Program-made: the position numbers and the translations under genes
Assembly: GCA_964635125.1 (NCBI GenBank)
Contig: CAZWMQ010000001.1
Coordinates: 84,386-148,385, forward strand
Direction of reading: 5' to 3'
DNA from: an uncultured Candidatus Saccharibacteria bacterium
GTDB taxonomy: Bacteria; Patescibacteriota; Minisyncoccia; Phycocordibacterales; UBA5272
Length of the DNA: 64,000 nucleotides
Part shown: in pieces, positions 1 to 64,000 of the stretch
Layout of the letters: every line of letters starts with the position of its first letter
How positions within the stretch are numbered: position 1 is the stretch's first letter
The notes under the pieces: generated by a model
What the model saw: the letters and a program-made list of their open reading frames with translations, nothing else
The model's database searches: none
What the model was told of the DNA's origin: nothing

Positions 1-88
1 AAAGCTGTTTTAATAATTGCTTTTATATTTTTAATACTATTATTTTTAGGTCTTCTATTTGGAAAATAATTTTTTAATAATTTAAATA

Positions 89-120
89 AAAACCCCACCT
101 AATATTTAGGTGGGGTTTTT
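89..120. terminator. Hairpin aaaaccccaccta/taggtggggttttt, bidirectional rho-independent terminator downstream of rplT
   Basis: Perfect GC-containing inverted repeat with flanking A/T runs, read directly from sequence. Confidence 0.6.
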
Positions 121-124
121 AAAT

Positions 125-469
125 TTAGTTAACTTTCTTAACAATTTTCTTGAAAACTTCTTTATGATTAGTAGCAAGATCAGCCAAGATTTTACGATCA
201 AGCTTAATCTCTTTTTTCTTTAAAGCATTGATGAATTTACTATAAGTAGTTCCTAATTCTCTTAGTTCTGCATTCATTTTTACATTCCATAACTTTCGCA
301 TGTCGTTTTTCTTATCTTTACGATGAGCAAAAGCATGTGCTCCAGCTTTTCTTAGAGCTACCTTGGCTTCAACTTCTTTCTTACTTCGTCCAAATTGATA
401 ACCTTTGGCTTTTTTTAAGATATTTCGTCGTCTTTTCATTGCAATTTTATTACTTTTAACTCTTACCAT
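125..469 (-). CDS. rplT: 50S ribosomal protein L20
   Basis: 114 aa; MVRVKSN..KRRRNILKKAKGYQFGRSK is a typical L20 N-terminus; infC-rpmI-rplT operon context. Confidence 0.9.
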   Translation of the reverse strand: MVRVKSNKIAMKRRRNILKKAKGYQFGRSKKEVEAKVALRKAGAHAFAHRKDKKNDMRKLWNVKMNAELRELGTTYSKFINALKKKEIKLDRKILADLATNHKEVFKKIVKKVN

Positions 470-496
470 ATATTTATTTTTTATTTATTAAAATTA

Positions 497-694
497 TTAT
501 TTAGCTATCTTTAAACCAGGGAGGAATCTTCTTTTTTCTTTATTAGTCATAGTAAATTCTCGCATTTTCTTACCAGCTAATTGATCCACTCTTTTCTGGC
601 GAGAATTAAAGTGATTAAAACCTGGCTTTCGTCCTAAGATTTTACCATTTTTAGTTACTTTTAATCTTTTGGCTAAAGATTTATTAGTTTTCAT
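497..694 (-). CDS. rpmI: 50S ribosomal protein L35
   Basis: 65 aa basic protein between infC and rplT; L35-like sequence. Confidence 0.85.
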   Translation of the reverse strand: MKTNKSLAKRLKVTKNGKILGRKPGFNHFNSRQKRVDQLAGKKMREFTMTNKEKRRFLPGLKIAK

Positions 695-765
695 AAATTT
701 TAAAATGTTTTTAAATTAGATAAATTAATATCTAATTTTCATTTAGTTATCAAATAATAGCATAA

Positions 766-1308
766 TTATTTGCTTTTTTCAAGCACCACAATGAAGGATT
801 TATTGCCAACTTTCTTAACTGGCTCAGCTATTTTATATTCAGCTGGAATAATCGCTAAGATTCTATCTAGACGGCTTCTTAAGAAATCCTGATCTAAGTA
901 TTTAGTTCTTCCTTTCAGTTGAAGCTCAATCTTAACTCGATGACCTTCTTTAAGCCAGACGGCAGCTCGTTTAGCTTTAACCATAATATCATTATCGCTA
1001 ATCTCCACACTGATCTGTATATTTTTAGTTTCCGAATTAACTTGTTTAGATTTAACTTCTTTTTTCTTTTTGCTTACTTCATAGGTATGCTTACCATAGT
1101 CAGATATTTTACAGATTGGAGGATTTACATTAGAAGTTATTTCAATTAAGTCTAACTTAGCTTCTTTAGCTAATCTTAGAGCTTCATCTTTAGAGAGCAC
1201 TCCAAGATTCTTACCATGTTGATCAATCACTCGCACCTCATATGCTCGTATTTGATCGTTAATGCTTACTTTATTATTTTTCTTACGGAAATTTTGATTA
1301 TCTATCAT
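766..1308 (-). CDS. infC: Translation initiation factor IF-3
   Basis: 180 aa; IF3 N- and C-domain sequence (YEVRVIDQHG..LGV.S..EAL.LA....DLIEI; KEVK.K.IQI); operon position. Confidence 0.9.
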   Translation of the reverse strand: MIDNQNFRKKNNKVSINDQIRAYEVRVIDQHGKNLGVLSKDEALRLAKEAKLDLIEITSNVNPPICKISDYGKHTYEVSKKKKEVKSKQVNSETKNIQISVEISDNDIMVKAKRAAVWLKEGHRVKIELQLKGRTKYLDQDFLRSRLDRILAIIPAEYKIAEPVKKVGNKSFIVVLEKSK

Positions 1309-1596
1309 TTAGTTATTTTGAGTTAGGGTAGGGGCTTCTTCTTTATTCTTAGATTTCCTAGCAATTAAGAAAATATAAATAATTTCTAAAATTCCTAAAG
1401 TATTTATTATTAAGAAGATTATAAATCAAACTTTATGATGATTACGAGCTGATTTTCAGAGAGCAATACCTTTTCAGATTAAGCTCCATATAATTAAGCA
1501 AATTACAATTATTAAGACGATTAATCCATATTGCTTAAAAAGATTAATTGTTAAATTCGCAGGTCCAGTTGAGAGATTGCTTGTTAGATTGTTCAT
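1309..1596 (-). CDS. Small hypothetical membrane protein (95 aa; 3 in-frame UGA-Trp codons, so absent from the ORF track)
   Basis: Continuous reading frame under table 4 with a hydrophobic segment; no homology recognised. Confidence 0.3.
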
Positions 1597-1639
1597 ATTG
1601 TTTATGGATTAAGTATAACATATACAAGCTATAAGTTCC

Positions 1640-1865
1640 AAGACACAAATACAAGTTTTAGGGCGGTTATATTTTTCTTGAAGCTTGTATCTTGGACGGG
1701 GAGTTGGTCACCACACATAGTCGTCATTTATTCCTCCTTGTGTCGCGACCCCGCTTCGCCGTCTCGCTCATTTTATTCGCGACTTCGTAGACGGCTCAGT
1801 TCAACCCCACCTCTCCCAATAAAATAAATCACTCGAAGCCTTGCTCCGAGTTCATTATTTTATAG
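1640..1865 (-). ncRNA. Conserved structured element immediately 3' of ssrA (copy 1 of a 2-member family; see 52270-52476)
   Basis: Shares the ataaaataatgaRctcgga...gagtgatttattttat hairpin, nested hairpins and a terminal tggtgacc + degenerate tRNA-3'-like end with the element 3' of tRNA-Ser. Confidence 0.4.
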
Positions 1866-2251
1866 TGGAAGTGGGGGGAGTCGAACCCCCGTGCAGATAG
1901 AGATTGTAAATGAGTCTAGTTTCATACTTAATTTTTTAAATTGTCGGCTAAATCTATTAAATTAAGAAAATAATTTAGCTTAGTTTTTTAGAGTTTCAAA
2001 ATTTTTAAAGAAAACTAATTTAAAAATTTCTACACACATTCTTTATAATATAGAAATCTTTACGATGTGTAAATAAAGAATCTATACCAAGGTGGCTTAA
2101 TTAAGCGGCCACTGGAGCGAAATTCGCCGAGAAAGGCGAAAGGATCGCTTTTGCAATTTTGTTTGCAATATATTTGAAAAGATTTAACGATTTATTTTCA
2201 TTATCGGAAACCACATTTACAAAGATCTAAGTGTCAAATCCTGACACTCCC
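1866..2251 (-). ncRNA. ssrA: tmRNA (transfer-messenger RNA)
   Basis: 5' gggagtg pairs with 3' cacttcc+A, with G3:U70 Ala identity; T-arm gggggttcgactccccc; internal tag ORF GCA AAC AAA ATT GCA AAA ... GTG GCC GCT TAA giving ANKIAKAILSPFSANFAPVAA* (minus 2166..2101); 386 nt; smpB nearby. Confidence 0.85.
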
Positions 2252-2488
2252 AGTTCAAGAAGCAGGAGACAAGCTTACAAGCTTCATATAATATATTATA
2301 TCATATTTTAATTTATTTGACAATACTTATAAAATATAATATAATGAATTTATAAGTTTATCTCTTATTCTAAATCTTAATATTATCTTAGTATTAAGAA
2401 AGTAAACATAATTTATTTATGATCTTAAAAGAAAGCGGGAGATTAGAAGTCCGGCTTAGATTTAGAAATTAAAGGACTGTAAATAAAT

Positions 2489-3751
2489 ATGTTTAAAAAA
2501 TCAAATAATCAAGGTGATTTTAAATCATCTAATAATTCTAATTATAGAAAATCAAAAAATAGAAATTCTTCTAGATCAAGCACAAGAGCAAACTTTAAAA
2601 ATGGAAATAGAAATAGTGGAAGAAGATTTGGAGGAAAGAAAAGATCAGTATTCAATGATATTAGTAAATTCATAAACAGAACAAATAATAAAGAAAATAA
2701 AAAAGAAGAAATATATATTCCAGAAAATACATTTACTTCTTTTAAGATTGATGAAAGATTAAAGCAAAATATTTCCGAAGCCGGGTATATAAATCCAACT
2801 ATTATTCAAGACAAATCTATAAATAGTATTTTAGATGGTAGTGATTTAGTAGGAATTGCTAATACTGGAACCGGAAAGACGGCGGCTTTTCTTTTACCAT
2901 TAATCGATAAAGTTTTAAAAAATAAAAAAGAGATGGTGATTATTCTTGCTCCAACCAGAGAATTAGCGGTTCAAATAAATAATGAATTTAAAAATTTTAC
3001 GAAAGGGTTAAAACTTTGGAGTATATGTTGTGTTGGCGGTATGCCAATTTATAATCAGATTAAAGATTTTAGATATGAGCATAATTTTGTAATTGGAACC
3101 CCGGGAAGATTAAAAGATCTTATTGATAGAAAAGTTTTAAATATAAAAGAATTTAAAACTATTGTGCTTGATGAATCAGATAGAATGTTAGATATGGGAT
3201 TTGTTAATGATATGAAATTTTTAATGAATGAAATGCCAAAGCCACATCAGACTATTTTCTTTTCAGCGACTGAAGCCAATGCCGTAAACAATATTATTAA
3301 GAACTTTTTAATTGATCCAGTATTTGTAAAAGTAAAGACTCGTGATACCGCAGAGTCTATAGATCAAGATGTTGTGTATATAAATGGAAAAGATAAATTA
3401 AATGTTTTACATGATTTACTTCTAAAACCAGAACTTGAAAAAGTTATTATTTTTGGAGCCACTAAATCTGGAGTTGATAGAATACATAAAAATTTAAAAA
3501 TCTTAGGGCATAATTCTATAGCTATTCATGGTGATAAAAGACCAAGAGAAAGAAATTTTGCACTCAAAATTTTTAAAGAAAATAAGGCAAATATTCTAAT
3601 TGCGACAGATGTGGCTGCTAGAGGTCTTGATGTGCCAAATGTTTCTCATGTGATTAATTATGATTTACCAGCCACATATGAAGACTATATCCATAGAATT
3701 GGTAGAACTGGAAGAGGGGGGAAATTAGGAAAAGCTTTGACTTTTGTGTAA
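2489..3751 (+). CDS. DEAD-box ATP-dependent RNA helicase with N-terminal R/S/N-rich low-complexity region
   Basis: Motifs NTGTGKTAAF (Walker A/Q), PTRELA, DEAD (VLDESDRML), SAT, HRIGRTGR. Confidence 0.9.
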   Translation: MFKKSNNQGDFKSSNNSNYRKSKNRNSSRSSTRANFKNGNRNSGRRFGGKKRSVFNDISKFINRTNNKENKKEEIYIPENTFTSFKIDERLKQNISEAGYINPTIIQDKSINSILDGSDLVGIANTGTGKTAAFLLPLIDKVLKNKKEMVIILAPTRELAVQINNEFKNFTKGLKLWSICCVGGMPIYNQIKDFRYEHNFVIGTPGRLKDLIDRKVLNIKEFKTIVLDESDRMLDMGFVNDMKFLMNEMPKPHQTIFFSATEANAVNNIIKNFLIDPVFVKVKTRDTAESIDQDVVYINGKDKLNVLHDLLLKPELEKVIIFGATKSGVDRIHKNLKILGHNSIAIHGDKRPRERNFALKIFKENKANILIATDVAARGLDVPNVSHVINYDLPATYEDYIHRIGRTGRGGKLGKALTFV

Positions 3752-3787
3752 TATAAATAAAATATCCTGTTTTGTGAGATGGTTTAT

Positions 3788-4216
3788 TTAAAGTTCTTTT
3801 TTCTCTCTCTCAAAATCTTTCTTTTTAATAGTTTCTCTTTTGTCTTGCTTATTTTTTCTTTTAGAAAGTCCAAGTTCTAATTTTAATAGCCCATGATCAG
3901 CAAATATTTTAATTGGTAAGATTGATAAGCCTTTCTCACTTTCAGTGGCTAATTTTAAGATTTCGGACTTTTTTAATAATAGTTTTCTAGTTCGGTCATT
4001 TTTAATTTTCTCACTATTTAAACTTTGTTGATATGGAGACACATTCATTCCAACAATAAAGGCTTCACCATCACGAATAATAATTTTCGCCCCAGTAATC
4101 TCGGCTTTGCTGTTCCTTACGGCTTTAACTTCATTCCCGGTTAATTGAATTCCAGAAATATATTTATCAACTATATGATAATTTAAGTGGATTTTTTTGT
4201 TTTCGACTAAAGACAT
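3788..4216 (-). CDS. smpB: SsrA-binding protein SmpB
   Basis: 142 aa; SmpB family sequence (NKKIHLNYHIVDKYISGIQLTGNEVKAV...GMNVSPYQQ); adjacent to ssrA. Confidence 0.85.
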   Translation of the reverse strand: MSLVENKKIHLNYHIVDKYISGIQLTGNEVKAVRNSKAEITGAKIIIRDGEAFIVGMNVSPYQQSLNSEKIKNDRTRKLLLKKSEILKLATESEKGLSILPIKIFADHGLLKLELGLSKRKNKQDKRETIKKKDFEREKKEL

Positions 4217-4265
4217 AATTTAAAATTCATTTTATTATTTTAGCATAATGTGATAATATTTTGGA

Positions 4266-6206
4266 ATGATAAAAATACGAATTAAAAAGTCTAAATCTAA
4301 CGGTAAAGGCCCAAAAAAACCGAAAAAGTTATTAGCTCAGATCTTAAATATGATTATAGTGGTTTTACTAATTATAACTTCCTACTCCCTAATCTCCGGG
4401 TTAGTAAATGGCAATAATGATAGTAAAGTTATAAAAGTTTCTATGTCGGAATTAATAAAAGAAATTAATTTAAAAGTAAGTTTATTAAATCAAAATTCAA
4501 CTTCCTCGACCTCAACTATAAATGTATTAGTGGAAGGAGATAAAGTTACTTTAGAAAATAGCACTAATACTAAAATGGTTACTGAAAAAGAATCTAATGA
4601 GTCTTTTTTATCTATATTAAATAATTATAATGTAGCTACAGCAACTTTAAATAAGTTAAATATTACTATCAGTGATTCTTCTAAAGCTAATTTTCTATTA
4701 AATTTAATTCCAATACTTTTACCAACCATACTAATCTTTGTGTTTTTCTGGTTTTTACTGAGAGGGGTAAAGGGGGCAAATGGTCAAGCCATGTCATTTG
4801 GACAAACTAGAGCTAAGAAAATAGACCCAAATGATAATAAAAATAAAATTACTTTTAAAGATGTGGCTGGCAATAAAGAAGCTAAAATAGAATTAGAAGA
4901 AGTAGTAGACTTTCTAAAAAATCCTAAAAAATTTATTGAGATCGGTGCTGAAACTCCAAAAGGTGTCCTATTAATGGGAGCTCCTGGAACTGGAAAGACT
5001 TTACTAGCGAGAGCTGTAGCTGGAGAAGCCAAAGTGCCGTTTTATCATTTGTCCGGATCTGAGTTTGTCGAAATGTTTGTCGGAGTCGGAGCATCTCGGG
5101 TGCGAGATTTATTTAAAGAAGCTAAAAATCATTCCCCAGCTATAATCTTTATTGATGAAATCGATGCCGTTGGAAGATCTCGAGGAATTGGTTTAGGTGG
5201 TGGAAATGATGAACGAGAGCAAACTTTAAATCAGATCTTAGTGGAGATGGACGGCTTTGATCCAAATGAGAAATTAATCGTAATAGCTGCAACTAATCGA
5301 CCAGATGTATTAGATAAAGCTTTACTTCGTCCAGGGAGATTTGATAGACGGGTAACTTTAGATTTACCAGATCGAGAGAGCCGAAAGGAAATTCTAGAAG
5401 TGCATAAAAAGAAAAAGTTAATAGCTAAAGATGTTAATTTAATGATTATTGCTGAGAGAACGGTTGGATTTTCTGGAGCAGACTTGGCATCAGTTATGAA
5501 TGAAGCCGCAATCTTAACCGCGATTGAAAATAGAAAAGAAATAACCCAGAATGATTTAATAAGAAGTGTAGAGAAAGTAATGCTTGGTCCAGAAAGAAAA
5601 TCTCATATTTTATCAATAGAAGAAAAAAAGAAAACTGCTTATCATGAAGCCGGTCATGCCCTAGTTGCTTCCTTACTTCCTAACGCTGACCCAGTTCATA
5701 AGATCTCAATTATTCCAAGAGGTAATGCCGGAGGATATACTTTAAAATTAGCATTAGACGATAAGAAATTATTAACTAAGAATAACTTTATTGATGATTT
5801 AGCAATGATTTATGGTGGATATGCGACAGAAATAATTGTTTATGGCGATGTTTCTACTGGACCATCTGGAGATTTACAAGCGGCTTCTAATTTAGCTAAA
5901 GAAATGGTGATGAGATATGGAATGAGTGAATTAGTTGGACCATTCGCTATTGAAAATGATAATCAGAAAGTCATCTATGGCAATTTAGAAGATTCTCGGA
6001 ATATTATGGGGATAGAGTTAGCTAATATAGTTGATAAAGAAATCCAAAAATTATGTCAGGATGGATTAAATACAGCTAAAAAGTTAGTTAATGAGAATCG
6101 GGAATTATTAGAAAGAATTACTAAAGAATTGTTAGATAAAGAGACCATTGAGAGAGCCGAGTTTGAAGAAATTTTAAAAGAATTTAAGATTGAGATTAAG
6201 AAATAA
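4266..6206 (+). CDS. ftsH: ATP-dependent zinc metalloprotease FtsH
   Basis: 646 aa; N-terminal TMs, AAA Walker [12 protein letters not shown], zinc motif HEAGHAL. Confidence 0.95.
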
Positions 6207-6261
6207 AAATCATTTTCATTTTCAATTTAAAAATGTTAAAATAGTTTTAATTTAAATATTT

Positions 6262-6900
6262 ATGATAATTACTCATTTTAATAAGCAACATTTTAAGATC
6301 CAGCTTGGAGATTTAACTATTGCTATTAATCCAGTCTCAAAGGATTCTAAAGAGGTTACTAATAAATATGGAGCGGATATTGTTTTACAAACTACTAATC
6401 ATTATGATTATAATGGAGCAGATTTAATGAGTTATGGTGAAAGAGAGCCATTTGTAATATCAGGTCCGGGAGAATATGAAGTTAAAGATATATTAGTAAA
6501 AGGATTTGGAACCGAAGTTATTATGAATAATAATAATAAAAAAACTACTTATCAAAATACTTCTTATATTTTTGATGTTGATAATATGAAGCTTTGTTTT
6601 TTAGGAAACCTTAAGCAAGAGTTAGCTCCGGAGCAAAGGGAAATAATTGATGAGGTAGATATTTTATTTGTCCCAGTCTCTGGAACTGAGGAATCACTTA
6701 ATGCTTACGAAGCTAATAAATTAGCCACTAAATTAGAACCAAAATTAATTATTCCAATGGATTATAATAATGAATCTTTAAAATTATTTTTAAAAGAAGC
6801 CGGAACTGATTTAAAGGATGTTCAGAAAGTAGAGAAATTAACTATCAAGAGAAAAGATATTGAAGATAAACAAGGAGAAATGGTTTTATTTAAGTTATAA
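6262..6900 (+). CDS. MBL-fold metal-dependent hydrolase (UPF0173-like)
   Basis: 212 aa; beta-lactamase-fold sequence features (DIVLQTTNHYDY, LFVPVSG). Confidence 0.5.
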   Translation: MIITHFNKQHFKIQLGDLTIAINPVSKDSKEVTNKYGADIVLQTTNHYDYNGADLMSYGEREPFVISGPGEYEVKDILVKGFGTEVIMNNNNKKTTYQNTSYIFDVDNMKLCFLGNLKQELAPEQREIIDEVDILFVPVSGTEESLNAYEANKLATKLEPKLIIPMDYNNESLKLFLKEAGTDLKDVQKVEKLTIKRKDIEDKQGEMVLFKL

Positions 6901-6924
6901 TATAATTAGTGTATTAATTTAAAT

Positions 6925-7263
6925 ATGGCTAATTTTATTAAAGAATATTTCAATCAATTACATCATAGCGATGAGAAGACTAAACATCGTTCGGCTTTGA
7001 CTATGGCTGTGATTGCTTCGGTAATAATTTTATCAATTATATTTTTATTTATAAAAGATAGCTTTTTATCTATTTCTAAAAAATCAAATTCAGTAAATAA
7101 TCAGACAACTATGTCCAAAGACAATATAGAGTCTCCAATCCAAGCATTTTCTTCATTTTTTAGCGAAGCCGGGAAGCAATTTTCAAAAGCTAAAGATTTA
7201 TTTAAAGATGTATCTAATTTAAAAAATAAAGATAGCCTCCAAAATAGCACTAATAATCAATAG
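6925..7263 (+). CDS. Hypothetical membrane-anchored protein
   Basis: 112 aa ORF with one TM segment. Confidence 0.35.
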   Translation: MANFIKEYFNQLHHSDEKTKHRSALTMAVIASVIILSIIFLFIKDSFLSISKKSNSVNNQTTMSKDNIESPIQAFSSFFSEAGKQFSKAKDLFKDVSNLKNKDSLQNSTNNQ

Positions 7264-7376
7264 TAAATTGGCTTGTTTTATTTGAAAAAATACTTTTAAA
7301 ATGGTATAATTTGTTTATAAATTATTATAAATCTAACTAATAAGTTAGATTGTAATTTTCAAATTTAATTTAAAAT

Positions 7377-9860
7377 ATGGCTAAAAAAGATTTAAATAGT
7401 AATCAAGATAAAATCGAAGAAAATAATGAAAATACCCATAATAAAGTAGTAGAAATTGATATTTCTTCTGAGATGAAACAAAGTTATATTAATTATGCGA
7501 TGAGTGTGATTACTGATCGAGCTTTACCGGATGCGAAAGATGGGTTAAAGCCAGTGCATCGTCGAATACTTTACTCAATGCATCAGAATGGATTAACTTC
7601 TTCAGCAAGATTTAAAAAGTCAGCCACAGTAGTTGGAGATGTGCTCGGATCATATCATCCACATGGAGATGCTTCAGTTTACGATGCCATGGTTAATTTG
7701 GCTCAAGATTTTAAAACTCGCTACCCATTAATCTGGGGTCAAGGTAACTTTGGAAATATTGATGGAGATGGGGCGGCGGCTTATCGTTATACCGAGGCGA
7801 AAATGTCTAAGATAACTGGAGAAGTTTTGCGAGATATTGAAAAAGACACAGTCGATATGAAGGCTAACTTTGACGGAACTAAAAAAGAGCCAGCGGTTTT
7901 ACCGACCGCAGTACCTAATTTATTATTAAATGGAACACTTGGAATTGCTGTGGGAATGGCCACAAATATTCCACCACATAATCTTGGAGAAATTGTCGAA
8001 GCCACTACTCAATTAATTGATAATCCAGATTTAACTACGGAAGATTTATGTGAATTTGTAAAAGGGCCTGATTTTCCAACCGGAGCAGTAATCTATGGTA
8101 AGAATGATATTATTCACACTTATGCGACAGGAAGAGGAGGAATTGTTACCCGTGGCGAAGCAGAAATTGTGGAAATGAAAAATGGTAATTTACAGATTGT
8201 AATTACCTCGATTCCATTTCGAGTGGTTAAATCAACTTTGATAGAGAAAATCGCTGATTTAGTTCAAGAAAAAAAGATTGAAGGAATTAAAGGTCTTCGA
8301 GATGAATCAGCTAAAGACATAAGAATCGTGATTGATTTAAAAAGTGGGGTTGAACCTAAGAAAGTTTTAAATTATATTTATAAACACACTCAATTAGAAG
8401 ACACTTTTCATGTTAACTTAGTAGCTCTTGTAGATGGAGTTCCTCAGACTTTAAATTTAAAATCAGCTTTAAATGAATTTATTATTCATCGCAAGGTTGT
8501 AGTTAAAAGAAGAACTGAATTTGAACTTCGAAAAGCTGAAGGGAGAGAACATATTTTATTAGGTCTTAAAAAAGCTCTCGATCATATTGATGAGATTATT
8601 AAATTAATCAGAAAGTCTAAGTCAGTAGAAGAAGCTCATGCTGAACTAATGAAGCAATTTAAATTTACTCAAATTCAAGCTCAAGCAATTTTAGATATGA
8701 AGCTTCAGCGATTGGCTGGACTAGAAAGGAAAAAGATCGAAGATGAGTTGAAAGAAGTTCAAGAAGCAATTGCTGAATTAAAGGCAATCTTAGCTAGTGA
8801 GAAAAAGATGTTAAAAATTATTAAAGATGAATTAGTTGAGATTAAAGATAAATACGCTGATGAGAGACGAACTAAGGTTATGGCTAATAAAGCTAAAGAG
8901 TTTAATCCAGAAGATTTAATTACCGAGAAAGAAGCAGTCTTAATCTATACAGCAGGTGGATATGTTAAAAGAACTGATCCAGATGAATTTAAAACTCAAA
9001 AGCGAGGCGGAGTTGGAGTCGTCGATATGAATACTAAAGAGGAAGATTTTATCACAATATCTTTAACTACCAGCACACATTCGGATTTACTATTCTTTAC
9101 TGATAAAGGTAAAGTTTATCAGATTAAGATGTATGATATTCCAGAAGGTCGACGAGCTACAAGAGGTAAAAGTATTATGAATTATTTATCTATCGCAAGC
9201 GACGAGAAAGTTACTAGTATTTTACCAATGCCAAAAGATATTAAGAATACTAAAGCTTCTCTCGTTATGATTACAAAAGACGGGACAATTAAAAAGTCCT
9301 CTGCCGAGAGTTTTAAAGATGTTCGACGAAGTGGATTAATTGCGATAAAGTTAGCGGATAAAGATGTTTTGTTATCAGCTCTATTTGTAGAAGCCGGAGA
9401 TGATATTATTTTGACTTCTTCCGAAGGTCAATCTATCAGATTCGCTGAGAAAGACGTTCGCGAAATGGGTAGAACAGCAACTGGTGTTCGAGGAATGAAA
9501 TTAGACAAGAATGATAATATTGCCGCTAGCGATGTAATTAAGAAAGATCTTGGAAGTAAAGCTAAATTATTGGTAGGAACTGAAAAAGGTTATGGAAAAA
9601 TGACTAAGTTAACGGAGTATAAAACACAAGGGCGAGGAGGTAGCGGAATGAAGACCGTATCCGTTACTGAAAAGACTGGTAAATTAATTATGGCGAAAGT
9701 CATTTATGATGAAAGTAATGAAATCTTAGCTATCTCGCGACATTCCCAAGTTATTAAGACTAGTTTAGAAACTATCCCAACCTTAGGACGAGCGACTCAA
9801 GGAGTTCGAATTATGAAATTACGAGAAGGGGATACCGTAGCTAGTTTAGCCGTTTTATAA
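7377..9860 (+). CDS. gyrA: DNA gyrase subunit A
   Basis: 827 aa; [26 protein letters not shown] active-site region and C-terminal beta-pinwheel repeats. Confidence 0.95.
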
Positions 9861-9950
9861 TTCTAGAAAATATGATTATTTAAACTCTATTGGTAATAAT
9901 AGAGTTTATTTATTTTATAATTTTTCTTATGTTAAAATATAATTATAAAT

Positions 9951-10472
9951 ATGTTTATTTCCCCAATAGAAATTATTCAAAATTTAGATTTAAAAGAGGG
10001 AATGAAAGTTGCCGATTGTGGAAGTGGGACTGGAGCTTATGTTTTTCCTATCTCTGGAATTGTTGGAGCAGGCGGAAAAGTTTATGCGATTGATAAGGAT
10101 ATTAATATTTTAGATAAGATAAATCGTGAAGCCGAAAAGGGTAAGATTGAAAATATAGATACTATCTTAGGAAATTTAGAAGAAAAGATACCAATTCCAG
10201 AAGAAGAATGTGATTTTATAATTTTATCTAATGTTCTCTCAGAAGTACATAATCTTGAAAGAGTAATTTTAGAAATTAAAAGAATTTTAAAAGATAATGG
10301 ACAAGTTTTAATTATCGACTGGAAAAATAATAATCTAGGTTTAAATATTAAAAGAAGAGGTTTGATTGAGGAGGAGAAATTAGTAGCAATTTTAGCCAAT
10401 AATAATTTAGAAATCAAAAAACATATTCCAGCTGGTGATTATCACTATGCTTTTTTAGTAGAAAAGTTTTAA
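9951..10472 (+). CDS. Class I SAM-dependent methyltransferase
   Basis: 173 aa; motif I VADCGSGTG, post-I acidic residue AIDKD. Confidence 0.6.
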   Translation: MFISPIEIIQNLDLKEGMKVADCGSGTGAYVFPISGIVGAGGKVYAIDKDINILDKINREAEKGKIENIDTILGNLEEKIPIPEEECDFIILSNVLSEVHNLERVILEIKRILKDNGQVLIIDWKNNNLGLNIKRRGLIEEEKLVAILANNNLEIKKHIPAGDYHYAFLVEKF

Positions 10473-10509
10473 TTTAATTATGATATAATTTCTTATATCA
10501 TAATTTAGT

Positions 10510-11868
10510 ATGAATTTTTCTAGATTTTTAAATTTTAAAGGAATTATAATTGGAGTGGCTTTATTTTCAGTGATTATCGCAGTTCTAGGATTTTCTGGGA
10601 AGATTCCAATTTTTAATTCGACGGCTAAACAGAAATTAACTGGGACTTTACAAGTCTGAGGGACAATTCCTCAGGAAGCTATGAATGGTTTTGTTGATAA
10701 TTTTGATAAGACTGCCAAGACCTATAATATGGTTTATACCGAAGTCAAAGAAAAAGATATTAATCAGAAATTAATTTTAGCCTTAGCTGATGGATATGCT
10801 CCGGATCTATTAATTACACCGTCGGAAGTGGTCTTTGCTAATCAGAATAGATTATTACCAATTTCTAAGACTACTATAACTGAGACTGATTTTCGAAATT
10901 TATTTATCGATGGAGCTTCAATTTTGATTGATAGTAGTGGGTATTTAGGCTTACCATTATCTATAGATCCTCTAGTTCTTTATTATAATCGAGATATTTT
11001 ATCAAGTAATGGTTTTTCAGATCCTCCATTATACTGAGGTGATCTTTATAATTATGATACAAAAATTACCAAAAAAGATGATAGCGGTAATATAACGATG
11101 TCAACAATTGCTTTTGGAACTTATAATAATATTCCTAATATTACAGATACTATTATTGCTATGATTATGCAACAAGGTCAAACTCCAATTGATAGAAATT
11201 TTGTGAAAGATTCAGTCGGTAATTATTCAGTAGGTTATCAAGTTAATTTTAATACCGCAGTTAAGGAAGGTAATATTTCTCCATTAAATTCGGCTTTAGC
11301 TTTTACAAAAGATTTCTCGGACTCTTTAAAACCAGTCTATAATTGGGATATTACCAAAAGAAATGCTTTATCAGAATTTATTTCTGGAAATTTAGCTTTT
11401 TATGTTGGTTTTGCTTCGGAGGCTAATTATATTAAAAGCGCTAATCAAAAATTATATTTTGACTATACAACGATTCCGCAAATAGATGGTAATAATTTAA
11501 AGACTACTTATGGTAATCTTTATACTATTTCTATGTTGAAGACAAGCCCTAATCAAAATCTAGCTTATCAAGTAATGGTGGCTTTAGCTACGGGAGAATT
11601 TAGTCAATATTTAGTACCTTTAACCGGAGGAGTTTCAGCTTTAAAGGTTAATATTACTCAAGGTATACAAAGTGGAGATCATACCGCTTCTGTTTTTGGG
11701 TCTTCTGCTTTGATTGCTAAGACATTTTACGATTTACATAGAGATAATTTAGAGAGTTTAATGGCCAGAGCTATTAATCAGATTTATAGTGGGGAGAAGA
11801 GTACAGTTGAAGCAGCCAATGATTTAACAGATCAATTACAAACAGTTTACAATAATATTAATCAATAA
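10510..11868 (+). CDS. Membrane-anchored extracellular solute-binding-protein-like (SBP family 1-like) protein; 2 UGA-Trp codons merge ORFs 10681.. and 11098..
   Basis: Same reading frame across both TGAs; N-terminal TM; sugar-type SBP-like sequence features. Confidence 0.45.
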
Positions 11869-11871
11869 AAT

Positions 11872-12783
11872 ATGAAAATTAATTTTAATAAATTTACCAA
11901 GCTAAAGAAAATAAGTTCAACTTTTATTTTAATTTTAATTTTTGTAAGTTTTATTTATAATTTGAATATAGGGAAAGTCTATGCAGTTAATCAAGAAAAG
12001 TTAGACCAGTCTTTTCAAAGTATTAATAGTTTAAGCGATAGTCGGACTGGACTTTTAACTTGTGATCCTAATGCCGCTCAAGATAGTTCAAGTTCTTGTA
12101 CTCCTAAATCAGCAATTTTACTAGGAGTTAAATTAGCTCAAGTTTTAATTTATATAATTATCATAGCTTTAATTCTGTTTCTAATAATTGGAGGTATTGG
12201 TTATGTTTACAACGGTAAGAATCCTGGCTATTTAAATAAATGGAAAAAACATATTAAAAACGCTGTCTATGCTTTATTAATTATTGTTTTTGGTATGGTT
12301 TTAGTTTTTGGATTATTAAGTGCTTTTAGATTTAAGTCGGATGTTTTAAATTTTATTAAAAATTTATTCGCTAATTTAAATTTTCAGATTATTCAGCATA
12401 GTTATGCCCAATCTTTATCATCTTTAGCCGAGAAGAGTACGAACGGAGAATATACTAATTTTTTCCCGGGACAGACTATTACTAGTATAATTTTAACTTC
12501 TATTAAATTTTTTATAAACTATATTGCCGCCCCAGCTTTAATTTTTGCAACGATTTGGTCTGGAGTCAGATTTGTTGCTGCTCAAGGTAACACCGATAAA
12601 TTAGTCAAAGCTAAGAAATTTGCTTTTAGAGTGGTAATTGGAATAATTGTAGCCGCGGCAGCTTATTCCGCATCTTCAATTTTTCTAAATACCATAAACG
12701 GAGTAGCTAAAGAATCTAGTTCGGTTAAGATAATAAATAAAAGCATTGGAAATTTAAATATAAACAACTTTAGATTCTTCTAA
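11872..12783 (+). CDS. Pilin-like membrane protein (signal peptide, Cys-containing region, two TM helices)
   Basis: 303 aa; architecture resembles the VirB2/TrbC-like small proteins downstream. Confidence 0.35.
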   Translation: MKINFNKFTKLKKISSTFILILIFVSFIYNLNIGKVYAVNQEKLDQSFQSINSLSDSRTGLLTCDPNAAQDSSSSCTPKSAILLGVKLAQVLIYIIIIALILFLIIGGIGYVYNGKNPGYLNKWKKHIKNAVYALLIIVFGMVLVFGLLSAFRFKSDVLNFIKNLFANLNFQIIQHSYAQSLSSLAEKSTNGEYTNFFPGQTITSIILTSIKFFINYIAAPALIFATIWSGVRFVAAQGNTDKLVKAKKFAFRVVIGIIVAAAAYSASSIFLNTINGVAKESSSVKIINKSIGNLNINNFRFF

Positions 12784-12832
12784 TAATCTTAAAATTAGAT
12801 ATTTTTCTTATGTTATAATTTTAGATAAAGAT

Positions 12833-13591
12833 ATGTCAAATTATAATAAATTTTTTCAAAAGTCAATTAAGTTTATTTTTGTATTTTTTTCAATTTATAT
12901 TTCTAATGTAATAATTTCTAAAGCTCAAGCTACTTTACCAGATTTTCAGGATATTGGAGGGTTGATTAAAAATTTTAATAGCAATATCTTACAGAATTTA
13001 GTCATATTATTGAGTGGAGTGGCAGTGGTTCTATTTTTATATGGATTAGTTAGATTTATTTTTCATCGTTCACAGGGAGGGGAATCTAGTAAATTAAAAG
13101 ATGATAAGAAGAATATGTTATGAGGTTTAGGAGCATTGTTTGTTTTAGTTACTTTATGGGGAATAATTGCTTTGGCTCAAGATATTTTAGGGGTAGATAA
13201 GAATAATAATATTCATATTCCAAAGATATGTGTTAGTGATAACTGTGATACGGTCTCATCTAATCCTGGTGGTGGCGGAGTGGTTAGCTCCATAGCTACT
13301 TGTCCAACTGGAACTATTGTAGCAACAGACGGATCTTGTCTTCCAAAAGTCCCAAGAGATACAAGTTGTGCGGACGGTTATATTAGAGACAGCAATACTA
13401 ATGAATGTGTAAAAGATACGAATTCTCCCGATACCCCCGATACTTCCAATATTAACAGTAAGAAATCTCCGGGAGCGATATGTACAGTTTTATCTGGCGG
13501 GAATAGTAATACTGAGTGTACAGAAGGATATTACTGTAAAAGTTCCACCCAGGTCACGGGTTCAATTGGTAAATGCACCAAACTCCCTTAA
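12833..13591 (+). CDS. VirB2/TrbC-like two-TM pilin-like protein with Cys-rich C-terminal domain (ORFs 12833 and 13136 joined via UGA-Trp)
   Basis: Signal peptide, TM1, short loop, TM2 (LFVLVTLWGIIALAQDILGV), then Cys-rich tail; same frame across TGA at 13121-13123. Confidence 0.45.
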
Positions 13592-13608
13592 TTTAATATT
13601 AAATATTT

Positions 13609-14523
13609 ATGAAAATAAAATTATTAAAATCTTTAAATGTTTTTAAAATATCATTTTTACTTTTTATCTTAAGTCTTTGTTTAAAGATAGGGAGAGCTTT
13701 AGCTCAAGATAATGCCGCTCAATCTACAAATAATTTTAAAGAAACTGCTAACAATATAGTTAATAATGTTTTAACTTCTGCTGGGACTTTATTGATGACG
13801 GCAGCTTTTATTTTATTTTTTTATGGAGTTGTAATGTTTATATATGGTAGAGTAACTAATAAAGGAGATTTAAAAGAATTAGAAAAAGGAAAGCAGTTCA
13901 TGTTATGGGGATTAATTGCTTTATTTGTCATGGTCTCAGCTTGAGGGATAATTAAGCTTGCCCAAGACATCTTTGATATTAAAGGGAATAATATCACTAT
14001 TCAACCAGTACAGTTTGCTCCGCTGGCATCGACCCCAAAACCTCCTGGTGGAGGGGATACTGACAGCATTGTACCTTTACAAGGGCTTGGAGGGTCTTGT
14101 AATACTAATTCAGAATGTCAAAATGGATTACAATGTAGCAATAAAACTTGTGTAAAAAAGTCTGTAAATAATCCTTTACAGAGCGGATCAGATGGTGTAA
14201 TACGAGAAAATCCATTTGCTAATACTGATATTTTTCCATTAATAAAGCCAGGATATAATAATGAAATCTTTTTAGCAAAATTAGTTACTGGTTTAAAAAA
14301 TAAAAAATGTACTCAAGCAACTTACAATAATGAAGTATATATTTTAAACAGTTCCTTTGGTTCTGTTTACGAAGGAGCAGATTTAGAATTTGTTAAACTT
14401 TTTCAAAAAGTAAATGGATTAAGTGCAGATGGGATAGTGGGTAAAGACACTTGGGAGGCTTTATCTGTAACAACAGGAATGAAGACAACTTTTACTGGAA
14501 TTATAGTTAAAGATTGTAAATAG
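13609..14523 (+). CDS. VirB2/TrbC-like two-TM pilin-like protein fused to a C-terminal peptidoglycan-binding (PG_binding_1-like) domain
   Basis: TM2 LIALFVMVSA-W-GIIKLAQDIF spans a UGA; Cys-rich linker; C-terminal GLSADGIVGKDTWEAL motif. Confidence 0.45.
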
Positions 14524-14585
14524 AGCTTATTTCTAAAGGGTTATTTAGGAGAATAACCTTAAATTCAACGAATTAATGCATAAAC

Positions 14586-14614
14586 TTGACATTTATTTTA
14601 CTTTAGTGTATATT
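14586..14614 (+). promoter_or_regulatory. Sigma70-like promoter (TTGACA, 17 bp spacer, TATATT) upstream of the gene at 14695
   Basis: Exact -35 consensus and a near-consensus -10 at optimal spacing. Confidence 0.45.
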
Positions 14615-14694
14615 ATTAGCAGTACTACTGTTCTTTGTATTGAGGTGAATACCTAGTCATAGAGCAGATTTTTTTAATATATTAAAAATTTTTT

Positions 14695-15009
14695 ATGGCT
14701 GAAGAAAAAAAGAAAAAAAGCTCCGGAGCCATTTGGTGGCTCGTTGGAGCAATATTTTTAGGTCCAATGGCTATTAATTTAGCTATGGATGGACTAAATA
14801 ACATAGTCCACACCCTTTCATCCGGAATGGCTTCTTCAAGCCAGGGGATGAAAGAGCTATTAAAAAGCATTATTAGGTTCTTCCTAATGTTGTTTTTGAT
14901 AGCCGGAGTGCTTAAGATTTTCATTTCAGGAATGAAGGAGATGTTTAAGAAAAAAACTTCTCCTTGAAAGATATTCACAAGCCGTCAATTTTGACCGCTT
15001 ATATCTTAA
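14695..15009 (+). CDS. Small two-TM pilin-like membrane protein (104 aa with two UGA-Trp codons)
   Basis: AIWWLVGAIFLGPMAINLAM and IIRFFLMLFLIAGVLKIFI hydrophobic helices; extends 14 aa past the track ORF under table 4. Confidence 0.35.
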
Positions 15010-15210
15010 ATCTATCGTTATGTTGTAATTTTGCGACACTGACGATATCGATTTTCGATATAAGATGTGTCTGAAATGACGGCTTTTTATTTTGAATATT
15101 TTTTATTTCATATTGAATTTTTAAGTTTTTACTCTTGACTTTTTATTAGATAACTAGTAGATTATAAATAGTTAATAATTTTTAATCTTTAATTTTTAAA
15201 AATTTTTGAG

Positions 15211-15399
15211 ATGGGAAAATTAATAATGTTTTGTCTTTTATTAATCGCTTCTTTTAATTCCAGCCATCTTTCTCCCAAAGCTAATAATTTGATAGGAGTA
15301 TTATGGATATTTTTAATTGGTTGGGTCTTATTTATACATAAAGACCCTCCAGTAAAGAAAAAGAAGCGAAGAATCTATTTTGAAGATGACGAAGATTAG
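15211..15399 (+). CDS. Small hypothetical membrane protein
   Basis: 62 aa, two hydrophobic segments. Confidence 0.25.
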   Translation: MGKLIMFCLLLIASFNSSHLSPKANNLIGVLWIFLIGWVLFIHKDPPVKKKKRRIYFEDDED

Positions 15400-15633
15400 G
15401 ACTTTTAAATTATTATAAATATTAGTCTTAATCATATTTAAGGCTATAATTTACTTTTAAGTAAGATAAAATTTAGCCTTTTTATTTTTGTGTATTTTTA
15501 TCTATTCCGGCTAATTTTTTGATATTTTAAAGTTGTGAATAATTAATTTGCCTTATTTTTTTAGATGATATAATTAATTTATAGGTTATTTAGTCAGATA
15601 ATCTTTAAATTATTAACTTATATATAAAATTTT

Positions 15634-16200
15634 ATGAATAAAATTACTAGTATTTTAGGAGGGATTGCTTTAGCTTTTGTTTTTTCAATCTCAGTTACTT
15701 CTACTTCTGCTCAGCAGATTTGTGTAAGTGTTGGAGGGCAACCGGGAACAATTCAAGGTGGTATTTGTATACCAACTGGAGGAGGTGGCCAAAATGGCTA
15801 TATAAATTGTCCAAATGGAACTAGAGTCCCACAAGGTTATCCTTGTCCAAACACTAATACTGTTGGAGGACCAGCTTATACTCAAGGCCAATATCAAAAT
15901 CAAAATCATGCCGCAGATTTGTCTTTCTTTGGTAATTTAATTGCTGGAGTAGGTGGAATTGTTAGAATGTTGCCCCCAATATTATTGGGTATTGCAGTAG
16001 TAATATTCTTCTACTTCTTAATTAAATATTTGATTGCGGGGAAAAATGATCCAAAAGATAGAGCAGGAGCTTTAAAGGGATTATTATATTCACTGCTAGC
16101 TATATTTATTATGGTAGCTTTATGGGGAATAATTGCTTTCTTTGGTGATGCCTTAGGCATTAATCCAAATACTCAAGTTAATGCTATAAGATTACCATAG
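15634..16200 (+). CDS. VirB2/TrbC-like two-TM pilin-like protein with Cys/Gly-rich N-terminal extracellular region
   Basis: Signal peptide; TM2 LLAIFIMVALWGIIAFFGDALGI is paralogous to 12833 and 13609. Confidence 0.45.
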   Translation: MNKITSILGGIALAFVFSISVTSTSAQQICVSVGGQPGTIQGGICIPTGGGGQNGYINCPNGTRVPQGYPCPNTNTVGGPAYTQGQYQNQNHAADLSFFGNLIAGVGGIVRMLPPILLGIAVVIFFYFLIKYLIAGKNDPKDRAGALKGLLYSLLAIFIMVALWGIIAFFGDALGINPNTQVNAIRLP

Positions 16201-16292
16201 TAAAGTTTATAAAGATTATCTAACTATAAAAATAAAATCACTTTAAAAGATAAAGTGATTTTATTTTTATCTTATGTTACAATAATATTAAT

Positions 16293-16541
16293 ATGGAAGG
16301 AGTTAATAAGGTAGCTAATTCAGTAATAGATCAATTTATAAATCCCGCAGTTTATTTATTATCAGCCTTTGCTTTCGTGTGGTTTTTATATGGAGTAGCT
16401 TTATTTATTTATCATAAAAAAAATGGGAATACAGAGGGAGTAAGTACGGGGAAAAGACATATGATATGAGGCATGGTTGGATTAATTATAATTTATTCAG
16501 CCTCAGCTATTTATACATTTATTACTGGATTTTTTAATTAA
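16293..16541 (+). CDS. Small two-TM pilin-like protein (82 aa, one UGA-Trp)
   Basis: FAFVWFLYGVALFIY ... HMIWGMVGLIIIY; same family motif as the neighbouring paralogs. Confidence 0.35.
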
Positions 16542-16559
16542 ATAATTTGGAATATAGTT

Positions 16560-17999
16560 ATGAGTAAAGAAAAAAAGGAAAATGATTTAATGATTGAAAT
16601 GGTGGCATTTCTAAAAAGCCGAGGATTTATTTATCCATCGAGTGAGATTTATGGAGGACTAGCTGGAGTATATGATTATGGTCATTATGGATATTTATTA
16701 TTAAGAAATATTAAAGAAGCTTGGATGAGAAGTATGATACAAGTTCGTGATGATGTTTATGCACTGGACTCAGCGATATTTATGCATCCAACCACTTGGA
16801 AGGCCTCTGGTCATGTGGATACTTTCAATGATCCAATGGTGGATTGTAGTAATTGTCAGAATAGATTTAGAGCCGATCATATTTTAGAGAGATTTGGAAT
16901 CAAGGCTGATAAAGAAAGTCTCGAGTTTATTAATCAAGAATTAGATAAATTAAGAGAAGAAAAGAAACTCATCTGCGAAGTTTGTGGAAAGGCAACTTTA
17001 ACTAAGGCGAAAGTATTTTCTCTTATGGTGAAAAGTAATCTTGGATCTCCAACCGAAGTATTGTCTGAAGAGAATGTAGTTTATCTAAGACCAGAGACTT
17101 GCGGAGGAATTTATTTAGAGTATAAGAATGTTTTAGACTCACTTCATCCAAAGTTGCCGTTTGGTATTGCTCAGATTGGGAAAGCTTTTCGAAATGAGAT
17201 TGTCACTAAGCAATTTGTTTTTAGAACTCGCGAGTTTGAACAGATGGAAATGCAGTATTTTTTCAATCCTAAAGATTTAGACGGGGTTGCCACCGAAAAA
17301 TATTTTAATAGTTGGAAAGAATATCGTTATAATTTCTATTTAGATTATGGGATTAAGAAAGAGAGTTTAAACTTTTATAAACATGAGAAATTAGCTCATT
17401 ATGCAAAAGATGCATATGATATAGAGTATAAATATAAAATGTTAGGGGATAATTTTAAAGAGTTAGAAGGAATACATGCGAGAGGTGATTGGGATTTATC
17501 TCAACATTCAAAATTCTCCGGGAAGGATTTAAGTTATTTCGATGAAGTAAGTAAAGAGAGATTTATTCCACATATTATTGAAACTTCGGTAGGAGTAGCC
17601 AGAATGATGCTAGCTTTTATCGACCAAGCTTATATTAAAGAAAGTGTTCAAAATAATAAAGGAGAGAGTGAAGAGAGAATTGTGCTTAAATTAGATAAAA
17701 GACTTTCCCCAGTTAAAGTAGCCATTTTACCATTAATGAAAAAGGAAGAATTGGTAAATGGGGCACAAAATATATGGAGAGAATTTAATCAGAAATATTT
17801 CTGTGAGTTCGATATCTCTGGCTCAATTGGGAAAAGATATCGAAGACAAGATGAGATTGGAACTCCATATTGCATAACTTATGATTATGAGAGTTTGAAT
17901 GATGAAGCGGTGACAGTTAGAGATCGAGATAATATGGAGCAGGAGAGAGTAAAGATTTCAGAATTAAAAAGTTATTTAGAAAATAAATTAGGATTTTAA
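16560..17999 (+). CDS. glyS: Glycyl-tRNA synthetase, alpha2 dimeric type
   Basis: 479 aa; class II aaRS motifs and alpha2-GlyRS-specific sequence (YGGLAGVYDYG). Confidence 0.9.
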   Translation: MSKEKKENDLMIEMVAFLKSRGFIYPSSEIYGGLAGVYDYGHYGYLLLRNIKEAWMRSMIQVRDDVYALDSAIFMHPTTWKASGHVDTFNDPMVDCSNCQNRFRADHILERFGIKADKESLEFINQELDKLREEKKLICEVCGKATLTKAKVFSLMVKSNLGSPTEVLSEENVVYLRPETCGGIYLEYKNVLDSLHPKLPFGIAQIGKAFRNEIVTKQFVFRTREFEQMEMQYFFNPKDLDGVATEKYFNSWKEYRYNFYLDYGIKKESLNFYKHEKLAHYAKDAYDIEYKYKMLGDNFKELEGIHARGDWDLSQHSKFSGKDLSYFDEVSKERFIPHIIETSVGVARMMLAFIDQAYIKESVQNNKGESEERIVLKLDKRLSPVKVAILPLMKKEELVNGAQNIWREFNQKYFCEFDISGSIGKRYRRQDEIGTPYCITYDYESLNDEAVTVRDRDNMEQERVKISELKSYLENKLGF

Positions 18000-18074
18000 A
18001 TTATTATAAAATATTTATTTATTTGCAAAAAAGTGAAAAATATAGTATATTTCAGAAATCATCAAATATTTATA

Positions 18075-18229
18075 TGGCTCAGAAACAACTTATAAAATTA
18101 GTAAATAAAACTACCGGGACTACTTATACTACTCGTAAAAATAAGAAATTAGTTACCCGTAAAATTGAGTTAAAAAAATACGATAAAAAACTTCGTAAGA
18201 GAGTGGTTTTTAAGGAAGCTAAAAAATAA
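18075..18229 (+). CDS. rpmG: 50S ribosomal protein L33
   Basis: TTGTTYTTRKNKK..KIELKKYD.KLRK sequence; start at the internal ATG of track ORF 18023. Confidence 0.8.
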
Positions 18230-18270
18230 TTGTCGTTTTTAAATAAGAGATTGAAATTAAATATAAAATT

Positions 18271-18903
18271 ATGTTAAGTCTTAAATATACTAAGAGAAAT
18301 AAAGGGGAAAATAAAGAAGGAATGCTAAAGGCAGTTTATTATAGTCCAAAAGAAAAACCAGAGTCAATTTTTATTGATAGTATTGAATTTGAAAAAGTTT
18401 ATAGAGAGTCTGGTAAAAGTTCAATAATTAATTTAGACGGAGAGAGGAAATTGCAAGCTTTAGTTCAAGATATTTCTTATGATCCAGTCAAATATGAGCC
18501 AATTCATGTAGATTTCTATATTGTGGAGAAAGGAGCTAAGATTGATACCGAAGTACCATTAGAATTTATTGGAGTTTCGGAAGCTGTAAAAACTTTAGGG
18601 GGGAATTTAGTAAAAGTGTTACACGAATTACATATTGAGGCTGAAGCTGATAAATTACCACATAAGATTGAAGTAGACATTTCAAGTTTAATAGGTCTTG
18701 ATTCAGTAATTAAAGTTAAGGATTTAGTTTTACCAACCGGAGTAACTTTATATCATATCGATCCCGAAGAGATTGTAGCTTCAATCGCAATTCATCAAGA
18801 AGAAGATTTATCAGCTCCGACAGCTTCCGTTGATATGGAGAGTGTAGAAGTAGCTGAAAAAGGTAAGAAAGAAGAAGATACTGAAGTCAAAACCGAAGCT
18901 TAG
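18271..18903 (+). CDS. rplY: 50S ribosomal protein L25 / general stress protein Ctc
   Basis: 210 aa; L25 N-domain plus acidic C-terminal tail. Confidence 0.8.
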   Translation: MLSLKYTKRNKGENKEGMLKAVYYSPKEKPESIFIDSIEFEKVYRESGKSSIINLDGERKLQALVQDISYDPVKYEPIHVDFYIVEKGAKIDTEVPLEFIGVSEAVKTLGGNLVKVLHELHIEAEADKLPHKIEVDISSLIGLDSVIKVKDLVLPTGVTLYHIDPEEIVASIAIHQEEDLSAPTASVDMESVEVAEKGKKEEDTEVKTEA

Positions 18904-18972
18904 TCCGAGTGGGAGATTTTAATGTTAAGAAATATTTAGGTGAATTAGTATTAATGATATAATATTTTTATT

Positions 18973-20343
18973 ATGGTTTTTAAATATAATTTTAGACAAT
19001 TTTGTCTAATTATAGGCGTAATTACTTTAATTAGTGGAGTAGTTTTTTTTTCTAATTTAAATAGTCATAAGATATATGCCGAAACTCCTCAATGCAATAC
19101 TCCTGAAGAAAAAATACAATGTAATAAAGATTTAGATGATTTGAATCAGCAGATTCAGCAATTAGGTCAATATATTTCTCAGAATAAAGATCAGCAAGCT
19201 TCTTTGTCCAGGGATATAAATATTTTAAAGGCAGAGATTAGTAAGAAGACTTTAGAAATTCAAAAGGCTAATAATAATATATATTCGCTATCCAATAAAA
19301 TAACTGAAAAAAATATAGAATTAAATGATTTAGCTGATACTTTAGATAAACAAAAATTAGCTTTAGCTTTAGCTCTGAGGAATTTATATGTATTTGACGG
19401 AGCTAATAATTTTGTAAATATGCTTTTAGATAATAAAAGTCTATCACAATTTTTTGAAGATTCTGATAATATGATTGCCTTACAAGGAGCAATTAATCAA
19501 GATGTAGATAGTATAAAGACTACTAGCAATCAAGTTAATCAAGTTAAAAATGATCTGGAAGATAGTAAAGATACACAAGTCGCCTTAAGAGAACAGCAAC
19601 AAGCTGATAAGAAGAAAATCGACTCCTCAAAGCAGGCTAAAAATGATTTATTGACTGAAACTAAAGGTCAAGAAGCAGTTTATAATGAACAATTAAAAGA
19701 TAAACAAGCTAAAGCCGCTCAAATTAGAGCTGCCTTATTTTCTTTTGCTGGAGGAGAAACAAAAGCTATACCATTTGGAGATGCTTTAACTTATGCTGAG
19801 ACTGCTGAAGCTAAAACTGGAGTTCCAGCAGCTTTTGTTCTTTCTATATTACAACAAGAATCAGCACTCGGAGCTAATGTCGGTAAATGTTATTTAAGTG
19901 ATACAGAAAGCGGAGCTGGTTATAATATTAATACTAAACAACAATTTCCAAATGTGATGAAGGCCAGTAGAGATTTGCCAGGATTTTTAAATATTACCAA
20001 TCGTTTAAGTATTAACCCATTAGCAACGGTAGTATCTTGCCCAATTCCATCGGCAGGTGGTTATGGTGGTGCAATGGGTCCAGCTCAATTTATACCATCA
20101 ACTTGATTATCAATTGAAGACGGGGCTGGAGTATTTAATCCTTGGAATGCAAAAGATGCAATTATAGCTTCATCATATTATTTATCAACTTTAGGAGCAG
20201 GAGAAACTTATACTTCTCAAATTAAAGCCGCTTGTCGATATTATGGAACAGGCGGAGGTACATGTTCATATGGTAGATCGGTTATGTCTAAAGTTGATGA
20301 TACTCAGACTAAGATTGATTATATTAAGCAATATGGGCAATAA
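18973..20343 (+). CDS. Secreted coiled-coil protein with C-terminal lytic transglycosylase (SLT-like) domain; one UGA-Trp at 20104-20106
   Basis: N-terminal TM/signal, long Q/K/D-rich coiled coil, then AFVLSILQQESALG, an SLT E-S catalytic-type motif; continuous frame through to 20343. Confidence 0.5.
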
Positions 20344-20416
20344 GTAATAATAATTTAACCCTTGAAAAAAAGTCAGAAATCTGTTAAGATAATTAAACTT
20401 AATATATATATAAAAT

Positions 20417-21091
20417 ATGTCAGAAATTGTTAATTTATCAATCGAAGAATTAGCTAAAGCCGGAGTCGGCTATGGTTATCGTAAAGTTCTCCGAAACCAA
20501 AGCACTAAAAGATTTATTGATTCTACTCAAAATGGTATTGATATTATTGATTTAGATAAGACTAAGGAATCTTTAAAAGAAGCGGTTGAATTTCTTAAAA
20601 AAGTTAGAGAAGAAAATAAAAAGATTATTTTTATTGGAGAGAAACCAGAAATTTCTAATATTGTAAAAGAAGTAGCTTTGGCTTTAGGAGAAGCTTATAT
20701 TACTAATAGATTTATTGGTGGATCAATTACTAATTTTCCACAAATAAAGAAAAGAATTGAAAAATTACATAAAATGTTGGATGAGAAAGATAAAGGCGAG
20801 TGGAATAAGTTTACTAAGAAAGAGCAATTATTATTACAGAGAGAATTAAATAAATTAGATAAGAATTTTAGCGGTATTTCTAATTTAACTAATTTACCTG
20901 GAGCTATCGTTGTAGTTGATTCTAAATTTGAAGATATTCCAGTCAAAGAAGCCGGTATTTCTCATGTTCCGGTAGTATCATTATCAAATACTGATTGTGA
21001 TATTTCAACAATTGAATATCCAATAGTTTGTAACGACTCTTCTAAAAGTTCAGTGGAATTATTATTAAACATTATTAAGAATAATATTTAA
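20417..21091 (+). CDS. rpsB: 30S ribosomal protein S2
   Basis: 224 aa; S2 family sequence (LAKAGVGYGYR.V.RNQS...FI.GG..TN); rpsB-tsf linkage. Confidence 0.85.
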   Translation: MSEIVNLSIEELAKAGVGYGYRKVLRNQSTKRFIDSTQNGIDIIDLDKTKESLKEAVEFLKKVREENKKIIFIGEKPEISNIVKEVALALGEAYITNRFIGGSITNFPQIKKRIEKLHKMLDEKDKGEWNKFTKKEQLLLQRELNKLDKNFSGISNLTNLPGAIVVVDSKFEDIPVKEAGISHVPVVSLSNTDCDISTIEYPIVCNDSSKSSVELLLNIIKNNI

Positions 21092-21105
21092 GATAGAAAT
21101 AAACT

Positions 21106-21579
21106 ATGTCTACAGAGATAATCAAAGAATTAAGAGATAAAACCTCTTTACCACTTGGAGAAATTAAAAAAGCCCTCGATGCTTCCGGTGGCGATAAAGA
21201 TAAAGCTTTAGAAATATTAGCTGAAAAAGCAAAATCAGTTGCTGAGAAGAAGAGTGATCGAGAATTAGGAGCTGGAATTATTGGGGTATATATTTATGGT
21301 GGAGGAACGAGTACTGCGATGGTTGAATTAATGAGTGAGACAGACTTCGTGTCTAAAAACGAAGAGTTTAAAAAGTTAGCTAATGATATTGCTTTTCATA
21401 TCGTAGCCATGAATCCAAGCTCAATTGATAATGAAGATGGATTAGGTGAAGAAACAGCACTATTAAAGCAAGCTTACATTAAAGATCCATCTCAAACTAT
21501 TTCTCAAATGATAGAATCAGCTGTTCAAAAATTTGGTGAGAATATTAAAGTTAATAAGTTTATTAGATATTCAATCTAA
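21106..21579 (+). CDS. tsf: Elongation factor Ts (short form)
   Basis: 157 aa; N-terminal UBA-like motif IKELRDKTSLPLGEIKKAL; follows rpsB. Confidence 0.8.
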   Translation: MSTEIIKELRDKTSLPLGEIKKALDASGGDKDKALEILAEKAKSVAEKKSDRELGAGIIGVYIYGGGTSTAMVELMSETDFVSKNEEFKKLANDIAFHIVAMNPSSIDNEDGLGEETALLKQAYIKDPSQTISQMIESAVQKFGENIKVNKFIRYSI

Positions 21580-21609
21580 TATATAACCTCTTTAAAGAGG
21601 GTAGATATT

Positions 21610-22023
21610 ATGTCCACTTTTATTTATTTAATTATAGCAATATCATTCTTATTATTTGCTTTTTTAATAGTTAAGATTAGAATGATTTATTTAAATAATC
21701 ATCCTGATAAATATGTACCTACTTATGACGGACATGCATTATTTTTAGATAAATTTTTCTTTATAGTAAAATTTACTATTAGGAATTTAGTTTTTATTTT
21801 TATGAGAGTCTATAGAAATATTTTACATTTTTGGGTTAGAATAGTTGCTAAGTTTTCTAATTTTTCAGATAAGATTTATATGCAGAGCCGGAATAAGTTT
21901 ATGGAAGAAGTAGTGAAAGATAAGAAAGCCGTTCCACATTTCTGGAATCATTTAAAGAAATATAAGAAAGAAATCGAAGAGGAAAGAGGGGAGGAAGAGT
22001 TAAATAAAGAAGGAAATAATTAA
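21610..22023 (+). CDS. Hypothetical membrane protein
   Basis: 137 aa ORF with N-terminal TM. Confidence 0.3.
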   Translation: MSTFIYLIIAISFLLFAFLIVKIRMIYLNNHPDKYVPTYDGHALFLDKFFFIVKFTIRNLVFIFMRVYRNILHFWVRIVAKFSNFSDKIYMQSRNKFMEEVVKDKKAVPHFWNHLKKYKKEIEEERGEEELNKEGNN

Positions 22024-22105
22024 TAATAATACTTTTAAAAAGTCTGTTTTTGTGTTAGAATTGTTCCTAACTAGTTACCAGAAACCAGTTGCTAGTGACT
22101 AGACC

Positions 22106-22169
22106 GCCACTTTAGTAGAGTTGGCACGAGCGAAGCGAGATTGGAAATAGACAACGGTTTACAAAACCG
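22106..22169 (+). pseudogene. Partial tRNA-Thr-like duplicate (5' half, with a 23-nt insertion in the D-arm)
   Basis: gccactttag...acaacggtttacaaaaccg matches the 5' two-thirds of the downstream tRNA-Thr; the anticodon stem-loop is retained as its reverse complement. Confidence 0.5.
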
Positions 22170-22216
22170 AATTCTTTAAAAATATAAAAAAGTTTTCACC
22201 AAGTAAAAATAAATAA

Positions 22217-22289
22217 GCCACTTTAGCTCAGTTGGTAGAGCAACGGTTTTGTAAACCGTCGGTCGTCAGTTCGAGTCTGACAAGTGGCT
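22217..22289 (+). tRNA. tRNA-Thr (anticodon UGU)
   Basis: Cloverleaf: acceptor gccactt/aagtggc, D-arm gctcagttggtagagc, anticodon loop ttTGTaa, T-arm gtcagttcgagtctgac. Confidence 0.85.
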
Positions 22290-22350
22290 CCGCAATAATA
22301 AAAACTCTATAGCTATTTATAGAGTTTTTATTTTTTAGAGAATTCTTATT

Positions 22351-23097
22351 TTATTCATTAGGAGTCTTTTCAGTGCTACTGGAGGTCGTTGCATTTTTAA
22401 GAGTTTCTTCTTTGGCTTTTTTCACTGCTTCAGCTTTTAGTCTCGCTTTCGCATAAACTTCTAATTCTGGTAGAATTTTTTTAATGTCATCTTCATCTTG
22501 ATAAGTTGAATAAAGCTTATCATTCATATAAACGGCTGGTAATTTATTTCCATCGACTTTATGTATTCTAATTAAAGTCTGTAGGGCTGAAAGGTCTAAA
22601 TTATAATCAAAAGAATAAACTCGTAATTCTGGATAATCACTCCTCATCTTATCTAAGACAGCACCTTGTTTAATACAATCTGTACAATTAGTATTGGTAG
22701 TGTAGAAATATAGAATAGGAACTACTGGAACATTACATTTGTCTTTAATCTGTTGCATTAAAAGATAATCCTTAATCTCTAAGAGAGAATAATATTTCTT
22801 TAATTCATCTACATCGTCTTTTTTACTAATATTTTGTTCGCTATAACTAATCTTTTTAGCTAAATCATTTAACTCTGGAGATAAAGTCGAAGCCGAGACA
22901 TCTTTACAAGAAATACCTTGTAATAATTGGAATTGAGTTTCGGACGATGAAATATCAATGGCAATCTTATCAGAAATATTTTTAATATTAGTAATTTTCT
23001 TATTATTTAAATAATTAGAAAATCAAATTACTGAAATAAAAATCACTGCGGTAATAATAAAAGTTATAATATATCTCAATATGTCTCTTCTAGTCAT
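22351..23097 (-). CDS. Membrane-anchored thioredoxin-like protein (CxxC) (248 aa; one UGA-Trp)
   Basis: N-terminal TM; CTDC motif in a thioredoxin-like context; track ORF 22351..22758 extended upstream through a TGA. Confidence 0.35.
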
Positions 23098-23159
23098 AGA
23101 TTGTGTTTATTTATATTGCTAATCTTAGCATATTTTTAAGTATTCTTATAATAGAGAAG

Positions 23160-24464
23160 CTATCTCTTTCTTTGATTAATTTCACTCGCCCAATTCGGAG
23201 AAGTATTACGAATGGCATTATAAACAGCTCTAATTAATCAAAATGGAGCAATAAATGAATAAGTTAAGAAATAAGCAATGACTCCAACACTAAACTTTAT
23301 TTTCCGATTATACATACGACTACTTACATAGAAAGAGATTAAAAATATAATATAGAAAATTATTGAAATAAATAAAATAGCCGAAGTATTGATAAAGAAA
23401 GTATTATTAGAGAAACTAATATTCCAGAGAGACGATATACCAATAGCTGAAACTGTTAAATATTTCATATAAATATATTGATAGATATTAAAAATTATAT
23501 AAATAAATAAAAATATCACTGCAAAAATTGCTAAGAAACCAGTTGGTAAGGTCATAAAAGCTAAATTGCCATATTTAGGATTGAAAAGCATTCTTCGATA
23601 ATCGATGGTATTTTTAATAAATCCATATATCCATCTTTTTCTTTGTTTATAAAGGGCGGGAATATCTTTCATACCAGAAGTGAAAACATAAGCATTATAA
23701 GCATGCTCTACTCGCATGTGATGACTTTGCATTCTTAAAGTTATTTCTTGATCTTCAGTTTGATGTCCGCTAGTGTAAAGTCCGATCTGATCAAAAACTT
23801 CTCGTCTAAAAATTGGGAAAGTTCCTGAAATAACATTCATACTTTTAGTAAAAGAAAACATTTTCTTAATGAAGATTTGGAGTTGATAATCAATAGCTTG
23901 AGCAGATTGGATGAAGTTCTTCGCATTAACTACTGCCGTAGCTGGAGAAACCCCCATCACTTCTTTTTTGGTTACGAAAATATGCATCATACGACGAATA
24001 GTTTCCGGAGCCACAGTACAATCAGCATCAATTGAGCCAACAAAGGGAGTAGTGGAATTAATTATACCGAGATTTTGAGCGGTATATTTACCACCATTTT
24101 CTTTAGAGAATATTTGAATATTTGGATAATTTTTATATTCATTCATTATATCAATTGTATTATCAGTGGAGCCATCATTTACTAAGATTAAGAATAATTT
24201 CTCTTTTGGATAATCAGAGGCTAGAAGAGAATTAACAGTTTTACGAATATTTTCTCCTTCATTATAAGCGGGGACAGTAATAGTTACGTTTTGGCAATCA
24301 ATATCTTCTAATAAGGATTTAGCATCTTTATTTTTAATGTCTAATTCATCAAAAAATTCTAAAAAAGTCACTAAGAAATAGATCTGTATATATAGAGTGA
24401 TAAAAGAAGCCCCATAGAAGAAATATTCTATAAAATTAGAAATAGCCGAAAAAGTGTTAAGCAT
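23160..24464 (-). CDS. Family 2 processive beta-glycosyltransferase, multi-pass membrane protein (PgaC/NodC/cellulose-synthase-like)
   Basis: VTITVPAYNE, VNDGSTDNT, DADC, QRKRW (QxxRW) motifs; C-terminal TMs; continues 26 aa beyond the TGA at 23238-23240. Confidence 0.7.
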
Positions 24465-24561
24465 AAAAGATTTGACTTTATAATTATTTTATATTTTAGC
24501 ATATTTGGGTTATTTTTTCTATTTAAGAAAATAGCTTCAATATGATATAATTTTTAAAAAT

Positions 24562-25365
24562 ATGTCTAAAAATAGTTTAGAAAATAAAGAAAAAATATCT
24601 GGACATTTTCATCCGATTAGTATTATGGTGGCAGAGATTAGTAATATTTTTAATAGTCTTGATTTTAAAGTTATCGATGGTCCGGAACTTGAGCGAGAGT
24701 GGTTTAATTTTGATGCATTAAACATTCCAAAATCTCATCCAGCTCGAGACATGCAAGATACTTTCTATTTGGATTTAAAAGAGAATGTTTATGGTAAAGC
24801 CGTCTTAAGAACTCACACTTCTAATGTCCAGATCAGATATTTAAATAAAGTAACGGAAGAAATTAAGAATGGTAAAGATGAAGACGAAGTTTTTCCAATT
24901 GCAATTATTTGTCCAGGCAAAGTTTATCGTAATGAGGCAACCGACGCTACACATGAAGCCCAATTTCATCAAGTTGAAGGACTTTTAGTTGGAGAAAATA
25001 TTTCTATGGCTAATTTAAAAGCAACACTTGAAAAATTTCTTAGTGAATTATTTGATAGCGAGATTGATATTATTTTTAGGTCTAGTTATTTTCCATTTGT
25101 GGAGCCAGGGCTTGAAGTAGCTATGAGCTGTTTTAAATGTTCTGGGAATGGGTGTAATATTTGTAAAAAGACTGGTTATATTGAGATTATGGGAGCTGGC
25201 ATGGTTCATCCGAAAGTCTTAGAGAATTGTGGAATAGATTCGAGGAAATATACTGGATTTGCTTTTGGAGTTGGAATTGATAGATTAATAATGTTGAAAT
25301 ATGGTATTTCTGATATACGATATTTATATGATGGATATACTGATTTGTTAATTGAGAAGAAATAA
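24562..25365 (+). CDS. pheS: Phenylalanyl-tRNA synthetase alpha subunit (short form)
   Basis: Class II motifs (FRSSYFPFVEPG, GAGMVHP); precedes pheT. Confidence 0.9.
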   Translation: MSKNSLENKEKISGHFHPISIMVAEISNIFNSLDFKVIDGPELEREWFNFDALNIPKSHPARDMQDTFYLDLKENVYGKAVLRTHTSNVQIRYLNKVTEEIKNGKDEDEVFPIAIICPGKVYRNEATDATHEAQFHQVEGLLVGENISMANLKATLEKFLSELFDSEIDIIFRSSYFPFVEPGLEVAMSCFKCSGNGCNICKKTGYIEIMGAGMVHPKVLENCGIDSRKYTGFAFGVGIDRLIMLKYGISDIRYLYDGYTDLLIEKK

Positions 25366-25369
25366 CAAT

Positions 25370-27817
25370 ATGAAATTTTTACATAGTTGATTACAAGATT
25401 ATATTGTCGAGGAAATTCCAAAAGGAGAAGGGTTAGTTAAAGCGATTGAAACTAAAATTTTCGAAGTGGAAGAATATATAGAAATTCACAATCCGATAAA
25501 CGACAGTAAAGATTTTGTGTATGATTTGAATATTTTACCAAATAGAGCCCACGATGCTTTGGGACATTATTATTTGGCTTGTGATGTTGCGGCTATATTT
25601 AATTTTCAGATTAAAGATACGATTCAAGAGTTATCAGAGTTTAAGCATAGTTTAGAAATTATTGAGAGTGAGAATGATTTTATTAGAATAGAAAATAGTA
25701 AAAATTGTAGTAGATTTATAGGAGCGAAAGTTTCTGGGATTGTAGTAAAAGAAAGTCCAGAAATAATAAAGTATAGATTAAATAGTATTGGAGAAAAATC
25801 AATAAACAATATTGTTGATATTACTAATTATGTGCAATTCTCCTTTAATAAACCAATGCATGCCTACGATCAAGAATTAGTGAAAGGAGATATTGAAGTT
25901 AGACTAGCGGACGAAGGTGAGAAAATGACTACCTTAGACAATAAAGAATTGGATTTGAAAGATGATACTTTAGTAATTGCTGATAAAGAAAATATTTTAG
26001 CTCTAGCTGGAATTAAAGGGGGAAAGTATTCTGGGATTAATAGTGAGACTAAGAGTATAATTGTGGAGAGTGCGAACTTTATTCCGATCTTAATTCGAAA
26101 AACATCACAAATTTATAATTTAAAAACGGAAGCAAGTAAAAGATTTGAAAATGGTTTAGCTGATGATTTAGTAGAGATTGGAATGTTAGCTACTTTAAAA
26201 TTGTTGAGTGAGTTCGGTGGAGATGAAGTTAAGATAGATAAAGTAATTGATAATTTTCCAAATAAAAAGTTAGTAGAGTGGAAATATAAAGTTTCTGTTT
26301 CTTTAGTGGAAATTAATAAATTATTAGGGACGGATTTATTAGAGAGTGAAGTTGAAAGTATTTTCAAAAGATTAAATTTTAATTATAAATATATTTCGAC
26401 AGTCGAGTTGATTAAAGAATTAATCCCAAGAGTTCTTGGAAAGGGTTATAAGAATCCAAGCTCAATGCGAATCGATGCCCCAGAATATTTCTCTTGCTCT
26501 AGTTTAGTATCATATCTATATGAAGGAATTTATATGCCAAGTATTTCAATTGATAAATATTTATTTACTAGAGATTTGGGAAGTGAAATAAAAACTGAGA
26601 AGGATTTAAAATACGGAGATTTAATATTTCGTAATTCTGAAAATGGGAAAATCTATTATGAAGGAGTAGAATATCGAAAAGGTGGGAAAGTCATTGAGGG
26701 AGTAGATCATCTTGGTATGTATGTTGGGGACAATAAAGTTATTCATGCTTCGAGACATTTAAAAGATGGAGTTGAGATTGAGAGTTTGGAAGAATTTAGT
26801 AATAAGGGTAAGATTATTGGTTACGGAAGAGTTTTAGAAAATCTTGAAGAAGAAAGATTTGTGGTGGAGATACCAGCTGAGCGATTAGATCTAAGAATTA
26901 AAGAAGATATTATTGAAGAGATCGGTAGGATTTATGGATTTAATCAGATTAAATCTCAATTACCAAACTTAAAAAAGAAAGCTGAAATTAATCAAGAAGT
27001 AAATAAGATTAAGTTAATTAAGAATTATTTATATAGTTTAGGATTTAATGAAGTTCTAACTTATTCCTTACAAAAGAAAGGGGAGATTAAAATTTTAAAA
27101 TCAGTTGCTAAAGACAAGAACTATTTAAGGAATAATTTGAGTAGTGGCTTACAGGAAGCAATTGAAAAAAATATATTTAGATTACCATTATTAGGGGAGA
27201 TGGATGAAACTTTAAAAGAATTTAAAGTATTTGAATTTGGAAAATGTTTTAGTCTTAATGAAGACGGCAGTGAGAGAGAATGATTAAGTTTAGGGATTGG
27301 AATTGATGATAATGGTAAAAATAAGAATTATGAATTATTAAAGATAGAAATAATTAATAATCTTACAAGGATTTTAGAGATTAAGAGTGGGATAGAAATA
27401 GTGGAGAGTAAAAATAGTAAAGGTAAAAATAATATTTTCGAAATTAATTTTAGTGAATTATTAGATAGATCTAAATTAGAAATTAAAGAATTAATTAATT
27501 TAGATGTGAAAAATGATTATATTTATAAAGAGATTATTAAGACACCGTTCATTGTTCGAGATATTGCTCTTTGGACTAATCAAGATACTAAGGAGAGTGA
27601 GGTTCTTGAAATAATCTCATCTAAGATAAGTCCATTAGTGGTTAAATTAACTTTATTTGATGAATTTGAGAAAGAAATAGATGGAATTGTAAAAAAATCT
27701 TTCGCTTATCGCTTAGTTTATCAAGATAAAGAAAGAACCTTAACTGATGAGGAAGTTAATCAGGAGGCAGATCTAATTTATAAAGCTCTGAAAGAGAGAG
27801 GTTTTGAAATTAGATAA
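25370..27817 (+). CDS. pheT: Phenylalanyl-tRNA synthetase beta subunit (815 aa; two UGA-Trp codons)
   Basis: N-terminus MKFLHS-W-LQDY matches the conserved MKFSELWL; ORFs 25466 and 27401 share a frame across TGA 27281-27283; B3/4 and B5 domain features. Confidence 0.85.
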
Positions 27818-27856
27818 TAGTATATAAAATGTTATAATTAATCTATAAATAAATAT

Positions 27857-28804
27857 ATGGAAGAAAATAAAAATAATAAATTATCAGCTAAGTTTTTCTT
27901 TTTAACTTTAGGGAATATTATAAGTTTAATTACTATTATAATTACAGCAATTAATTTATTATTCTCTTTACTGGATAGATTTATTCCAGATGTTTTAACC
28001 GATGCATATGTTTATGGTTATAACTCTAATCTATATACTAATCTACAAACTCCATTAGCAATATTGATAATATTTTTCCCAATATTTTTTATTTTAGCTT
28101 ATTACTTCCGCACACATTTAAATAATTCTTTAAATAAAAAAGAATCTGGATTTCTAAAATGGGTGATTTATTTTATAATTTTCTTAGCCTCACTAACAAT
28201 AATTATTGATTTAATAACCTTGGTGCATTATTTTATTTCGGGGGAAATTACTTTAAGATTTATTTATAAAGTCGTCGGAGTGATTATATTATCTAGTATA
28301 ACTTTAACTTATTATATATCTTTATTAAAAGATAAAAAGAAAAATATTTTAGTTGAAGTTAAAGACTTTAATATTCGAAAGATATTAGGATTGATTTCTT
28401 TCTTAATCATCCTATCTTTAATTGTCATAACTTTTATAATTATGGGAAGCCCAAAGACGCAAAGGCAATATAGATTAGATAATTTAAAAGTTGATAATCT
28501 ACAATCTATCGAAGCTAATATTGATAATTATTATACTGAAAAGGGAGCATTGCCAGCGAAACTTACTGATTTAGAAATTAATTACAATCCCAATATAATC
28601 TATGATCCAATAAATAAAGAAATATTTAAATATGTAGTTGTAGATAAGACTAATTATAAATTATGTGCTAATTTCTTAACAGAAACTCCAGAGAAGACTG
28701 AATTATTAAGTAATAAATGGCATCACGGAGTAGGGGAAACTTGTTTTGATTTAAAAGTCAGCCAAATAAATAATAAATTATCTCCACAACCTCTAGATGA
28801 ATAG
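27857..28804 (+). CDS. Hypothetical polytopic membrane protein
   Basis: 315 aa, multiple TM helices plus C-terminal soluble domain. Confidence 0.35.
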   Translation: MEENKNNKLSAKFFFLTLGNIISLITIIITAINLLFSLLDRFIPDVLTDAYVYGYNSNLYTNLQTPLAILIIFFPIFFILAYYFRTHLNNSLNKKESGFLKWVIYFIIFLASLTIIIDLITLVHYFISGEITLRFIYKVVGVIILSSITLTYYISLLKDKKKNILVEVKDFNIRKILGLISFLIILSLIVITFIIMGSPKTQRQYRLDNLKVDNLQSIEANIDNYYTEKGALPAKLTDLEINYNPNIIYDPINKEIFKYVVVDKTNYKLCANFLTETPEKTELLSNKWHHGVGETCFDLKVSQINNKLSPQPLDE

Positions 28805-28857
28805 ATAAAATAAATAAAAATGCTCCGTGAGGAGCATTTTTAGTTTTAAAAATATTT

Positions 28858-29043
28858 TTAGTTTCTTTTCACTAGAGTCGGAGAATAATATTCTTTATCG
28901 TCTAACTCTAATTCTTCAAACTTTTCTAAAATATTTTTACTTTTTTTATTTTTCTGAATTTCATGATCCATCTTTTCTAATTCTTCATTAGAAAAAAGAT
29001 TTCCTTGCTTAACTCTCTCTTTTTGAGAAGCTTGTATATTCAT
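28858..29043 (-). CDS. Small hypothetical charged protein
   Basis: 61 aa ORF only. Confidence 0.2.
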   Translation of the reverse strand: MNIQASQKERVKQGNLFSNEELEKMDHEIQKNKKSKNILEKFEELELDDKEYYSPTLVKRN

Positions 29044-29224
29044 CTTAAAATATTTAAAGTTAAAGAATTAATCATTTTACTACTGTAAGTATATCATTAT
29101 TTGTAATGATATTTCACTAACTATATTATAGCATAATTATAATAATAAGTCAAGAAAAATCTGATAGAAATAGATGCAATTTATTCTAAAAAATGCTATA
29201 ATAAAGATATAATTTAAACTATAA

Positions 29225-31405
<2,181 letters not shown>

Positions 31406-31439
31406 GTTATAAATTTTTGTTCTGTGCTATAATTTTTAT

Positions 31440-32213
31440 ATGAAGATTATTAATTATAATGATAAGATCATTTTATATTTTTTACCTAAAAATGATGGTA
31501 AATTTAGATTTAAAATTAGGTTTAATAACTTTTCTTTTGGTGAAAGTTTTGCCACAACAACAAAACCATTTACTGATAAAGTATATTTAGAATGGCAAAT
31601 AGGTTATGATGCATTAATTAAAGATACGATAGTTGGAAAAGATGAAAAAAAATCAAAAAAACACACATCTCTAACAAACATATCTTTTAAAGGCTTTAAT
31701 AAAAAAGATAAATATCTATATGAATTATCAGAAATATTCTTTTTTCTTTTCAAAAATAATATAATATCTTCTAATTTTATAGAAGATTTGATAAAAGAAA
31801 TAAAATCATATAAAGAGTTTATAAGCGATAAAGATATTTTTATAGAAAAAGATTTAATAAATGTAATTATAAATAATATAGATTTTAAAGAAACTACTAC
31901 CTCTTTACCGACTTTCTTTTATTATCCTAAAACAGGTGCAACTCAAATAGAAGTTTTTATACAAAAACAGCAATATGCCACTGGTGTTCAGCCTATGGTT
32001 TATTATTCTATACCAGTAAAAAGTTTTAAAAATGGAGAAAATATAATAGGAAAAACATATAAAGATTTAAAAGATAAAGTAGAACTAGAATATGTCATTG
32101 ATAAAAGTAATGCTTCTAATTTTATAGATCTTATAAAAATTTTTGGTATGTGTAGTCCAGCACATAATTTTGATATTTTAGAAATATTAAATTCAATATT
32201 GAAATATAGATAA
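31440..32213 (+). CDS. Hypothetical protein; candidate type II restriction endonuclease partner of the downstream methyltransferase
   Basis: 257 aa; co-directional, 1-bp gap to the methyltransferase; very low GC; no homology recognisable by eye. Confidence 0.3.
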   Translation: MKIINYNDKIILYFLPKNDGKFRFKIRFNNFSFGESFATTTKPFTDKVYLEWQIGYDALIKDTIVGKDEKKSKKHTSLTNISFKGFNKKDKYLYELSEIFFFLFKNNIISSNFIEDLIKEIKSYKEFISDKDIFIEKDLINVIINNIDFKETTTSLPTFFYYPKTGATQIEVFIQKQQYATGVQPMVYYSIPVKSFKNGENIIGKTYKDLKDKVELEYVIDKSNASNFIDLIKIFGMCSPAHNFDILEILNSILKYR

Positions 32214-32214
32214 T

Positions 32215-33396
32215 ATGATACAAAAACATTTAACAAAACAAAAGCAAATTGAATTAGGTAGTTTTTATACTCCTGATTATTTAGTGGATAAGATGTATTC
32301 TATTATAGATGACTATCTTAATAGTAATAATATAAATAAAAAATCTATATTATTTTTTGATAATGCAAGCGGTTATGGAGCTTTTTATAGACCGAATAGA
32401 GATTTTATTATGGCAGATATAGATGAAAAAGCAATAGAAAAAATCAAAAAGAAATTGAGAATTAAAAATAAGAGTTTATTTATTACTAATTCTTTAGAAA
32501 ACGTTAGTAGAAATAAATTTAACATTAATAAGGATAAATTTCTTATTAATATTGGTAACCCTCCATATAATGATACTACTTCCATAATTAATAATGGTAA
32601 AAAAGGTAATTTTTCTTGTGATTTAGATTTAGTAGATAGAGATATGGGTATTTCATTTTTAAAATCCTTCAATAAATTAAAATCAGATATAGTTTGTGTA
32701 TTACATCCATTATCTTATTTAATTAAAGAAGCGAACTTTAAAAGATTAAAAGACTTCAAAGATAATTATAGAATTATATATGGAGAAATATTTTCTAGTG
32801 AACATTTTTCAGGAACAGGTAAAACAAAATTTCCTATAGTATTAGCTTTATACGAAAGGAGTCATTCAGGGATGGATTTTTCTTATATTAAAAATTTTAA
32901 TTTTAATATATTAAATCAGAAAAAGAAGTTTAAATTGTTAAATTTTAAAACTACAGATGGATTTATTTATAAATATCCAAAAGAAGTTTTTAATATGAAT
33001 AATTTTTCTGGTTTTTACTACTATACATTTAGAGATATTAATTCTCTTAAAAGAAATTCTGATTTTTTATTTGAAAGAAATTATAATTCCATTTCTATAA
33101 GTATAGATGAACTATATAAATATGCTTATTTATATAGTTTTAAAAAGTTGTTTAGTCCAAAAGATATATGAATTTATGGGAATTTATCTCCATTGTTAGA
33201 TGAAGAAATTGAGAAATTTAAAAAAGAATATTTATTATTTTCAGTACTAGATTCTGGACTTCATAAAAATATAAGCATAGATCTAAAAAGAAAAATAAAA
33301 TCTTATTATAAATTAGATAGAAATTATTATAAATCTGATTTAAAAGAATTAAAAAAAATTGTGGAACAAAGAATTAATAGTTTAGCTACTATTTAA
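32215..33396 (+). CDS. N6-adenine DNA methyltransferase, gamma class (TaqI/Eco57I-like)
   Basis: Motif X GSFYTPDYLVDKM (compare M.TaqI VETPPEVVDFMV), motif I FDNASGYGAF, motif IV NPPY; UGA-Trp at 33169-33171 joins ORF 33193. Confidence 0.75.
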
Positions 33397-33397
33397 T

Positions 33398-35155
33398 TTA
33401 TTTTTTATTTCTTACTTCCTTCCCCAACTTCTCCATTAACTCCTCCATACTTAAATTAAATTTCTCACCACTCAAACTCTCTAAACTAACTTTATTTTCA
33501 TCGATCTCTTTATCTCCAATTACAATTCAATATGGATATTTCATATTTTTAGCATAGCGGACTTTCTTTCCAAGATTATCTTTATTGTCGGCTAACTCCA
33601 CTCGAAAATTCTGAGCTTTTAACTTTTCATAAACTTGATTCGCATATTTGTTATGCTTCTCTAAATTAACCGGAATAATTGAGAGTTGAATAGGGGCAAT
33701 TCAGAGTGGAAATTCTCCAGCTACATGTTCAATATAAACTGAGAGAAATCTCTCCAAACTTCCAGCAATCGCACAATGTATCATGACCGGTCGATCTCTC
33801 TTACCTTCTTCATTTACATATTCTAATTCTAAATTCTCTGGTTGTATAAAGTCTAATTGCACAGTGGCAACTTGATGTTCTCGTCCAATCGCATCACTGG
33901 CCATGAAGTCTATCTTAGGTCCATAAAAAGCTGCTTCACCCTCGCCATCAATATAATTCTCCCCAACTCTTTTCTCTAGTAGAGCTTTAATGGCTCCTTC
34001 GGCTTTCTCTCAAGTCTCTAGATTACCTTTGAACTTAGGATCATTGTCACGACGAGAGAATCTATATTTTAAATTCGTAAAGTTAAATGTCTTATAAAAT
34101 GTCTCAATTAAGTCTCAAAGTTGATTAACTTCACTTTCAATTTGAGACTCACGACAAAAGATATGAGCATCATCTTGAGTAATTGATAAGACACGAGATA
34201 ACCCACTTAATTCTCCAGATTGTTCATCACGATAAACCATGGTGGTCTCTGAATATCTAATTGGTAATTCTTTATAACTCCTTAACTCTGAAGCATAAAT
34301 CTGGGCATGGTGAGGACAATTCATCGGCTTCATACAGAGTATATGTCCATCTCTTGTTTCAATTTTAAATAAATCCTCTTGATACTTCTCTCAGTGACCA
34401 GATTTAACATATAAATCTTTCTTAGTTAGATGTGGAATAGTTACTCCTTGATAACCATCTTTAGCTCTTAATTCTTGGACGAAATTATCAACTACTTTTC
34501 TTAAAATAGTTCCCTTTGGTGTTCAAAGTGGAAGTCCTGGTCCAACTAAGTCTGAGAAAATAAACAATCCTAATTCTTTCCCCAAGATACGATGATCTCT
34601 TTTTTTGGCCTCCTCGATCTGAACTTTATAATTCTCTAACTCTTCTTTATTTTGAAATGCTAGCCCATAGACACGAGTAAGCATTTTATTTTTCTCATCA
34701 CCTCGCCAATAAGCTCCAGCTGTATGGGTAATTTCAAAGCTATTAATATCAATCTCTTTTAAATCCTCGACATGTCCACCACGACAAAGATCGGTAAAGT
34801 CTTGAATAGTGTAAAGTGTGATCTTTTCGCCACGAGAGACAATCTCTTCAATTAATTCTAATTTATATGGGTTATTTTTAAAATAATTCTCAGCTTCCGT
34901 CTCATTAATTTCTTGATGGGAGAAAGTTCCGCCTTGTTTAATCTTCTCTCTCATCAACTTAGTTAATTCTTGAAAGTCCTCAGGAGTGTTAGGTTTATTA
35001 TCAGTTACGAAATCAATGTCATAGTAAAATCCATTTTCAATCGCTGGACCTAAAGTTAAGAGGACTTGTGGATATTTTTCAATTATTACACTAGCTAAAA
35101 TGTGAGCTAAGGTATGTCTAATATGAGCTAATTTTTCTTGATCTTCTTTTGACAT
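33398..35155 (-). CDS. thrS: Threonyl-tRNA synthetase lacking the N-terminal TGS domain (585 aa; at least 5 UGA-Trp codons)
   Basis: Alignment to E. coli ThrRS: [33 protein letters not shown]; three track ORFs on one frame. Confidence 0.9.
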
Positions 35156-35269
35156 AATTTTGAATTATTAAAGTATTTTAATTATAGCAAAAAAGTTAAG
35201 AAAATAACATAGATTAAGGATTTTGGATTTAAGGTTATTGTGTTATAATTTTATTATAAAAATAAATAT

Positions 35270-35833
35270 ATGTCATTAATCTTAATTATCATTTTAGTAA
35301 TCGTTGTGCTTTATTTCGTTTTTGCTTATAACGGGCTGGTTACCAAGAAGATTCGTATTCAAAATGCTTGGGCGGATATTGAAGTGCAATTAAAGAGAAG
35401 ATTTGATCTTATTCCTAATCTAATTAACACCGTAAAAGGAGCGGCGAATTTCGAAACTTCAACTTTAGAGAAAGTTATTAAAGCTCGAGATATGGCGATG
35501 AATGCTCAAGCTGGTGGAGATAAACAACAGATTATGGAAAGTGAGAATGCTTTATCTGGAACCTTAAAGAGTTTATTTGCTTTGTCTGAAAATTATCCAG
35601 ATCTGAAAGCTACTAATAATTTTAACTCACTTCAGAATGAGTTAACCGATACGGAAGATAAAATACAAGCCGCCAGGAGATTTTATAACTCCACAGTGAC
35701 TGATCTTAATACGGCAATTAATGTCTTCCCAAAGAATATTATTGCTAAATTATTTAACTTTAAAGAAGAAGAAATGTTTAAATTAGGAGAGCATGAAGAA
35801 GCTGCTCGTGAGCCAGTAGAGGTGAAGTTCTAA
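35270..35833 (+). CDS. lemA: LemA family protein
   Basis: 187 aa; N-terminal TM plus LemA signature (NGLV..K..I.NAWADIEVQLKRRFDLIPNL). Confidence 0.8.
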   Translation: MSLILIIILVIVVLYFVFAYNGLVTKKIRIQNAWADIEVQLKRRFDLIPNLINTVKGAANFETSTLEKVIKARDMAMNAQAGGDKQQIMESENALSGTLKSLFALSENYPDLKATNNFNSLQNELTDTEDKIQAARRFYNSTVTDLNTAINVFPKNIIAKLFNFKEEEMFKLGEHEEAAREPVEVKF

Positions 35834-35840
35834 TTTAACT

Positions 35841-36617
35841 ATGGAAGGATTAGTAATTAATAGTGGTCGCAGAGATAATAAAAAATTTAAAGTTCTAGAT
35901 CTTAATTCTAATCAAGAGTTATTGATTCCAGATATTGAGTCAATAAACATTAATCCTTGGCTTTTAGCAATTTATTATAGAGCTGAAATAATTAGAGAAA
36001 GAATACAAAGAAGACATAATAGTGAGGAAGAAAAGGATCTATTTAAGAAATTATTTAAGGTGATTAAAAATAATAATCGCTCGGAAATATCTCTAGGAGA
36101 TATTAAGGTTGGCTTAGATAGTGAATCTTATTATGCTGAAAATATAGTAAAAAATCTAAAAGACGGGGAACATATTTGTATGTCTTATAATTTGGATGCC
36201 GAATCACAAATTGATTTTATAAAAGTTAAATTAAGTGAAGATAGAAAAGGGTTTGAAGAAGTAACATTTGTACAAATTAAAAGTAGCGATAATAAATCAA
36301 AATTTCAAGTCAAAGACACTCATGAGAAACAATTAAGAGACTCTTATCAAGATCAAATCAAGAATATAGAGAAATATATTCCGAGAATTTTGAAGTATAC
36401 TGAGGGTCTTCACGAGGAAGATCTATCAGAAATATTAAGAGAAAATAAAAAAGCTTATAGAGATAAAGGTGTGACTTCTGCAGATATTTTTTTAAAAATA
36501 AGAGGTAAATTTGAGATTAACAATATTATTAATGCTAGGCATTTTTATTCAGAAACAGTTAGAGTGTATCGAGATGAAAAAGACCAAGTTAATAGTATGA
36601 GAAGTCAAAAGGAATAG
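35841..36617 (+). CDS. Hypothetical protein
   Basis: 258 aa ORF, charged, no TM, no recognisable motif. Confidence 0.35.
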   Translation: MEGLVINSGRRDNKKFKVLDLNSNQELLIPDIESININPWLLAIYYRAEIIRERIQRRHNSEEEKDLFKKLFKVIKNNNRSEISLGDIKVGLDSESYYAENIVKNLKDGEHICMSYNLDAESQIDFIKVKLSEDRKGFEEVTFVQIKSSDNKSKFQVKDTHEKQLRDSYQDQIKNIEKYIPRILKYTEGLHEEDLSEILRENKKAYRDKGVTSADIFLKIRGKFEINNIINARHFYSETVRVYRDEKDQVNSMRSQKE

Positions 36618-36838
36618 ATATTTCCCTCGATTGAGTATGAGATTATGAGTATAGACAAAAAGATTAAAGATTTGGAAGCTAAAATACAGAAAAGACCAGG
36701 ACATAAAGATAATAGATATATTTTGAATATGATAGAAAATTTAAAGATTAAAAGAGAGGATTTGTTAAAACAATTATAGACACCTTTACTTTTATCTCTA
36801 AATATGGTATTCTAATTAAAGTAATCAAAAATTAAAAA

Positions 36839-37111
36839 ATGACAAAGATTAAAAATTTAAGAGACGAAGTTCTCTTAAAAAAAATTCAAGAACAGATCAC
36901 TCTTCTGAAAAATGGGCTATCTAGCCTTAATTCAGAGTATTCTCTAAAAGAACTCTATAAGGAGTTTTATCCAAGATTTATATTTACCTCAAAGGATTAT
37001 CAAACTTGTCTTGATAATTTCAATAAGGGTAAAATAAGTGAGGAGGATTTTAGAAAACAATTCGCAACTTTTTGTACCAAAAAACAAATAGAGTTAGGAA
37101 TTGTTTTTTAA
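36839..37111 (+). CDS. Hypothetical protein
   Basis: 90 aa ORF. Confidence 0.3.
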   Translation: MTKIKNLRDEVLLKKIQEQITLLKNGLSSLNSEYSLKELYKEFYPRFIFTSKDYQTCLDNFNKGKISEEDFRKQFATFCTKKQIELGIVF

Positions 37112-37271
37112 AAGAGAAGATTTTTCTTGAATTTTCCGCCTCCACTATATATGTAAGTAGAGGCGGATTTTCTTTTATAAAAGATATAAAAACATATATT
37201 ATTGACCTTATTATATAATTATGGTATTATTATATTAGCAACGATATTTTTGAACCTTAAAAATAAAAAAT

Positions 37272-37664
37272 ATGAAAAAAAGAGAATTAAAAGATGGTCT
37301 TTTTGGACCAGCCAATCCAAAGAAGTTTAGAATTTGGAGTGGCGGACAAAATACTTTTTTAAAAGAAGAATATTTTTTCTTTTTGAATGAAAAGGAAAGA
37401 CATATGGATATATTTTGTATGGAGTTCTGTACAGGATGTGGCCGGCTTCTTTTTTTTGATAAAGAAAAAGCTATGAAGTATTATGAAGAAATTTTTCTAG
37501 GAGATGCAAAAGATTTCTTAGAAAAATTATCTAACATCTCTAAAAGATCTCAGTATATCGAGGTCCCGGTATGTCAATACTGTGTTGAGGATCTTTCAAG
37601 GCAAGAAGCCGAAGCCAAGAAAGAAATACTTTTGAATCCAATTCCAGTAATTAAAAATTTTTAA
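37272..37664 (+). CDS. Hypothetical zinc-ribbon protein (CxxC...CxxC)
   Basis: 130 aa; CTGCG ... CQYC Cys pairs. Confidence 0.35.
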   Translation: MKKRELKDGLFGPANPKKFRIWSGGQNTFLKEEYFFFLNEKERHMDIFCMEFCTGCGRLLFFDKEKAMKYYEEIFLGDAKDFLEKLSNISKRSQYIEVPVCQYCVEDLSRQEAEAKKEILLNPIPVIKNF

Positions 37665-37665
37665 G

Positions 37666-37974
37666 ATGGAAACAATAAAGTTTAAGGGTTTAACTGCTGA
37701 AGAGCGGTTAAACCTAGATATGCCGGAGGATCTTTTTCAAGAAATGAAAGAAGATCCTAAAGTTAAAGAGTATCTTGAGCTAGAAAAAAATAAAAAGTCT
37801 AATTCTCGATCAGTTGAACTTTATCTATATATAATTAAAAAATATGTAGATAAAACTAAAGGGTTGACGGAGGTGAATCTTCTTTTAGAAGAAGTAACTC
37901 TGATTCCGGAGAGGTTAATTTTTCTTATAAATTTAAGAAAATTAACCTTAAAAAAACTTATAGAAAAATTTTGA
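37666..37974 (+). CDS. Hypothetical protein
   Basis: 102 aa ORF, 1-bp gap to the previous gene. Confidence 0.3.
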   Translation: METIKFKGLTAEERLNLDMPEDLFQEMKEDPKVKEYLELEKNKKSNSRSVELYLYIIKKYVDKTKGLTEVNLLLEEVTLIPERLIFLINLRKLTLKKLIEKF

Positions 37975-37980
37975 TTTTTT

Positions 37981-38010
37981 AAAACCGCTATTGCGGTTTT
38001 TATTTTTTGA
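37981..38010 (+). terminator. Rho-independent terminator aaaaccgctattgcggttttTATTTTTT
   Basis: Perfect hairpin followed by a T-run directly after the stop of the 37666 gene. Confidence 0.7.
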
Positions 38011-38215
38011 TGTATAATATTAGTATGAAAAATTGGCGAAAATTTTATAATTCTAAATTTAATACTTTCTTATTAATTATCTTAATAATTTTAATGATTA
38101 TAGCAATCATTTATATGAAAAAGAATCCAGGAATATATTTTCCTAATTAATTTTAAAGTTAAGGTTTAACTTTATATTTTATAGTTTCGTGTTATAATAA
38201 AACTCTTAAGAAGAT

Positions 38216-39154
38216 ATGGCAATTGGCAAATCTTTATACACCGAGCAGTCAAATAATGTTTTTAAGACTTGGCTTTATATGGCAGTGTTTGTTTTCTTAT
38301 TTGCTATTTTAGGGCTTTTTGTTGCTTATTATTATGGGAATGTTAGTATTTTCTATATCGCTATAATTATTGCTTTAATAATGAATATCTATTCATATTG
38401 GAAAAGTGATAAATTAGTCTTATCTATGTCTGGAGCGAAAGAGATTGCGAATAAATCTCAATATTCAGAGTTATGGAATGTTGTTGAAAATATAGCGATC
38501 ACCGCTGGATTACCAATGCCAAAGTTATATATTATTGACGATCCAATTCCGAATGCTTTCGCTACCGGAAGAAATAAAAATCATGCGGCGATCGCTGTTA
38601 CCTCAGGACTTGCTTCAATGTTAAATAAAAGTGAACTGGAAGGAGTGATTGCTCATGAGATGAGCCATATTGGGAATCGGGATATTTTAATCTCTACAAT
38701 CATTGTTGTCATGGTTTCAGCAGTAACATTTCTTTCGCAAATCTTTTTTAGATTTAGTATATTTGGTGGTGGAAGAAGTAATGATAGAGATTCAAATAGC
38801 GGAGGATTTCTAATGGTTGCTGGATTTATCGTAATGCTAGTCTTAGCGCCACTAGCAGCCACAGTTATACAATTAGCGATATCACGAAAGCGAGAATTCT
38901 TAGCGGATGCGGATGGAGCAATCTTAACTCGTTATCCAGAAGGGCTCGCTTCGGCCTTAGAAAAGATTTCCCAATTTAATCAACCTTTAAAGAAGGCTAA
39001 TAATGCTACGGCTCATTTATATATTGTAAATCCAATGGGACTTAATTCTAATAATATAGATGGAAAGAAAAAGACAAATTGGCTTACAAGATTATTTATG
39101 ACTCACCCTCCAATTGAAGAAAGAATTAAAGCTCTAATGGGGATGAAAGAGTAA
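38216..39154 (+). CDS. htpX: Heat-shock M48 protease HtpX
   Basis: 312 aa; TMs, HEMSHIGNRD (HExxH), C-terminal FMTHPPIEERI. Confidence 0.9.
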   Translation: MAIGKSLYTEQSNNVFKTWLYMAVFVFLFAILGLFVAYYYGNVSIFYIAIIIALIMNIYSYWKSDKLVLSMSGAKEIANKSQYSELWNVVENIAITAGLPMPKLYIIDDPIPNAFATGRNKNHAAIAVTSGLASMLNKSELEGVIAHEMSHIGNRDILISTIIVVMVSAVTFLSQIFFRFSIFGGGRSNDRDSNSGGFLMVAGFIVMLVLAPLAATVIQLAISRKREFLADADGAILTRYPEGLASALEKISQFNQPLKKANNATAHLYIVNPMGLNSNNIDGKKKTNWLTRLFMTHPPIEERIKALMGMKE

Positions 39155-39180
39155 GTTTAGGATTTTTTGGGAATCTCTTT
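39135..39180 (+). repeat. Direct repeat copy 1 (htpX 3' end: aagaaagaattaaagctctaatggg...) matching 45925-45970 with 3 mismatches
   Basis: About 46-bp near-identical direct repeat seen in the sequence. Confidence 0.8.
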
Positions 39181-39323
39181 TTTAGAATATTTTATATTAA
39201 TTCTATATTATAGAATAGTTGTTTAGATTAAATATTAAATATATTATATTTTTATAAGGTTTTACAGAATCTTTTAATTTTTGAGAAATAAAATCTGTTA
39301 TAATTATAATAACAGATAAATAT

Positions 39324-42300
39324 ATGGGTAATAGTAGAGCAAGAACTAATAAAAAAAGAACCCTAAGAGAAATTATAACTTCTAAGATGAGTAAAGAGGA
39401 TAGAGATGTCTTAATTAAGCGAGAAGCGGAAGAGTATTTAGCTATTTGTAGAGACGAATCTTGCCATAAGGTAGTTAAACAAGTAAAGAAGTCTAAGCAT
39501 TTTTTAAAATGAGCTATTAAACTAATCTTACCTGATTTTTTAGTTGGACATCCTAATCTTTTTGATAATTTCCGAACTCTACGAACCCATCCACAATTCC
39601 ATGCTTTTCGGAGAGCGATAATTGCTTGGATAATATTTACTGTAATAGTCAGCTCATCCGGAATCTATTCTTTAATTAATGCTAAAAAAAGTAGTGCTCA
39701 AGTACAATTTCAATTTAAAACTGGATATTATTTAGGGGCCGGAGATGGAACAGTCAAACATATTACAGGCTTAGGATTTAAGCCGGAGGTCTTGATAATA
39801 AAAGCTGATACTACAGCAGGATATGCAATATTTAAAACAGCCTCTATGTCAAGTGGAGAATATGCTTATTTTGCTGCTTCAGCAGATAATGTAGAGAATC
39901 AAATAACTTTTGATGACGATGGTTTTACTTTACAATTAAATGGAGATGTCAATGCTAATAATGTTATTTATAAATATATTGCCTTCGCCGGCAATGATTG
40001 TTCTTCATCTGGAGTAATGTGTTACGGTTCTTATAATGGAAATTATGTAGTCGGGTCACCTAATCAGACTATAAATACAGGATTTAGTCCTGATCTTGTA
40101 ATTGTAAAACGTACCATAACTACAGCCGCTAATTTTCTAACTTCTGTTATGCCAGATTCTGGAGCAGGATATGCTAGTTTTTTCACAGCTACGGCCGACG
40201 ACACTACTGCTAATTATTTTCCGGCGAATTCCATTAGCAGTAATGGGTTTACGGTGGGTCCATCTAACAATACTTATGCCGGATTATTTTATTATTTAAC
40301 TTTTAAAAAAGGTGCTGGGATTTTAGATGTCGGAAGTTATACTGGTAATGGAACTAGTCAAACCATAAGTCCTCCATTAATGTCTCAAGTTACTCCAAAC
40401 TTCGTACTTACTAAAGCTACCACTGCAGTTTTGCCTGTATTTAATACGACTCAAAGCTACGGTGACTATTCAAGTGTTTTATCTAATGCTGCTAATGTTA
40501 CTGGAGCTATAAAGCAATTAATTCCAGGCGGTTTTTCATTAGGTAATAGTAGCTATTCTAATAGTAATAATACAGGTTATTGATATTTTAGTTTTGCTGG
40601 TGGGAACATGCCGGTAGCCAACGGTTCATTTTTAATGAAAGCAGGATCATATGTTGGAGATGGCAGTGCTAACCGTACAATTGGAGATATAGGATTCACC
40701 CCTGATTTAGTTATTGTAAAATCTGACGGACCAGATTATGCAATTTGAAGCACATCCATGGATTATAATTTTTCTCATTATTTTTCAGTAGCCTTAGCTG
40801 GCATAACCAATGCTATTTTAGGTATGGTTAATGGCGGATTTACCATAGGATCACATTCTACAGTTAATACTAATGGTACAACTTATCATTATGAAGCTTT
40901 TGGAAATGCTTCAACCCCATTTGCAGGTGGGAGAGCGGCTGATTTTGTAATCGGAGCTTATACTGGTAATGGTTTAGTGAGAGATATAACTAATTTACCA
41001 GTTAGTCCTGACATGGTGATGATAAAAGAAAACGGTACAGATGCAGCGACTGTTTGGTCTTCAACTATAATGGCGACAGGGACAACAGCTTTCTTATCAG
41101 CAACAACTAACGATGTTTCTGGAAATTTAATCAAACAGATTAATTCAGATGGATTTTCTTTAGGTACTAATAATATTGTAAATCGATCTGGTTATGTAAA
41201 TAATTTCTTTGCCTTTTCAAAAAGTGCTGCTTTTAATATAGGATTATATACAGGTTCTGGCAGTCAGCAAGATATAACTACTACCGATGGAAATACTGCC
41301 ATAGGGTTTACCCCAGATTATGTCATAACTAAAAGAAGTACCAATGTTGATCCTGCTCATCGATCAAGCGCAATAGATTTAGGAAATACGACTCAGTATT
41401 TTAAAAATGTGGCTAATTTTAATAATGGTATTACTGATATTATTAATGGAGGATTTAGAGTGAGTACTGACGCCACCGTTAATACAAATAGTGGAACTTA
41501 TTATTTTTTTGCTTGAAAGGCTAGTACAGCTACAACTTCACCAGCAACACCAGTTAATGTTTCTCCACCTGATAATGCTTCTGATATTGGTTTAAACGAC
41601 ACTTTACAAGCTTCTGCTTATACAGATTTAAATCCTCAATTAGGTACTATGTGACAAATAGCAGATGATCCAAATTTTAATTCTTTAGTTTGAAGTCGAA
41701 CAACAAATAACGCTGAAACAAGTATTGTTATTAATTCTAGTAATGGAGTGTTTTCCGGTTCTTTAAATGGAAAACAAAAGCTTAAACACAACACTAATTA
41801 TTATTGAAGAGTAAAGTATTCTAATAGTGTGTATTCAGCATGATCGACCTCAACCTCTTTTAAAACTTTAGCAATAGATAAACCAACTAATATTTCTCCA
41901 ACAGATCAAGAAATTATTAGCACATTGAGTCCACTTCTAAGCGCTTCTACTTTTTCTGATCCAGAAGTAGGGGATACAGCAAATTTAGTTGAATGACAAA
42001 TAGATACTAAGATTAATTTTGACTCACCAATTTACGATTCGGGATCTATTAGCTATAATAATTCTATAACAATTCCAGACGCGACTCTTTCTGATAGGAC
42101 GGTATATTATTGAAGAGTTAGGTATTTGGATTCTGATAATCAATGATCTGATTATTCAACACCTACCAGATTCTTAACTTCTAAAGAAGCAGAAGTCTCG
42201 GTCAATCCTCTTTTCGGAGGGAATGTAGTTAATCAAGGAGACCAGGTAAAAATTGATGCCCAAGTTAAGACAGTAGATGGTTTAGCAGTTAATGATGCTA

Positions 42301-45300
42301 CAACGACAATTAGTATTTATAATCCTTCTGGTGCGAAGATTATCAATAATGAGACGATGAATTACATCGCATCATCTAGTGGTATTTATCGATATCCATT
42401 TACTATTCCAAATATTGATGGAAGTTATTTGTATGAAATATCTGCAAAGACTGGTATATATAATGGACTAGGAGCAGCAAATTTTGAAGTTAGAAATACA
42501 GCACAAGATATAGCTGATACAAAATCTACAGTGGTAAATAATAACAATCTAATTACTGACACTAAAAATATTGCCTCAAATACTCAAAATCTTACAAATA
42601 ATATAAAGACTACGGTGGAAGATACTCAAAACATTGCTTCCAATACTCAAAATCTCGCGAATAATATAAAAACCACTGTAGATGACACACAGTCTATCGC
42701 TTCTTCTACGAATTCTCTAACTTCTTCTATTAAAAATACAGTGGAGAGTAATAAAGCCAACCTAGATATTTTAGTTGGAGCTTTTATTGTGACTCAAGGA
42801 TCGGTGAATGACGCTTCTCCCACAACTAATTCTTTTATCTCTTCTCTGACGAATTCTACTGATAATTTTTATAAAAATTCAGTCTTAACTTTTACTTCTG
42901 GAGTCTTAGACGGACAAAGTAGAAGAGTCAGTGATTATAGTGGGACTACTAAGAGATTCACTTTAGATCCTGCTTTGACTAATGCACCAGTTACGGGAGA
43001 TACTTTTACTATCACTACCCAAAATGTCCGAGTCGAAGAACAAGTTGCTGATCACGAGGCCTCATCTTCAGCTTTTCGAGCTGACACTACTTCTCGTTTA
43101 ACAAGTATTGAAGGTAAAGTAGATTCAATTATCTCAACTTTAAATACTGTAGATTCTAATTTAGATGATGCTCAAAGTATGCTTAATCAAGTAAGACAAG
43201 CTCAAAATAATAATTATACTATTGAGTATTCTGATATATCTAAAATTCAAGCTGGGACCACTTATCGTGCTAAATTAACCATTTTAGATTTTCAAGATAA
43301 GCCAGTTGATGCTTCTTCCACTCCGTCTGTGATAATTTATGATCCTACACGAGCAACAGCTACAGGTACTCCAGCCACTATGACTAGGCTCTCAACTGGA
43401 GTTTATGAATATACTTATATCACTAGTACTGATGCCGTGGCTGGATTGTGAGAGAGTGTAGCTACAATTAATATAAACGGAGAAAATATTACAAAGAATG
43501 ATTATTTTGAAGTAGCCGGAGCTCCTGCTCAGGTGTTTATTAATAGTATAAGTAATACTAATATCCCTAATATTTCAGCTGAAACAACAATTACCAACGA
43601 AGGAGGGGGAGAATATGAATATCATTATGAATGATGTGTAGTCTCAACTGAAAACAATCCTTGTGGAGGAAGTGATGATATTTATTATGCTTCCGGAGCT
43701 AAGCTTATATCACCTGGACAGAGTTTTACTCCAACTTTGACCGCCACAGTCAATCAGATTGGTGATTATTGGTTTAAGTTAGTCGTATATTATGGTACAG
43801 AAGTAAGTGCAGCTTCAAGAACATTTACAGCCACTAATAATATAAATAACAATGGTAATAGTAGTGGTAGCAGTGGAGGGGGTGTCTCTTATAATCCCGC
43901 TAGCCAAACAGATATATATCAAGAATTAACAGATATTCATAATCAATTAGATATAAATTCTCAAAAGCTTTCGGCCACCTTAGATAGTCTAGGAATTATT
44001 AATCCAGTTTTAAAAAATCTTTTAGAAGTAGTTAGTTTAAGTAGTAATAATTTAAAAGACACCCAGAATAAAGTTGCCGATCTTAAAGCTATTTCAGCAA
44101 CTATTAGACAAATTGTCGATGGAGGAGCAACTACACCAACTGTAGAGACCTATATGAAATTTAATTCTGTTGAAATTCATTTTCTTATTACCAATCCTTC
44201 AGATGAAGCTCAGACAGTAAAATTTAAAGCTTTCTTGCCAGCTGAAGCTAAACCAGAAAATATAATGAATTTAGACGGATTACAAATAGACTATGATACA
44301 AATGCTAATAGTTATTATGTTCACGGGGATATTTATCTAAAAGCAAAAGAAAGTATTGCCAAGGAAGTCGAGATGAAAGATATCTGACAATTTTCTAAAG
44401 AAGAAATACAATCTATCAGAGACCAAGTCTCAGAATTAATTGGATTATTAAAAAAATCTCAATATGAAACTGATGGAGTATTATTAAAAAATAGTATAGA
44501 ATCAACATTAAATATTATTACAAATAAACAAGACGAGAGTTATTCCTCCCCTCAAGAACACATTGTTACATTTAGAGAAAATCAAGAGAGAATGCTAGAA
44601 GTTAAAAATAATTTAGAGAAATTAAAGTCTTTAGTTTCAGAGGCTAATAATTCTAAAAGTATAGTTGGAAATATTGGAGGTATACAAACTTTTGCTACCT
44701 GAGGAATTATTTTAGCTATTGTCTTTGGATTCGCTTTACTGGCTGTTGTGATATTTGCTATGTGAAGGCATCAAACCATTTTAGCTACACAAGCTTTAGG
44801 TTTAAGTAAATTAGATACAGATAAGCATTTTGGTAAGAAAGTATTTGATAAATACTCAAATGTAGATATTAATGAGGAGGCAGGATATTTTCATCAACAT
44901 AAGTCTATTAAAAAGATAGTCTTAGTTATTATTTTATCCTCAATGATTATAGTATTTGGTATTTTTGCTTCCAGGTATATATATAGATTTAAAGATATAT
45001 CATTTTTGAAAAATATAAAAGTAATCGATGATAAAGTTAATGTAAATAACACTTTAATTAAAGAAGAAGATAAAGGCGATACTAGTGTTCCCACAAGCGA
45101 GGAAAAAGCTAATACTAATTTAGCTCAAAATGATTTAGATAATATAAGCTCTAACAATACTGATTTATTGGAAATATTAAATACTGAAACGGGCTGACTA
45201 AATGTTAGAAGTGAACCATCTTCTAAATCTGATTTAATCAATAAAGTATATCCACAAGAGAAATATCAGTATATAGACAAAAAAGATAATTGGTATAAAA

Positions 45301-45362
45301 TTATATTAAAAGATAAATCTACAGGTTGGGTCTATGATAAATATGTTAAAATCACCAATTAA
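39324..45362 (+). CDS. Giant cell-surface protein (about 2012 aa) with N-terminal cytoplasmic basic segment and TM, tandem beta-rich repeats, FN3/Ig-like segments with conserved YYWRV, 21-aa tandem repeats, two C-terminal TMs and a C-terminal bacterial SH3 (SH3b) domain; at least 15 UGA-Trp codons
   Basis: Six track ORFs (39324, 39792, 40758, 42357, 43737, 44943) and the intervening segments all lie in one frame with no TAA/TAG; UGA falls at W of repeated YY-W-RVKY/RVRY motifs; C-terminal WLNVRSEPS..GWVYDKYVKI SH3b-like. Confidence 0.75.
42567..42755 (+). repeat. Three tandem 63-bp (21-aa) repeats NIASNTQNLTNNIKTTVEDTQ inside the giant gene
   Basis: Direct tandem repetition at DNA and protein level. 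Confidence 0.8.
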
Positions 45363-45801
45363 AAAAGAAGAATTAATATTTGATACTCTTACAAAGAGTA
45401 TCGCCTTATTGGTAATGGGGCTAATTTTACCAGCAATCATAATTGTGATTGTTAAATTTACTGGATATTCTGAAGTTGTAGAAGAAATAGCTAAAGCCAC
45501 CATTGTTTTATTTTTAATATCAAATTTAAAAACTTACAGATTAGAGGTTATTTTTGCCATACTTTTTGGTTTTTTATTTGGCTTATCTGAAAATATTTTT
45601 TATTTTAATCAGATTTTACAATCAGGTAATATGGATACTTTTTGGCAAAGGTTTATTTGGACTATACCTATGCATATTTTTACAGTATTAATAATGACTT
45701 TAACAGCGACGGGTAGAAAATGGTTTTTATTTTTTGGTATTTTGGCAGCAATAGTGGTTCATATTATATTTAATGTGATAATTGCCCCAAGTCTTATTTA
45801 A
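45334..45801 (+). CDS. Hypothetical polytopic membrane protein (overlaps the giant gene by 29 nt)
   Basis: 155 aa with 4-5 TM helices. Confidence 0.4.
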   Translation: MINMLKSPIKKEELIFDTLTKSIALLVMGLILPAIIIVIVKFTGYSEVVEEIAKATIVLFLISNLKTYRLEVIFAILFGFLFGLSENIFYFNQILQSGNMDTFWQRFIWTIPMHIFTVLIMTLTATGRKWFLFFGILAAIVVHIIFNVIIAPSLI

Positions 45802-45924
45802 TAGTCTGGAATAATTAAGCTTAAAGTCGAGGTCTAATATTGAAGCTGTGGTATACTTTATATACAATATAAATAAGACACAAAAGGAATAGTAGAGTCT
45901 TCAGGTATGAGATCGTTTTAAAAT

Positions 45925-45970
45925 TTAAGAAAGAATTAAAGCTCTAATGGGTATGAAAGAATAAGTTTAT
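45925..45970 (+). repeat. Direct repeat copy 2 (degenerate duplicate of the htpX 3' end)
   Basis: Matches 39135-39180. Confidence 0.8.
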
Positions 45971-45979
45971 GGAAAAAAC

Positions 45980-46510
45980 ATGAAAAATAATTTAAGAAAA
46001 TTCTGGGATAATTTATTTTTAATATTTTTAATTATTTATACTATAGTGACTATTTCTCATGTATTTAAATTTGAGAAGATTTGATGGGTGTATTTATTAT
46101 TTTTAGCTGGATTACTTCTAGCTAGATTCGCTCATGTTAGGAAAAATTATATTACGATTATTCTTTTATTAATTCACATGAGTATTGAATGATTCGAATG
46201 GTCACAGAGTGGGATGAGTTTCGGGCAAGGAATATGGAATGCCCTTCATGTAATAATGGACTTTGTCTTTCTTACTCATGAATTATCAGTTCATGCTAAG
46301 AGACATCGTTATACTATACTATCAGTCTGTGTAGTTTTTCTTCTATCTATATTTATTTTAGGGCATTTTATAATTCCAAGAGTCCCAGCTATTCTAGATT
46401 CAATTGAGCCATTTGTAATTGGAGGAATATTGGGCTGTGTTCTGTCACATCTTTATTATCATTTACGAAGTAGTTTTAAATTATTAGAAGGAAGAGAGCA
46501 TTGGCATTAG
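45980..46510 (+). CDS. Hypothetical membrane protein (176 aa; 2 UGA-Trp)
   Basis: ATG at 45980 in frame with track ORF 46214 through two TGAs; several TM helices. Confidence 0.4.
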
Positions 46511-46926
46511 GATTTATTTTTGAGATGTTTAGAATATCCATAGATTATTAAAGCACAAGTAATTAGGGCTAAATTTTTAATAATATATTGGCCTTCTAAA
46601 CTTGGTACAGAGAATCCATCTCAAGTTTCTTCAGTCAAAAATAATAATGGTCCAAAAGTGGTAATCATATGGATTATAAACATTGGCAAGACGACCTTTT
46701 CTAAACCTTTAATTAAGAAAAATATTCCAATTAAGCATTCAAATATTCCAAAGCAGATTAAGAATGTCTCAAAACTCATAAAAGGAATTGTTCTCTCAAA
46801 AAGATTTTTAATTAAATCACTAGCCGGGGATAATCCTAAGACTTTTAATATTCCAAACCAGAAATATATTATAAATAAACTGACTCTCGACATTGGAAGT
46901 AAAATTTTTAAATAATAATTATTCAT
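46507..46926 (-). CDS. Hypothetical membrane protein, DoxX-like (139 aa; one UGA-Trp)
   Basis: Track ORF 46621..46926 continues through a TGA to TAA at 46507-46509; 3-4 TM helices. Confidence 0.35.
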
Positions 46927-46985
46927 ATTTTTATATATAATTATAACATTTAAAAGTAGGATATAAACGATGTTATAATCATACT

Positions 46986-48101
46986 ATGAATAAAGAGGAT
47001 TACAGAAGAGAAAATTCTAAAAATGAAAATCTAGATAATAATATAAGCAGAAGAAGTTTCTTTAAGAAAGCTTCAGTCTTAGCAGCTGCTTTAGCTGTAG
47101 GTTATGGAGCTAAGAAGTTATTAAGTAGTCTTGAAGAAAACAAAGAAAAGGAACATGGCCTAGTGACTTTTTCAACTGGTAGTCTGGCTGGTATGAGATT
47201 AGATGGTTTATATAAATATTATTTAGGTATGAATAGCGAAATTGTTCCAAAGGAGATTAGTGTTGATTTTTCTAAACAATTAAATAAATTATGAGATATT
47301 AAAGATAGGAAATATAATACTTCTCAAGCCGTGGATACAGCCAGAAGAGAGCTTTTAAAAGACTATGATAAGAAGAGAACTTTTTTAAGTTTAAAAGAAT
47401 ATATTCAAAAAGCCGATAGAGTTGCAAATAATATTTATGAAAATTTAGATTGGGAAAAATATGGAAACAAAGCTAAATTAGATGAGATTAAAGTTAATCT
47501 CTTGAAGAAATTATCATCTAAGATTGGAGGAGAGGAATTATTAGCCTATGCTTTTACTGAATTATTACCAAGCGATAATGGTAAAATTAATGTTAAAGTA
47601 TTTGATTTGTTATTAGAAAATGCCGGAAGAGAATATATTGAATCAATACCAGCTATTTATGATAAATATGCTTCAATTGGCCCATTTCAAATGACTTCTT
47701 ATGCACTTTATGATATTCCTGGTGAAGAAAAGAGAGGGGCTAGCAAAGTCGCTCCTTATGTAAAAGATCTTGATTTTCCTAGTAATGTGATTAAACTTCG
47801 TGGTGATGATAATTTTGAAGCGGCTTATCTTTTCGCTGTTGATAATATTTCTTTTATTTTAAGAAAGTTAGATAAATCACAAGTTAATAAATTTAAAGAT
47901 TTATATGATTATAGTGGAGATGATTTGGTTCAATATATAGCTACTGCACACCATGCTCCAGCTAATGCTAGGGTTGCCTTTAAGCGGTTTATAGATAAAG
48001 GATGTAAGAAAGGTGAATTTTATAAATCTTGTAATAAAGCTTTAACTTTATATGCATTAAAAACTAAAAATAATTATAAAGCTATCAATGAAAAGGAATA
48101 A
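46986..48101 (+). CDS. Tat-signal (SRRSFFKKASVLAAALAVG) secreted hypothetical protein (371 aa; one UGA-Trp)
   Basis: Twin-arginine motif RRxFFK followed by a hydrophobic stretch; ORFs 46986 and 47331 in the same frame. Confidence 0.45.
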
Positions 48102-48142
48102 TTGACCTAATGTATATATTTATAGTATTATTTAGTTAATTT

Positions 48143-49897
48143 ATGTCGAAAGATACCAAGCCTAAGCCAGATTCCAAAAAGAAATCTGGTAATATTTTTG
48201 AAATTCTAAGAGAATATAAAAAATTTATATTATTTTTAATTCTTTTAGGAATTACTTCAAATGTTCTAACTTTAATTATCCCAAAATTAATCTCTAAGGG
48301 TATTGATAGTTATAATAATCACACTTTAATATTCAAAAGTTTGATTATAGAATTTGGGATGGTAATAATTGGTATTTTTATTTTTACTTTTTTCCAGACC
48401 ATAGTTCAGACTATTGTTTCAGAAAAGGTGGCTTATAATTTTCGGGAGAAATTAGCTAAAAAGATATCAAGACAAGACTATGAGTTTTTAAAAGTTGTAA
48501 ATCCAAATAAACTTTTAACTAATTTAACTTCAGATATAGATTCATTAAAAATGTTTGTTTCTCAAGCTATAGTCCAAAGTGTTTCCTCGATTGTAATTAT
48601 TATCGGAGCTAGTATTTTATTGATTAGTATTGATCTTAAATTAGGATTATTTGTTTTTTTAATGATACCAGTTATCATTATTGTTTTCATATTTATTTTT
48701 AAGAAAGCTAAAATGCTTTTTACTAAAATTAGAACAATTATTGATTGATTAAATAAAGTCATTTCGGAAAGTATCTTAGGTTCAGCTATCATTAGAGTTT
48801 TAAATATACAGGATTTGGAAATTAAAAAGTTTAGTGAAGCTAATACTGAAGCCAGAGATACTGGTATTAAGATAGTAAAGCTTTTTGCCATCATGATACC
48901 AAGTATAACTTTGATTGCTAACTTAGCCACACTCGCCGTTTTAGTTTTAGGTGGGCATTATGTAATAATTAAAGAATTAAGTATTGGTGATTTCACCGCT
49001 TTCTTATCATATATTATTATATTAATTTTCCCAATTTTGATTTTAGGATTTATTTCTAATATAATTGCTCAAGCTAGTGCATCTTACACGAGAATTAAAG
49101 AAATTTTAGATAAAAATGATATTAAAGACACTGGAAACTTAAATAGTGAAATTAATGGAGATATAAAGATTGAAAAGCTGTCTTTAAAATTTGAAGAAGA
49201 TGAGATCTTAAAAGATATTAATTTTAAAGTTTCTAAGTATAGTAAAACGGCTATTATTGGTCCGACAGCCGCAGGCAAAACACAACTATTATATGTTATG
49301 TCTGATCTAATTAAGAGAAGTGGAGGAGAAATATATTATGATAATAATTTGATAGAAAATTACGAAAAGAATCATTTTCATAAACAAGTCACCCTTGTTT
49401 TTCAGGATAGTGTAATATTTAATTTATCAATTCGTGAAAATATTGCTTTTGATAATTCAGTTTCTACTGAAGATTTATATAAAGCTATAAAGACAGCCGA
49501 ACTGGAGGATTTTATAGAATCTTTGCCAGAAGGTTTAGATACTATAATCGGAGAGAGGGGAGGGACTTTATCGGGAGGACAAAAGCAGAGAATAATGCTT
49601 GCTCGAGCACTGGCGATTAATCCAAAAGTTTTATTGTTAGATGATTTTACAGCTAGAGTCGATGAGCGAACTGAGAAGAAGATTTTAGCTAATTTAGAAA
49701 AGAACTATCCCAATCTTACTATTGTATCAGTGACTCAGAAAATTTCTTCAGTCGAGAAATATGACAATATAATTGTTTTAATGGAAGGGGAAATTATAGC
49801 CACAGGAACTCATCAAGAATTACTAAGCTCTTCTCCGGAATATAATCAGATTTATAATTCACAACGAAGCACTAATCATTATGAATTACAATCTTAA
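48143..49897 (+). CDS. ABC exporter, fused permease-ATPase (MsbA/MdlB-like), subunit 1 (584 aa; one UGA-Trp)
   Basis: 6-TM region then Walker A GPTAAGKT, signature LSGGQKQR, Walker B LLLDD. Confidence 0.8.
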
Positions 49898-51635
49898 TAC
49901 ACAAGAGCAAAACGAAAAGAAAAATACCTTGAGATCTTTCAAGAAGTTTTTCCCATTTTTGAGATCAGAAAAGAATAATTTAATTATTTCTTTAATTTTT
50001 ATTTTATTAAGTTCAAGCTTATCATTATTAGCTCCGATAATAATTGGTAAGACAGTAGATAAATACATTTCTCAAGGCGATTATCATGGAGTAATTTTAT
50101 TTGGGATTATGCTTTTAATAATTTATTTACTAAGTGTGTTTTTTTCTTATTTGCAAATTACGATAATGGGAAAAGTTGGTCAGAGATTATTATTCAATTT
50201 AAGAAATAGTGTATTTCTTAAATTACAATCCTTACCAATTAGTTTTTTTAACCAAAATAAAGCTGGGGATTTAATTTCCCGTATTAATAATGATACGGAT
50301 AAATTAAATCAATTCTTCTCTCAATCTCTAATGCAATTTATTGGAAGTATTTTTATGATTATTGGAGCGGGAGTATTTTTAATTTCTCTAAAACCAATCC
50401 TAGGAATTATCATTTTAATTCCAGCTATATTAATATTAATTTTCACTAAGATAATTTCTCCTTGAGTTGCTCGTAAAAATTTAATTAATTTAAATAAGAT
50501 TGGAAATCTTTCAGCAGAGATTCAAGAGAGCTTAGAGAATTTTAAAGTGATAATTTCATTTAATCGACGAGATTATTTTATCGAGAAATTTAAAAAAGTT
50601 AATCAAGAGACTTATCAAAGTGGTATCTGGTCAGCCATAGCTAACGGAAGTCTGACTCCAGTTTATACTATGTTTAGTAATTTAGCCAAACTTTTCGGGT
50701 TAGTTTTTGGAATATATTTAATTATTAAGGGATCTTTGACTATTGGAATATTGATAAGTTTTATAACTTATACGACTAATTTTTACAACCCTCTTCAACA
50801 GATTGCGGCGATTTGGACTAGTTTTCAATCTGCGATGGCCGGCTGGGAAAGGATTAACAAAGTTTTGATTTTAGAAAATAATTTATTATTAGTGAAAGAT
50901 AATAATATTAAAGACAATAGAAATATTTTAGAGTTAGAAGGAGTCAGTTTCTCTTATACTGAGGATAAGTTAGTTTTAAATAACATTTCTTTATCCTTAG
51001 AAATCGGTAGAACTTATGCTTTGGTCGGTCCAACTGGTGGTGGAAAGACAACCACCGCAAGCTTAATCGCTAGACTTTATGATGCTAAAGAGGGCAAGAT
51101 TTATTTAGATGGTAAAGATATACGATCTTATAGCGAAAATGAAAAGACTAATTTAATAGGATTTATTTTACAAGATGCATTTTTGTTTGAAGGATCATTT
51201 AAGGATAATATTTTATATGGAAATAATTTATATACTGATATAGCTGATGAAGAATTATTAAAAATTTTAAAAGAAAAAGGATTAATTGAGATTTTGCAGA
51301 GATTTAAAGATGGATTAGAGACTAAGATCGATAAGAATCAAAATCTTAGTCTTGGGCAGAAACAATTAATTGCTTTTGTTCGAGCTGTCTTGCGAGAGCC
51401 GAAGATATTAATTTTAGACGAAGCTACTGCCAATGTAGATACCATCACTGAACAATTATTAGAGAAAGCTTTAAATTGTCTACCAAAGACCACCACTAAG
51501 ATTATTATTGCTCATCGTCTTAATACGATTGAGAATGCTGATCAGATATTTTTCGTCAATAATGGAGAAATTGTAAATGCGGGAAATATGCAAGAGGCAA
51601 TTAATCTTATTTTACATCGAGATAGAAAGAGTTAA
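49881..51635 (+). CDS. ABC exporter, fused permease-ATPase, subunit 2 (584 aa; one UGA-Trp)
   Basis: Walker A GPTGGGKTT, signature LSLGQKQ, Walker B ILILDEAT; 17-nt overlap with subunit 1, suggesting a heterodimer. Confidence 0.8.
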
Positions 51636-51696
51636 TTTTCAAGATAAAAACTGGGTTATAAGCCCAGTTTTTAAATATTTAATTTTAAAAATTAAA

Positions 51697-52143
51697 TTAT
51701 TGATTAGTTGTTTCTTTACCAGTGAAGAGAGTTTGTCCATCATTAGAAATTGTAATCTCTCCTTGATGTTCTCAAAGTTGCATACCTTTATCAACTTCGG
51801 TGAATGAATTAGAGTATCTTGCCCCTGATCCAGACATGGCCTCCGGTAAAGTATAATCTTGACCAACTCAAGAGAAAGTTACAGTTGAAGTGGAAGTGGT
51901 AGAATTATTAAAGGCTATATTAACTGTGGTAGTTCCATCAGTTGCTGAAACATTTACTGTCTTATAAGCTTTAGTAGTTGAAGCAGTATTGTTTTCAGCT
52001 GGCTGATTAGTATTAGGTTTTTTAAGTAAAGCAATAATTGCAATGATTATTAAGATTATTATTACAATAATAGATCAAGTCGAGCCATCTCTTTTCTTAG
52101 GGCCCTCTTGATTATTATTGGTATTATTATTTTCATTATCCAT
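51697..52143 (-). CDS. MliC-family (membrane-bound lysozyme inhibitor of C-type lysozyme)-like protein, membrane-anchored (148 aa; 3 UGA-Trp)
   Basis: N-terminal TM, then the SGSGARY motif typical of MliC; not in the ORF track because of three TGAs. Confidence 0.45.
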
Positions 52144-52269
52144 ATTTGTATTTGATTAAGTTATTAAATTATTAATTTCGACGATTATGAACTCATTATA
52201 GCACTAATTAAAGAAACATAATATAATGTTTGTATAGTATTATCATAATATAGTTTTTTGAAATCCTTT

Positions 52270-52476
52270 TTTAAATTTTACGGAGAATGAGGGATTCGGT
52301 CACCAAATATATATTTTTATTTCATTTTTTCAAATTCATAAAAATATTATTTCTCGACCCCTGTATCAGAGCTTCACTCACTTCGTGAGTGGCTTCGCAA
52401 GCTCTTCAATTCGAATCCCGCACTCTCCGATAAAATAAATCACTCAGAATTTCATTCCGAGCTCATTATTTTATTG
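52270..52476 (-). ncRNA. Conserved structured element immediately 3' of tRNA-Ser (copy 2; paralog of 1640-1865), ending in a degenerate copy of the tRNA-Ser 3' end (ccgaatccctcattctcc)
   Basis: Shared 45-nt hairpin motif, nested hairpins, terminal tggtgacc; 19-nt imperfect repeat of the tRNA T-arm/acceptor. Confidence 0.4.
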
Positions 52477-52564
52477 CGGAGGATGAGGGATTCGAACCCT
52501 CGAACAGCTTTACACCGTTGCCACCTTTCCAAGGTGGTGCACTAGACCGCTATGCGAACCCTCC
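52477..52564 (-). tRNA. tRNA-Ser (anticodon GGA), type II with long variable arm
   Basis: Acceptor ggagggt/atcctcc+G, anticodon loop ttGGAaa, long variable arm, T-arm gagggttcgaatccctc. Confidence 0.8.
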
Positions 52565-52655
52565 ATTTTTATATCTTATCATTTTTATATCAATTATAAA
52601 ATTATTTTTATTTAATATAAAAATATTATATTAAAAGCATGTTATACTTTAAAGT

Positions 52656-54233
52656 ATGACGAATCAACCAAAGAAAGCAATTTCATTAGCAGAATTACGT
52701 AATGGAAAGAATAAACAAAAAAATACAAAACATTCTAATTCAGAGCTTGTATACAGTTCAAAAGAAGCCAAAAAACCAGTATTTCAGGATAAGAAATTTC
52801 AGAATTTTCAAGAATGGCAAAAGAAGAATTACGATCCAGAAATAGTTCAGATCACACAATTTAAAAAGAATAGAGAAGAGGAGAAGGAGAAACCTTTAAA
52901 AGAAAGAAGTTTAAAATTAATAGAAAAAATTTTTAAAATAAAAAGTAAAGAAAATTATTCTAAGAATTTTTTAGAAGTGGTTGAGCTTTTAAAAACTGAG
53001 CCAATTAAAGAAGTAATTGTTTCGGGAAGCTTTTCTAATAAGAATGAACCAAGTATTGATTTAGATACAAGAGGAGCACTTAATTTATTAAATAATTACA
53101 ATAGGAGAAATTATAAAGAAAATTATACCGACACTGCCAAAACTACAGTATTAGATCATGAGCAAATTACTAAATATTTAAAATCTCTTAAAAAGAAAGA
53201 TAAGGATAGCGAGGGAATAATAATCACAGTTGATGCTGGGGGCAATTGGTTAAGAGTTTTTAATGAGAGCAATAATAAAGAAACAATTGTTACTATTGAT
53301 CACCATGGGCATGGTGAAGGGCCAATTACTTCTGGAACTAGGATGACTTACAATCTAATGAAGCAGGCTGGGATATTGAAGGAAGAATATTGGATGAAGG
53401 ACTATGTAGAAGCTATTAATAGTGTTGATAATTTAGATTATATATATAGAAAAGATAGAGAAGGGAAATATACTTTCAATAAAGAATTCTTTGTTAATTC
53501 TTGAACTAGATCTTTAGCTGCTTTTGCTGAAAAAGAAATTTCATTTCAAGATTTAATAAAATTATTTAAAGAAGGAAAAATAAAAGACATATCTAGACCT
53601 TTAAATAATTATGAATTAAATGGTGAAATTGGTAATATTATTGTGAATATTAAAAATGGTAAAAATTATCAGAAAATGCCACTTCGTGAGGGTATTGAGA
53701 TTAAAAAAAGAGAGGCCTTTAACTCTTTAAGATCAGCTAAAGAAATTTTAAAATACAATAATCAATATAATAAATTAGTTGAGAGCGAAGATCTTGGTAA
53801 TATTCTTTATCAAAATTATCAATCTAAAAAGAAAATGGCTAATGGTCGAGAGATAATTAATAAGATTGATAATCAAATGGCTTTTAAAGTGTTGAAGGCA
53901 ATGGGAGGAAATACTTATATTGTTTGAAATCTTGAACATAATTATTTTTATATTAATTCAGATTATAAAGAGGCAGATCTGCAATTATTAGCCGAAGTAT
54001 TTAATTATATAGCTCCTGGTTCAGCAATCGAGGCCAGGGGTAGATTTATCTTTGGTAAAATCAAAAATTTAAATGAAGAAAGATTTTTAGATATAATTAA
54101 AAATTATAAAAATATAGCTAAAGATATTAATTTAAAAGAAGAAAAGAAGGTAGAAGACAAAGCCAAAGAAATTAAAAAGAATAAAAATACAATTAGTAAA
54201 AATAAATCTACAAAACCCAAAGAGTTAGCATAG
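52656..54233 (+). CDS. Hypothetical protein with a DHH-like motif (possible DHH-family phosphoesterase) (525 aa; 2 UGA-Trp)
   Basis: ORFs 52656 and 53643 in one frame, continuing to TAG at 54231; ITVDAGGN...IDHHGHGEG motif; weak. Confidence 0.3.
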
Positions 54234-54327
54234 GATACATTTTAAAATTGATATATAGATTAAGATTTTTAAAAATCTAAAAAATTTGATATTATATATT
54301 TATTATTTTAATAATTAAAATAATAAT

Positions 54328-54401
54328 GCTCCCATAGCTCAGTTGGTTAGAGCATACGGCTTATATCCGTAGGGTCCTTGGTTCGAGTCCAAGTGGGAGC
54401 A
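54328..54401 (+). tRNA. tRNA-Ile (anticodon UAU, reads AUA)
   Basis: Cloverleaf: acceptor gctccca/tgggagc+A, anticodon stem tacgg/ccgta, loop ctTATat, T-arm cttggttcgagtccaag. Confidence 0.75.
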
Positions 54402-54441
54402 CTTTGAGAATTTTTCTGAGTGAAGTAAAGATATTGTAGAT

Positions 54442-54478
54442 TTATACGTACGGTCCTTGGTTCGAGTCTAGATGTGTG
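54442..54478 (+). pseudogene. Partial tRNA 3'-half duplicate (T-arm region ggtccttggttcgagtc identical to tRNA-Ile(UAU); divergent acceptor)
   Basis: 17-nt exact repeat of the adjacent tRNA T-arm 40 nt downstream; cannot fold as a complete tRNA. Confidence 0.5.
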
Positions 54479-54511
54479 TAAGATTTTTCTTAGTGTGGAG
54501 ATTATTAAAAA

Positions 54512-55267
54512 TTAATGAGCGAGAGCGAAAGCCAAAATGCTTTCTTGATTTAATCCATAATTAATTAAAGTTTTACGAAGTTCGTAGAAAGTTGCTCCGG
54601 TCGTGGTGATATCATCAAAAAGTATGATGATTTTGCCTTTTAAAAATTCAGAATTATATTTTGGATTAATAGTAAAGACATTTTGAATTAATTTCAAACG
54701 GGATTCTTGATTTAAGGATTGATGAAATGGGATAGTGTGTTTATTTTTGATTATTAAATCAGTATAAACTTGAGATGAAAGATTTAAATTATAATTTTCG
54801 TAGATATTTATAATAATTTCATTTAATAATATTTCACTTTGATTATAATTTCTCTTAATTAATCGCTTTTTAGAAATTGGAATTGGAATTATTATAATTT
54901 TTTCTGTATTTTGATTTAGCTCCCTAATATTTTTATTTAGAAAATTATAAAAGTCTTCAAAGCTTACTTTGGCTAAATATTTAGCAATGTCTTTCACATA
55001 GTTGTATTTAAGAGAATATAAGGATTTCTTGACGGCATTATTTTGAAAAGGTAGAGAAGAAGAAATCCAAGTTATATTTTGTAAATACTCCGTATTTTTA
55101 TAATCTATTCTTTCTGAATAAGATAAATCTGGGACTTTATTTAAATATTTTAATTTAGACTTTTGAATATTTTCTAAGCAAACTTCACAGATTAGATTTC
55201 CACTTTTACCACAGTTGAGACATTCTTCAACAAATAGGGAATTTAGAAATTTTATTATACTTATCAT
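54512..55267 (-). CDS. comFC: ComF family competence protein (ComFC-like phosphoribosyltransferase)
   Basis: N-terminal CxxC..CxxC zinc finger; C-terminal PRTase motif ILFDDITTTGAT. Confidence 0.75.
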   Translation of the reverse strand: MISIIKFLNSLFVEECLNCGKSGNLICEVCLENIQKSKLKYLNKVPDLSYSERIDYKNTEYLQNITWISSSLPFQNNAVKKSLYSLKYNYVKDIAKYLAKVSFEDFYNFLNKNIRELNQNTEKIIIIPIPISKKRLIKRNYNQSEILLNEIIINIYENYNLNLSSQVYTDLIIKNKHTIPFHQSLNQESRLKLIQNVFTINPKYNSEFLKGKIIILFDDITTTGATFYELRKTLINYGLNQESILAFALAH

Positions 55268-55287
55268 GTTATAATTATAGTATAAAT

Positions 55288-56361
55288 ATGGCTTTATTTA
55301 GTAAAGATAAAAAAGAAGTGATTGAAAGTTGTGCTGGGGTTGATATCGGCTCTTATGCTATTAAAGTTTTACAAGTGAAGAAAGACACCAATCAGATTCA
55401 TCTTGAGACTTATGGTGAATTAGAATTAGCTGCTTATGACGCACTTCCCCCAGGGTCGATATCTAATATCGGTGAAGAAAAGACTATACAAGCGATGAAA
55501 GATCTATTATTAGCTAGTAAAATAACTGCGGAGAAATTTGTCTTTGCTATACCGATGCAAGAATGTTTTATAACTTCAATCACAATTCCAAGAGTATCCG
55601 ACAAAGAATTAGCTAGTATAATACCATTAGAAGCTAGAAAATATTTACCAATGCCGATTTCTGAAGTTAAATTAAATTATTGACGAACTAATCTTGGGGA
55701 TAAAGTTACCGATAGTAAGGATATAATTATGATCGCTGCCGTCAAAAATAATACTTTTGAAATGTACGAAAGATATGTTAAAAAATTAGGTATTAGAGAT
55801 TATTCTTTTGAGATCGAAAGTCTTTCTCAAGCTAGAGTAGTTCTCAATAATTTTACAAAAGAAAAATTTATCTTGACAGTTGATATAGGAGCGAAAAGTA
55901 GTTTTATTTCTTTTATTAAAAATGGTTATATACAAGAGACCAGGATTATACAAAAAGGTTCTTATGATAATACTTTTCAGATTTCTAAGATTTTAGGATT
56001 ATCAATTGATGTTGCTGAAGAAGCTAAAAGAATATTTGGATATTTAGGGGACGATTCTTCTCCGCATTTAGCCGAGGTTATGGGATTAGCAAGTTTTCCA
56101 CTATTTGATGAAATTAAGTCACATTTATTAAGATATGAGAGAAATTATAGTATAATAATAGAGAAGGTAGTTATAACTGGAGGCGGGGCTTTGGTTAAGG
56201 GAATACAAAAAATACTTTCAGAGTTTTTAGAAAAAGAAGTTGTTTTATTAAATGTATTTTCTCAATTAACTTTACCAGATAATATAAAAGAAGAATTAAG
56301 TAAAGGTAATCAAAATTATGCAATCGCTACCGGCTTAGCTTTAAAAAATTATTTTAAATAA
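55288..56361 (+). CDS. pilM: Type IV pilus assembly protein PilM (actin-like ATPase) (357 aa; one UGA-Trp)
   Basis: GVDIGSYAIKVLQ N-terminal motif, ITGGGA C-terminal motif; ORFs 55288 and 55729 in the same frame. Confidence 0.75.
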
Positions 56362-56365
56362 AATT

Positions 56366-57214
56366 ATGTTCGACAAACAAGCACAAGATCTTTTAAGTAA
56401 ATCTCAAGACAGCGGGGTATTTAATCAATTTGTTGCTCCAATTACTACTGACAACTTAAGAACAAAAAAAGACACTGTAAGAAGAGTTTTATTATTTATT
56501 TTTATAATAATTATTTTATTAGCAATCGGTTCAGTATTTCTAGTTAAATCTTTAGAGTCGACTATTAATTTTAAACAAGACCAACTTCAAGCTTATAATA
56601 ATTCCTCAAATGTAATTCAATTTGAAAAAAATCTCCCAGACATGCGAGATATTTCTCAGAAATTAAAATTATTAAACGATGTCTACACCTCCAAACAATA
56701 TATTTCTGGAATGTTTTTCCCAATTTTAGGGTCTTTGGTAGAGTCTTCTCGAATTAGTTATGTATATTTTAATAGAATAAGTCTTAAAAAAGATAATAAT
56801 ACTAATCTTATGAATATTTCTTTATCAGGTATTGCTCTTGATTATCCTACTTTATATAGACAAGTTAATAATTTTAAATTTGGAACTTACTCTAACTATA
56901 TTCATAATTTTAAATTACAAAGTTTCTCAATGTCTCAAGATATGAATGTTGAGTTTAGTATAGCTTTTGATATTGAGATAAATACTCCATCCTATTTAAA
57001 GTATATTAAATCAATAAGTGGGGTAGTTAGCTCATCAACATTTACAGGTTCCAATTCCCCAGGTCCTCTATATGATAATAAAAGTAATAATTTATCTAAT
57101 GCAAGTGTAATAGACTCATCCTCTTCTAATGAAGAGCAAAATATCAATTTCGTAGTCTCGTCTGGTAGTGAAAGTGGCCCTAATAATACCACTAACAACG
57201 AAACTTCAAATTAA
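56366..57214 (+). CDS. pilN: PilN-like pilus assembly protein (bitopic) with S/N-rich C-terminal tail
   Basis: Short cytoplasmic N-terminus, single TM, periplasmic domain; position after pilM. Confidence 0.5.
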   Translation: MFDKQAQDLLSKSQDSGVFNQFVAPITTDNLRTKKDTVRRVLLFIFIIIILLAIGSVFLVKSLESTINFKQDQLQAYNNSSNVIQFEKNLPDMRDISQKLKLLNDVYTSKQYISGMFFPILGSLVESSRISYVYFNRISLKKDNNTNLMNISLSGIALDYPTLYRQVNNFKFGTYSNYIHNFKLQSFSMSQDMNVEFSIAFDIEINTPSYLKYIKSISGVVSSSTFTGSNSPGPLYDNKSNNLSNASVIDSSSSNEEQNINFVVSSGSESGPNNTTNNETSN

Positions 57215-57230
57215 ATGTTAAAATAATTAT

Positions 57231-57827
57231 ATGCATAGTGATAAAGTTAAAAATAAATTCTACTACAACTTACTATTGATATTAGTTTCTTTTGGAATTA
57301 TTTATTTCTTTATCTATCCAATGTATTCTGGTACAGGACAAATCTATTCTCCAAAGAAAGGGATTAAGGATCTATTACAAGAAAAGAATGATTTAAATAA
57401 TGCTTTAGACATCGTTCAAGATTATGATATAAAATTAGGCGAAGCTAATAAATCTTATAGTCAAGCCTTAGGAGCTTTACCATTAGATGAATTAAATAAG
57501 ATTTTACCAACTAGTGCTGATCCAGTCTTAATAGCTTATGAAATTACAAAGATTGCCGGAAGGTCAGGATCAAATATGCTTTTATCTGGTTTATCAGTGA
57601 ATGAGGGACAGAGTAGTAATAAGAAATATAATACTATGACTATTAATTTTAGTACAGAAGGGTCTTATGATAATTTAAAGAATTTTTTACATGATTTAGA
57701 GACTTCCCAGAGAATATATAATGTTTCTTCTCTATCTTTCTCGTCCGAAAAAGATAGTATTAGTTCTTCAGTATATAAATATTCTCTCACCATTGAGACT
57801 TATTATTTATCCAAAAATGATAATTAA
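57231..57827 (+). CDS. pilO: PilO-like pilus assembly protein
   Basis: Single N-terminal TM, coiled-coil then ferredoxin-like domain pattern; gene order. Confidence 0.45.
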   Translation: MHSDKVKNKFYYNLLLILVSFGIIYFFIYPMYSGTGQIYSPKKGIKDLLQEKNDLNNALDIVQDYDIKLGEANKSYSQALGALPLDELNKILPTSADPVLIAYEITKIAGRSGSNMLLSGLSVNEGQSSNKKYNTMTINFSTEGSYDNLKNFLHDLETSQRIYNVSSLSFSSEKDSISSSVYKYSLTIETYYLSKNDN

Positions 57828-57836
57828 AATAAATAT

Positions 57837-58151
57837 ATGAATAATTTAACTAGAGCAAAAATAAATTCAAAAGCAAGTTGGTTTTTAACTATAATTGGGA
57901 TTGCTCTTTTAGCTTATTTTATTTACGAAGGTTTTTTTGCTTCTAAGAGCGTCGGATTAGATGCTGGGAATAATGTTTATGTTTCAGGAACTAAACAGGC
58001 CAAAGATTATGATATTTTTAATAAAGAAAATTTAAATTTTAACAATACAGGGAGTAATATTGATCAAAGTCTTTTAAACAATATACAAGATTTTTCAGTC
58101 ACAGTTGACCCAAGTAGTTATATTGGAAGAGATAATCCATTTATACCTTAA
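57837..58151 (+). CDS. Hypothetical bitopic protein in the pilus cluster (PilP-like?)
   Basis: 104 aa with one TM; context only. Confidence 0.3.
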   Translation: MNNLTRAKINSKASWFLTIIGIALLAYFIYEGFFASKSVGLDAGNNVYVSGTKQAKDYDIFNKENLNFNNTGSNIDQSLLNNIQDFSVTVDPSSYIGRDNPFIP

Positions 58152-58192
58152 TAGTTTAATATTTAATCTAAATTTAATGTTATAATTTAAAT

Positions 58193-59992
58193 ATGATTTT
58201 ATTAAATCTTTTAGTCTCTCAAAATGTCTTGAGTGAATTAGAGGCTCGAGCTATAGAAGAAGAAGCTAAAAACTCAACTTCACCGATTGATGAGATTTTA
58301 GCTGAGCATAATGTTTCAGATGCAGCTATTTTAACTGCTCGTAATGCTATTTACGGCATACCAGTTTATAGTGGGAGCAGAGATTTAGCTAACGAGACTT
58401 TGTATAATTTGTTTGATCAAGAAAAAGCAGAGAGGTATTTAGCCATTCCGTTAGGATTTAGAGATCTAGAAGAAGAGAATAATCCGGAAATAATTGCTAA
58501 AAGACAAGAGCTAAAAAAGGATAATGAATTTATTAAAAATAAAGACATCGTTGACGAAGTTTTGATAGGTATTGTTGATCCTGAAAGAAAAAATGTTCTA
58601 GATGCTTTACAATTTATATTAACTTCTGCTGGAGTTAGTTATAAAATATATCTGATTTCTTTTAATGAATTTAAACGAAGATTCGACGGATATTCTTCCG
58701 GACAAGTTAAGGCCGTTCCACAGTTTAATCGTAAAAGTGACGATAAGGATGACCCTAATCAGACTAATTTGATAGATATTACTGACGAAGACGACACATT
58801 GTTAGAATCTTTAACTGATTCAATGCCAATGGTAAAGATGGTTAATGTCATTTTAAAGAATGCTATTGTTAATTTAGCTTCTGATATTCATATAGAAGAT
58901 ATTGGTACTAATTTACGTATACGAACCAGAATAGATGGTATTTTAGCCACTCGTTTTATGATTCCAGTCTCTCGGCATGCTTCAATGGTAGCCAGGATTA
59001 AAATTCTCTGTAATTTAAAGTTAGACGAAAAAAGAAAGCCCCAAGATGGTAGATTCTCGGTTAAATATAATGGACATAAAGTTGACTTCCGTGTCTCGAC
59101 ATTACCAACTTATTATGGAGAAAAAGTAGTGATTCGTATTTTAGATAGTTATAGAGGGGTTAAGAAATTAGAAGAAATTGGTTTTTCAGATTCTCATTTA
59201 AAAAAGATTAGAGCAGCCATCGCTAGACCTTACGGCATGGTTTTAATCTCGGGACCAACTGGGTCTGGAAAATCAACCACACTTTATTCAATGATAAATG
59301 AGTTAGATAAAGAACATTTGAATATAGTTTCACTTGAGGACCCAATTGAATATAATATTCCCGGGATTAGTCAGTCTCAGATTTTCCCGGAGATTGGTTA
59401 TACTTTTGCGACTGGTTTAAGATCTATACTTAGACAAGATCCTAATGTAATCTTTGTTGGAGAGATTAGAGATGGAGAAACTGCCCAATTAGCTATTCAA
59501 GCAGCTTTGACTGGACACTTAGTTTTTTCTACTATCCACACTAATAATGCAATTGGAGTGGTTACTCGTCTTATGGATATGGGAGTTGATCCATATTTGA
59601 TCGCTCCAACTTTGAATTTAGCTATTGCTCAAAGACTGGCTAGAAAAATAGCCAAAGATGCTGGAGAAGAACTTAATGATCCAGGATTAAGATCAATTAT
59701 TCAAGAAAGTTTTAAAGATTTACCAGATGAATATAAGAAAGAATTACCTTTAGATAAGAATCCATATAAAGCAAATTCAACTGCAGCCAACCCTTCTGGG
59801 TTAAAAGGAAGAATAGCTGTATTTGAGATGTTAGAAGTTGATACTGATATTGAGAATTTGATTTTACACAAAGCCTCAGAAGAAGAGATTTGGAAAGCGG
59901 CTCGTAAAAAGGGTATGATCAATATAAATGAAGATGGAATGATAAAAAGTATTCAAGGCATTATTCCATTCACTGAGGCAGAGAGTGTTTAG
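58193..59992 (+). CDS. pilB: Type IV pilus assembly ATPase PilB (GspE family)
   Basis: GSPII_E N-domain, Walker A SGPTGSGKSTT, Asp box, Walker B, His box, tetra-Cys region absent. Confidence 0.9.
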   Translation: MILLNLLVSQNVLSELEARAIEEEAKNSTSPIDEILAEHNVSDAAILTARNAIYGIPVYSGSRDLANETLYNLFDQEKAERYLAIPLGFRDLEEENNPEIIAKRQELKKDNEFIKNKDIVDEVLIGIVDPERKNVLDALQFILTSAGVSYKIYLISFNEFKRRFDGYSSGQVKAVPQFNRKSDDKDDPNQTNLIDITDEDDTLLESLTDSMPMVKMVNVILKNAIVNLASDIHIEDIGTNLRIRTRIDGILATRFMIPVSRHASMVARIKILCNLKLDEKRKPQDGRFSVKYNGHKVDFRVSTLPTYYGEKVVIRILDSYRGVKKLEEIGFSDSHLKKIRAAIARPYGMVLISGPTGSGKSTTLYSMINELDKEHLNIVSLEDPIEYNIPGISQSQIFPEIGYTFATGLRSILRQDPNVIFVGEIRDGETAQLAIQAALTGHLVFSTIHTNNAIGVVTRLMDMGVDPYLIAPTLNLAIAQRLARKIAKDAGEELNDPGLRSIIQESFKDLPDEYKKELPLDKNPYKANSTAANPSGLKGRIAVFEMLEVDTDIENLILHKASEEEIWKAARKKGMININEDGMIKSIQGIIPFTEAESV

Positions 59993-60527
59993 ATTTTTAA
60001 ATATGAATTTGAATTTAATTTTTAAGAATAGAAAATATCGAGATATTTATTTTTTTTTGATCGTGTTTTTTAGTATTATTTATTTTATAATTAAAAATTA
60101 CTCTTCAGCAATTTCAGTTTTTAATTTTAAATTGTTCTCATTAAATGAAAAAATAGAATTATTTATACGATCAATTTTTAATATTGATAGTTTAAAAGAT
60201 CTTTGGATGTTAATCTTGATTATTTTATTTGTTTTAGCGATAGCATTATTTTTCACTTTAGCTATAGCTCTTTATAAGAATAGTAAACAATTAAGCGAAG
60301 GTAAAAGTATATTAAGTACTATATTTATATTTATTTCAATACTTGGTTTATCATGTGCCAGTTGTGGAATAGGACTACTCGCTTCACTATTATCATTATT
60401 TGGAGCAACTTATTTATTAAATTATTTCCCATTACATGGAGTAGAGATTGGTTATCTTGGAGTAATATTTTTAATGATTAGTAATTACTTTCTTTTAAAG
60501 AGAGTGAAAAGTCCATTTACTTGTTAG
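59985..60527 (+). CDS. Hypothetical polytopic membrane protein
   Basis: 180 aa, 4 TM helices. Confidence 0.35.
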   Translation: MFRFLNMNLNLIFKNRKYRDIYFFLIVFFSIIYFIIKNYSSAISVFNFKLFSLNEKIELFIRSIFNIDSLKDLWMLILIILFVLAIALFFTLAIALYKNSKQLSEGKSILSTIFIFISILGLSCASCGIGLLASLLSLFGATYLLNYFPLHGVEIGYLGVIFLMISNYFLLKRVKSPFTC

Positions 60528-60607
60528 ATTTATTTAGTTGAAAGTTTTATATTTTTAAATTGTTAAAAAGTGTTTTTTATGGTAAAATGCTTTTACCATT
60601 AAAGTTT

Positions 60608-60681
60608 GCGCGATTAGCTCAGCTGGCTAGAGCATTCGACTGATACTCGAAAGGTCCCTGGTTCGATCCCAGGATCGCGCA
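60608..60681 (+). tRNA. tRNA-Ile (anticodon GAU)
   Basis: Acceptor gcgcgat/atcgcgc+A, anticodon loop ctGATac, T-arm cctggttcgatcccagg. Confidence 0.85.
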
Positions 60682-60685
60682 CATA

Positions 60686-60724
60686 AGCAAAAATCCACCA
60701 ACTTAAGCTGGTGGATTTTTGCTA
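60686..60724. terminator. Bidirectional rho-independent terminator (aaaaatccaccaac..gctggtggattttt)
   Basis: 12-bp perfect stem flanked by A- and T-runs between tRNA-Ile and a convergent gene. Confidence 0.65.
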
Positions 60725-60733
60725 TGAAAATAT

Positions 60734-61402
60734 TTAGAATTGATTAGCAGTAATATTTGCCTCAATTTCAATTTCATCATTCACGGTAGTTCCAGGGAAT
60801 CCAGGCATTTTAATATTAAAAGCTTTACGACTTATTTTAGTTTTAAAATTAATAATTAAACCATTTTGAGTTTTAGTTAAAGTAAAAGGGAAGTTAATCT
60901 CATTACTTACTTTTGAAATAGTTAAAGTTCCAGTAGCATATAAAGTAAGTGGAGTGTTTAAAAGTAATTCTGGTAGATTTGAAACTGGATTTAAATTAAA
61001 AGTTATAAATTCATTTCCTGGAGTAGTGGATTTTAAAATAATACGATTAATAGACCCATCTCTATCTACACTATCAGTTTTAAAAGTTCTAGCATCAATA
61101 TTAATTGTGTTTGAAGCTACACTTAATTCATTTTTATTTTGGTCAATAGTTAAGTCAGCATAGATTTGATTATTTATTCCAGAGATAGTATGAAGACCAT
61201 CACTTTTATTTTCATTAATAGAGAATTTAATAGTTGAGCTTGCTTGGTTAAATCTATAATAGATATGATTAGCAGATTTCGAAATCTCTTTTTCTAAATT
61301 TTGTTTAGTTGCTTCAGTATTAACTTTAACTGGGCGAAGCATGTATTTTATAATTAGAATGCCTAATAAAGCTAATATAATCACTATAATGATAATTTTC
61401 AT
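60734..61402 (-). CDS. YceI-like family protein (membrane-anchored)
   Basis: 222 aa; N-terminal TM plus YceI-like beta-barrel sequence pattern. Confidence 0.5.
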   Translation of the reverse strand: MKIIIIVIILALLGILIIKYMLRPVKVNTEATKQNLEKEISKSANHIYYRFNQASSTIKFSINENKSDGLHTISGINNQIYADLTIDQNKNELSVASNTINIDARTFKTDSVDRDGSINRIILKSTTPGNEFITFNLNPVSNLPELLLNTPLTLYATGTLTISKVSNEINFPFTLTKTQNGLIINFKTKISRKAFNIKMPGFPGTTVNDEIEIEANITANQF

Positions 61403-61490
61403 ATATTTATTATTTAATTATAGCATTATTTTAAATTAATTTAAAATAAAAACCAAGCTTTACTTGGTTTAAATATTTTTCATAATTTAA

Positions 61491-61883
61491 TTATGGTCGT
61501 AGCTCCGTCTCCGGTTTAAGTTTTTGATACTCACCATGAAATCTTTTCTTTTTATGTAAGAAATCATAAAGAGTGTGAGAAATATTTTTCTTAATCCAGT
61601 CAAACATTTCTCTTGAAACAACCGGGAAACAAGTTATAACATTATCTAAGTAGAATATTATTTCTACTACTCCATCCCAGCTATGAGAATTAAGATAATC
61701 AGTTACTATTTTTTGGACATTTTCATTAGTCGTATATAGTAACCATCTCTCTTCTTCAAAGATCAGTTTGGAATAATAATTTCTGGAGAGTTTTTCTATC
61801 TTATTTTCCATACCTTTTTCCATAATATTTTCAATTACGACTATCTTTTTATTGTTTTCGGAGAAGTCTTTTTCAAAGTTCAT
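61491..61883 (-). CDS. Hypothetical protein
   Basis: 130 aa ORF; terminator hairpin at 61450-61472 downstream. Confidence 0.3.
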   Translation of the reverse strand: MNFEKDFSENNKKIVVIENIMEKGMENKIEKLSRNYYSKLIFEEERWLLYTTNENVQKIVTDYLNSHSWDGVVEIIFYLDNVITCFPVVSREMFDWIKKNISHTLYDFLHKKKRFHGEYQKLKPETELRP

Positions 61884-61989
61884 TTTAAAAATTTTTAAGG
61901 GTAAAAAAATTAATTTTAATAACTTTTTATATTATAACATTATTTTAATATTAAGTAAATATATGCTAAAATGTTTTTAAATTATAAAT

Positions 61990-62679
61990 ATGAGTAATTT
62001 TTATATTATTGGAACTCCAATTGGGAATTTAGAAGATATTACTTATCGAGCGGTGAGAGTTTTAAAAGAAGTTGATTTAATATTGTGCGAGAATGTCCTT
62101 GAGGCAAGTAAACTTTTGCGACATTTTGAGATTACAACTGCGACCACGAATTATTTTGCGAATTCTAAATTATCTAAGATCGATAAGGTAATTGATCTAT
62201 TAAAGAGTGGTAAAGATGTAGCTTTAATATCAGATGCTGGTATGCCAACTATTTCTGATCCGGGAAGTTTATTAATTAGTAAGCTTTATGAAGCTAAGGA
62301 TAAAGGTTTAGAAGTTGAGATTAAAGTTATCCCAGGACCTACGGCTTTGATTTCCGCACTTTCCTTATCAGGATTTACTGGGAATCAATTTACTTTTTTT
62401 GGATTTTTACCACAGAAAAAAGGGAGAAATAGTATTTTTATAGAGATGGCTAATAACGAGAGGATTTCTATTTTCTATGAATCAGTGCATCGAGTGATGA
62501 AATGTTTTGAGAGTTTAATGGAAGTTTTAGATAAAGATAGACAAGTAGTAGTGGCTCGAGAATTAACCAAGATGTTTGAAGAAGTGGTTCGTGGAAATAT
62601 TTTTGAAGTTTTAAATTATTTTAAAGATAATCCAGAGAAAGTTAGAGGGGAATTTGTAATTGTAATTGATAAGAAATAA
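61990..62679 (+). CDS. rsmI: 16S rRNA (cytidine1402-2'-O)-methyltransferase RsmI (tetrapyrrole-methylase fold)
   Basis: YIIGTPIGNLEDITYRA..L..VDLILCE N-terminal signature. Confidence 0.8.
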   Translation: MSNFYIIGTPIGNLEDITYRAVRVLKEVDLILCENVLEASKLLRHFEITTATTNYFANSKLSKIDKVIDLLKSGKDVALISDAGMPTISDPGSLLISKLYEAKDKGLEVEIKVIPGPTALISALSLSGFTGNQFTFFGFLPQKKGRNSIFIEMANNERISIFYESVHRVMKCFESLMEVLDKDRQVVVARELTKMFEEVVRGNIFEVLNYFKDNPEKVRGEFVIVIDKK

Positions 62680-62688
62680 TTTTAATTT

Positions 62689-62726
62689 TGAGTCTGTGGC
62701 GAAGGCTTCGGCTTCGCCACAGACCA
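62689..62726 (+). terminator. GC-rich hairpin terminator gtctgtggcgaaggcttcggcttcgccacagac
   Basis: 13-bp stem directly after the rsmI stop. Confidence 0.6.
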
Positions 62727-63107
62727 AATAAGAGAATTCACATAATTCTAAAAATTTGCTATAATTATAGATATGAGTAAAAGATTTTTTCAGAGACTTG
62801 TCTCTATATTGTTTATCGTTTTAATATTCTTTATTGATATACCTAATGTTTATAAAGATGTAATTATTGTCATATTCTCAGTCTTTTTGTTTCTTTCTAC
62901 TTTTGAAATTAGAAAGCAACGTAGAAATTAATTTTAAAATTATTAAGTTTGGCAACAGAAAAATTTTTTGTTATACTTGTACAAGTTACAAGTTTTCTGT
63001 GGTAGCTTGCGGCATGAGCGAAGCGAAAATGGAAAAAGCCAGTTGGGCCAACTGCTGGAGAAAAAATGTTGGTTGAGAGTAATCTTGTAAAATTTAAAAT
63101 AAAATAT

Positions 63108-63182
63108 TCCGTGGTAGCTCAGCGGTAGAGCAGTTGGCTGTTAACCAATTGGTCGCAGGTTCGATCCCTGCCCACGGAGCCA
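63108..63182 (+). tRNA. tRNA-Asn (anticodon GUU), CCA encoded
   Basis: Acceptor tccgtgg/ccacgga+G+CCA, anticodon loop ctGTTaa, T-arm gcaggttcgatccctgc. Confidence 0.85.
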
Positions 63183-63314
63183 AATATAGCAAAGAACCCT
63201 TTTTTTAAGGCAGTTTTAAAGTTTTTTTAAATATTTATATAAAGCAAATATTACGATAGCCTTTAAATAGTTAGAACTTTTAAAAATACTTTTCACCTCT
63301 AAAAACTTTTAAAA

Positions 63315-63842
63315 ATGCAAAAACAAAAGTACTTCATTTTCAAAGAAAGAAACAAGTATTATTTCAAGAATCTTAAAAATAATACATTGAGCAAGCCTTT
63401 TACTAATAAGGTTGATGCCATTAGTATTATAATGGGCTATTTAAATGAAAAAAAGATTTCAGTGAAAGGAGGGCTTGATCTTCTTTATAATATTACGGAG
63501 TTAAATGATTTACCTCTATGCTATAAGGCTGAAGGAATACAATTAATCATCGACGCTTATCATCTGGAATTAATTGTGAAAACTCAAAGGGATTTAGTAG
63601 AAACCCTTTCTAGAATTGAAGGAGAGAGCAATCTCCCTAAATTAAAAAAACAAGATGGAAGTGTTTCTATTATCGGAAAAGATTTCTACTCTACTTCCTT
63701 GTTCAGCAAAGAAAGAGCTCGGGAGGTTGTTGATATTTTATTTGGAAATGAGAAAATCAATAGATTTGAAAGGAAAAAATTATTATTACAAATCAATCGT
63801 TGTTTTTTACCAGAAAAGGAAGTCATTCCTGATTTGAATTAG
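63315..63842 (+). CDS. Hypothetical protein
   Basis: 175 aa ORF. Confidence 0.3.
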   Translation: MQKQKYFIFKERNKYYFKNLKNNTLSKPFTNKVDAISIIMGYLNEKKISVKGGLDLLYNITELNDLPLCYKAEGIQLIIDAYHLELIVKTQRDLVETLSRIEGESNLPKLKKQDGSVSIIGKDFYSTSLFSKERAREVVDILFGNEKINRFERKKLLLQINRCFLPEKEVIPDLN

Positions 63843-64000
63843 ATTATTCATAGCCACTTTTAATAATTTGAAAGCGGCTATTATTTTGTAGGTGATTAAG
63901 AGATTTGATTTTTTATTTTATTTATTTTCTTTTTCAGAATTATTCTATAAATTATAAAGAAGATTAAGATTAGACTAAAAATAATTAAAATACCTTGTCA

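Follow-up and report, generated by a model that had tools for sequence, protein, structure and literature searches.

What is the structured DNA that lies directly 3′ of the tmRNA gene (ssrA) and of tRNA-Ser(GGA) in this genome? In the window, by which we mean the whole 64,000-nt stretch of DNA analyzed here, the G+C content is 29.5% and TGA is read as a sense codon, and the nearest named relatives of its SmpB and IF3 proteins are from Parcubacteria/Patescibacteria metagenome bins. ARAGORN and Rfam place the tmRNA gene and tRNA-Ser(GGA) on the minus strand and four tRNA genes on the plus strand. The original prediction, made for the DNA next to the two minus-strand genes, was that these stretches are paralogous structured elements of one family, either miniature integrated elements or att-site scars, or alternatively an undescribed tRNA-linked RNA. 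We find that the two elements, A (behind ssrA) and B (behind tRNA-Ser), are real copies of a widespread family of structured, non-coding modules of ~130-210 nt that lie 3′ of tRNA and tmRNA genes in Patescibacteria. With a probability of roughly one half, we read them as non-autonomous insertion modules that enter the T-loop of tRNA genes as a folded single strand and are moved by an enzyme encoded elsewhere.

Anatomy of elements A and B

The DNA 3′ of ssrA can be aligned with that 3′ of tRNA-Ser over its full length. Elements are indeed present at both places predicted, but their true extents are shorter than proposed (Table 1); at locus A, positions 1640-1693 are spacer and the promoter-like region of the next operon. 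Both elements share one architecture, in which the intact host 3′ end (1) is followed by the hairpin L, segment (2), the hairpins P2 and P3, and segment (3). Each locus contains three copies of the host 3′ end, of which (1) is genuine, (2) is inverted and (3) is direct.

Table 1. Positions of elements A and B, their parts and their host genes in the window.
Feature	Position	Strand	Description and basis
ssrA (tmRNA), host gene of A	1865-2251	-	ARAGORN; Rfam RF00023, 80.8 bits
ssrA segment (1)	1866-1883	-	T-loop C56 to discriminator
Element A, whole	1694-1864	-	
A, hairpin L	1819-1864	-	Terminator-like; A/U-rich base, UGA/GA internal loop, G+C stem; fold, terminator scan
A, segment (2)	1799-1818	-	Diverged inverted copy (complement) of tmRNA 3′ end; predicted 5′ strand of closing helix P1; local alignment to reverse complement, P1 pairs
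A, hairpin P2	1758-1795	-	Flanks CUGA / GAAG, two pairs + tandem G.A
A, hairpin P3	1706-1752	-	Conserved base GGGGUCGCG...UGGUGACC including invariant G.U
A, segment (3)	1694-1706	-	Degenerate direct repeat of tmRNA T-loop/T-stem 3′ half (CAACTCCCCGTCC); predicted 3′ strand of P1
tRNA-Ser(GGA), host gene of B	52477-52564	-	ARAGORN; Rfam
tRNA-Ser segment (1)	52477-52494	-	C56 to discriminator
Element B, whole	52278-52474	-	
B, hairpin L	52430-52474	-	
B, segment (2)	52410-52429	-	Inverted copy of tRNA-Ser 3′ end (CGGAGAGTGCGGGATTCGAA); predicted 5′ strand of P1; local alignment score 30, fold
B, hairpin P2	52368-52405	-	
B, hairpin P3	52298-52361	-	GGGGUCGAG...UGGUGACC
B, segment (3)	52278-52298	-	Direct repeat of tRNA-Ser 3′ end from C56 (CGAATCCCTCATTCTCCGTAA, 19/21); predicted 3′ strand of P1

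The near-identical hairpin of 45 nt that had been predicted corresponds to L, whose 3′ half (GAGTGATTTATTTTAT) is identical between A and B at 16 of 16 positions and whose upper stems differ by compensating changes. L passes a terminator scan in both loci, with a U-tract after the G+C stem; the description as an intrinsic terminator applies to L alone and does not cover the rest of the element. Local alignment shows segment (2) at both loci to be antisense to the host 3′ end, which it copies between T-loop G53 and the discriminator. Of the second feature proposed earlier, the nested hairpins with compensatory changes stand, but the segment described as T-arm-like is really this antisense copy. 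What had been overlooked is that the 5′ arm has the tRNA 3′ end in inverted form and pairs with the terminal repeat. The proposed terminal tggtgacc followed by an imperfect repeat of the host gene is borne out: after TGGTGACC, the repeat of tRNA-Ser matches at 19 of 21 nt, and that of the tmRNA is degenerate, with CAACTCCCC where the gene has CGACTCCCC (8 of 9). Both elements fold into a three-way junction (z = -6.1 for A and -9.0 for B, compared with dinucleotide shuffles), in which (2) is predicted to pair with (3) as helix P1; in an alternative fold, (2) could pair with (1) across L. The base of P3 reads GGGGUCGNG...GGUGACC in A and B, and the upper P3 stem of B is, as judged by eye, ~85-90% like the P3 of copies from other Patescibacteria lineages.

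The covariance model R1 (see below) gives 124 bits for B and 108 bits for A, both being its own training rows, and its next best match in the window reaches only 10.7 bits; the window therefore holds exactly two copies. When the window was searched for the 3′ half of L with up to three mismatches, the sole extra near-match was found at 28161, inside an ORF, where it is due to chance. The original prediction had allowed that the conserved block might simply be a shared terminator, with the remaining similarity at chance level. This reading is refuted: L does pass the terminator scan at both loci, but R1 omits L and nevertheless scores A and B highly and finds ~45 copies elsewhere on which it was not trained. 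Moreover, the P3 pattern (GGGGTCGNGA..TGGTGACC) has a chance expectation of 0.00 in the window.

A structured family in Patescibacteria

To examine the fold, we aligned 13 sequences of the subtype that carries P2, which gave 37 consensus pairs. Compensatory changes occur in 26 of these pairs, 91% of cells pair versus 72% in shuffles, and none of 500 shuffles reaches any of the measures; registers that were slid along the alignment gave 37-47% pairing. Covariation, on whose absence the original prediction was to fall, is thus clearly present. It is seen in L, P2 and the upper part of P3, with compensatory changes in eight of the nine pairs of the P2 helix. P1 covaries as well, as is expected of a helix that originates as a copy of the tRNA. 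The base of P3, GGUCGC/GUGACC with its G.U pair, is invariant in the 13-sequence alignment, and across the family its consensus, GGUCGNG/GGUGACC, is conserved. Given the G.U pairs, the folded strand is therefore the tRNA-sense strand.

We built R1 without L and applied it to the other fetched DNA at E ≤ 1e-3. Outside the window it found 55 matches (about 10 of them its own training copies, the other ~45 new), of which 54 are in Patescibacteria loci and one is in L060, an IMG/VR contig labelled viral that carries a tandem array of elements. No match was found in ~85 non-Patescibacteria loci that contain the P3 pattern by chance. In addition, we scanned IMG/VR and GTDB for the base of P3 joined to the start of (3), a scan with heavy noise from G+C-rich genomes, and sorted true copies from this noise by an inverted-arm test and the covariance model. 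The GTDB scan yielded at least ~35 Patescibacteria loci (Saccharibacteria, Paceibacterota/Parcubacteria, Nomurabacteria, Adlerbacteria, Kaiserbacteria and unclassified bins), in which the motif and the tRNA gene are on one strand and the motif lies ~90-150 nt further 3′. The host genes comprise the tmRNA gene and at least 22 kinds of tRNA gene: Ser(GGA, UGA), Val(UAC, GAC), Arg(UCG, UCU, CCU), Gln(UUG, CUG), Leu(GAG, UAA, UAG), Gly(GCC, UCC), Tyr, His, Cys, Lys, Trp, Asp, Glu and Met. Of 60 tRNA genes in these loci, 27 are followed by two repeats of their 3′ end, one inverted and one direct, a proportion that overstates the true frequency since the loci were chosen for carrying the element; in the non-Patescibacteria control loci, 0 out of 6 tRNA genes had both repeats. 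The proposal of one element family at tRNA and tmRNA integration sites is thereby supported, and the further copies that it called for extend it to dozens across Patescibacteria.

Behind ssrA, an almost identical element is found in L003 (80% SmpB identity), and in metagenome loci anchored on IF3 the tmRNA gene is followed by the same architecture in L006, L009, L014, L017, L021 and L023. The arms of the elements in these ssrA-linked relatives match each lineage's own tmRNA. ARAGORN missed tmRNA genes in loci fetched by IF3 or by the P3 pattern, and Rfam models found them where these were scanned; L025 has a copy, and the stretch scanned there gave neither a tmRNA nor a tRNA gene. L005 (80% IF3 identity) and L007 carry the terminator alone 3′ of the tmRNA, with no element, and among relatives at ~80% IF3 identity the site is occupied in L003 and L006 and empty in L005. 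The exact L of this genome is absent from IMG/VR and from the GTDB representative genomes, and the species and its exact L therefore lie outside those sets.

The family falls into subtypes with P2, subtypes without P2 that have a small hairpin, and others with different inserts. In the P2-less subtype the small hairpin, with the loop CCUGCG/ACUGCU, is located between the acceptor and T-stem parts of (2). Upper P3 is similar to L, and CGAAG with tandem G.A is a recurring motif. The G+C content of the elements (0.36-0.71) apparently tracks the host lineage, a match that speaks for long residence over frequent transfer. The L of J119, a G+C-rich genome, lacks a U-tract, and L is thus not a terminator in every copy.

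At the gathering thresholds of Rfam 15, the tmRNA and tRNA models alone pass in the window loci. At E ≤ 10 the best additional match is tmRNA_permuted (26.8 bits versus a threshold of 47), which spans (1)-L-(2) because (2) contains an inverted acceptor copy. The searched full texts contain no description of the family; the closest paper deals with group I introns that interrupt Patescibacteria tRNAs at anticodon position 35/36, and it also notes that tmRNA genes of Bacillota have introns in the T-loop (PMC13011429). With no counterpart in Rfam 15 or in the searched literature, the family is apparently undescribed.

Several known classes were considered and rejected. A hammerhead does not fit, since the junction CUGA-P2-GAAGC ... 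GAC|C lacks G8 and A9 and has no Rfam match. Neither does a group I intron, as there is no match to RF00028 at E ≤ 10 and the gene is complete without splicing; the element is also shorter than group I introns are known to be. Group II domain V, k-turn, retron, bridge RNA and TnpB/IscB guide RNA were rejected on sequence or on a missing partner gene, and an L20 leader because element B is not beside ribosomal genes.

Signs of insertion and how they may be read

The direct repeat always starts at C56 of the T-loop, with the junction GGTGAC|CGAAT where the gene has GGTT|CGAAT, and in about a dozen copies it is perfect over 19-32 nt. Repeats that run beyond the tRNA end continue into the remains of an older L (L218, L227, L246 and L256). 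In L193, L229 and others, an ordinary terminator follows (3), so L arrived with the insert. A single gene can be followed by a tandem series of complete elements that differ in subtype (L254, L257 and L256), and 5′-truncated remnants always retain the 3′ strand of P3 and (3) (L185, L226, L234, L210 and L251). J119 carries copies at several tRNA genes, of which two have identical P3 hairpins and a third is one nucleotide off (by eye), with arms that are fully different and specific to each tRNA. Such near-identical cores with tRNA-specific arms in one genome could reflect either recent movement or gene conversion of old resident copies. In L251, two copies with identical P3 flank another copy and a small ORF. 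Two copies are set apart from their tRNA gene by one gene, which is possible cargo: in L266 a HAD hydrolase gene precedes L-(2)-P3-(3) and the flanking repeat of 21 nt is perfect, and in L230 the intervening gene is a DUF695 gene. Short-read contigs from the source samples end exactly at the boundary between tRNA-Ser and the element, as is expected for a repeat. In L275, L230 and L234, (2) is perfectly complementary to the real tRNA end and (3) is decayed, which hints that pairing with the real tRNA end matters or that a palindrome-templated correction operates.

Islands that integrate into tRNA genes are classically recognized by direct repeats of the tRNA 3′ end that run from the T-loop onward. 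The elements might on this basis be decayed attL-attR scars of integrase-bearing islands or prophages that were lost from tRNA and tmRNA genes, as the original prediction had suggested, and the two copies with a gene between the tRNA gene and the module would agree with this. Several observations make such scars very improbable. The size and architecture are uniform over dozens of independent loci, and the interior is not decayed: it is conserved and covaries, which indicates selection. We also looked for enzymes among the neighbors. Among 146 ORFs of ≥170 aa in 40 element-bearing loci, no integrase, transposase or reverse transcriptase and no Y1_Tnp was found in the 25 commonest Pfam families, each matched by at least 2 of the 146 ORFs, a cutoff at which single occurrences would not show. 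Furthermore, the P2-type (type-I) core has just two matches in 2.9 million IMG/VR viral contigs, both in coding regions and due to chance.

The repeats could also have arisen during replication or repair, by template switching at the palindromic T-loop (TTCGAA) and the terminator hairpin, where fold-back copying would leave functionless triplications. The order direct-inverted-direct around a hairpin is what fold-back synthesis followed by realignment is expected to produce, and templated correction of a quasi-palindrome could, we infer, keep (2) matched to (1). However, this leaves unexplained the conserved, covarying P2/P3 core and L, which are common to phylum-level lineages, as well as the fixed junctions GAAC|UGAG and GGUGAC|C56; and in L193 and L229 the original terminator follows (3), so that L is not the host's own. 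The conserved core already disfavors template switching, and we consider it improbable.

The main rival to insertion, in line with the tRNA-linked RNA that the original prediction had named as its alternative, is that the elements are expressed as structured RNA by read-through from the tRNA or tmRNA promoter, with P1 copying the acceptor-T-stem stack of the host. RNase P and 3′ processing enzymes could then release an RNA of ~130-150 nt with P2 and P3; this RNA might serve as a decoy, bind protein or take part in tRNA metabolism. The strong covariation, the invariant G.U that sets the tRNA-sense strand, the recurring tandem G.A and GNRA-like motifs, and the conservation of the core sequence among distant lineages would all fit such a processed tRNA trailer. 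It would further agree with the CCUGCG/ACUGCU-loop hairpin that sits exactly at the acceptor/T-stem junction in some subtypes, with antisense arms that are perfect against the real tRNA where the direct repeat is decayed, and with the missing U-tract in the L of J119. Against it, L is terminator-like in most copies, including both in the window, and no convincing promoter of the element's own was found. The direct repeats run on into trailer and old-L sequence, which is needless for pairing, and neither tandem arrays nor 5′-truncated remnants are accounted for. The distribution is also patchy (27 of 60 tRNA genes even in loci selected for the element, and empty sites in close relatives), and no Rfam family matches. 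We therefore regard a trailer RNA as rather unlikely, even though it is the strongest competitor; if it were true, the family would be a large new class of tRNA-linked structured RNA.

A different role for RNA, in which an intron- or viroid-like unit that starts at C56 of (1) and stops one base short of C56 of (3) is removed from the pre-tRNA, perhaps circularized, and spread via RNA, appears improbable as well. The site is the T-loop, a known intron position in tmRNA genes (PMC13011429, citing Williams 2002), the excised unit would be a highly paired circle of three hairpins with 169-208 nt, and the 5′-truncated copies resemble products of aborted reverse transcription. On the other hand, the gene is complete without splicing, Rfam gives no group I/II intron or ribozyme match even at E ≤ 10, and the hammerhead-like junction CUGA...GAA...C is without G8 and A9. 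No reverse transcriptase recurs nearby (25 commonest Pfam families, 40 loci), and Patescibacteria are reported to have no group II introns (PMC13011429).

We thus return to the insertion modules, for which membership in a family of inserts is better supported than the folded single-strand mechanism. In the mechanism that we infer, the module would enter between T55 and C56 of the host gene and bring a replacement 3′ end together with L; the gene would keep working, and the original 3′ end would be displaced downstream as the direct repeat (3). The active form would be a folded single strand of tRNA polarity, in which P3 stacked on P1 would rebuild a duplex copy of the T-loop-to-acceptor region. 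One strand of this duplex would run unbroken through the presumed exchange point (...UUUGGUGAC|CGAAUCC...), P2 would bulge out of the opposite strand, and the conserved base of P3 is a candidate binding site for a recombinase or nuclease whose gene lies elsewhere in the genome. If excised between (1) and (3), the module would form a circle of three hairpins, whose predicted fold (169-208 nt) has z = -5.7 to -9.4. The order (1)-L-(2)-core-(3) would be the expected product of a single-strand exchange between gene and circle, and the circle could fold its two inverted arms over L to give a double-stranded copy of the target. The attP(+) hairpin of CTX phage works by such an inverted-arm fold that mimics its target. 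Repeated entry at one gene would produce tandem arrays, in which some units may include a gene. The position of the terminator-like L upstream of the body argues against a body made mainly as RNA; the tandem G.A motifs and GNRA-like loops are as compatible with a functional RNA as with single-stranded DNA.

A bolder version of the insertion reading is tentative, and we think it less likely to be right than wrong: protein-less modules and single-gene units would behave as integron-like cassettes that enter the T-loop of essentially any tRNA or tmRNA gene through a folded single-stranded site containing both target strands, or else as circles the size of a viroid that have DNA copies in the genome; in both cases an enzyme of the host or of distant origin would move them.

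Mobility would place the modules among the smallest known site-specific insertion elements and make them the first family shown on many different tRNA genes with one conserved core, and the puzzle would be how a protein-less element comes to carry each new target in both direct and inverted orientation. The modules are abundant in bacteria of the candidate phyla radiation, whose tiny genomes have little non-coding DNA, and may nucleate small gene cassettes behind tRNA genes. In practice, the modules break assemblies at tRNA genes and can confuse predictors of tRNA, tmRNA and genomic islands, as the sub-threshold match to permuted tmRNA illustrates. The conserved P3/P1 junction offers a handle for finding the partner enzyme.

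Comparison with known systems

Like terminators and the RNAs of tRNA 3′ external transcribed spacers, the modules lie directly 3′ of tRNA genes, and L resembles a bidirectional terminator, but these leave (2), P2, P3, (3) and the covariation unexplained. The modules are not organized as MITEs either, since their ends (the L side and the GGTGAC side) are not inverted repeats, and the inverted repeat that they do have is internal and derived from the target. Closer are the non-autonomous derivatives of IS200/IS605 (PATE, REP/BIME), which are small, strand-specific, hairpin-based and moved in trans, are found downstream of genes, and have two related hairpins near their ends, as the modules have in L and the upper P3. 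However, those derivatives have no long direct repeat or target copy, whereas the modules have both; the target of the modules is a 20-nt tRNA segment rather than a tetra- or pentanucleotide, and no Y1 transposase is among their commonest neighbors.

With the islands and prophages that integrate into tRNA and tmRNA genes by a tyrosine integrase (T-loop class), the modules share the use of the 3′ part of the gene, the restoration of the gene by the element, a displaced 3′ fragment that forms a direct repeat from the T-loop, and tandem traffic at one gene. The repeat in particular is that of such islands, as it runs from C56 to the 3′ end and is perfect over 19-32 nt in ~12 copies (19/21 in element B). 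Unlike islands, the modules measure ~130-210 nt rather than kilobases, have no ORF or integrase inside, and, in the copies with an intervening gene, have HAD or DUF695 alone. Further differences are the inverted tRNA end, the conserved core with its fold, and the use of at least 22 kinds of tRNA gene by one family.

The attP(+) of CTX phage and the IMEX that exploit Xer likewise have no recombinase of their own and use two inverted half-sites that form a hairpin mimicking the target duplex; in attP(+), the order hybrid - loop - inverted arm - body - hybrid equals (1)-L-(2)-core-(3). The modules differ in that their target is the tRNA T-loop, that no dif-like sequence was seen (compared by eye with dif consensus sequences), and that their body is non-coding and ~100 nt long. 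An involvement of Xer with the modules is pure conjecture.

Finally, the modules differ from integrons in that they enter the T-loop of many tRNA and tmRNA genes rather than one attI, and no IntI or other integrase was found among the 25 commonest neighboring Pfam families (40 loci). The attC motifs RYYYAAC/GTTRRRY (R''/R') are not reproduced, as just AAC and GTT agree (the arms being ..TCGAAC and G53-T54-T55-C56). The module repeat starts after GTT and not after G, its stem is copied from the host tRNA, its direct repeat is ≥19 nt, and there is an additional three-way junction (P2, P3). Nevertheless, like attC, the module is a small, sequence-variable, structure-conserved imperfect palindrome that would act as a folded single strand of one polarity, and its arms have AAC...GTT where the inverse-core and core sites sit. 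Like integron cassettes, the units stand in tandem at one entry site, with no recombinase inside. A covarying folded strand and tandem arrays of units with or without ORFs are thus what the modules have in common with integron attC cassettes.

Accessory genes and arrays of the element

In two tRNA-linked loci fetched for comparison, L266 and L230, a lone gene stands between the tRNA gene and a module consisting of hairpin L, the inverted copy of the host-gene 3' end (segment 2), hairpin P3 and the direct repeat (segment 3). The gene and module of L266 are together bounded by a 21-nt perfect repeat of the tRNA 3' end, and the units of both loci may be gene cassettes. Arrays were also found. In that of L251, the P3 of the last element, which is 5'-truncated, is identical to the P3 of the first. 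Around the array of L060 (IMGVR_UViG_3300033463_005745, classed as viral), an intact tRNA was absent from the fetched stretch, and this contig may come from a phage or be a piece of Patescibacteria DNA that was misclassified. In L009 and L025, the second of the two units has arms (AGCGGAATCGAA and GATCCGCT) that fail to match the neighbouring tmRNA, and the linker GTGACCGAAAGCGTACTCGCGGTTCCG is common to the two loci.

Coordinates of the features discussed (window positions unless a locus is named)
Feature	Position	Strand	Remark
HAD hydrolase gene	L266:4180-4815	+
DUF695 protein gene	L230:2994-3440	-
Array	L251:6800-7800	+	tRNA-Leu(UAG), element, element, opposite-strand 100-aa ORF, 5'-truncated element
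Tandem array	L060:2850-3319	-	small-hairpin subtype
Two consecutive units	L009:1838-2035		behind tmRNA
Two consecutive units	L025:170-500		behind tmRNA (none detected in scanned stretch)
gyrB	29228-31405	+	TGA example
thrS	33398-35155	-	TGA example
Further stretch	1309-1596	-	TGA example
48-nt repeat, two copies	39112-39159; 45922-45969		94% identity; on either side of ORF
ORF, 2012 aa	39324-45362		17 in-frame TGA codons
63-nt tandem repeat	42558-42683		within ORF
tRNA-Ile(UAU) and tRNA-Ile(GAU)	54328-54402; 60608-60682	+

Hairpins, assembly and tmRNA detection

In eight loci (L014, L017, L160, L183, L251, L254, L257 and L060), a small hairpin separates the two halves of segment 2, and its loop is conserved as A(A/C)CUGC(G/U)U. 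This loop includes CTG, the start trinucleotide of E. coli primase. L278, a Logan short-read contig of the same organism (SRR11845633), has its start at approximately window position 52476 and thereby ends exactly at the boundary between tRNA-Ser and element B, the family copy behind it; the near-identical L hairpins are probably a repeat that breaks assemblies. ARAGORN detected no tmRNA gene in the Patescibacteria relatives L005-L031 and L188, and the Rfam tmRNA model recovered the genes at 59-110 bits in those ARAGORN-negative loci that were scanned.

Decoding of AUA and TGA

The window encodes a tRNA-Ile with anticodon UAU in addition to tRNA-Ile(GAU), which suggests that AUA codons are read without lysidine/TilS. 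Across the whole window, TGA appears to be read as tryptophan, not glycine. In the window gyrB, in-frame TGA occupies the W position of the GyrB motifs ..HHLIWEI.. and ..ELWETTMDP.., which we take to carry tryptophan at these sites, and a window TGA stands against TGG at the equivalent site of a DUF5652-like homologue in the relative L006. The same recoding is present in the relative L003, whereas L005 and L006 have TGG instead. A UGA=Trp code would be unusual for a Parcubacteria-like lineage, because the recoded Patescibacteria known to us so far read UGA as glycine.

Follow-up and report, generated by a model that had tools for sequence, protein, structure and literature searches.

A two-gene module at the gyrB/thrS junction

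The window, by which we mean the whole 64,000-nucleotide stretch analysed, holds two co-oriented genes, here called R and M, between gyrB and thrS. R lies upstream of M, and because its TAA stop ends at 32213 and the ATG of M starts at 32215, the gap between them is 1 bp, the spacing already given in a first-pass annotation made by eye. The thrS stop codon lies 1 bp from the M stop. The features are as follows.

29228..31405, + strand: gyrB, left flank of the insertion site; 3 in-frame TGA codons read as Trp
31425..31433, + strand: extended -10-like element TGCTATAAT, ending 6 nt 5' of the R start codon; read from the sequence
31440..32213, + strand: R gene, encoding a 257-aa restriction DNA glycosylase of the PabI (HALFPIPE) family, predicted to excise adenine at GTAC
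32215..33396, + strand: M gene, TGA read as sense; its 393-aa product is a predicted N6-adenine DNA methyltransferase of the gamma class, from the bacterial lineage of M.PabI homologues
33169..33171, + strand: in-frame TGA of M, codon 319, encoding Trp319
33398..35155, - strand: thrS, right flank, convergent with M; 6 in-frame TGA codons read as Trp

The methyltransferase ORF reported in the first pass is present, but its product has 393 aa and not the 394 aa given, a figure reached only by counting the stop as a codon. The extended -10-like element fits a pattern, TGnTATAAT followed by 6–9 nt and ATG, that is kept 5' of R in L003, L011, and L008, and TGCTATAAT is possibly a module-borne promoter giving a leaderless or near-leaderless R-M transcript. 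A consensus promoter scanner did not list it because it has no -35 element; in the promoter/terminator scan, promoter-like sites were no commoner than in shuffled controls, and no terminator was found at the module.

[quoted passage not shown]

Enzymes of the PabI family are rare and, rather than cleave the DNA backbone, cut out an adenine base. Restriction glycosylases are the sole known restriction enzymes that attack the base and not the backbone. R had been described as an REase with no recognisable fold, a description that database searches overturn. A Pfam search matched it to PF09522 (E = 1.6e-16, 60.9 bits, against a curated cut-off of 25 bits), and phmmer matched it to PDB entry 7cfa (R.CcoLI; E = 1.9e-23, residues 18–255) and to R.PabI (E about 7e-06; PDB entries 2dvy and 3waz). 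Its AF2 model (pLDDT 90, pTM 0.88), a predicted HALFPIPE fold, had 16 significant Foldseek matches in the PDB, every one a chain of R.CcoLI or R.PabI, and the best TM was 0.83. The residues Y56/H242/D245 of R align with the known catalytic Tyr/His/Asp (Y68/H211/D214 in R.PabI and Y52/H222/D225 in R.CcoLI; PMC7806768) and are invariant in 17 homologues, and K91 is the equivalent of the R.CcoLI AP-lyase Lys71.

These matches bear directly on the first-pass reading of the locus as a conventional type II system with R as a phosphodiester-cleaving endonuclease, unrecognised in sequence, of the PD-(D/E)xK, HNH, or similar type. The gene-pair architecture is typical of type II restriction-modification (R-M), and PADLOC labels R generically as REase_II. 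Nevertheless, Pfam, NCBIfam, and PDB sequence searches returned no PD-(D/E)xK, HNH, GIY-YIG, or PLD family matching R, no nuclease fold appeared among the structural matches of its model in the PDB (Foldseek), and the glycosylase Tyr/His/Asp and AP-lyase Lys are conserved. We regard an endonuclease as very improbable; since R falls in the PabI/HALFPIPE family of restriction DNA glycosylases, it is not a phosphodiesterase, and the REase label falls under the condition set in the first pass itself, a match with a non-nuclease family.

M is predicted to be the methylase that matches R

The first pass had placed M in the gamma class from its motif order X, I, IV (NPPY), and alignment with 19 homologues upholds that placement, as the core residues are invariant: L14, G15, Y18, T19, and P20 for motif X (GSFYTPDYLVDKM, residues 15–27), D49, A51, G53, G55, and F57 for motif I (FDNASGYGAF, residues 48–57), and G114-N-P-P-Y118 for motif IV (NPPY, residues 115–118). 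The catalytic domain spans roughly residues 1–215, with the target-recognition region C-terminal to it, and the C-terminal half is also conserved in the alignment with homologues.

M itself had no Pfam or NCBIfam match at E ≤ 1 and no match in a PDB sequence search. Because M alone matched nothing in these databases, its family was set through homologues, PADLOC, fold prediction, and gene linkage. More than 2000 homologues have about 390 aa, some with PF02384 or PF07669, and many of those at 47–54% identity carry one or both. M also matches the PADLOC entry MTase_II PDLC03275 (E = 1.8e-60) and is 43% identical (E = 7e-75) to the methylase of a classical Campylobacteraceae PabI system with M before R (L070). 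The top PDB folds for its AF2 model (pLDDT 81) are CamA and M.BseCI (E from 6e-08 to 1e-06). As for linkage, 46 of 80 genome loci have the M family beside a homologue of R.PabI, R preceding M in 33 of these 46, the commonest order among environmental homologues; M adjoins R in all four metagenomic relatives looked up. A dN/dS of about 0.1 points to purifying selection on M, which we take from its sequence and neighbours to be the gamma-class N6-adenine methylase matching R. It is highly likely that the two genes form a genuine R-M pair of the PabI family, and in this form the type II-style pair proposed in the first pass survives, with R as a glycosylase.

GTAC is depleted in the window

The specificity of R was assessed from the ten residues common to R.PabI and R.CcoLI that read GTAC, mapped from PMC7806768 onto our alignments (K17, R19, E47, Q49, I50, Q158, Q164, M166, Y168, and F215 in R.CcoLI). 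R is identical at all ten (K21, R23, E51, Q53, I54, Q178, Q184, M186, Y188, and F235), and these positions are invariant in a 17-sequence clade alignment. The 64-kb window contains 46 GTAC sites where 77 are expected (O/E 0.59), and O/E is 0.58–0.59 in L003 and L008; for close relatives without the module at the junction (51 kb), it is 1.22 (99 observed, 81 expected). The depletion is moderate, with ACGT and GCGC more depleted than GTAC in the window, and GTAC is not depleted in the 10 kb of the module-bearing L011 locus (16 observed, 14 expected).

Two readings that keep R in the PabI family have to be weighed here. In the first, R would have a specificity other than GTAC, which would fit its identity of only about 30% to R.CcoLI and 20–23% to R.PabI, an insertion beside the active site that is 16 residues longer, and the stronger depletion of ACGT. 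Given that the ten base-contacting residues common to both characterised GTAC enzymes are conserved and that GTAC depletion follows module presence, we find this quite unlikely. In the second, the system would be decayed or repurposed, with R inactive or serving as a repair or other glycosylase and M effectively an orphan regulatory methylase. R decay is frequent in the PabI family, often in Helicobacter (Kojima & Kobayashi, PMC4615327; PMC10273834), 46 GTAC sites remain in the window, and L011 shows no depletion. However, R is full length with all catalytic and recognition residues intact, its dN/dS of about 0.2 across three lineages argues for purifying selection, and GTAC is depleted relative to module-free relatives; decay or repurposing is accordingly hard to credit, and we hold it to be distinctly improbable. 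For the pair as a functional PabI-family system, we infer GTAC/m6A specificity and enzyme activity of both R and M. The lower GTAC O/E (0.59, as against 1.22 in relatives lacking the module) gives indirect support to a predicted adenine excision at GTAC that methylation would block and that would need no divalent metal.

The TGA in M is a tryptophan codon

The host, a very small and uncultured member of the Patescibacteria, reads UGA as Trp. Across the 59 window genes there are 61 in-frame TGA and 73 TGG codons, and when these genes are compared with those of relatives, a TGA in the window is matched by Trp in 41 of 45 cases. UGA=Trp in the class Minisyncoccia has already been described in two 2026 papers, and we rejected the idea that it was unreported in Patescibacteria. 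In agreement with the first-pass codon counts, R has no TGA (and one TGG), and M has a single TGA near its 3' end, at codon 319, with 74 sense codons between it and the stop.

The first pass had explained this TGA as a former standard-code stop. On that account a donor with the standard code would have passed the module on recently, and the donor's stop would now be read through into a 74-residue tail; the presence of one TGA in M and none in R, and a module GC unlike that of the flanks, would both fit. Alignment of the M C-terminus with homologues gives a different picture: they do not end at the TGA position, where 19 homologues have an invariant Trp (W319) followed by an invariant YGNLSPL. 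The 74 residues after the TGA are homologous in the 19 standard-code proteins, with 10 further invariant columns, and homologues from standard-code organisms have about 389–396 aa and cover 99–100% of M. The two closest orthologues (L003 and L011), at the same locus, have TGG at this codon. One TGA among the two Trp codons of the module also fits the host TGA:TGG ratio of 61:73. A read-through donor stop is thus vanishingly improbable, and these alignments indicate that the TGA is a TGG-to-TGA change in a host with recent UGA=Trp adoption. The choice of code affects annotation directly, as gene calling with table 11 splits M into ORFs of 318 aa and 67 aa and also fragments gyrB and thrS, and a Logan contig called under table 4 yields a 393-aa product (P0242) identical to M. 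The contigs recur in SRR11845619, SRR11845633, and SRR11845634.

Full-length M requires UGA=Trp, because W319-YGNLSPL and the rest of the 74 further residues lie at or after the TGA. Since M needs this code and R has no TGA, the module depends on the genetic code of its host. This dependence might amount to a code lock, confining the module to the recoded lineage and possibly forming a one-way barrier to outward gene flow, a proposal that we consider speculative and rather unlikely. If true, a module moved to a standard-code member of the Paceibacterota, of which many are closely related to the host, would produce intact R and a truncated 318-aa methylase, probably inactive, and would kill standard-code recipients rather than establish in them. 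The TGG-to-TGA change hints that toxin-like modules can be stranded, or turned into weapons, where genetic codes differ.

The module is an old insertion of low GC

The junction between gyrB and thrS is empty in three relatives (L094, L096, and L127), with 15–50 bp between the two stop codons; therefore the module is an insertion, as the first pass had proposed. These loci came from a thrS search of metagenome contigs, which returned no close relatives (≤ 58% identity). The empty-junction relatives are distant, and closer relatives carry other cargo at the junction; such cargo was found in L092, L099, L105, L122, and L173–L176. The same module occupies the same junction in L003–L007 and L011, and lies elsewhere in L008 (MliC/uvrB) and in L009/L010 (gatC/gatA). 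L008 keeps the extended -10 upstream of R despite its different genomic locus.

That two relatives with the standard code carry the module at the same junction shows the insertion to be old. A recent transfer, as implied in the first pass, does not agree with occupation of this junction in relatives that share only 83% identity in gyrB. These comparisons point instead to a module that was inserted into the junction and has been inherited under purifying selection. Neither a target-site duplication nor terminal inverted repeats turned up in a search for repeats flanking the module, which gave only AT-rich matches of low complexity; no mobility gene was found at the module, and a scan of IMG/VR viral contigs with an R profile found no homologue and so none that was phage-borne. 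The dS of R and M (0.55–1.1) is lower than that of thrS and gyrB (1.3 to saturated), a comparison made unreliable by extreme third-position AT bias; the lower values could reflect exchange of the module among relatives.

Both genes had been noted as more AT-rich than their flanks, and the measured GC bears this out (R 21.2% and M 20.5%; gyrB 35.5% and thrS 34.4%). They have the two lowest GC values of the 59 window genes (z = -2.6 and -2.8) and the two lowest GC3 values (0.105 and 0.112; z = -2.3 and -2.1). We give somewhat less than an even chance to the explanation that the low GC, rather than marking foreign origin, comes from mutation pressure towards AT and weaker constraint, both acting on accessory genes of an AT-rich genome. 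Other accessory genes at the junction are equally AT-rich (a partial ORF in L173 has 18% GC), the module in L003 has a GC3 of 0.16–0.18, above its flanks at 0.09–0.12 and thus the opposite of the window, and residence has been long enough for amelioration. On the other side, R and M are the extremes among 59 genes, and the empty sites show insertion independently of composition.

A model for the module

We propose that the module entered a lineage of the Paceibacterota (Minisyncoccia) at the junction of the convergent gyrB and thrS, where the ancestral spacing was tight, and has also adopted the new code of its host, the sole Trp codon of M now being TGA. The host lineage was assigned from the names attached to gyrB homologues; an Rfam scan for rRNA gave no match. 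R and M are probably co-transcribed, R first, from the module-borne extended -10 promoter, and M may be translationally coupled to R across the 1-bp gap. M would methylate the adenine of GTAC in host DNA at N6. R, as a homodimeric HALFPIPE DNA glycosylase, is predicted to excise the adenine at GTAC, and the two closely opposed abasic sites would give rise to a double-strand break, either through its own AP-lyase K91 or through a host AP endonuclease. As an explanation of the locus as a whole, a PabI-family R-M system is one in which we place strong confidence.

Distribution of the PabI family

The current review (PMC10273834, 2023) confines restriction glycosylases to Helicobacteraceae/Campylobacteraceae and a small number of hyperthermophilic archaea. 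The window led to 131 genome loci. The PabI family is far more widespread than published accounts allow, with members in Patescibacteria and in over 15 further groups at phylum or class level. Some homologues are orphans, with a signal peptide and no adjoining methylase of the M family. The window adds a member that is intact and maintained by selection in the ultra-small genome of one of the Patescibacteria, and together with the 131 loci it reveals a large environmental clade that has a gene order of its own, with R preceding M. Two points extend beyond the family: table-11 calling breaks M, gyrB, and thrS in a UGA=Trp genome, which is a lesson for annotation, and the switch from TGG to TGA at an invariant Trp position, in a gene of a mobile element, marks the residence time of the module in its host. 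The understanding of how the PabI family works is unchanged by the window module.

Comparison with known systems

The N-terminal domain of M has a predicted class I SAM-methyltransferase fold (Foldseek E about 1e-7 against CamA and M.BseCI), and M shares with CamA, M.BseCI, and M.TaqI-like enzymes the motif order X, I, IV and a C-terminal target-recognition region. Only the catalytic domain superposes on CamA and M.BseCI (TM about 0.35–0.40), and the C-terminal domain of M is family-specific.

R.PabI/M.PabI of Pyrococcus abyssi is the founding HALFPIPE restriction DNA glycosylase system. R and R.PabI both belong to PF09522 and share a fold (2dvy, 3waz, and 5iff; TM 0.74–0.82), the catalytic Tyr68/His211/Asp214 of R.PabI are kept in R, and R is predicted to share its GTAC recognition and metal-independent base excision. 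Neither the beta-sheet insertion nor the AP-lyase lysine of R is found in R.PabI, whose loop K154 corresponds to Gln177 in R, with a Lys one position earlier. The archaeal PabI genes are arranged tail-to-tail, and their methylase is longer and barely related (PMC4615327).

Closer counterparts are the mesophilic bacterial PabI-family GTAC systems R.CcoLI/M.CcoLI (Campylobacter coli) and R.HpyAXII/M.HpyAXII (Helicobacter pylori). For M.HpyAXII, Humbert & Salama (2008) reportedly used the GTAC enzyme RsaI to test whether plasmid DNA becomes protected. R aligns with R.CcoLI over its full length (TM 0.83), with Tyr52/His222/Asp225 equivalent to Y56/H242/D245 and Asp53, Asn67, and Lys71 to D57, N87, and K91, and all ten R.CcoLI contacts to guanine, thymine, adenine, and cytosine are kept. 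The insertion beside the catalytic Tyr that marks the mesophilic enzymes, and not R.PabI, is present in R, where it is 16 residues longer than the R.CcoLI type. M, with 393 aa and a longer C-terminus, exceeds the about 350 aa of the methylases in these systems, and its host, a member of the Patescibacteria with UGA=Trp, is unlike theirs. Gene order differs too: the CcoLI and HpyAXII systems have M then R, and the window module has R then M. Published PabI systems have either co-oriented genes with M first, in bacteria, or tail-to-tail genes, in archaea (PMC4615327), and the R-before-M order matches neither lineage. Gene order describes these published lineages and does not define the family, and R and M are an additional member of an already known, unusual family, one in which R precedes M.

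A low-GC gene pair packed between gyrB and thrS

With only TAA and TAG taken as stops, ORF calling gave two co-oriented genes, R and M, separated by one base; thrS runs towards M, and the two stops are 1 bp apart:
29228-31405, plus strand: gyrB
31425-31433: TGCTATAAT, a TGnTATAAT element ending 6 nt before the R ATG
31440-32213, plus strand: R, 257 aa
32215-33396, plus strand: M, 393 aa
33169-33171: TGA, codon 319 of M
33398-35155, minus strand: thrS

The two abutting ORFs of the first-pass annotation are thus borne out, with M at 393 aa instead of 394, a figure that had included the stop codon. R and M have the lowest GC (21.2% and 20.5%, z = -2.6 and -2.8; gyrB 35.5%, thrS 34.4%) and the lowest GC3 (0.105 and 0.112) of the 59 non-overlapping genes of the window, confirming that the pair is markedly AT-richer than its flanks. 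The TGA counts were also as first noted, none in R and one in M. The GC contrast is real, yet ambiguous as a sign of foreign origin: in L003, an activated-sludge locus carrying the same module, module GC3 exceeds that of the flanks.

The TGnTATAAT element, followed by 6-9 nt and an ATG, recurs in the related loci L003, L011 and L008. Its retention even in L008, where the module occupies a different locus, suggests a module-borne promoter that would yield a leaderless or near-leaderless transcript; M would then be translationally coupled to R over the 1-bp gap. In a consensus promoter scan, support for this element was not above chance.

R is a predicted restriction glycosylase

R had been described as lacking a recognisable fold. 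It matches Pfam PF09522 (RE_R_Pab1) at 60.9 bits (cut-off 25), and its residues 18-255 align with the restriction DNA glycosylase R.CcoLI (PDB 7cfa, E = 1.9e-23); R aligns less strongly with R.PabI structures. With 17 homologues as input, an AlphaFold model (pLDDT 90) gave, in place of the PD-(D/E)xK or HNH core initially envisaged, significant PDB fold matches to only 16 chains, all R.CcoLI or R.PabI (TM up to 0.83); the first match beyond these has E = 0.15.

Residue roles assigned in the structural study of R.CcoLI (PMC7806768) were transferred to R via sequence alignments. The catalytic Tyr52/His222/Asp225 of R.CcoLI, equivalent to Y68/H211/D214 of R.PabI (PMC7806768), correspond to Y56/H242/D245 of R, the active-site neighbours Asp53 and Asn67 to D57 and N87, and the AP-lyase Lys71 to K91. 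The ten base-contacting residues of R.CcoLI (K17, R19, E47, Q49, I50, Q158, Q164, M166, Y168, F215; PMC7806768) have counterparts in K21, R23, E51, Q53, I54, Q178, Q184, M186, Y188 and F235. Most mapped residues are invariant in a 17-sequence alignment; of the exceptions, N87 is variable and K91 almost invariant. R also has the beta-sheet insertion beside the catalytic Tyr that sets the mesophilic enzymes apart from R.PabI, longer here by 16 residues. With family, fold, catalytic and base-contacting residues all kept, R is predicted to be a base-excising restriction glycosylase, with GTAC as its predicted target. We rejected a phosphodiesterase, since R belongs to the base-excising family.

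In R.PabI-family homologues from Verrucomicrobia and Acidobacteriota (L025 3881-4720; L075 3872-4726; L082 3917-4729; probably L073-L091) the N-terminus resembles a signal peptide, e.g. MRKIAVILFALICLTFRAFCADADYK, and no M-family methylase adjoins the gene. These homologues may be secreted orphan HALFPIPE glycosylases. Proteins P0187 and P0211 have a similar N-terminus.

M is a predicted gamma-class methyltransferase partnered with R

M alone had no match in Pfam, NCBIfam or PDB sequence searches. It has more than 2000 homologues about 390 aa long; among those sharing 47-54% identity with it, many bear PF02384 and/or PF07669. M also matches a PADLOC type II methylase model (E = 1.8e-60). In a 19-sequence alignment the motif cores are invariant (L14-G15..Y18-T19-P20; D49..A51..G53..G55..F57; G114-N-P-P-Y118) and the C-terminal half that follows is conserved, upholding the motif order first read as that of a gamma-class N6-adenine methyltransferase, the architecture assigned to M from its sequence. 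The AF2 model (pLDDT 81) most resembles CamA and M.BseCI, both gamma-class adenine methylases, and does so in the catalytic domain only. Directly after NPPY, residues 119-142 (about 32569-32640) form a loop of very low pLDDT, about 36, rich in invariant residues (N119, D120, S123, G128, K130, G131, C135, D136, D138, D141, R142). The loop probably binds DNA or a base and is ordered only on substrate.

Scanning species-representative genomes with an R profile found 131 loci, 80 of which were kept; in 46 of these 80 a methylase of the M family adjoins R. R precedes M on the same strand in 33 of the 46 and follows it in four, while three pairs are convergent and six divergent. M is the predicted cognate partner of R. 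In L070, a Campylobacteraceae system and one of the four loci with M first, valS is followed by an M of 350 aa and then an R of 238 aa resembling R.CcoLI. Its M is 43% identical to that of the window (E = 7e-75), which places the latter in the bacterial 'M.PabI homologue' lineage of Kojima & Kobayashi (PMC4615327); the window M differs in being longer at the C-terminus and in its opposite gene order.

The closest R homologues in some Patescibacteria (47-53% identity; L012 4736-6507; L013 4754-6526; L018 1656-3426) have other partners: a 376-aa gamma-type methylase (QYFTK...EPSFGTGNF...GNPPF), unlike M, and a 212-aa DPPY methylase. The R gene of L018 is apparently truncated at 167 aa.

The UGA codon of M encodes an invariant tryptophan

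The host reads UGA as Trp. Across 59 window genes there are 61 in-frame TGA and 73 TGG codons, with TGA in 25 of the 59 (e.g. gyrB, thrS and gene 39324-45362). When the TGA codons of gyrB, thrS, pheT and M were aligned pairwise with relatives, 41 of 45 comparisons matched them to Trp and the other four to Tyr or Leu. Called independently under table 4, a second contig from this organism gave the same 393-aa M (P0242). No tRNA-Trp(UCA) lies within the 64-kb window. The window does encode a tRNA-Ile with anticodon UAU (54328-54402), uncommon in bacteria, and a tRNA-Ile(GAU) (60608-60682).

The TGA of M had been explained as a donor's standard-code stop that became sense after transfer. It sits instead at W319, an invariant column followed by invariant Y321-G-N-L-S-P-L327 and further invariant positions up to residue 365. 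Standard-code homologues (Desantisbacteria, Firestonebacteria and others) do not end there: they run to 389-396 aa with 99-100% query coverage. The same-locus orthologues in L003 and L011 have TGG at this position. We therefore rejected the former stop; codon 319 is a TGG-to-TGA substitution, silent in this host. One of the two Trp codons in the module is TGA, in line with the host-wide 61:73.

In-frame TGA is absent from the relatives L173, L003, L011 and L174-L176, whose gyrB is up to 90% identical. The window fits the 2026 reports that first described UGA=Trp in Patescibacteriota (class Minisyncoccia, family JAKLIH01, genus GCA-2747955; bioRxiv 10.64898/2026.05.24.727570; PMC13092985). The NCBI-sourced sequences include a 318-aa form of M (P0003), indicating that table 11 was used for the public record, and because this form lists NCBI as its source the deposited annotation of the organism is probably mis-coded. 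Table-11 public calls across 29228-35155 (P0003, P0121) break gyrB into four ORFs, thrS into several, and M into 318-aa and 67-aa pieces.

As R lacks TGA and M needs UGA=Trp for its invariant C-terminal motif, a standard-code relative receiving this copy should make R without functional M.

A variable junction holding an inherited module

The host is a Patescibacteria organism. Among its gyrB relatives with a name, the best are Candidatus Paceibacterota (81%), Parcubacteria (79%) and Nomurabacteria (79%). More distant relatives (L094, L096, L127) have an empty convergent gyrB/thrS site with 15-50 bp between stops, in agreement with the proposed insertion of the module. Other relatives carry different cargo:
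L105: uracil-DNA-glycosylase-like and small toxin-antitoxin-like genes, read by eye from translations
L174-L176: SAM-methyltransferase genes
L173 (gyrB 90% identical to that of the window): AT-rich membrane-protein-like gene
L092, L099, L122: other small ORFs

L003-L007 (activated sludge; gyrB 83%, M 81.5%, R 68.5% identical) and L011 (M 80%, R 72%) carry the same module at this junction. L003 has an extra 156-aa ORF beside the pair. Empty, other-cargo and module-bearing states across relatives make the junction a variable spot in this clade. Acquisition of the module at this site predates the split between the window, L003 and L011 lineages, and purifying selection has accompanied its inheritance since (dN/dS of about 0.2 in R and about 0.1 in M).

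More divergent copies occur at other loci. The L008 copy has MliC (plus a C5-methylase fragment) on one side and uvrB on the other. L009/L010 (Patescibacteria; 7259-9191) have an R-then-M copy (M 59% identical) between gatC and gatA, an operon insertion such as Kojima & Kobayashi reported (PMC4615327); there R and M overlap by 8 nt. A repeat search found no flanking repeats around the module, no mobility genes flank it, and an R-profile scan of viral contigs found no phage copies.

GTAC avoidance

The window has 46 GTAC sites where a maximal-order Markov model predicts 77 (O/E 0.59), making GTAC the third most avoided 4-bp palindrome. The module carriers L003 and L008 gave O/E of 0.59 and 0.58, and 51 kb pooled from L173-L176, close relatives without the module at the junction, gave 1.22 (99 against 81). 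Since depletion is only weak in L009 (O/E 0.82) and absent in L011 (10 kb), the signal is supportive of R activity and specificity, not decisive. The sites left in the window are clustered: 14 of the 46 fall at 39702-43795, inside the 6-kb gene 39324-45362 (2012 aa), and 11 within 10245-14622; 24016 to 33244 is GTAC-free.

Two palindromes are more strongly depleted than GTAC across the whole window: ACGT, with 8 sites for about 31-33 expected, and GCGC, with 6 for about 26. L003 and L008 also lack ACGT. The pattern suggests that these genomes have further restriction systems elsewhere, or are under another constraint.

Relation to the known family

Published work already covers the family, including its mechanism and selfish mobile behaviour (PMC4357717, PMC4615327, PMC7806768, PMC10273834), and NCBI names Paceibacterota homologues 'R.Pab1 family restriction endonuclease'; the window pair therefore adds a member to a known family. 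It departs from the literature in three respects: gene order, breadth of distribution and host genetic code. R before M is neither of the two orders described (PMC4615327). As carriers of the family, a 2023 review names only Helicobacteraceae/Campylobacteraceae and a few archaea (PMC10273834); loci from our R-profile scan come from Saccharibacteria, Paceibacterota, Atribacterota, Omnitrophota, Acidobacteriota, Planctomycetia, Verrucomicrobia, Bdellovibrionales, Acholeplasmataceae, Mycoplasma, Treponema and others.

Follow-up and report, generated by a model that had tools for sequence, protein, structure and literature searches.

Introduction

The prophages e14 and phage 21 insert into the 3′ end of the E. 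coli icd gene, to which they bring a replacement end, and they encode their own integrase beside the att site. The CPR/Patescibacteria are episymbionts with tiny genomes, and their giant surface proteins are likely attachment tools. To our knowledge, very little is known about genome rearrangement and gene exchange in these bacteria, and almost no mobile elements have been recognised in them. Tycheposons are tRNA islands of Prochlorococcus, which are defined by a tyrosine, or rarely a serine, recombinase and often carry replication genes (10.1101/2020.12.28.424599). The cis-mobilizable element (CIME) is a concept of the ICE/IME literature and is defined in section 2.3 of PMC5704250.

The window analysed here is a stretch of 64,000 nt from an uncultured Candidatus Saccharibacteria (GCA_964635125.1, CAZWMQ010000001.1, positions 84,386-148,385, forward strand); among its genes are PilM, PilO and T2SSE at 55288-59992. 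At the 3′ end of its htpX gene lies a segment bracketed by direct repeats, the two genes of which recur elsewhere as a module, and this locus can be compared with each of the known systems. As with e14 and phage 21, the target remains intact through a near-identical supplied 3′ end, the displaced end persists as a pseudo-copy, and the differences between both ends are mainly synonymous; the locus differs in holding only two genes, neither of them for recombination, and in its shorter duplicated block. A repeat shared with the htpX 3′ end, with a putative att function, brackets the segment in accordance with the CIME definition (PMC5704250), and the insert is devoid of integration and transfer genes, its Pfam matches being limited to DUF7483, Ig, MG2 and SH3 domains and a PrsW-like protease. 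The tandem tRNA fragments at a related locus (L010/L011) also recall several elements accreted at a single att site. A CIME is a decay product of an ICE or IME. No ICE/IME gene remnants were seen here, where the insert has room for none in its leader of 164 nt and its tail of 120 nt; the recurrence of this minimal content at two other loci (L010 and L017) argues against independent decay. Among the differences, there is no trace of a parent ICE/IME, conjugative elements are not known here from the CPR host, the cargo is an operon conserved across the lineage instead of a remainder of accessory genes, and no incoming element of the same att specificity was seen. The likeness to tycheposons comprises streamlined genomes, partial-tRNA flanks, tandem elements with partial copies of the tRNA between them, and a build-up of degenerate remnants and cargo beside the tRNA gene (10.1101/2020.12.28.424599), but the window has no recombinase, the target is htpX, and partial-tRNA flanks occur only in L010 and L033. 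The module resembles classical tRNA/tmRNA islands in its enrichment at tRNA/tmRNA 3′ ends and in the T-loop start of the fragments in L010 and L033, and differs from them in having no integrase, in being a constant two-gene unit of ~7 kb and in mostly lacking a detectable distal repeat. With autonomous tyrosine-integrase elements the locus shares direct repeats of a gene 3′ end and empty sites in relatives, but neither the insert nor the window has an integrase beside the putative att site.

Results

The htpX gene (38216-39154, forward strand) encodes an M48 zinc metalloprotease of 312 aa (Pfam Peptidase_M48, E = 2.7e-34), and its homologs are named HtpX by several sources. The sequence AATTGAAGAAAGAATTAAAGCTCTAATGGGGATGAAAGAGTAAGTTTA (48 nt, 39112-39159) at its 3′ end is repeated at 45922-45969, also on the forward strand, with 45 of 48 positions identical and three mismatches. 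These are the only two matches in the window, against 0.00 expected from 100 shuffles, and the pair was found independently by a repeat search, with a spacing of 6810. The earlier note had described a repeat of about 46 bp with three mismatches, which proved to be real, and had located its second copy correctly (45925-45970, refined here); the length is 48 nt, however, and the first copy lies ~23 nt to the left of the position given there (39135-39180). Nor does copy 1 correspond to about 20 htpX codons, as had been assumed, but to the final 13 codons, the stop codon (39152-39154) and 5 nt. Copy 1 completes htpX, the 3′ end of which is still intact after the insertion, and copy 2 leaves the downstream gene with its native spacer, the original 15 nt before the ATG, so that both genes are preserved. 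According to the repeat search and frame comparison, copy 2 is a displaced fragment of the htpX 3′ end, which in the htpX frame is translated as ...DRFKI*ERIKALMGMKE*. The leftmost mismatch, at position 5, converts GAA to TAA in copy 2, and the stop created at its left edge makes this copy non-functional; given the position of this mismatch, the secure homology may comprise just 43 nt (39117-39159) with two mismatches. The two internal mismatches fall on synonymous third positions of the htpX frame (GGG/GGT and GAG/GAA), which is expected if the incoming copy functionally mimicked the htpX end, a statistically weak argument with two or three mismatches. The geometry of copies 1 and 2 is attL-like and attR-like, respectively, and they may have acted as functional att sites.

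Copy 2 is followed by a gene for a 176-aa membrane protein (45980-46510, forward strand), whose orthologs, marked by a SIEWFEWSQ motif, stand directly after htpX in relatives. Judging by this gene order, it is the ancestral immediate downstream neighbour of htpX and delimits the insertion site on its far side. Among htpX relatives, the four closest (81, 77, 75 and 73% identity) have the ortholog 8, 2, 100 and 12 nt after htpX. The comparison with related genomes suggested in the earlier note has in this way yielded empty sites in L003, L004, L005 and L006, and the proposed insertion at the htpX 3′ end is borne out. Beyond the 176-aa gene, tblastn revealed no homolog in L003 of the convergent gene that follows in the window.

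The repeat-bracketed segment (39160-45921, 6,762 bp) contains, as previously stated, only two ORFs, of 2012 aa (39324-45362) and 155 aa (45334-45801), both on the forward strand, as are the non-coding ends. On the left lies an AT-rich leader of 164 nt (39160-39323), which is missing from the empty sites of the relatives and includes the region's best promoter-like site, at 39281-39310 (TTGAGA-18-TATAAT, 11/12 consensus), 14 nt before the ATG of the giant gene. The 2012-aa product is a giant membrane-anchored surface protein with four DUF7483 repeats, Ig_Rha78A_N and MG2 domains, a C-terminal SH3_3 domain and hydrophobic segments at ~99-117, 1784-1802 and 1865-1883, and its gene includes a coiled-coil-like region of 63-nt repeats. 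This ORF has 17 in-frame TGA codons; it is intact only with TGA as a sense codon (Trp) and is fragmented under table 11. Seven of the TGA codons align to Trp columns that are invariant in 13 homologs, and this alignment of TGA with TGG/Trp led to the choice of code 4 and the rejection of code 25. The second gene, which overlaps the end of the giant gene by 29 nt, encodes a PrsW-like intramembrane protease with four hydrophobic segments (Pfam PrsW-protease, E = 4.6e-8). On the right, a tail of 120 nt (45802-45921) is without htpX similarity beyond the repeat and carries a weak promoter-like site (45840-45868), which could drive the downstream gene. Rfam gave no match on the insert flanks or on L009-L011. 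Neither the leader nor the tail is homologous to its counterpart in the nearest module, and a circular permutation, in which the window leader would correspond to the L009 tail, was rejected (p = 0.74).

The claim that neither integrase nor transposase is present holds for the insert and for the entire 64-kb window, in both of which Pfam detected none. Among 148 ORFs flanking modules at 21 loci, Pfam found no recurrent recombinase, and a tblastn search over 1.5 Mb with a XerD probe gave no match, a search that is insensitive. A large serine recombinase near one module (L123/L025) was rejected as the vehicle, as it lies across tRNA-Asp from the module. A transposon or IS identity was rejected as well: there is no transposase, there are no terminal inverted repeats, and the duplication of 43-48 bp compares with 2-15 bp for DDE-type elements. 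The best inverted repeat (39175-39204 / 45369-45398, 80% complementary) is not terminal, because one arm lies inside the PrsW-like ORF. The search for the core outside the locus, also suggested earlier, gave no exact match and no attP or attB variant in the JGI metagenome and viral collections. The JGI metagenome, viral, phage and plasmid collections yielded neither a circular junction nor a conspecific empty site nor another copy of the core. Viral contigs, phages and plasmids were rejected as a vehicle, since similarity was confined to the DUF7483 repeats on viral contigs and the family-specific half was unmatched.

The giant gene and the PrsW-like gene form a conserved two-gene module, present at ~27 loci (24 other loci and three further arrangements) in many Patescibacteria lineages, and a relative of the giant protein is encoded in 178 species representatives. 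The giant gene is richer in TGA-Trp than host genes (17 TGA vs 5 TGG), the GC and GC3 of the cargo are host-like, and the distance of the module to its nearest homolog (54% and 61%) falls in the range of the flanking orthologs (45-83%). By these sequence criteria the cargo appears lineage-typical and native in character, not exotic or foreign, which corrects the assumption of the earlier note that the giant gene was foreign, horizontally acquired cargo. Relocation, or movement within the same code-4 (TGA = Trp) clade, fits better than the import of an exotic adhesin.

At other loci, the module is found within 300 nt of a tRNA or tmRNA gene in 6 of 18 cases, compared with 25 of 886 control ORFs (p = 1.4e-5), and the 3′ end of the RNA gene faces the module in 5 of 18 (7 of 886 control ORFs, p = 1.3e-6). 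The adjacent RNA genes are different ones (tmRNA, Asp, Pro, Ala and Leu). In L010 the module is bracketed by a repeat of 32-35 nt, which is a tRNA-Ser-like 3′ end broken in the T-loop, and L010 and L011, from two samples with an identical giant protein, represent a structural polymorphism at the tRNA junction. In L017 the bracketing repeat is ~92-114 nt long, begins 12 nt after tRNA-Gln and occurs at those two positions only; a dispersed intergenic element was rejected for it within the surrounding 18 kb. Both of these bracketed modules, from two other lineages, are again without an integrase. In L033, a perfect 21-nt 3′ fragment of tRNA-Leu, beginning in the T-loop, separates the module from the intact tRNA. 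Truncated tRNAs were not called by ARAGORN, and the tRNA-Ser and tRNA-Leu fragments were recognised by their match to the intact genes. At ~17 of 20 module loci with both flanks, even a sensitive search found no bracketing repeat, and a search of the opposite flank at the other tRNA-adjacent modules found no tRNA fragments beyond L017. A whole-locus search found same-side fragments only.

Discussion

With about even confidence, we regard the segment as having been integrated site-specifically into the 3′ end of a gene, and as being either non-autonomous (CIME-like) or a relic; the earlier description of an integrase-less cassette or decayed island remains the best one. A self-contained operon with its own promoter, the giant protein and the PrsW-like protease entered the last 13 codons of htpX in this lineage. 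The incoming DNA would have carried a sequence of 43-48 bp that recombined with its counterpart at the htpX 3′ end, in the manner of attP x attB recombination by a tyrosine integrase. The att-like scars of the module in L010, L017 and L033 and its bias towards tRNA/tmRNA 3′ ends support this reading. The htpX frame is completed by the attL-like copy 1, and the displaced attR-like copy 2 and the original spacer remain before the old downstream gene; the cargo may have been relocated or exchanged inside the TGA = Trp clade. Because the recombinase is absent from the element and from the 64 kb, it would have been supplied in trans (CIME-like) or lost after integration (relic). Site-specific recombination is the presumed mechanism, and any present-day mobility would be a further supposition.

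The locus indicates that a conserved giant-protein operon can enter the end of a housekeeping gene cleanly, with an att-like scar but no recombinase to show for it. Real mobility would point to a trans-acting recombination system in CPR bacteria, along with a route for the exchange of surface proteins; if the segment is only a relic, it would be a clean, dated case of island decay to selected cargo in a streamlined genome. It is also conceivable, albeit doubtful, that the giant/PrsW operon itself is a non-autonomous Patescibacteria cassette of ~7 kb, which repeatedly relocates to tRNA, tmRNA and occasional protein-gene 3′ ends with a recombinase encoded elsewhere in the genome or on an undiscovered element. 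Such a cassette would allow the principal protein of host attachment to be shuffled or exchanged. Against site-specific integration stand the three bracketing repeats, which differ in length (35, 48 and ~100 nt) and have no sequence in common, so that a single recombinase specificity does not account for them. The lack of a recombinase linked to the module, of a circular junction in the collections searched, of bracketing repeats at most module loci and of homology in the leader and tail also counts against it.

The same dissimilarity of the repeats speaks for an insertion independent of any recombinase, in which template switching or staggered-nick repair duplicated ~48 bp of the target and the product was selected since both genes survive. 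The lack of a recombinase in the insert, in the window and, as a recurrent gene, beside the modules, together with the lack of an attP-like junction in the public collections searched, points in this direction as well. We nevertheless consider it unlikely. In L010 and L033 the scars consist of tRNA 3′ ends with the break in the T-loop, the classic sublocation of tyrosine integrases, and the strong bias towards tRNA/tmRNA 3′ ends is unexpected from random breaks; in addition, we know of no well-established bacterial mechanism giving target duplications of 35-114 bp.

Distinctly improbable is homologous (Campbell-type) integration or allelic replacement, by which DNA of a relative, with the module already at its htpX 3′-end sequence, would have been acquired through a RecA crossover. 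The rare code and the composition of the host in the cargo imply a close relative as any donor, the synonymous nature of both internal mismatches in htpX would suit a functional allele that has diverged, and the PilM, PilO and T2SSE genes of the window could serve DNA uptake. Yet this explanation merely shifts the origin of the htpX-module junction to an unseen donor, none of the four nearest relatives has the module at htpX, and RecA recombines only inefficiently over a homology as short as 43-48 bp.

Under site-specific integration the segment was gained, and the reverse polarity, in which an ancestral module at htpX was deleted from the relatives through recombination of the two repeat copies, is very improbable. 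Deletion between the direct repeats, which are long enough, would yield exactly the empty site seen. In the htpX tree, however, L003 is the sister of the window in 100/100 bootstraps, and the remaining empty-site genomes lie outside this pair. Such paraphyly of the empty-site genomes relative to the window places the gain of the segment in the lineage of the window, as the reverse order demands at least three independent precise losses. On this tree a single gain is favoured over at least three losses. The tight spacing of htpX and the 176-aa gene in relatives, and the position of the module in the L006 sample, between two tRNA genes (L009) and not at htpX, also speak against an ancestral insertion.

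An assembly artefact, in which a short repeat would have given rise to a chimeric join, has nothing in its favour except the metagenomic derivation of the sequence and is practically negligible, as both junctions were reproduced in contigs of two sequencing runs, SRR11845633 (L001/L007) and SRR11845619 (L002, L008). L001 and L002 are base-identical to the window (0 mismatches), with L001 spanning the entire insert, and L007/L008 share the repeat core and the right-junction gene order with it. The sole contig break (L002/L008) falls within the giant gene, away from the repeat.

The direct repeat and the empty site at htpX

The 3' end of htpX (38216-39154; M48 HtpX protease, Pfam E = 2.7e-34) is present a second time further downstream. 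The 48 nt of 39112-39159 are repeated at 45922-45969 with 3 mismatches; the pattern search gave only these 2 matches in 64 kb and 0 in 100 dinucleotide-preserving shuffles, and an independent repeat search returned the same 39112/45922 pair, with a spacing of 6810. The direct repeat with 3 mismatches described in the earlier note is thereby confirmed, but its first copy lies about 23 nt further to the left than claimed and runs from the last 13 htpX codons, instead of about 20, through the stop codon to 5 nt past it. Read in the htpX frame, the second copy gives ...DRFKI*ERIKALMGMKE*, where the stop at the repeat edge is created by the leftmost mismatch, and the 2 internal mismatches are synonymous third positions.

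The four closest HtpX relatives (81, 77, 75 and 73% identical; loci L003 to L006) have an empty site, in which the ortholog of gene 45980-46510 starts 8, 2, 100 and 12 nt after htpX. Upstream neighbours are also common with the window where the contig reaches: LemA in L004, L005 and L006, thrS in L004 and L006, and gyrB in L006. A neighbour-joining tree of HtpX joins the window with L003 in 100/100 bootstraps and puts L004/L005 and then L006 outside this pair; the four empty-site genomes never form one clade excluding the window. The polarity read from it has the limits of a single-gene tree. The segment is very probably a lineage-specific insertion. The pre-insertion site can be reconstructed as htpX...core-TGGAAAAAAC-ATG of the 176-aa gene, the core being the repeated htpX 3' end, and the insertion event set 6,762 bp between two core copies. 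The expected attB junction would be htpX-core-TGGAAAAAACATG and the attP junction …GATCGTTTTAA-core-GGATTTTTTGGG….

The inserted genes and the genetic code

Calling ORFs with translation table 11 leaves the giant gene of the insert in pieces, while TGA taken as sense gives a single ORF of 2012 aa (39324-45362). Its product contains four DUF7483 repeats, Ig_Rha78A_N, MG2 and a C-terminal SH3_3 domain, and its hydrophobic segments lie near both ends (about residues 99-117, 1784-1802 and 1865-1883), with an ectodomain of about 1,670 aa between them. The end of the giant gene is overlapped by a gene for a 155-aa PrsW-like protein with four hydrophobic segments (45334-45801). An overlap of 20-29 nt is present in several genomes (window 45334-45362; module loci L009, 6035-6054, and L123, 17409-17431). 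The gene arrangement suggests translational coupling, and the giant protein may possibly be processed by the PrsW-like protease. The insert also holds the promoter-like site that scores best in the region (39281-39310, 11/12 match), 14 nt 5' of the giant gene ATG. No recombinase domain was detected by Pfam in the insert, and the whole 64-kb window contains no integrase, recombinase or transposase. Within the giant gene, a 63-nt sequence is repeated in tandem at 42558-42683 (79% identity), encoding DT(K/Q)NIASNTQNL(T/A)NNIKTTV(E/D) units in a Ser/Thr/Asn-rich segment, which is probably a coiled-coil.

HtpX homologs place the organism within Patescibacteria, and matches at ≤69% identity carry Paceibacteria- or Nomurabacteria-type names. 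The alignments indicate that TGA is a Trp codon (code 4) in the window genome. The invariant W of SIEWFEWSQ in the downstream 176-aa protein is TGA in the window (46190-46192), L003 and L006, and TGG in L004 and L005. Aligned with 13 homologs, 7 of the 17 TGA codons of the giant gene fall at invariant Trp columns and 3 more at nearly invariant ones. The first report of UGA-to-Trp reassignment in Patescibacteriota is a preprint of May 2026, on the class Minisyncoccia; the code of the window is consistent with this recent knowledge and is not new. Code 4 is common to L003, L006 and the nearest module locus, L009, and code 11 is used in most other module-bearing Patescibacteria loci.

Origin of the cargo

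Full-length homologs of the giant protein occur in many Patescibacteria with 41-54% identity and the same domain order, and 178 species-representative genomes encode a relative. In every readable locus (24 other loci and three further arrangements) the PrsW-like gene immediately follows the full-length giant homolog. The window giant gene is host-like in composition (GC 0.330, GC3 0.181) and encodes Trp with 17 TGA and 5 TGG codons. Since the standard code is used in most other module-bearing genomes, a recent import from those is excluded. The nearest homolog, L009, is a code 4 locus from the same sample as L006, where the htpX site is empty. The window and L009 are 54% identical in the giant protein and 61% in the PrsW-like protein; between the window and L006, orthologous membrane and accessory proteins are 45-51% and enzymes 72-83% identical. 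If L006 and L009 belong to one genome, which is plausible, the divergence of the cargo would be what a vertically inherited but relocated module should show.

The earlier interpretation holds in part. The insertion into the htpX 3' end stands on the empty sites in 4/4 closest relatives, and the integrase-less att-like footprint on the lack of a recombinase in the insert and the 64-kb window. The view of the giant gene as horizontally acquired foreign cargo is not sustained, given the lineage-wide giant/PrsW-like pair, the TGA-rich gene, its host-like GC and the ortholog-range divergence. The family-specific half of the module was absent from deposited phages and plasmids. Among IMG/VR viral contigs, 28 (L094-L121) carry relatives of the DUF7483 region (giant protein residues ~130-740; 25-36% identical); they match the DUF7483 repeats only, and the remainder of the giant protein is unmatched.

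Module locations and scars in other genomes

The genomic setting of the module is not constant. It adjoins htpX in the window, MFS genes in L010 and a metallophosphatase in L012; it occupies a tRNA-Leu(GAG)/tRNA site in L009, lies next to pheS/pheT in L125 and to L20/IF3 in L123, and in L122 splits a dcw-type cluster between murG and Mur ligases. In L122 (6279-23325) this cell-wall cluster is interrupted by the giant/PrsW module together with a cation ATPase and a handful of small ORFs; the order is mraY-like, ftsW, murG, the module, two Mur ligases and DivIC, and the locus also encodes a reverse transcriptase (RVT_1, 280-1209).

A tRNA or tmRNA gene is found within 300 nt downstream of 6/18 modules from species representatives and of 25/886 control ORFs from the same loci (Fisher p = 1.4e-5), and an RNA gene 3' end faces the module in 5/18 vs 7/886 cases (p = 1.3e-6), p-values which are optimistic because the loci are not phylogenetically independent. 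The adjacent RNA genes are diverse (tmRNA, Asp, Pro, Ala, Leu).

When the two flanks of each module were compared for direct repeats at about 20 loci, the window repeat was recovered together with two further ones, in L010 and L017; at most modules a bracketing repeat is lacking, also in a sensitive search. In L010, a 7.05-kb unit is bracketed by a 32-35-nt repeat, which joins the 24-nt end of a tRNA-Ser-like gene (T-loop to acceptor end) to about 10 nt of downstream sequence. The intact gene lies at one end and a fragment at the other, and a third partial copy is located just after the PrsW-like gene (three copies of the 3' end: 6587-6621, ~13500-13520 and 13673-13707). The L017 repeat (~92-114 nt) starts 12 nt after tRNA-Gln and occurs at the two bracketing positions only. 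Neither bracketed unit contains a recombinase gene. L033 has an intact, convergent tRNA-Leu(caa) gene at 7890-7972 and, 133 nt before it, a perfect 21-nt copy of the gene's 3' end that is truncated in the T-loop (7736-7756). This fragment follows the PrsW-like gene at a distance of 24 nt, and a remnant of ~133 nt is enclosed. Moreover, L010 and L011, which come from different samples and encode an identical giant protein, diverge right after ...TATAAATGCGGAG at the tRNA junction; beyond it, L011 (7060-7482) has GC-richer DNA with a ~70-nt stretch ~70% identical to the module leader. This difference amounts to a structural polymorphism such as integration hotspots show, and the leader-like stretch suggests tandem elements at one tRNA site.

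Across 21 loci, the 25 most populous families of the 148 ORFs within ~5.5 kb of the modules are housekeeping families and include no recombinase. The one large serine recombinase near a module, in L123, is convergent and overlapping with tRNA-Asp, the module lying on the tRNA's opposite side; the L025 arrangement is the same. Its 545-aa ORF reads into the 3' end of the tRNA gene, and upstream of it a 1970-aa defence-like gene (Cap4_nuclease/NACHT) is accompanied by small ORFs; this region (L123 1-9153) looks like a separate integrated island adjoining the module. The leader and tail of the window insert have no homology to those of L009. The exact core was absent from the JGI metagenomes and viral contigs searched.

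Mechanism of insertion

By analogy, the repeat geometry at htpX is characteristic of an attP x attB exchange catalysed by a tyrosine-type integrase, because an imperfect 43-48-bp repeat of a gene 3' end is combined with a restored target ORF and a displaced fragment before the old neighbour. The same geometry is found in elements in tRNA genes and in prophages in the icd 3' end. The T-loop breakpoints of L010 and L033 also fit this integrase class. There is an even chance, in our estimate, that site-specific recombination produced the insertion, through a recombinase that acted in trans or has since been lost. The window insert may represent an integrative unit with att-like flanks and no recombinase; little is known of mobile elements in this phylum. 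On the tRNA side, the scars are similar to the degenerate remnants reported next to tRNAs for tycheposon islands, in a different streamlined genome (10.1101/2020.12.28.424599). Unlike those islands and the cis-mobilizable elements (CIMEs; PMC5704250), which the insert resembles in its att-like flanking repeats and its lack of integration genes, the module has a constant, minimal unit content in three independent lineages, and its cargo is a conserved lineage-wide operon.

A duplication-insertion independent of any recombinase is unlikely. Homologous integration of DNA from a relative already carrying the htpX-module junction is a still more doubtful explanation. Reversed polarity, with the empty site derived, is highly improbable, as the HtpX tree topology would then require at least three precise losses and favours one gain. 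An assembly artefact is practically negligible, since contigs from two different sequencing runs, SRR11845633 and SRR11845619, recover the locus, L001 and L002 being base-for-base identical to the window, L001 covering the full insert, and the core occurring in L001, L002, L007 and L008 at the same two junctions only.

Other regions of the window

The interval between LemA and htpX is 2.4 kb in the window vs 0.3-1.0 kb in L004, L005 and L006, and contains four unannotated ORFs (35841-38076; 258, 90, 130 and 136 aa), of which only the 136-aa ORF has an L003 homolog (30% identity). Lineage variation thus extends to the upstream side of htpX. Between gyrB and thrS (31440-33396), two genes with a GC of 0.21 and 0.205, vs a window mean of 0.295 (29.5%), encode an RE_R_Pab1 restriction endonuclease and a 393-aa ORF. 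This interval looks like a variable restriction-modification hotspot, because L006 carries other genes there (LexA_DNA_bind/Peptidase_S24/DNA_methylase and a 272-aa ORF). Small membrane proteins with T4SS_pilin matches are clustered at 11872-16541 and 18973-20343; some have Cys-rich C-terminal parts, one has a PG_binding_1 domain, and a 456-aa SLT_2 transglycosylase is encoded nearby.

Follow-up and report, generated by a model that had tools for sequence, protein, structure and literature searches.

Repeats and genes at the tRNA-Ser locus

The window, by which we mean the whole 64,000-nucleotide stretch of DNA that was analysed, contains a tRNA-Ser(GGA) gene on the minus strand at 52477-52564, recognized by ARAGORN and by the Rfam tRNA model (52.3 bits). 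CCA is not encoded by this gene; its discriminator G (52477) is followed by CA. The final 18 nt of the tRNA, CGAATCCCTCATCCTCCG, correspond to positions 56-73 and run from C56 of the T loop to the discriminator G73. A search of the 64-kb window for CGAATCCCTCATCCTCCG with up to three mismatches returned exactly three sites, all at the tRNA-Ser locus: the tRNA tail itself (DR1, 52477-52494(-), no mismatches), a direct repeat downstream (DR2, CGAATCCCTCATTCTCCG, 52281-52298(-), one mismatch), and, between these two, an imperfect antisense copy of the tail that is matched on the plus strand with three mismatches (antiDR, CGGAGAGUGCGGGAUUCG, 52412-52429 in the minus-strand unit). The chance expectation from 100 dinucleotide shuffles was 0.00, and the triple repeat DR1/antiDR/DR2 is far beyond chance. 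The repeat of the tRNA 3' end had been reported in an earlier note on this DNA and is real, although the offset given there, 205 nt, has to be replaced by a start-to-start distance of 196 nt; the inverted copy was absent from that note.

Read in the sense of the tRNA, the parts follow one another as the tail DR1 with its CA, a hairpin (H), antiDR, a core composed of the hairpins P2 and P3 with invariant junction bases, and finally DR2, and all of them lie on the minus strand. Hairpin H (52431-52474) folds as an A-rich arm, UGA, a 9-bp stem, GAU and a U-rich arm, with a tandem G.A internal loop, and includes a terminator-like site at 52462-52442. From its sequence, H looks like an intrinsic terminator; other terminators of the source genome are also built of an A-tract, a stem and a T-tract and resemble it. 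The first part of the core (52362-52411), taken from the helix list and from covariation of P2 among 33 members, holds the junction (G)AAUUGA, the P2 hairpin with a GCGAAGC bulge and a C-GAA-G tip, and the junction GAUACA. The second part, P3 (52298-52361), was placed by motif match and comprises GGGGUCGAGA, a long AU-rich hairpin and UUUGGUGACC. In the predicted fold, antiDR and DR2 are the 5' and 3' strands of a helix, P1, in which 17 of 18 positions are paired and which closes a three-way junction. The unit is strongly structured (minimum free energy -74 kcal/mol, z-score -8.1), and 52277-52433 scores 103.8 bits with covariance model R1.

A second copy stands at the other end of the window, behind the tmRNA gene at 1865-2251(-) (ARAGORN; Rfam 80.8 bits). 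We refer to it as copy 1. Its hairpin H occupies 1819-1862(-), with a terminator-like site at 1851-1831, and compared with H of the tRNA-Ser copy it has identical flanks and a compensated stem. It is followed by antiDR (1803-1818(-)) and the core of P2 and P3 (1706-1802(-)), both from the helix list, and by a partial repeat of the tail, CAACTCCCC(GU), at about 1694-1706(-). Together antiDR, core and partial repeat span 1694-1818(-), and model R1 gives 104.1 bits over 1685-1823. Copy 1 shares the plan of the tRNA-Ser copy, with the motifs GAACUGA, CGAAG, GGGGUCGCGA and UGGUGACC all present. The tRNA-Ser insert is thus homologous to the stretch after the tmRNA gene (about 1694-1864(-)), as the earlier note had proposed in describing two copies of one element, and the repeat is clearest at the tRNA-Ser copy, 18 nt against only about 9-11 nt (CAACTCCCC) at copy 1. 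The covariance model found no third copy in the 64-kb window, where both known copies score about 104 bits.

The same note had called the intervening DNA of about 200 nt non-coding, and in agreement with this the two window copies share no conserved reading frame. A coding reading was considered, as an ATG-initiated frame spans both copies if TGA is a sense codon, and was rejected because the peptides diverge by frameshifts and the stems are compensated. It had further raised the case in which the downstream repeat belongs to a different functional RNA. DR2 is indeed part of a structure, being the 3' strand of the closing helix, but that structure is the element's own and not an unrelated RNA.

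Covariation and match to the local tRNA

An alignment of 33 members was used to count pairs. Standard pairs fill 87.8% of the cells compared to 70.4% after shuffling (none of 500 shuffles was as high), double-sided changes occur in 26 of the 35 pairs, and the covariation score is 0.50 against 0.09-0.12 when the partners are slid by one to three columns. Covariation is free in P2 and in the AAAYA:URUUU part of P3. The base of P3, GGUCG:UGACC, is invariant among the 33 members and contains a G.U pair, which identifies the folded strand as the tRNA-sense strand; in an orthologous unit (L164, below) its pairs are swapped compensatorily to GGCUA:GAGCC. The invariant bases of the core are GAAYUGA, CGAAGC, GGGGUCGNGA and UGGUGACC, in addition to the two hairpins. 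RNAalifold also joins the CU in GAACUGA to the AG in CGAAGC across a tandem G.A step, and the CGAAGC or C-GAA-G motif is repeated at the P2 bulge, the P2/P3 junction and the hairpin tips.

The arms of the unit follow the tRNA beside which it lies. The outer 16 nt of antiDR bind the tail of their own tRNA with a mean of -12.4 kcal/mol, compared to -7.2 +/- 3.2 kcal/mol for other tails, and the own tail ranks among the first three of 30 in 20 of 30 cases. Complementarity of antiDR to the real tail DR1 is at least as high as that to DR2, and many copies have perfect direct repeats of 19-24 nt. DR2 always starts at C56, abutting the invariant GGUGAC at the boundary of positions 55 and 56. The junctions are always GGUU|C and GGUGAC|C, and hairpins H and P3 are subterminal. 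Within P1 the inner 7-10 bp are always paired while the outer part is often mismatched. These mismatches comprise 41 G.U and 42 A.C and therefore show no RNA-type preference for wobble pairs. As antiDR is able to pair with DR1 as well as with DR2, the full precursor is bistable in silico: its minimum free energy structure (-109.3 kcal/mol) consists of the cloverleaf, H and the junction, and in the centroid antiDR is paired with the tRNA tail.

GCGAAGC-type caps are known as unusually stable DNA mini-hairpins. Such caps, the terminator-like H, the lack of a promoter and the lack of wobble bias make us lean toward DNA as the active form, and the sequence conservation of junctions and loops would suit RNA or single-stranded DNA equally.

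Distribution of the family

One genome per species was scanned with the reverse complement of the core motif GAAYTGA..GGGGTCGNGA..TGGTGACC, which gave 42 loci. Of these, 33 come from records of Saccharibacteria, Parcubacteria, Paceibacteria, Nomurabacteria or Yanofskybacteria, and all 33 of these CPR-titled loci have the same architecture. The other nine are coding-like sequences in GC-rich non-CPR genomes that score 19.5 bits or less, or do not match the model. A scan of metagenomes returned 27 stretches, of which about 17 are genuine, bringing the total to about 50 copies across Saccharibacteria, Parcubacteria and their relatives. Both scans used the same single strict pattern, so the breadth of the family is underestimated.

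Among the loci of the genome scan and those of relatives there are 49 model matches of at least 24 bits, and 29 of them begin 33-50 nt past a tRNA or tmRNA gene on the same strand. Six divergent units begin 60-73 nt past such a gene, five are second units of a tandem or follow an intron-containing tRNA, and the others are at contig edges, in L156 or in L129. The usual spacing behind the host gene, which is on the same strand, is 38-46 nt, with few exceptions. Taking the two scans together, the hosts include at least 11 tRNA types (Gly, Val, Lys, Leu, Arg, Ser, Asp, Glu, His, Cys and Thr) as well as tmRNA. The units are protein-less and measure about 190-215 nt. Several genomes (e.g. CAZNZP01) carry at least five copies, and only some of the tRNAs in each genome carry one. 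On these sequences the family is one of CPR/Patescibacteria, where it is specific to tRNA and tmRNA genes and to their 3' ends.

Searches outside these genomes returned no members. The strict core pattern had no match in viral contigs, a loose pattern selected 115 stretches whose 80 listed loci are noise under the model, and two half-patterns returned GC-rich noise only. BLAST against phage and plasmid collections gave no match to the unit. Rfam, searched at the gathering threshold and at E <= 10, reported only tRNA, tmRNA and noise, and Rfam 15 is without a model for the unit. Full-text searches of the literature found no description of such a unit, and the family is previously unannotated and apparently undescribed.

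Besides the standard type, at least two further architectures were seen. An A-type variant, with a P2-like hairpin inside the antisense strand and the 3' motif UUUGUGACC, is present in L138 (2270-2429), L156 and L135 (490-580) and often stands in tandem with the standard type. Another subfamily, GAAUUGAAAGG..., is found in L127, L140 and L147. In L127 (690-950) a unit follows a tRNA gene that is split in its anticodon loop by about 200 nt of inserted sequence, probably a group I intron of the type reported for Patescibacteria tRNAs (PMC13011429).

Presence and absence at orthologous sites

The gene order around copy 1 is conserved (smpB, helicase, tmRNA, DUF5652, infC, rpmI, rplT). The unit is present after the tmRNA gene in the window, in L001 and in L002. 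At L003 and L004/L005 the intact tmRNA gene is followed directly by a spacer and a promoter, with no H, core or repeat and no model match at the tmRNA site. A more distant genome (L162) has a different member of the family at its tmRNA gene, with a perfect 22-nt repeat. The orthologous tRNA-Ser(GGA) gene of L164 was reached via the ABC transporter gene, the 525-aa neighbour having given one contig that ends inside the tRNA. It is followed by two tandem, mutually divergent units where the window has one, the first of which is clearly orthologous to the tRNA-Ser copy of the window and differs from it by compensatory changes. The unit thus behaves as an insertion, being absent at the orthologous tmRNA sites of L003 and L004 and present once or twice at tRNA-Ser. 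Elsewhere there are arrays, units that are truncated or have internal deletions, and 3' parts duplicated in tandem. Candidate cargo lies between the repeat and H in two cases: in L179, where it measures 420 nt, and in L156, where 1.3 kb with two open reading frames separates the tRNA from the first unit.

The single contig that ends inside tRNA-Ser, L163, is a short-read contig, and it ends at its position 1 exactly where the tandem units of L164 (8900-9370) begin. Repeats of the unit appear to break assemblies at tRNA genes. The partial tRNA repeats that the unit creates also confuse annotation, and the unit is a ready presence/absence marker for population genomics of CPR.

Two signals bear on how units spread and how long they stay. 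In one Saccharibacteria assembly (L126/L154/L152) the units at tRNA-Val and tRNA-Lys have cores of 100% identity and yet wholly different antiDR and direct repeats, a pattern that fits recent copying with new arms. The third copy of that assembly, L152, is a mosaic whose H and P3 are of the Val/Lys type and whose P2 belongs to an Arg-specific lineage known from another genome. Short-tract gene conversion therefore also operates, and it may likewise account for cores that are identical but carry different arms. Between the window and L002, the tmRNA-linked unit is 96-97% identical compared to 84% for the tmRNA, 56% for the next spacer and 65% for the next gene. Such identity calls for purifying selection at the level of the host or else for an arrival that was recent, independent and site-specific; it points to host-level selection or a very recent arrival and not to a decaying parasite, and counts against the unit being a mobile module. 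The compensatory differences between the tRNA-Ser orthologs also count against it, as they suggest long residence under constraint.

Neighbouring genes

No recombinase, transposase or reverse transcriptase gene recurs near the units, and no recombinase gene lies in or near the approximately 50 copies. Clustering of open reading frames near 34 loci yielded only syntenic housekeeping families. The neighbours of the two window copies are MliC-like, DUF5652 and infC genes. Downstream genes were considered as cargo and rejected, as the two small membrane proteins (MliC-like and DUF5652) are not homologous. Longer, autonomous versions of the unit were sought through distant second repeats, and the extra repeats proved to be other tRNA genes. 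In neither window copy is there a promoter between H and the core.

The gene directly after the tRNA-Ser unit (51697-52143(-)) encodes a membrane-anchored MliC-like lysozyme inhibitor and is not found at this position in L164. A pair of ABC transporter genes lies at 48143-51635(+). The second of these (49881-51635) has, apart from two CPR relatives, its best homologs among Bacteroidota proteins (57-58% identity), which suggests horizontal acquisition.

Comparison with known systems

Integrative elements of tRNA and tmRNA genes resemble the unit in their insertion at the 3' end, the duplicated tail, the restoration of the gene by element sequence and tandem accretion. They differ in that the unit is gene-less, only about 200 nt long, has a conserved fold that covaries and carries within it an antisense copy of the target, and its repeat starts at a point fixed at 55/56 by an invariant motif. 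As no recombinase accompanies it, the unit is not a classical att element. The attC cassettes of integrons have a similar order of core site, body, inverse core site, variable centre and core site, imperfect inverted repeats that fold in one strand, and arrays of diverse units. In our unit, by contrast, the 'core site' is the local tRNA tail and varies by locus, and the centre is conserved in sequence; attC boxes (RYYYAAC/GTTRRRY) are absent from the unit boundaries, and intI and attI are absent nearby.

By analogy, members of the IS200/IS605 group and PATE may be compared as small, structured and strand-specific elements that are without inverted terminal repeats and have internal complementarity to the flank, and for which precise excision is conceivable. 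The complementarity of the unit would be much longer (17-25 nt against 4-5 nt), its direct repeat is long, and no TnpA or TnpB gene is nearby. The ends of the unit, ...CAAUAAAAUAAUGA and UUUGGUGAC, are not inverted repeats, and its repeat of 18-24 nt is locus-specific and not of 2-15 bp. Since it has neither terminal inverted repeats nor a short target duplication, the unit is not a MITE or a classical IS. TnpB/IscB omega-RNAs were considered as well; no nuclease gene stands beside the window copies or recurs at other loci, and Rfam gave no match.

Among RNA-related systems, the primer-binding sites of LTR elements and tRF-3 share with the unit an 18-nt complement of the tRNA 3' end that starts from the T loop, DR2 corresponding to the tRF-3 region. 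Unlike an LTR primer-binding site, the complement in the unit is without UGG for CCA, and there is no reverse transcriptase nearby and there are no LTRs. The closing helix imitates acceptor and T stems and ends in a tRNA-type 3' end, as do the tRNA-like minihelix RNAs (the tRNA-like domain of tmRNA, YrlA, mascRNA). Its helix, unlike theirs, is continuous, extends up to 17 bp, reaches T-loop sequence and is neighbour-specific, and the unit has no intact T loop and no Rfam match. Group I introns occur in tRNA genes of Patescibacteria, and group II introns are reported absent from them (PMC13011429). Such group I introns are likewise small, structured and protein-less passengers of tRNA genes in the same phylum (PMC13011429), but the unit follows a complete tRNA, is not inside it and has a different fold; the Rfam model Intron_gpI did not match the unit even at E <= 10.

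No curated Rfam model of a T-box or riboswitch matches the unit at gathering or E-value thresholds, and a T-box likeness of UGGUGACC was dropped, having no model match. A box C/D or K-turn reading was suggested by the CUGA that follows the antisense strand and by tandem G.A pairs flanking P2, but there is no C box and no 3-nt bulge, and the 'guide' is paired with DR2. A hammerhead mapping of the junction failed on the absence of the CUGANGA core, and a two-piece (permuted) tmRNA scored 26.8 bits against a threshold of 47, with an alignment that merely reuses the real tmRNA tail.

Possible nature of the unit

The earlier note had seen in this locus the geometry of an attL/attR pair. Part of that stands: two copies of the tail enclose a discrete unit of about 200 nt, which behaves as an insertion. 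The conserved covarying fold, and the lack of a recombinase in or near the approximately 50 copies, show that it is no classical integrase scar. The best-supported reading, which we nevertheless regard as evenly balanced, is that the unit is an inserted, non-autonomous module that is mobilized in trans and acts as a single strand. If it is, a free form, probably circular and single-stranded, would carry one copy of the tRNA tail and would recombine with the identical 18-24-nt segment of a tRNA gene in a Campbell-type exchange, by site-specific or short-homology recombination catalysed in trans, and the tail would be left duplicated. In the single-stranded form, antiDR and the tail would fold into a duplex copy of the target stacked on the conserved P3, with the GGUGAC|C junction beside the duplex as the putative recognition or exchange site. 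Because the folded P1/P3 would present a duplex target copy at GGUGAC|C, the antisense strand may set or check the choice of target. H would terminate transcription of the tRNA, and so the host gene would stay intact. The logic has precedents in the folded single-strand attC of integrons, the folded attP of CTX phage and the DNA-guided site recognition of IS608. Taken as a whole, the exchange of a free single-stranded form at the tRNA tail is a tentative proposal that we would not expect to hold in full, and the absence of copies from viral contigs and from phage and plasmid records counts against a mobile module for want of a vehicle. It also counts against such a module that neither a mobilizing enzyme nor a free form or an excision junction was seen.

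A bolder form of the mobile module would make the unit a self-contained, programmable targeting device, in which the antisense guide directs a trans-acting host or helper enzyme to a matching tRNA tail and is rewritten when the unit moves. Rewriting is suggested by the identical cores with different arms in one genome, but we think this form doubtful. If true, it would represent a new class of mobile element, directed by a guide through a folded single strand, in a phylum whose mobile elements are barely known.

The strongest rival, and a serious one, is that the unit is a host-serving RNA of the 3' trailer, co-transcribed with the tRNA or tmRNA, whose closing helix mimics an acceptor/T-arm minihelix and acts in cis or in trans on the biology of the tail. 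It might take part in processing by RNase P or Z or in CCA addition, serve as a decoy for tail-binding factors, or act as a switch in which the antisense strand pairs with the tail or the repeat; it would have spread among tRNAs through gene duplication and gene conversion and not through transposition. A trailer RNA would suit a core that is better conserved between species than the tmRNA (97% against 84%), compensatory swaps in otherwise invariant P3 pairs of the tRNA-Ser orthologs, a constant tRNA-sense orientation at a fixed distance, an invariant G.U pair that fixes the sense strand, the bistable precursor and the gene-conversion-like mosaicism of L152. It is harder to reconcile with H, which scores as an intrinsic terminator upstream of the core with no promoter between them, and with the patchy presence of the unit, with empty sites in close relatives, only some tRNAs per genome carrying it, divergent units in tandem arrays and truncated units; the P1 mismatches (G.U:A.C 41:42) also lack the expected wobble preference. 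On balance we consider a trailer RNA possible but not probable.

The tails of tRNA and tmRNA genes are classic integration sites, and a duplicated tail is the signature of such integration. The signature is seen here, and together with the 1.3 kb and two open reading frames between the tRNA and the first unit of L156 it could speak for the scar of an integrase-driven island or prophage, a larger element at the tail whose later deletion left attL, a piece of an arm and attR. We think a scar highly improbable. The same boundaries and covarying fold recur about 50 times at no fewer than 11 tRNA types, no integrase remnant is present, and independent deletions would not converge on one structured unit of 200 nt. 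That the locus is a local accident, an ordinary terminator plus a tail duplicated by chance or slippage, with no family and no function, draws on the likeness of H to other A-tract/stem/T-tract terminators in the genome; it is refuted by the chance expectation of 0.00, the 104 bits of both window copies and a family that spans the CPR.

CPR/Patescibacteria make up a large share of bacterial diversity, and their non-coding RNAs and mobile elements are almost unexplored. The recurrent, conserved and structured unit described here belongs to no Rfam family and falls outside the definition of each class of mobile element that could be checked. If the module is mobile, its internal antisense copy would suggest that a protein-less unit of 200 nt chooses its site by base pairing, which would be of mechanistic interest and possibly useful as a tool, and a host RNA would be a new kind of tRNA-specific trailer or mimic.

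Genetic code and additional observations

The source genome has a G+C content of 29.5% and reads TGA as a sense codon, for example in the genes at 1309-1596(-) and 49881-51635(+). In relatives, Trp stands opposite TGA at each of the four testable sites, which points to TGA=Trp (code 4) rather than to code 25, the code with UGA=Gly known from Gracilibacteria and Absconditabacteria. The close relative L002 shares the use of TGA as sense, and L003 and L004 use TGG. Relatives of the SmpB protein carry Parcubacteria or Patescibacteria names.

Spacers of this lineage are built of (T)CAAG(A/T) repeats, e.g. CCAAGATACAAGCTTCAAG, as in the window at about 1650-1700(-) and in L164 at 9370-9480. At 54328-54475(+), about 48 nt downstream of a tRNA-Ile gene with the anticodon UAU, there is a partial repeat of 22 nt (cgtaSggtccttggttcgagtc) that duplicates positions ~39-60 of this tRNA; its geometry is unlike that of the tRNA-Ser unit and it does not match the covariance model. 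A single open reading frame of 2012 codons extends over 39324-45362(+).
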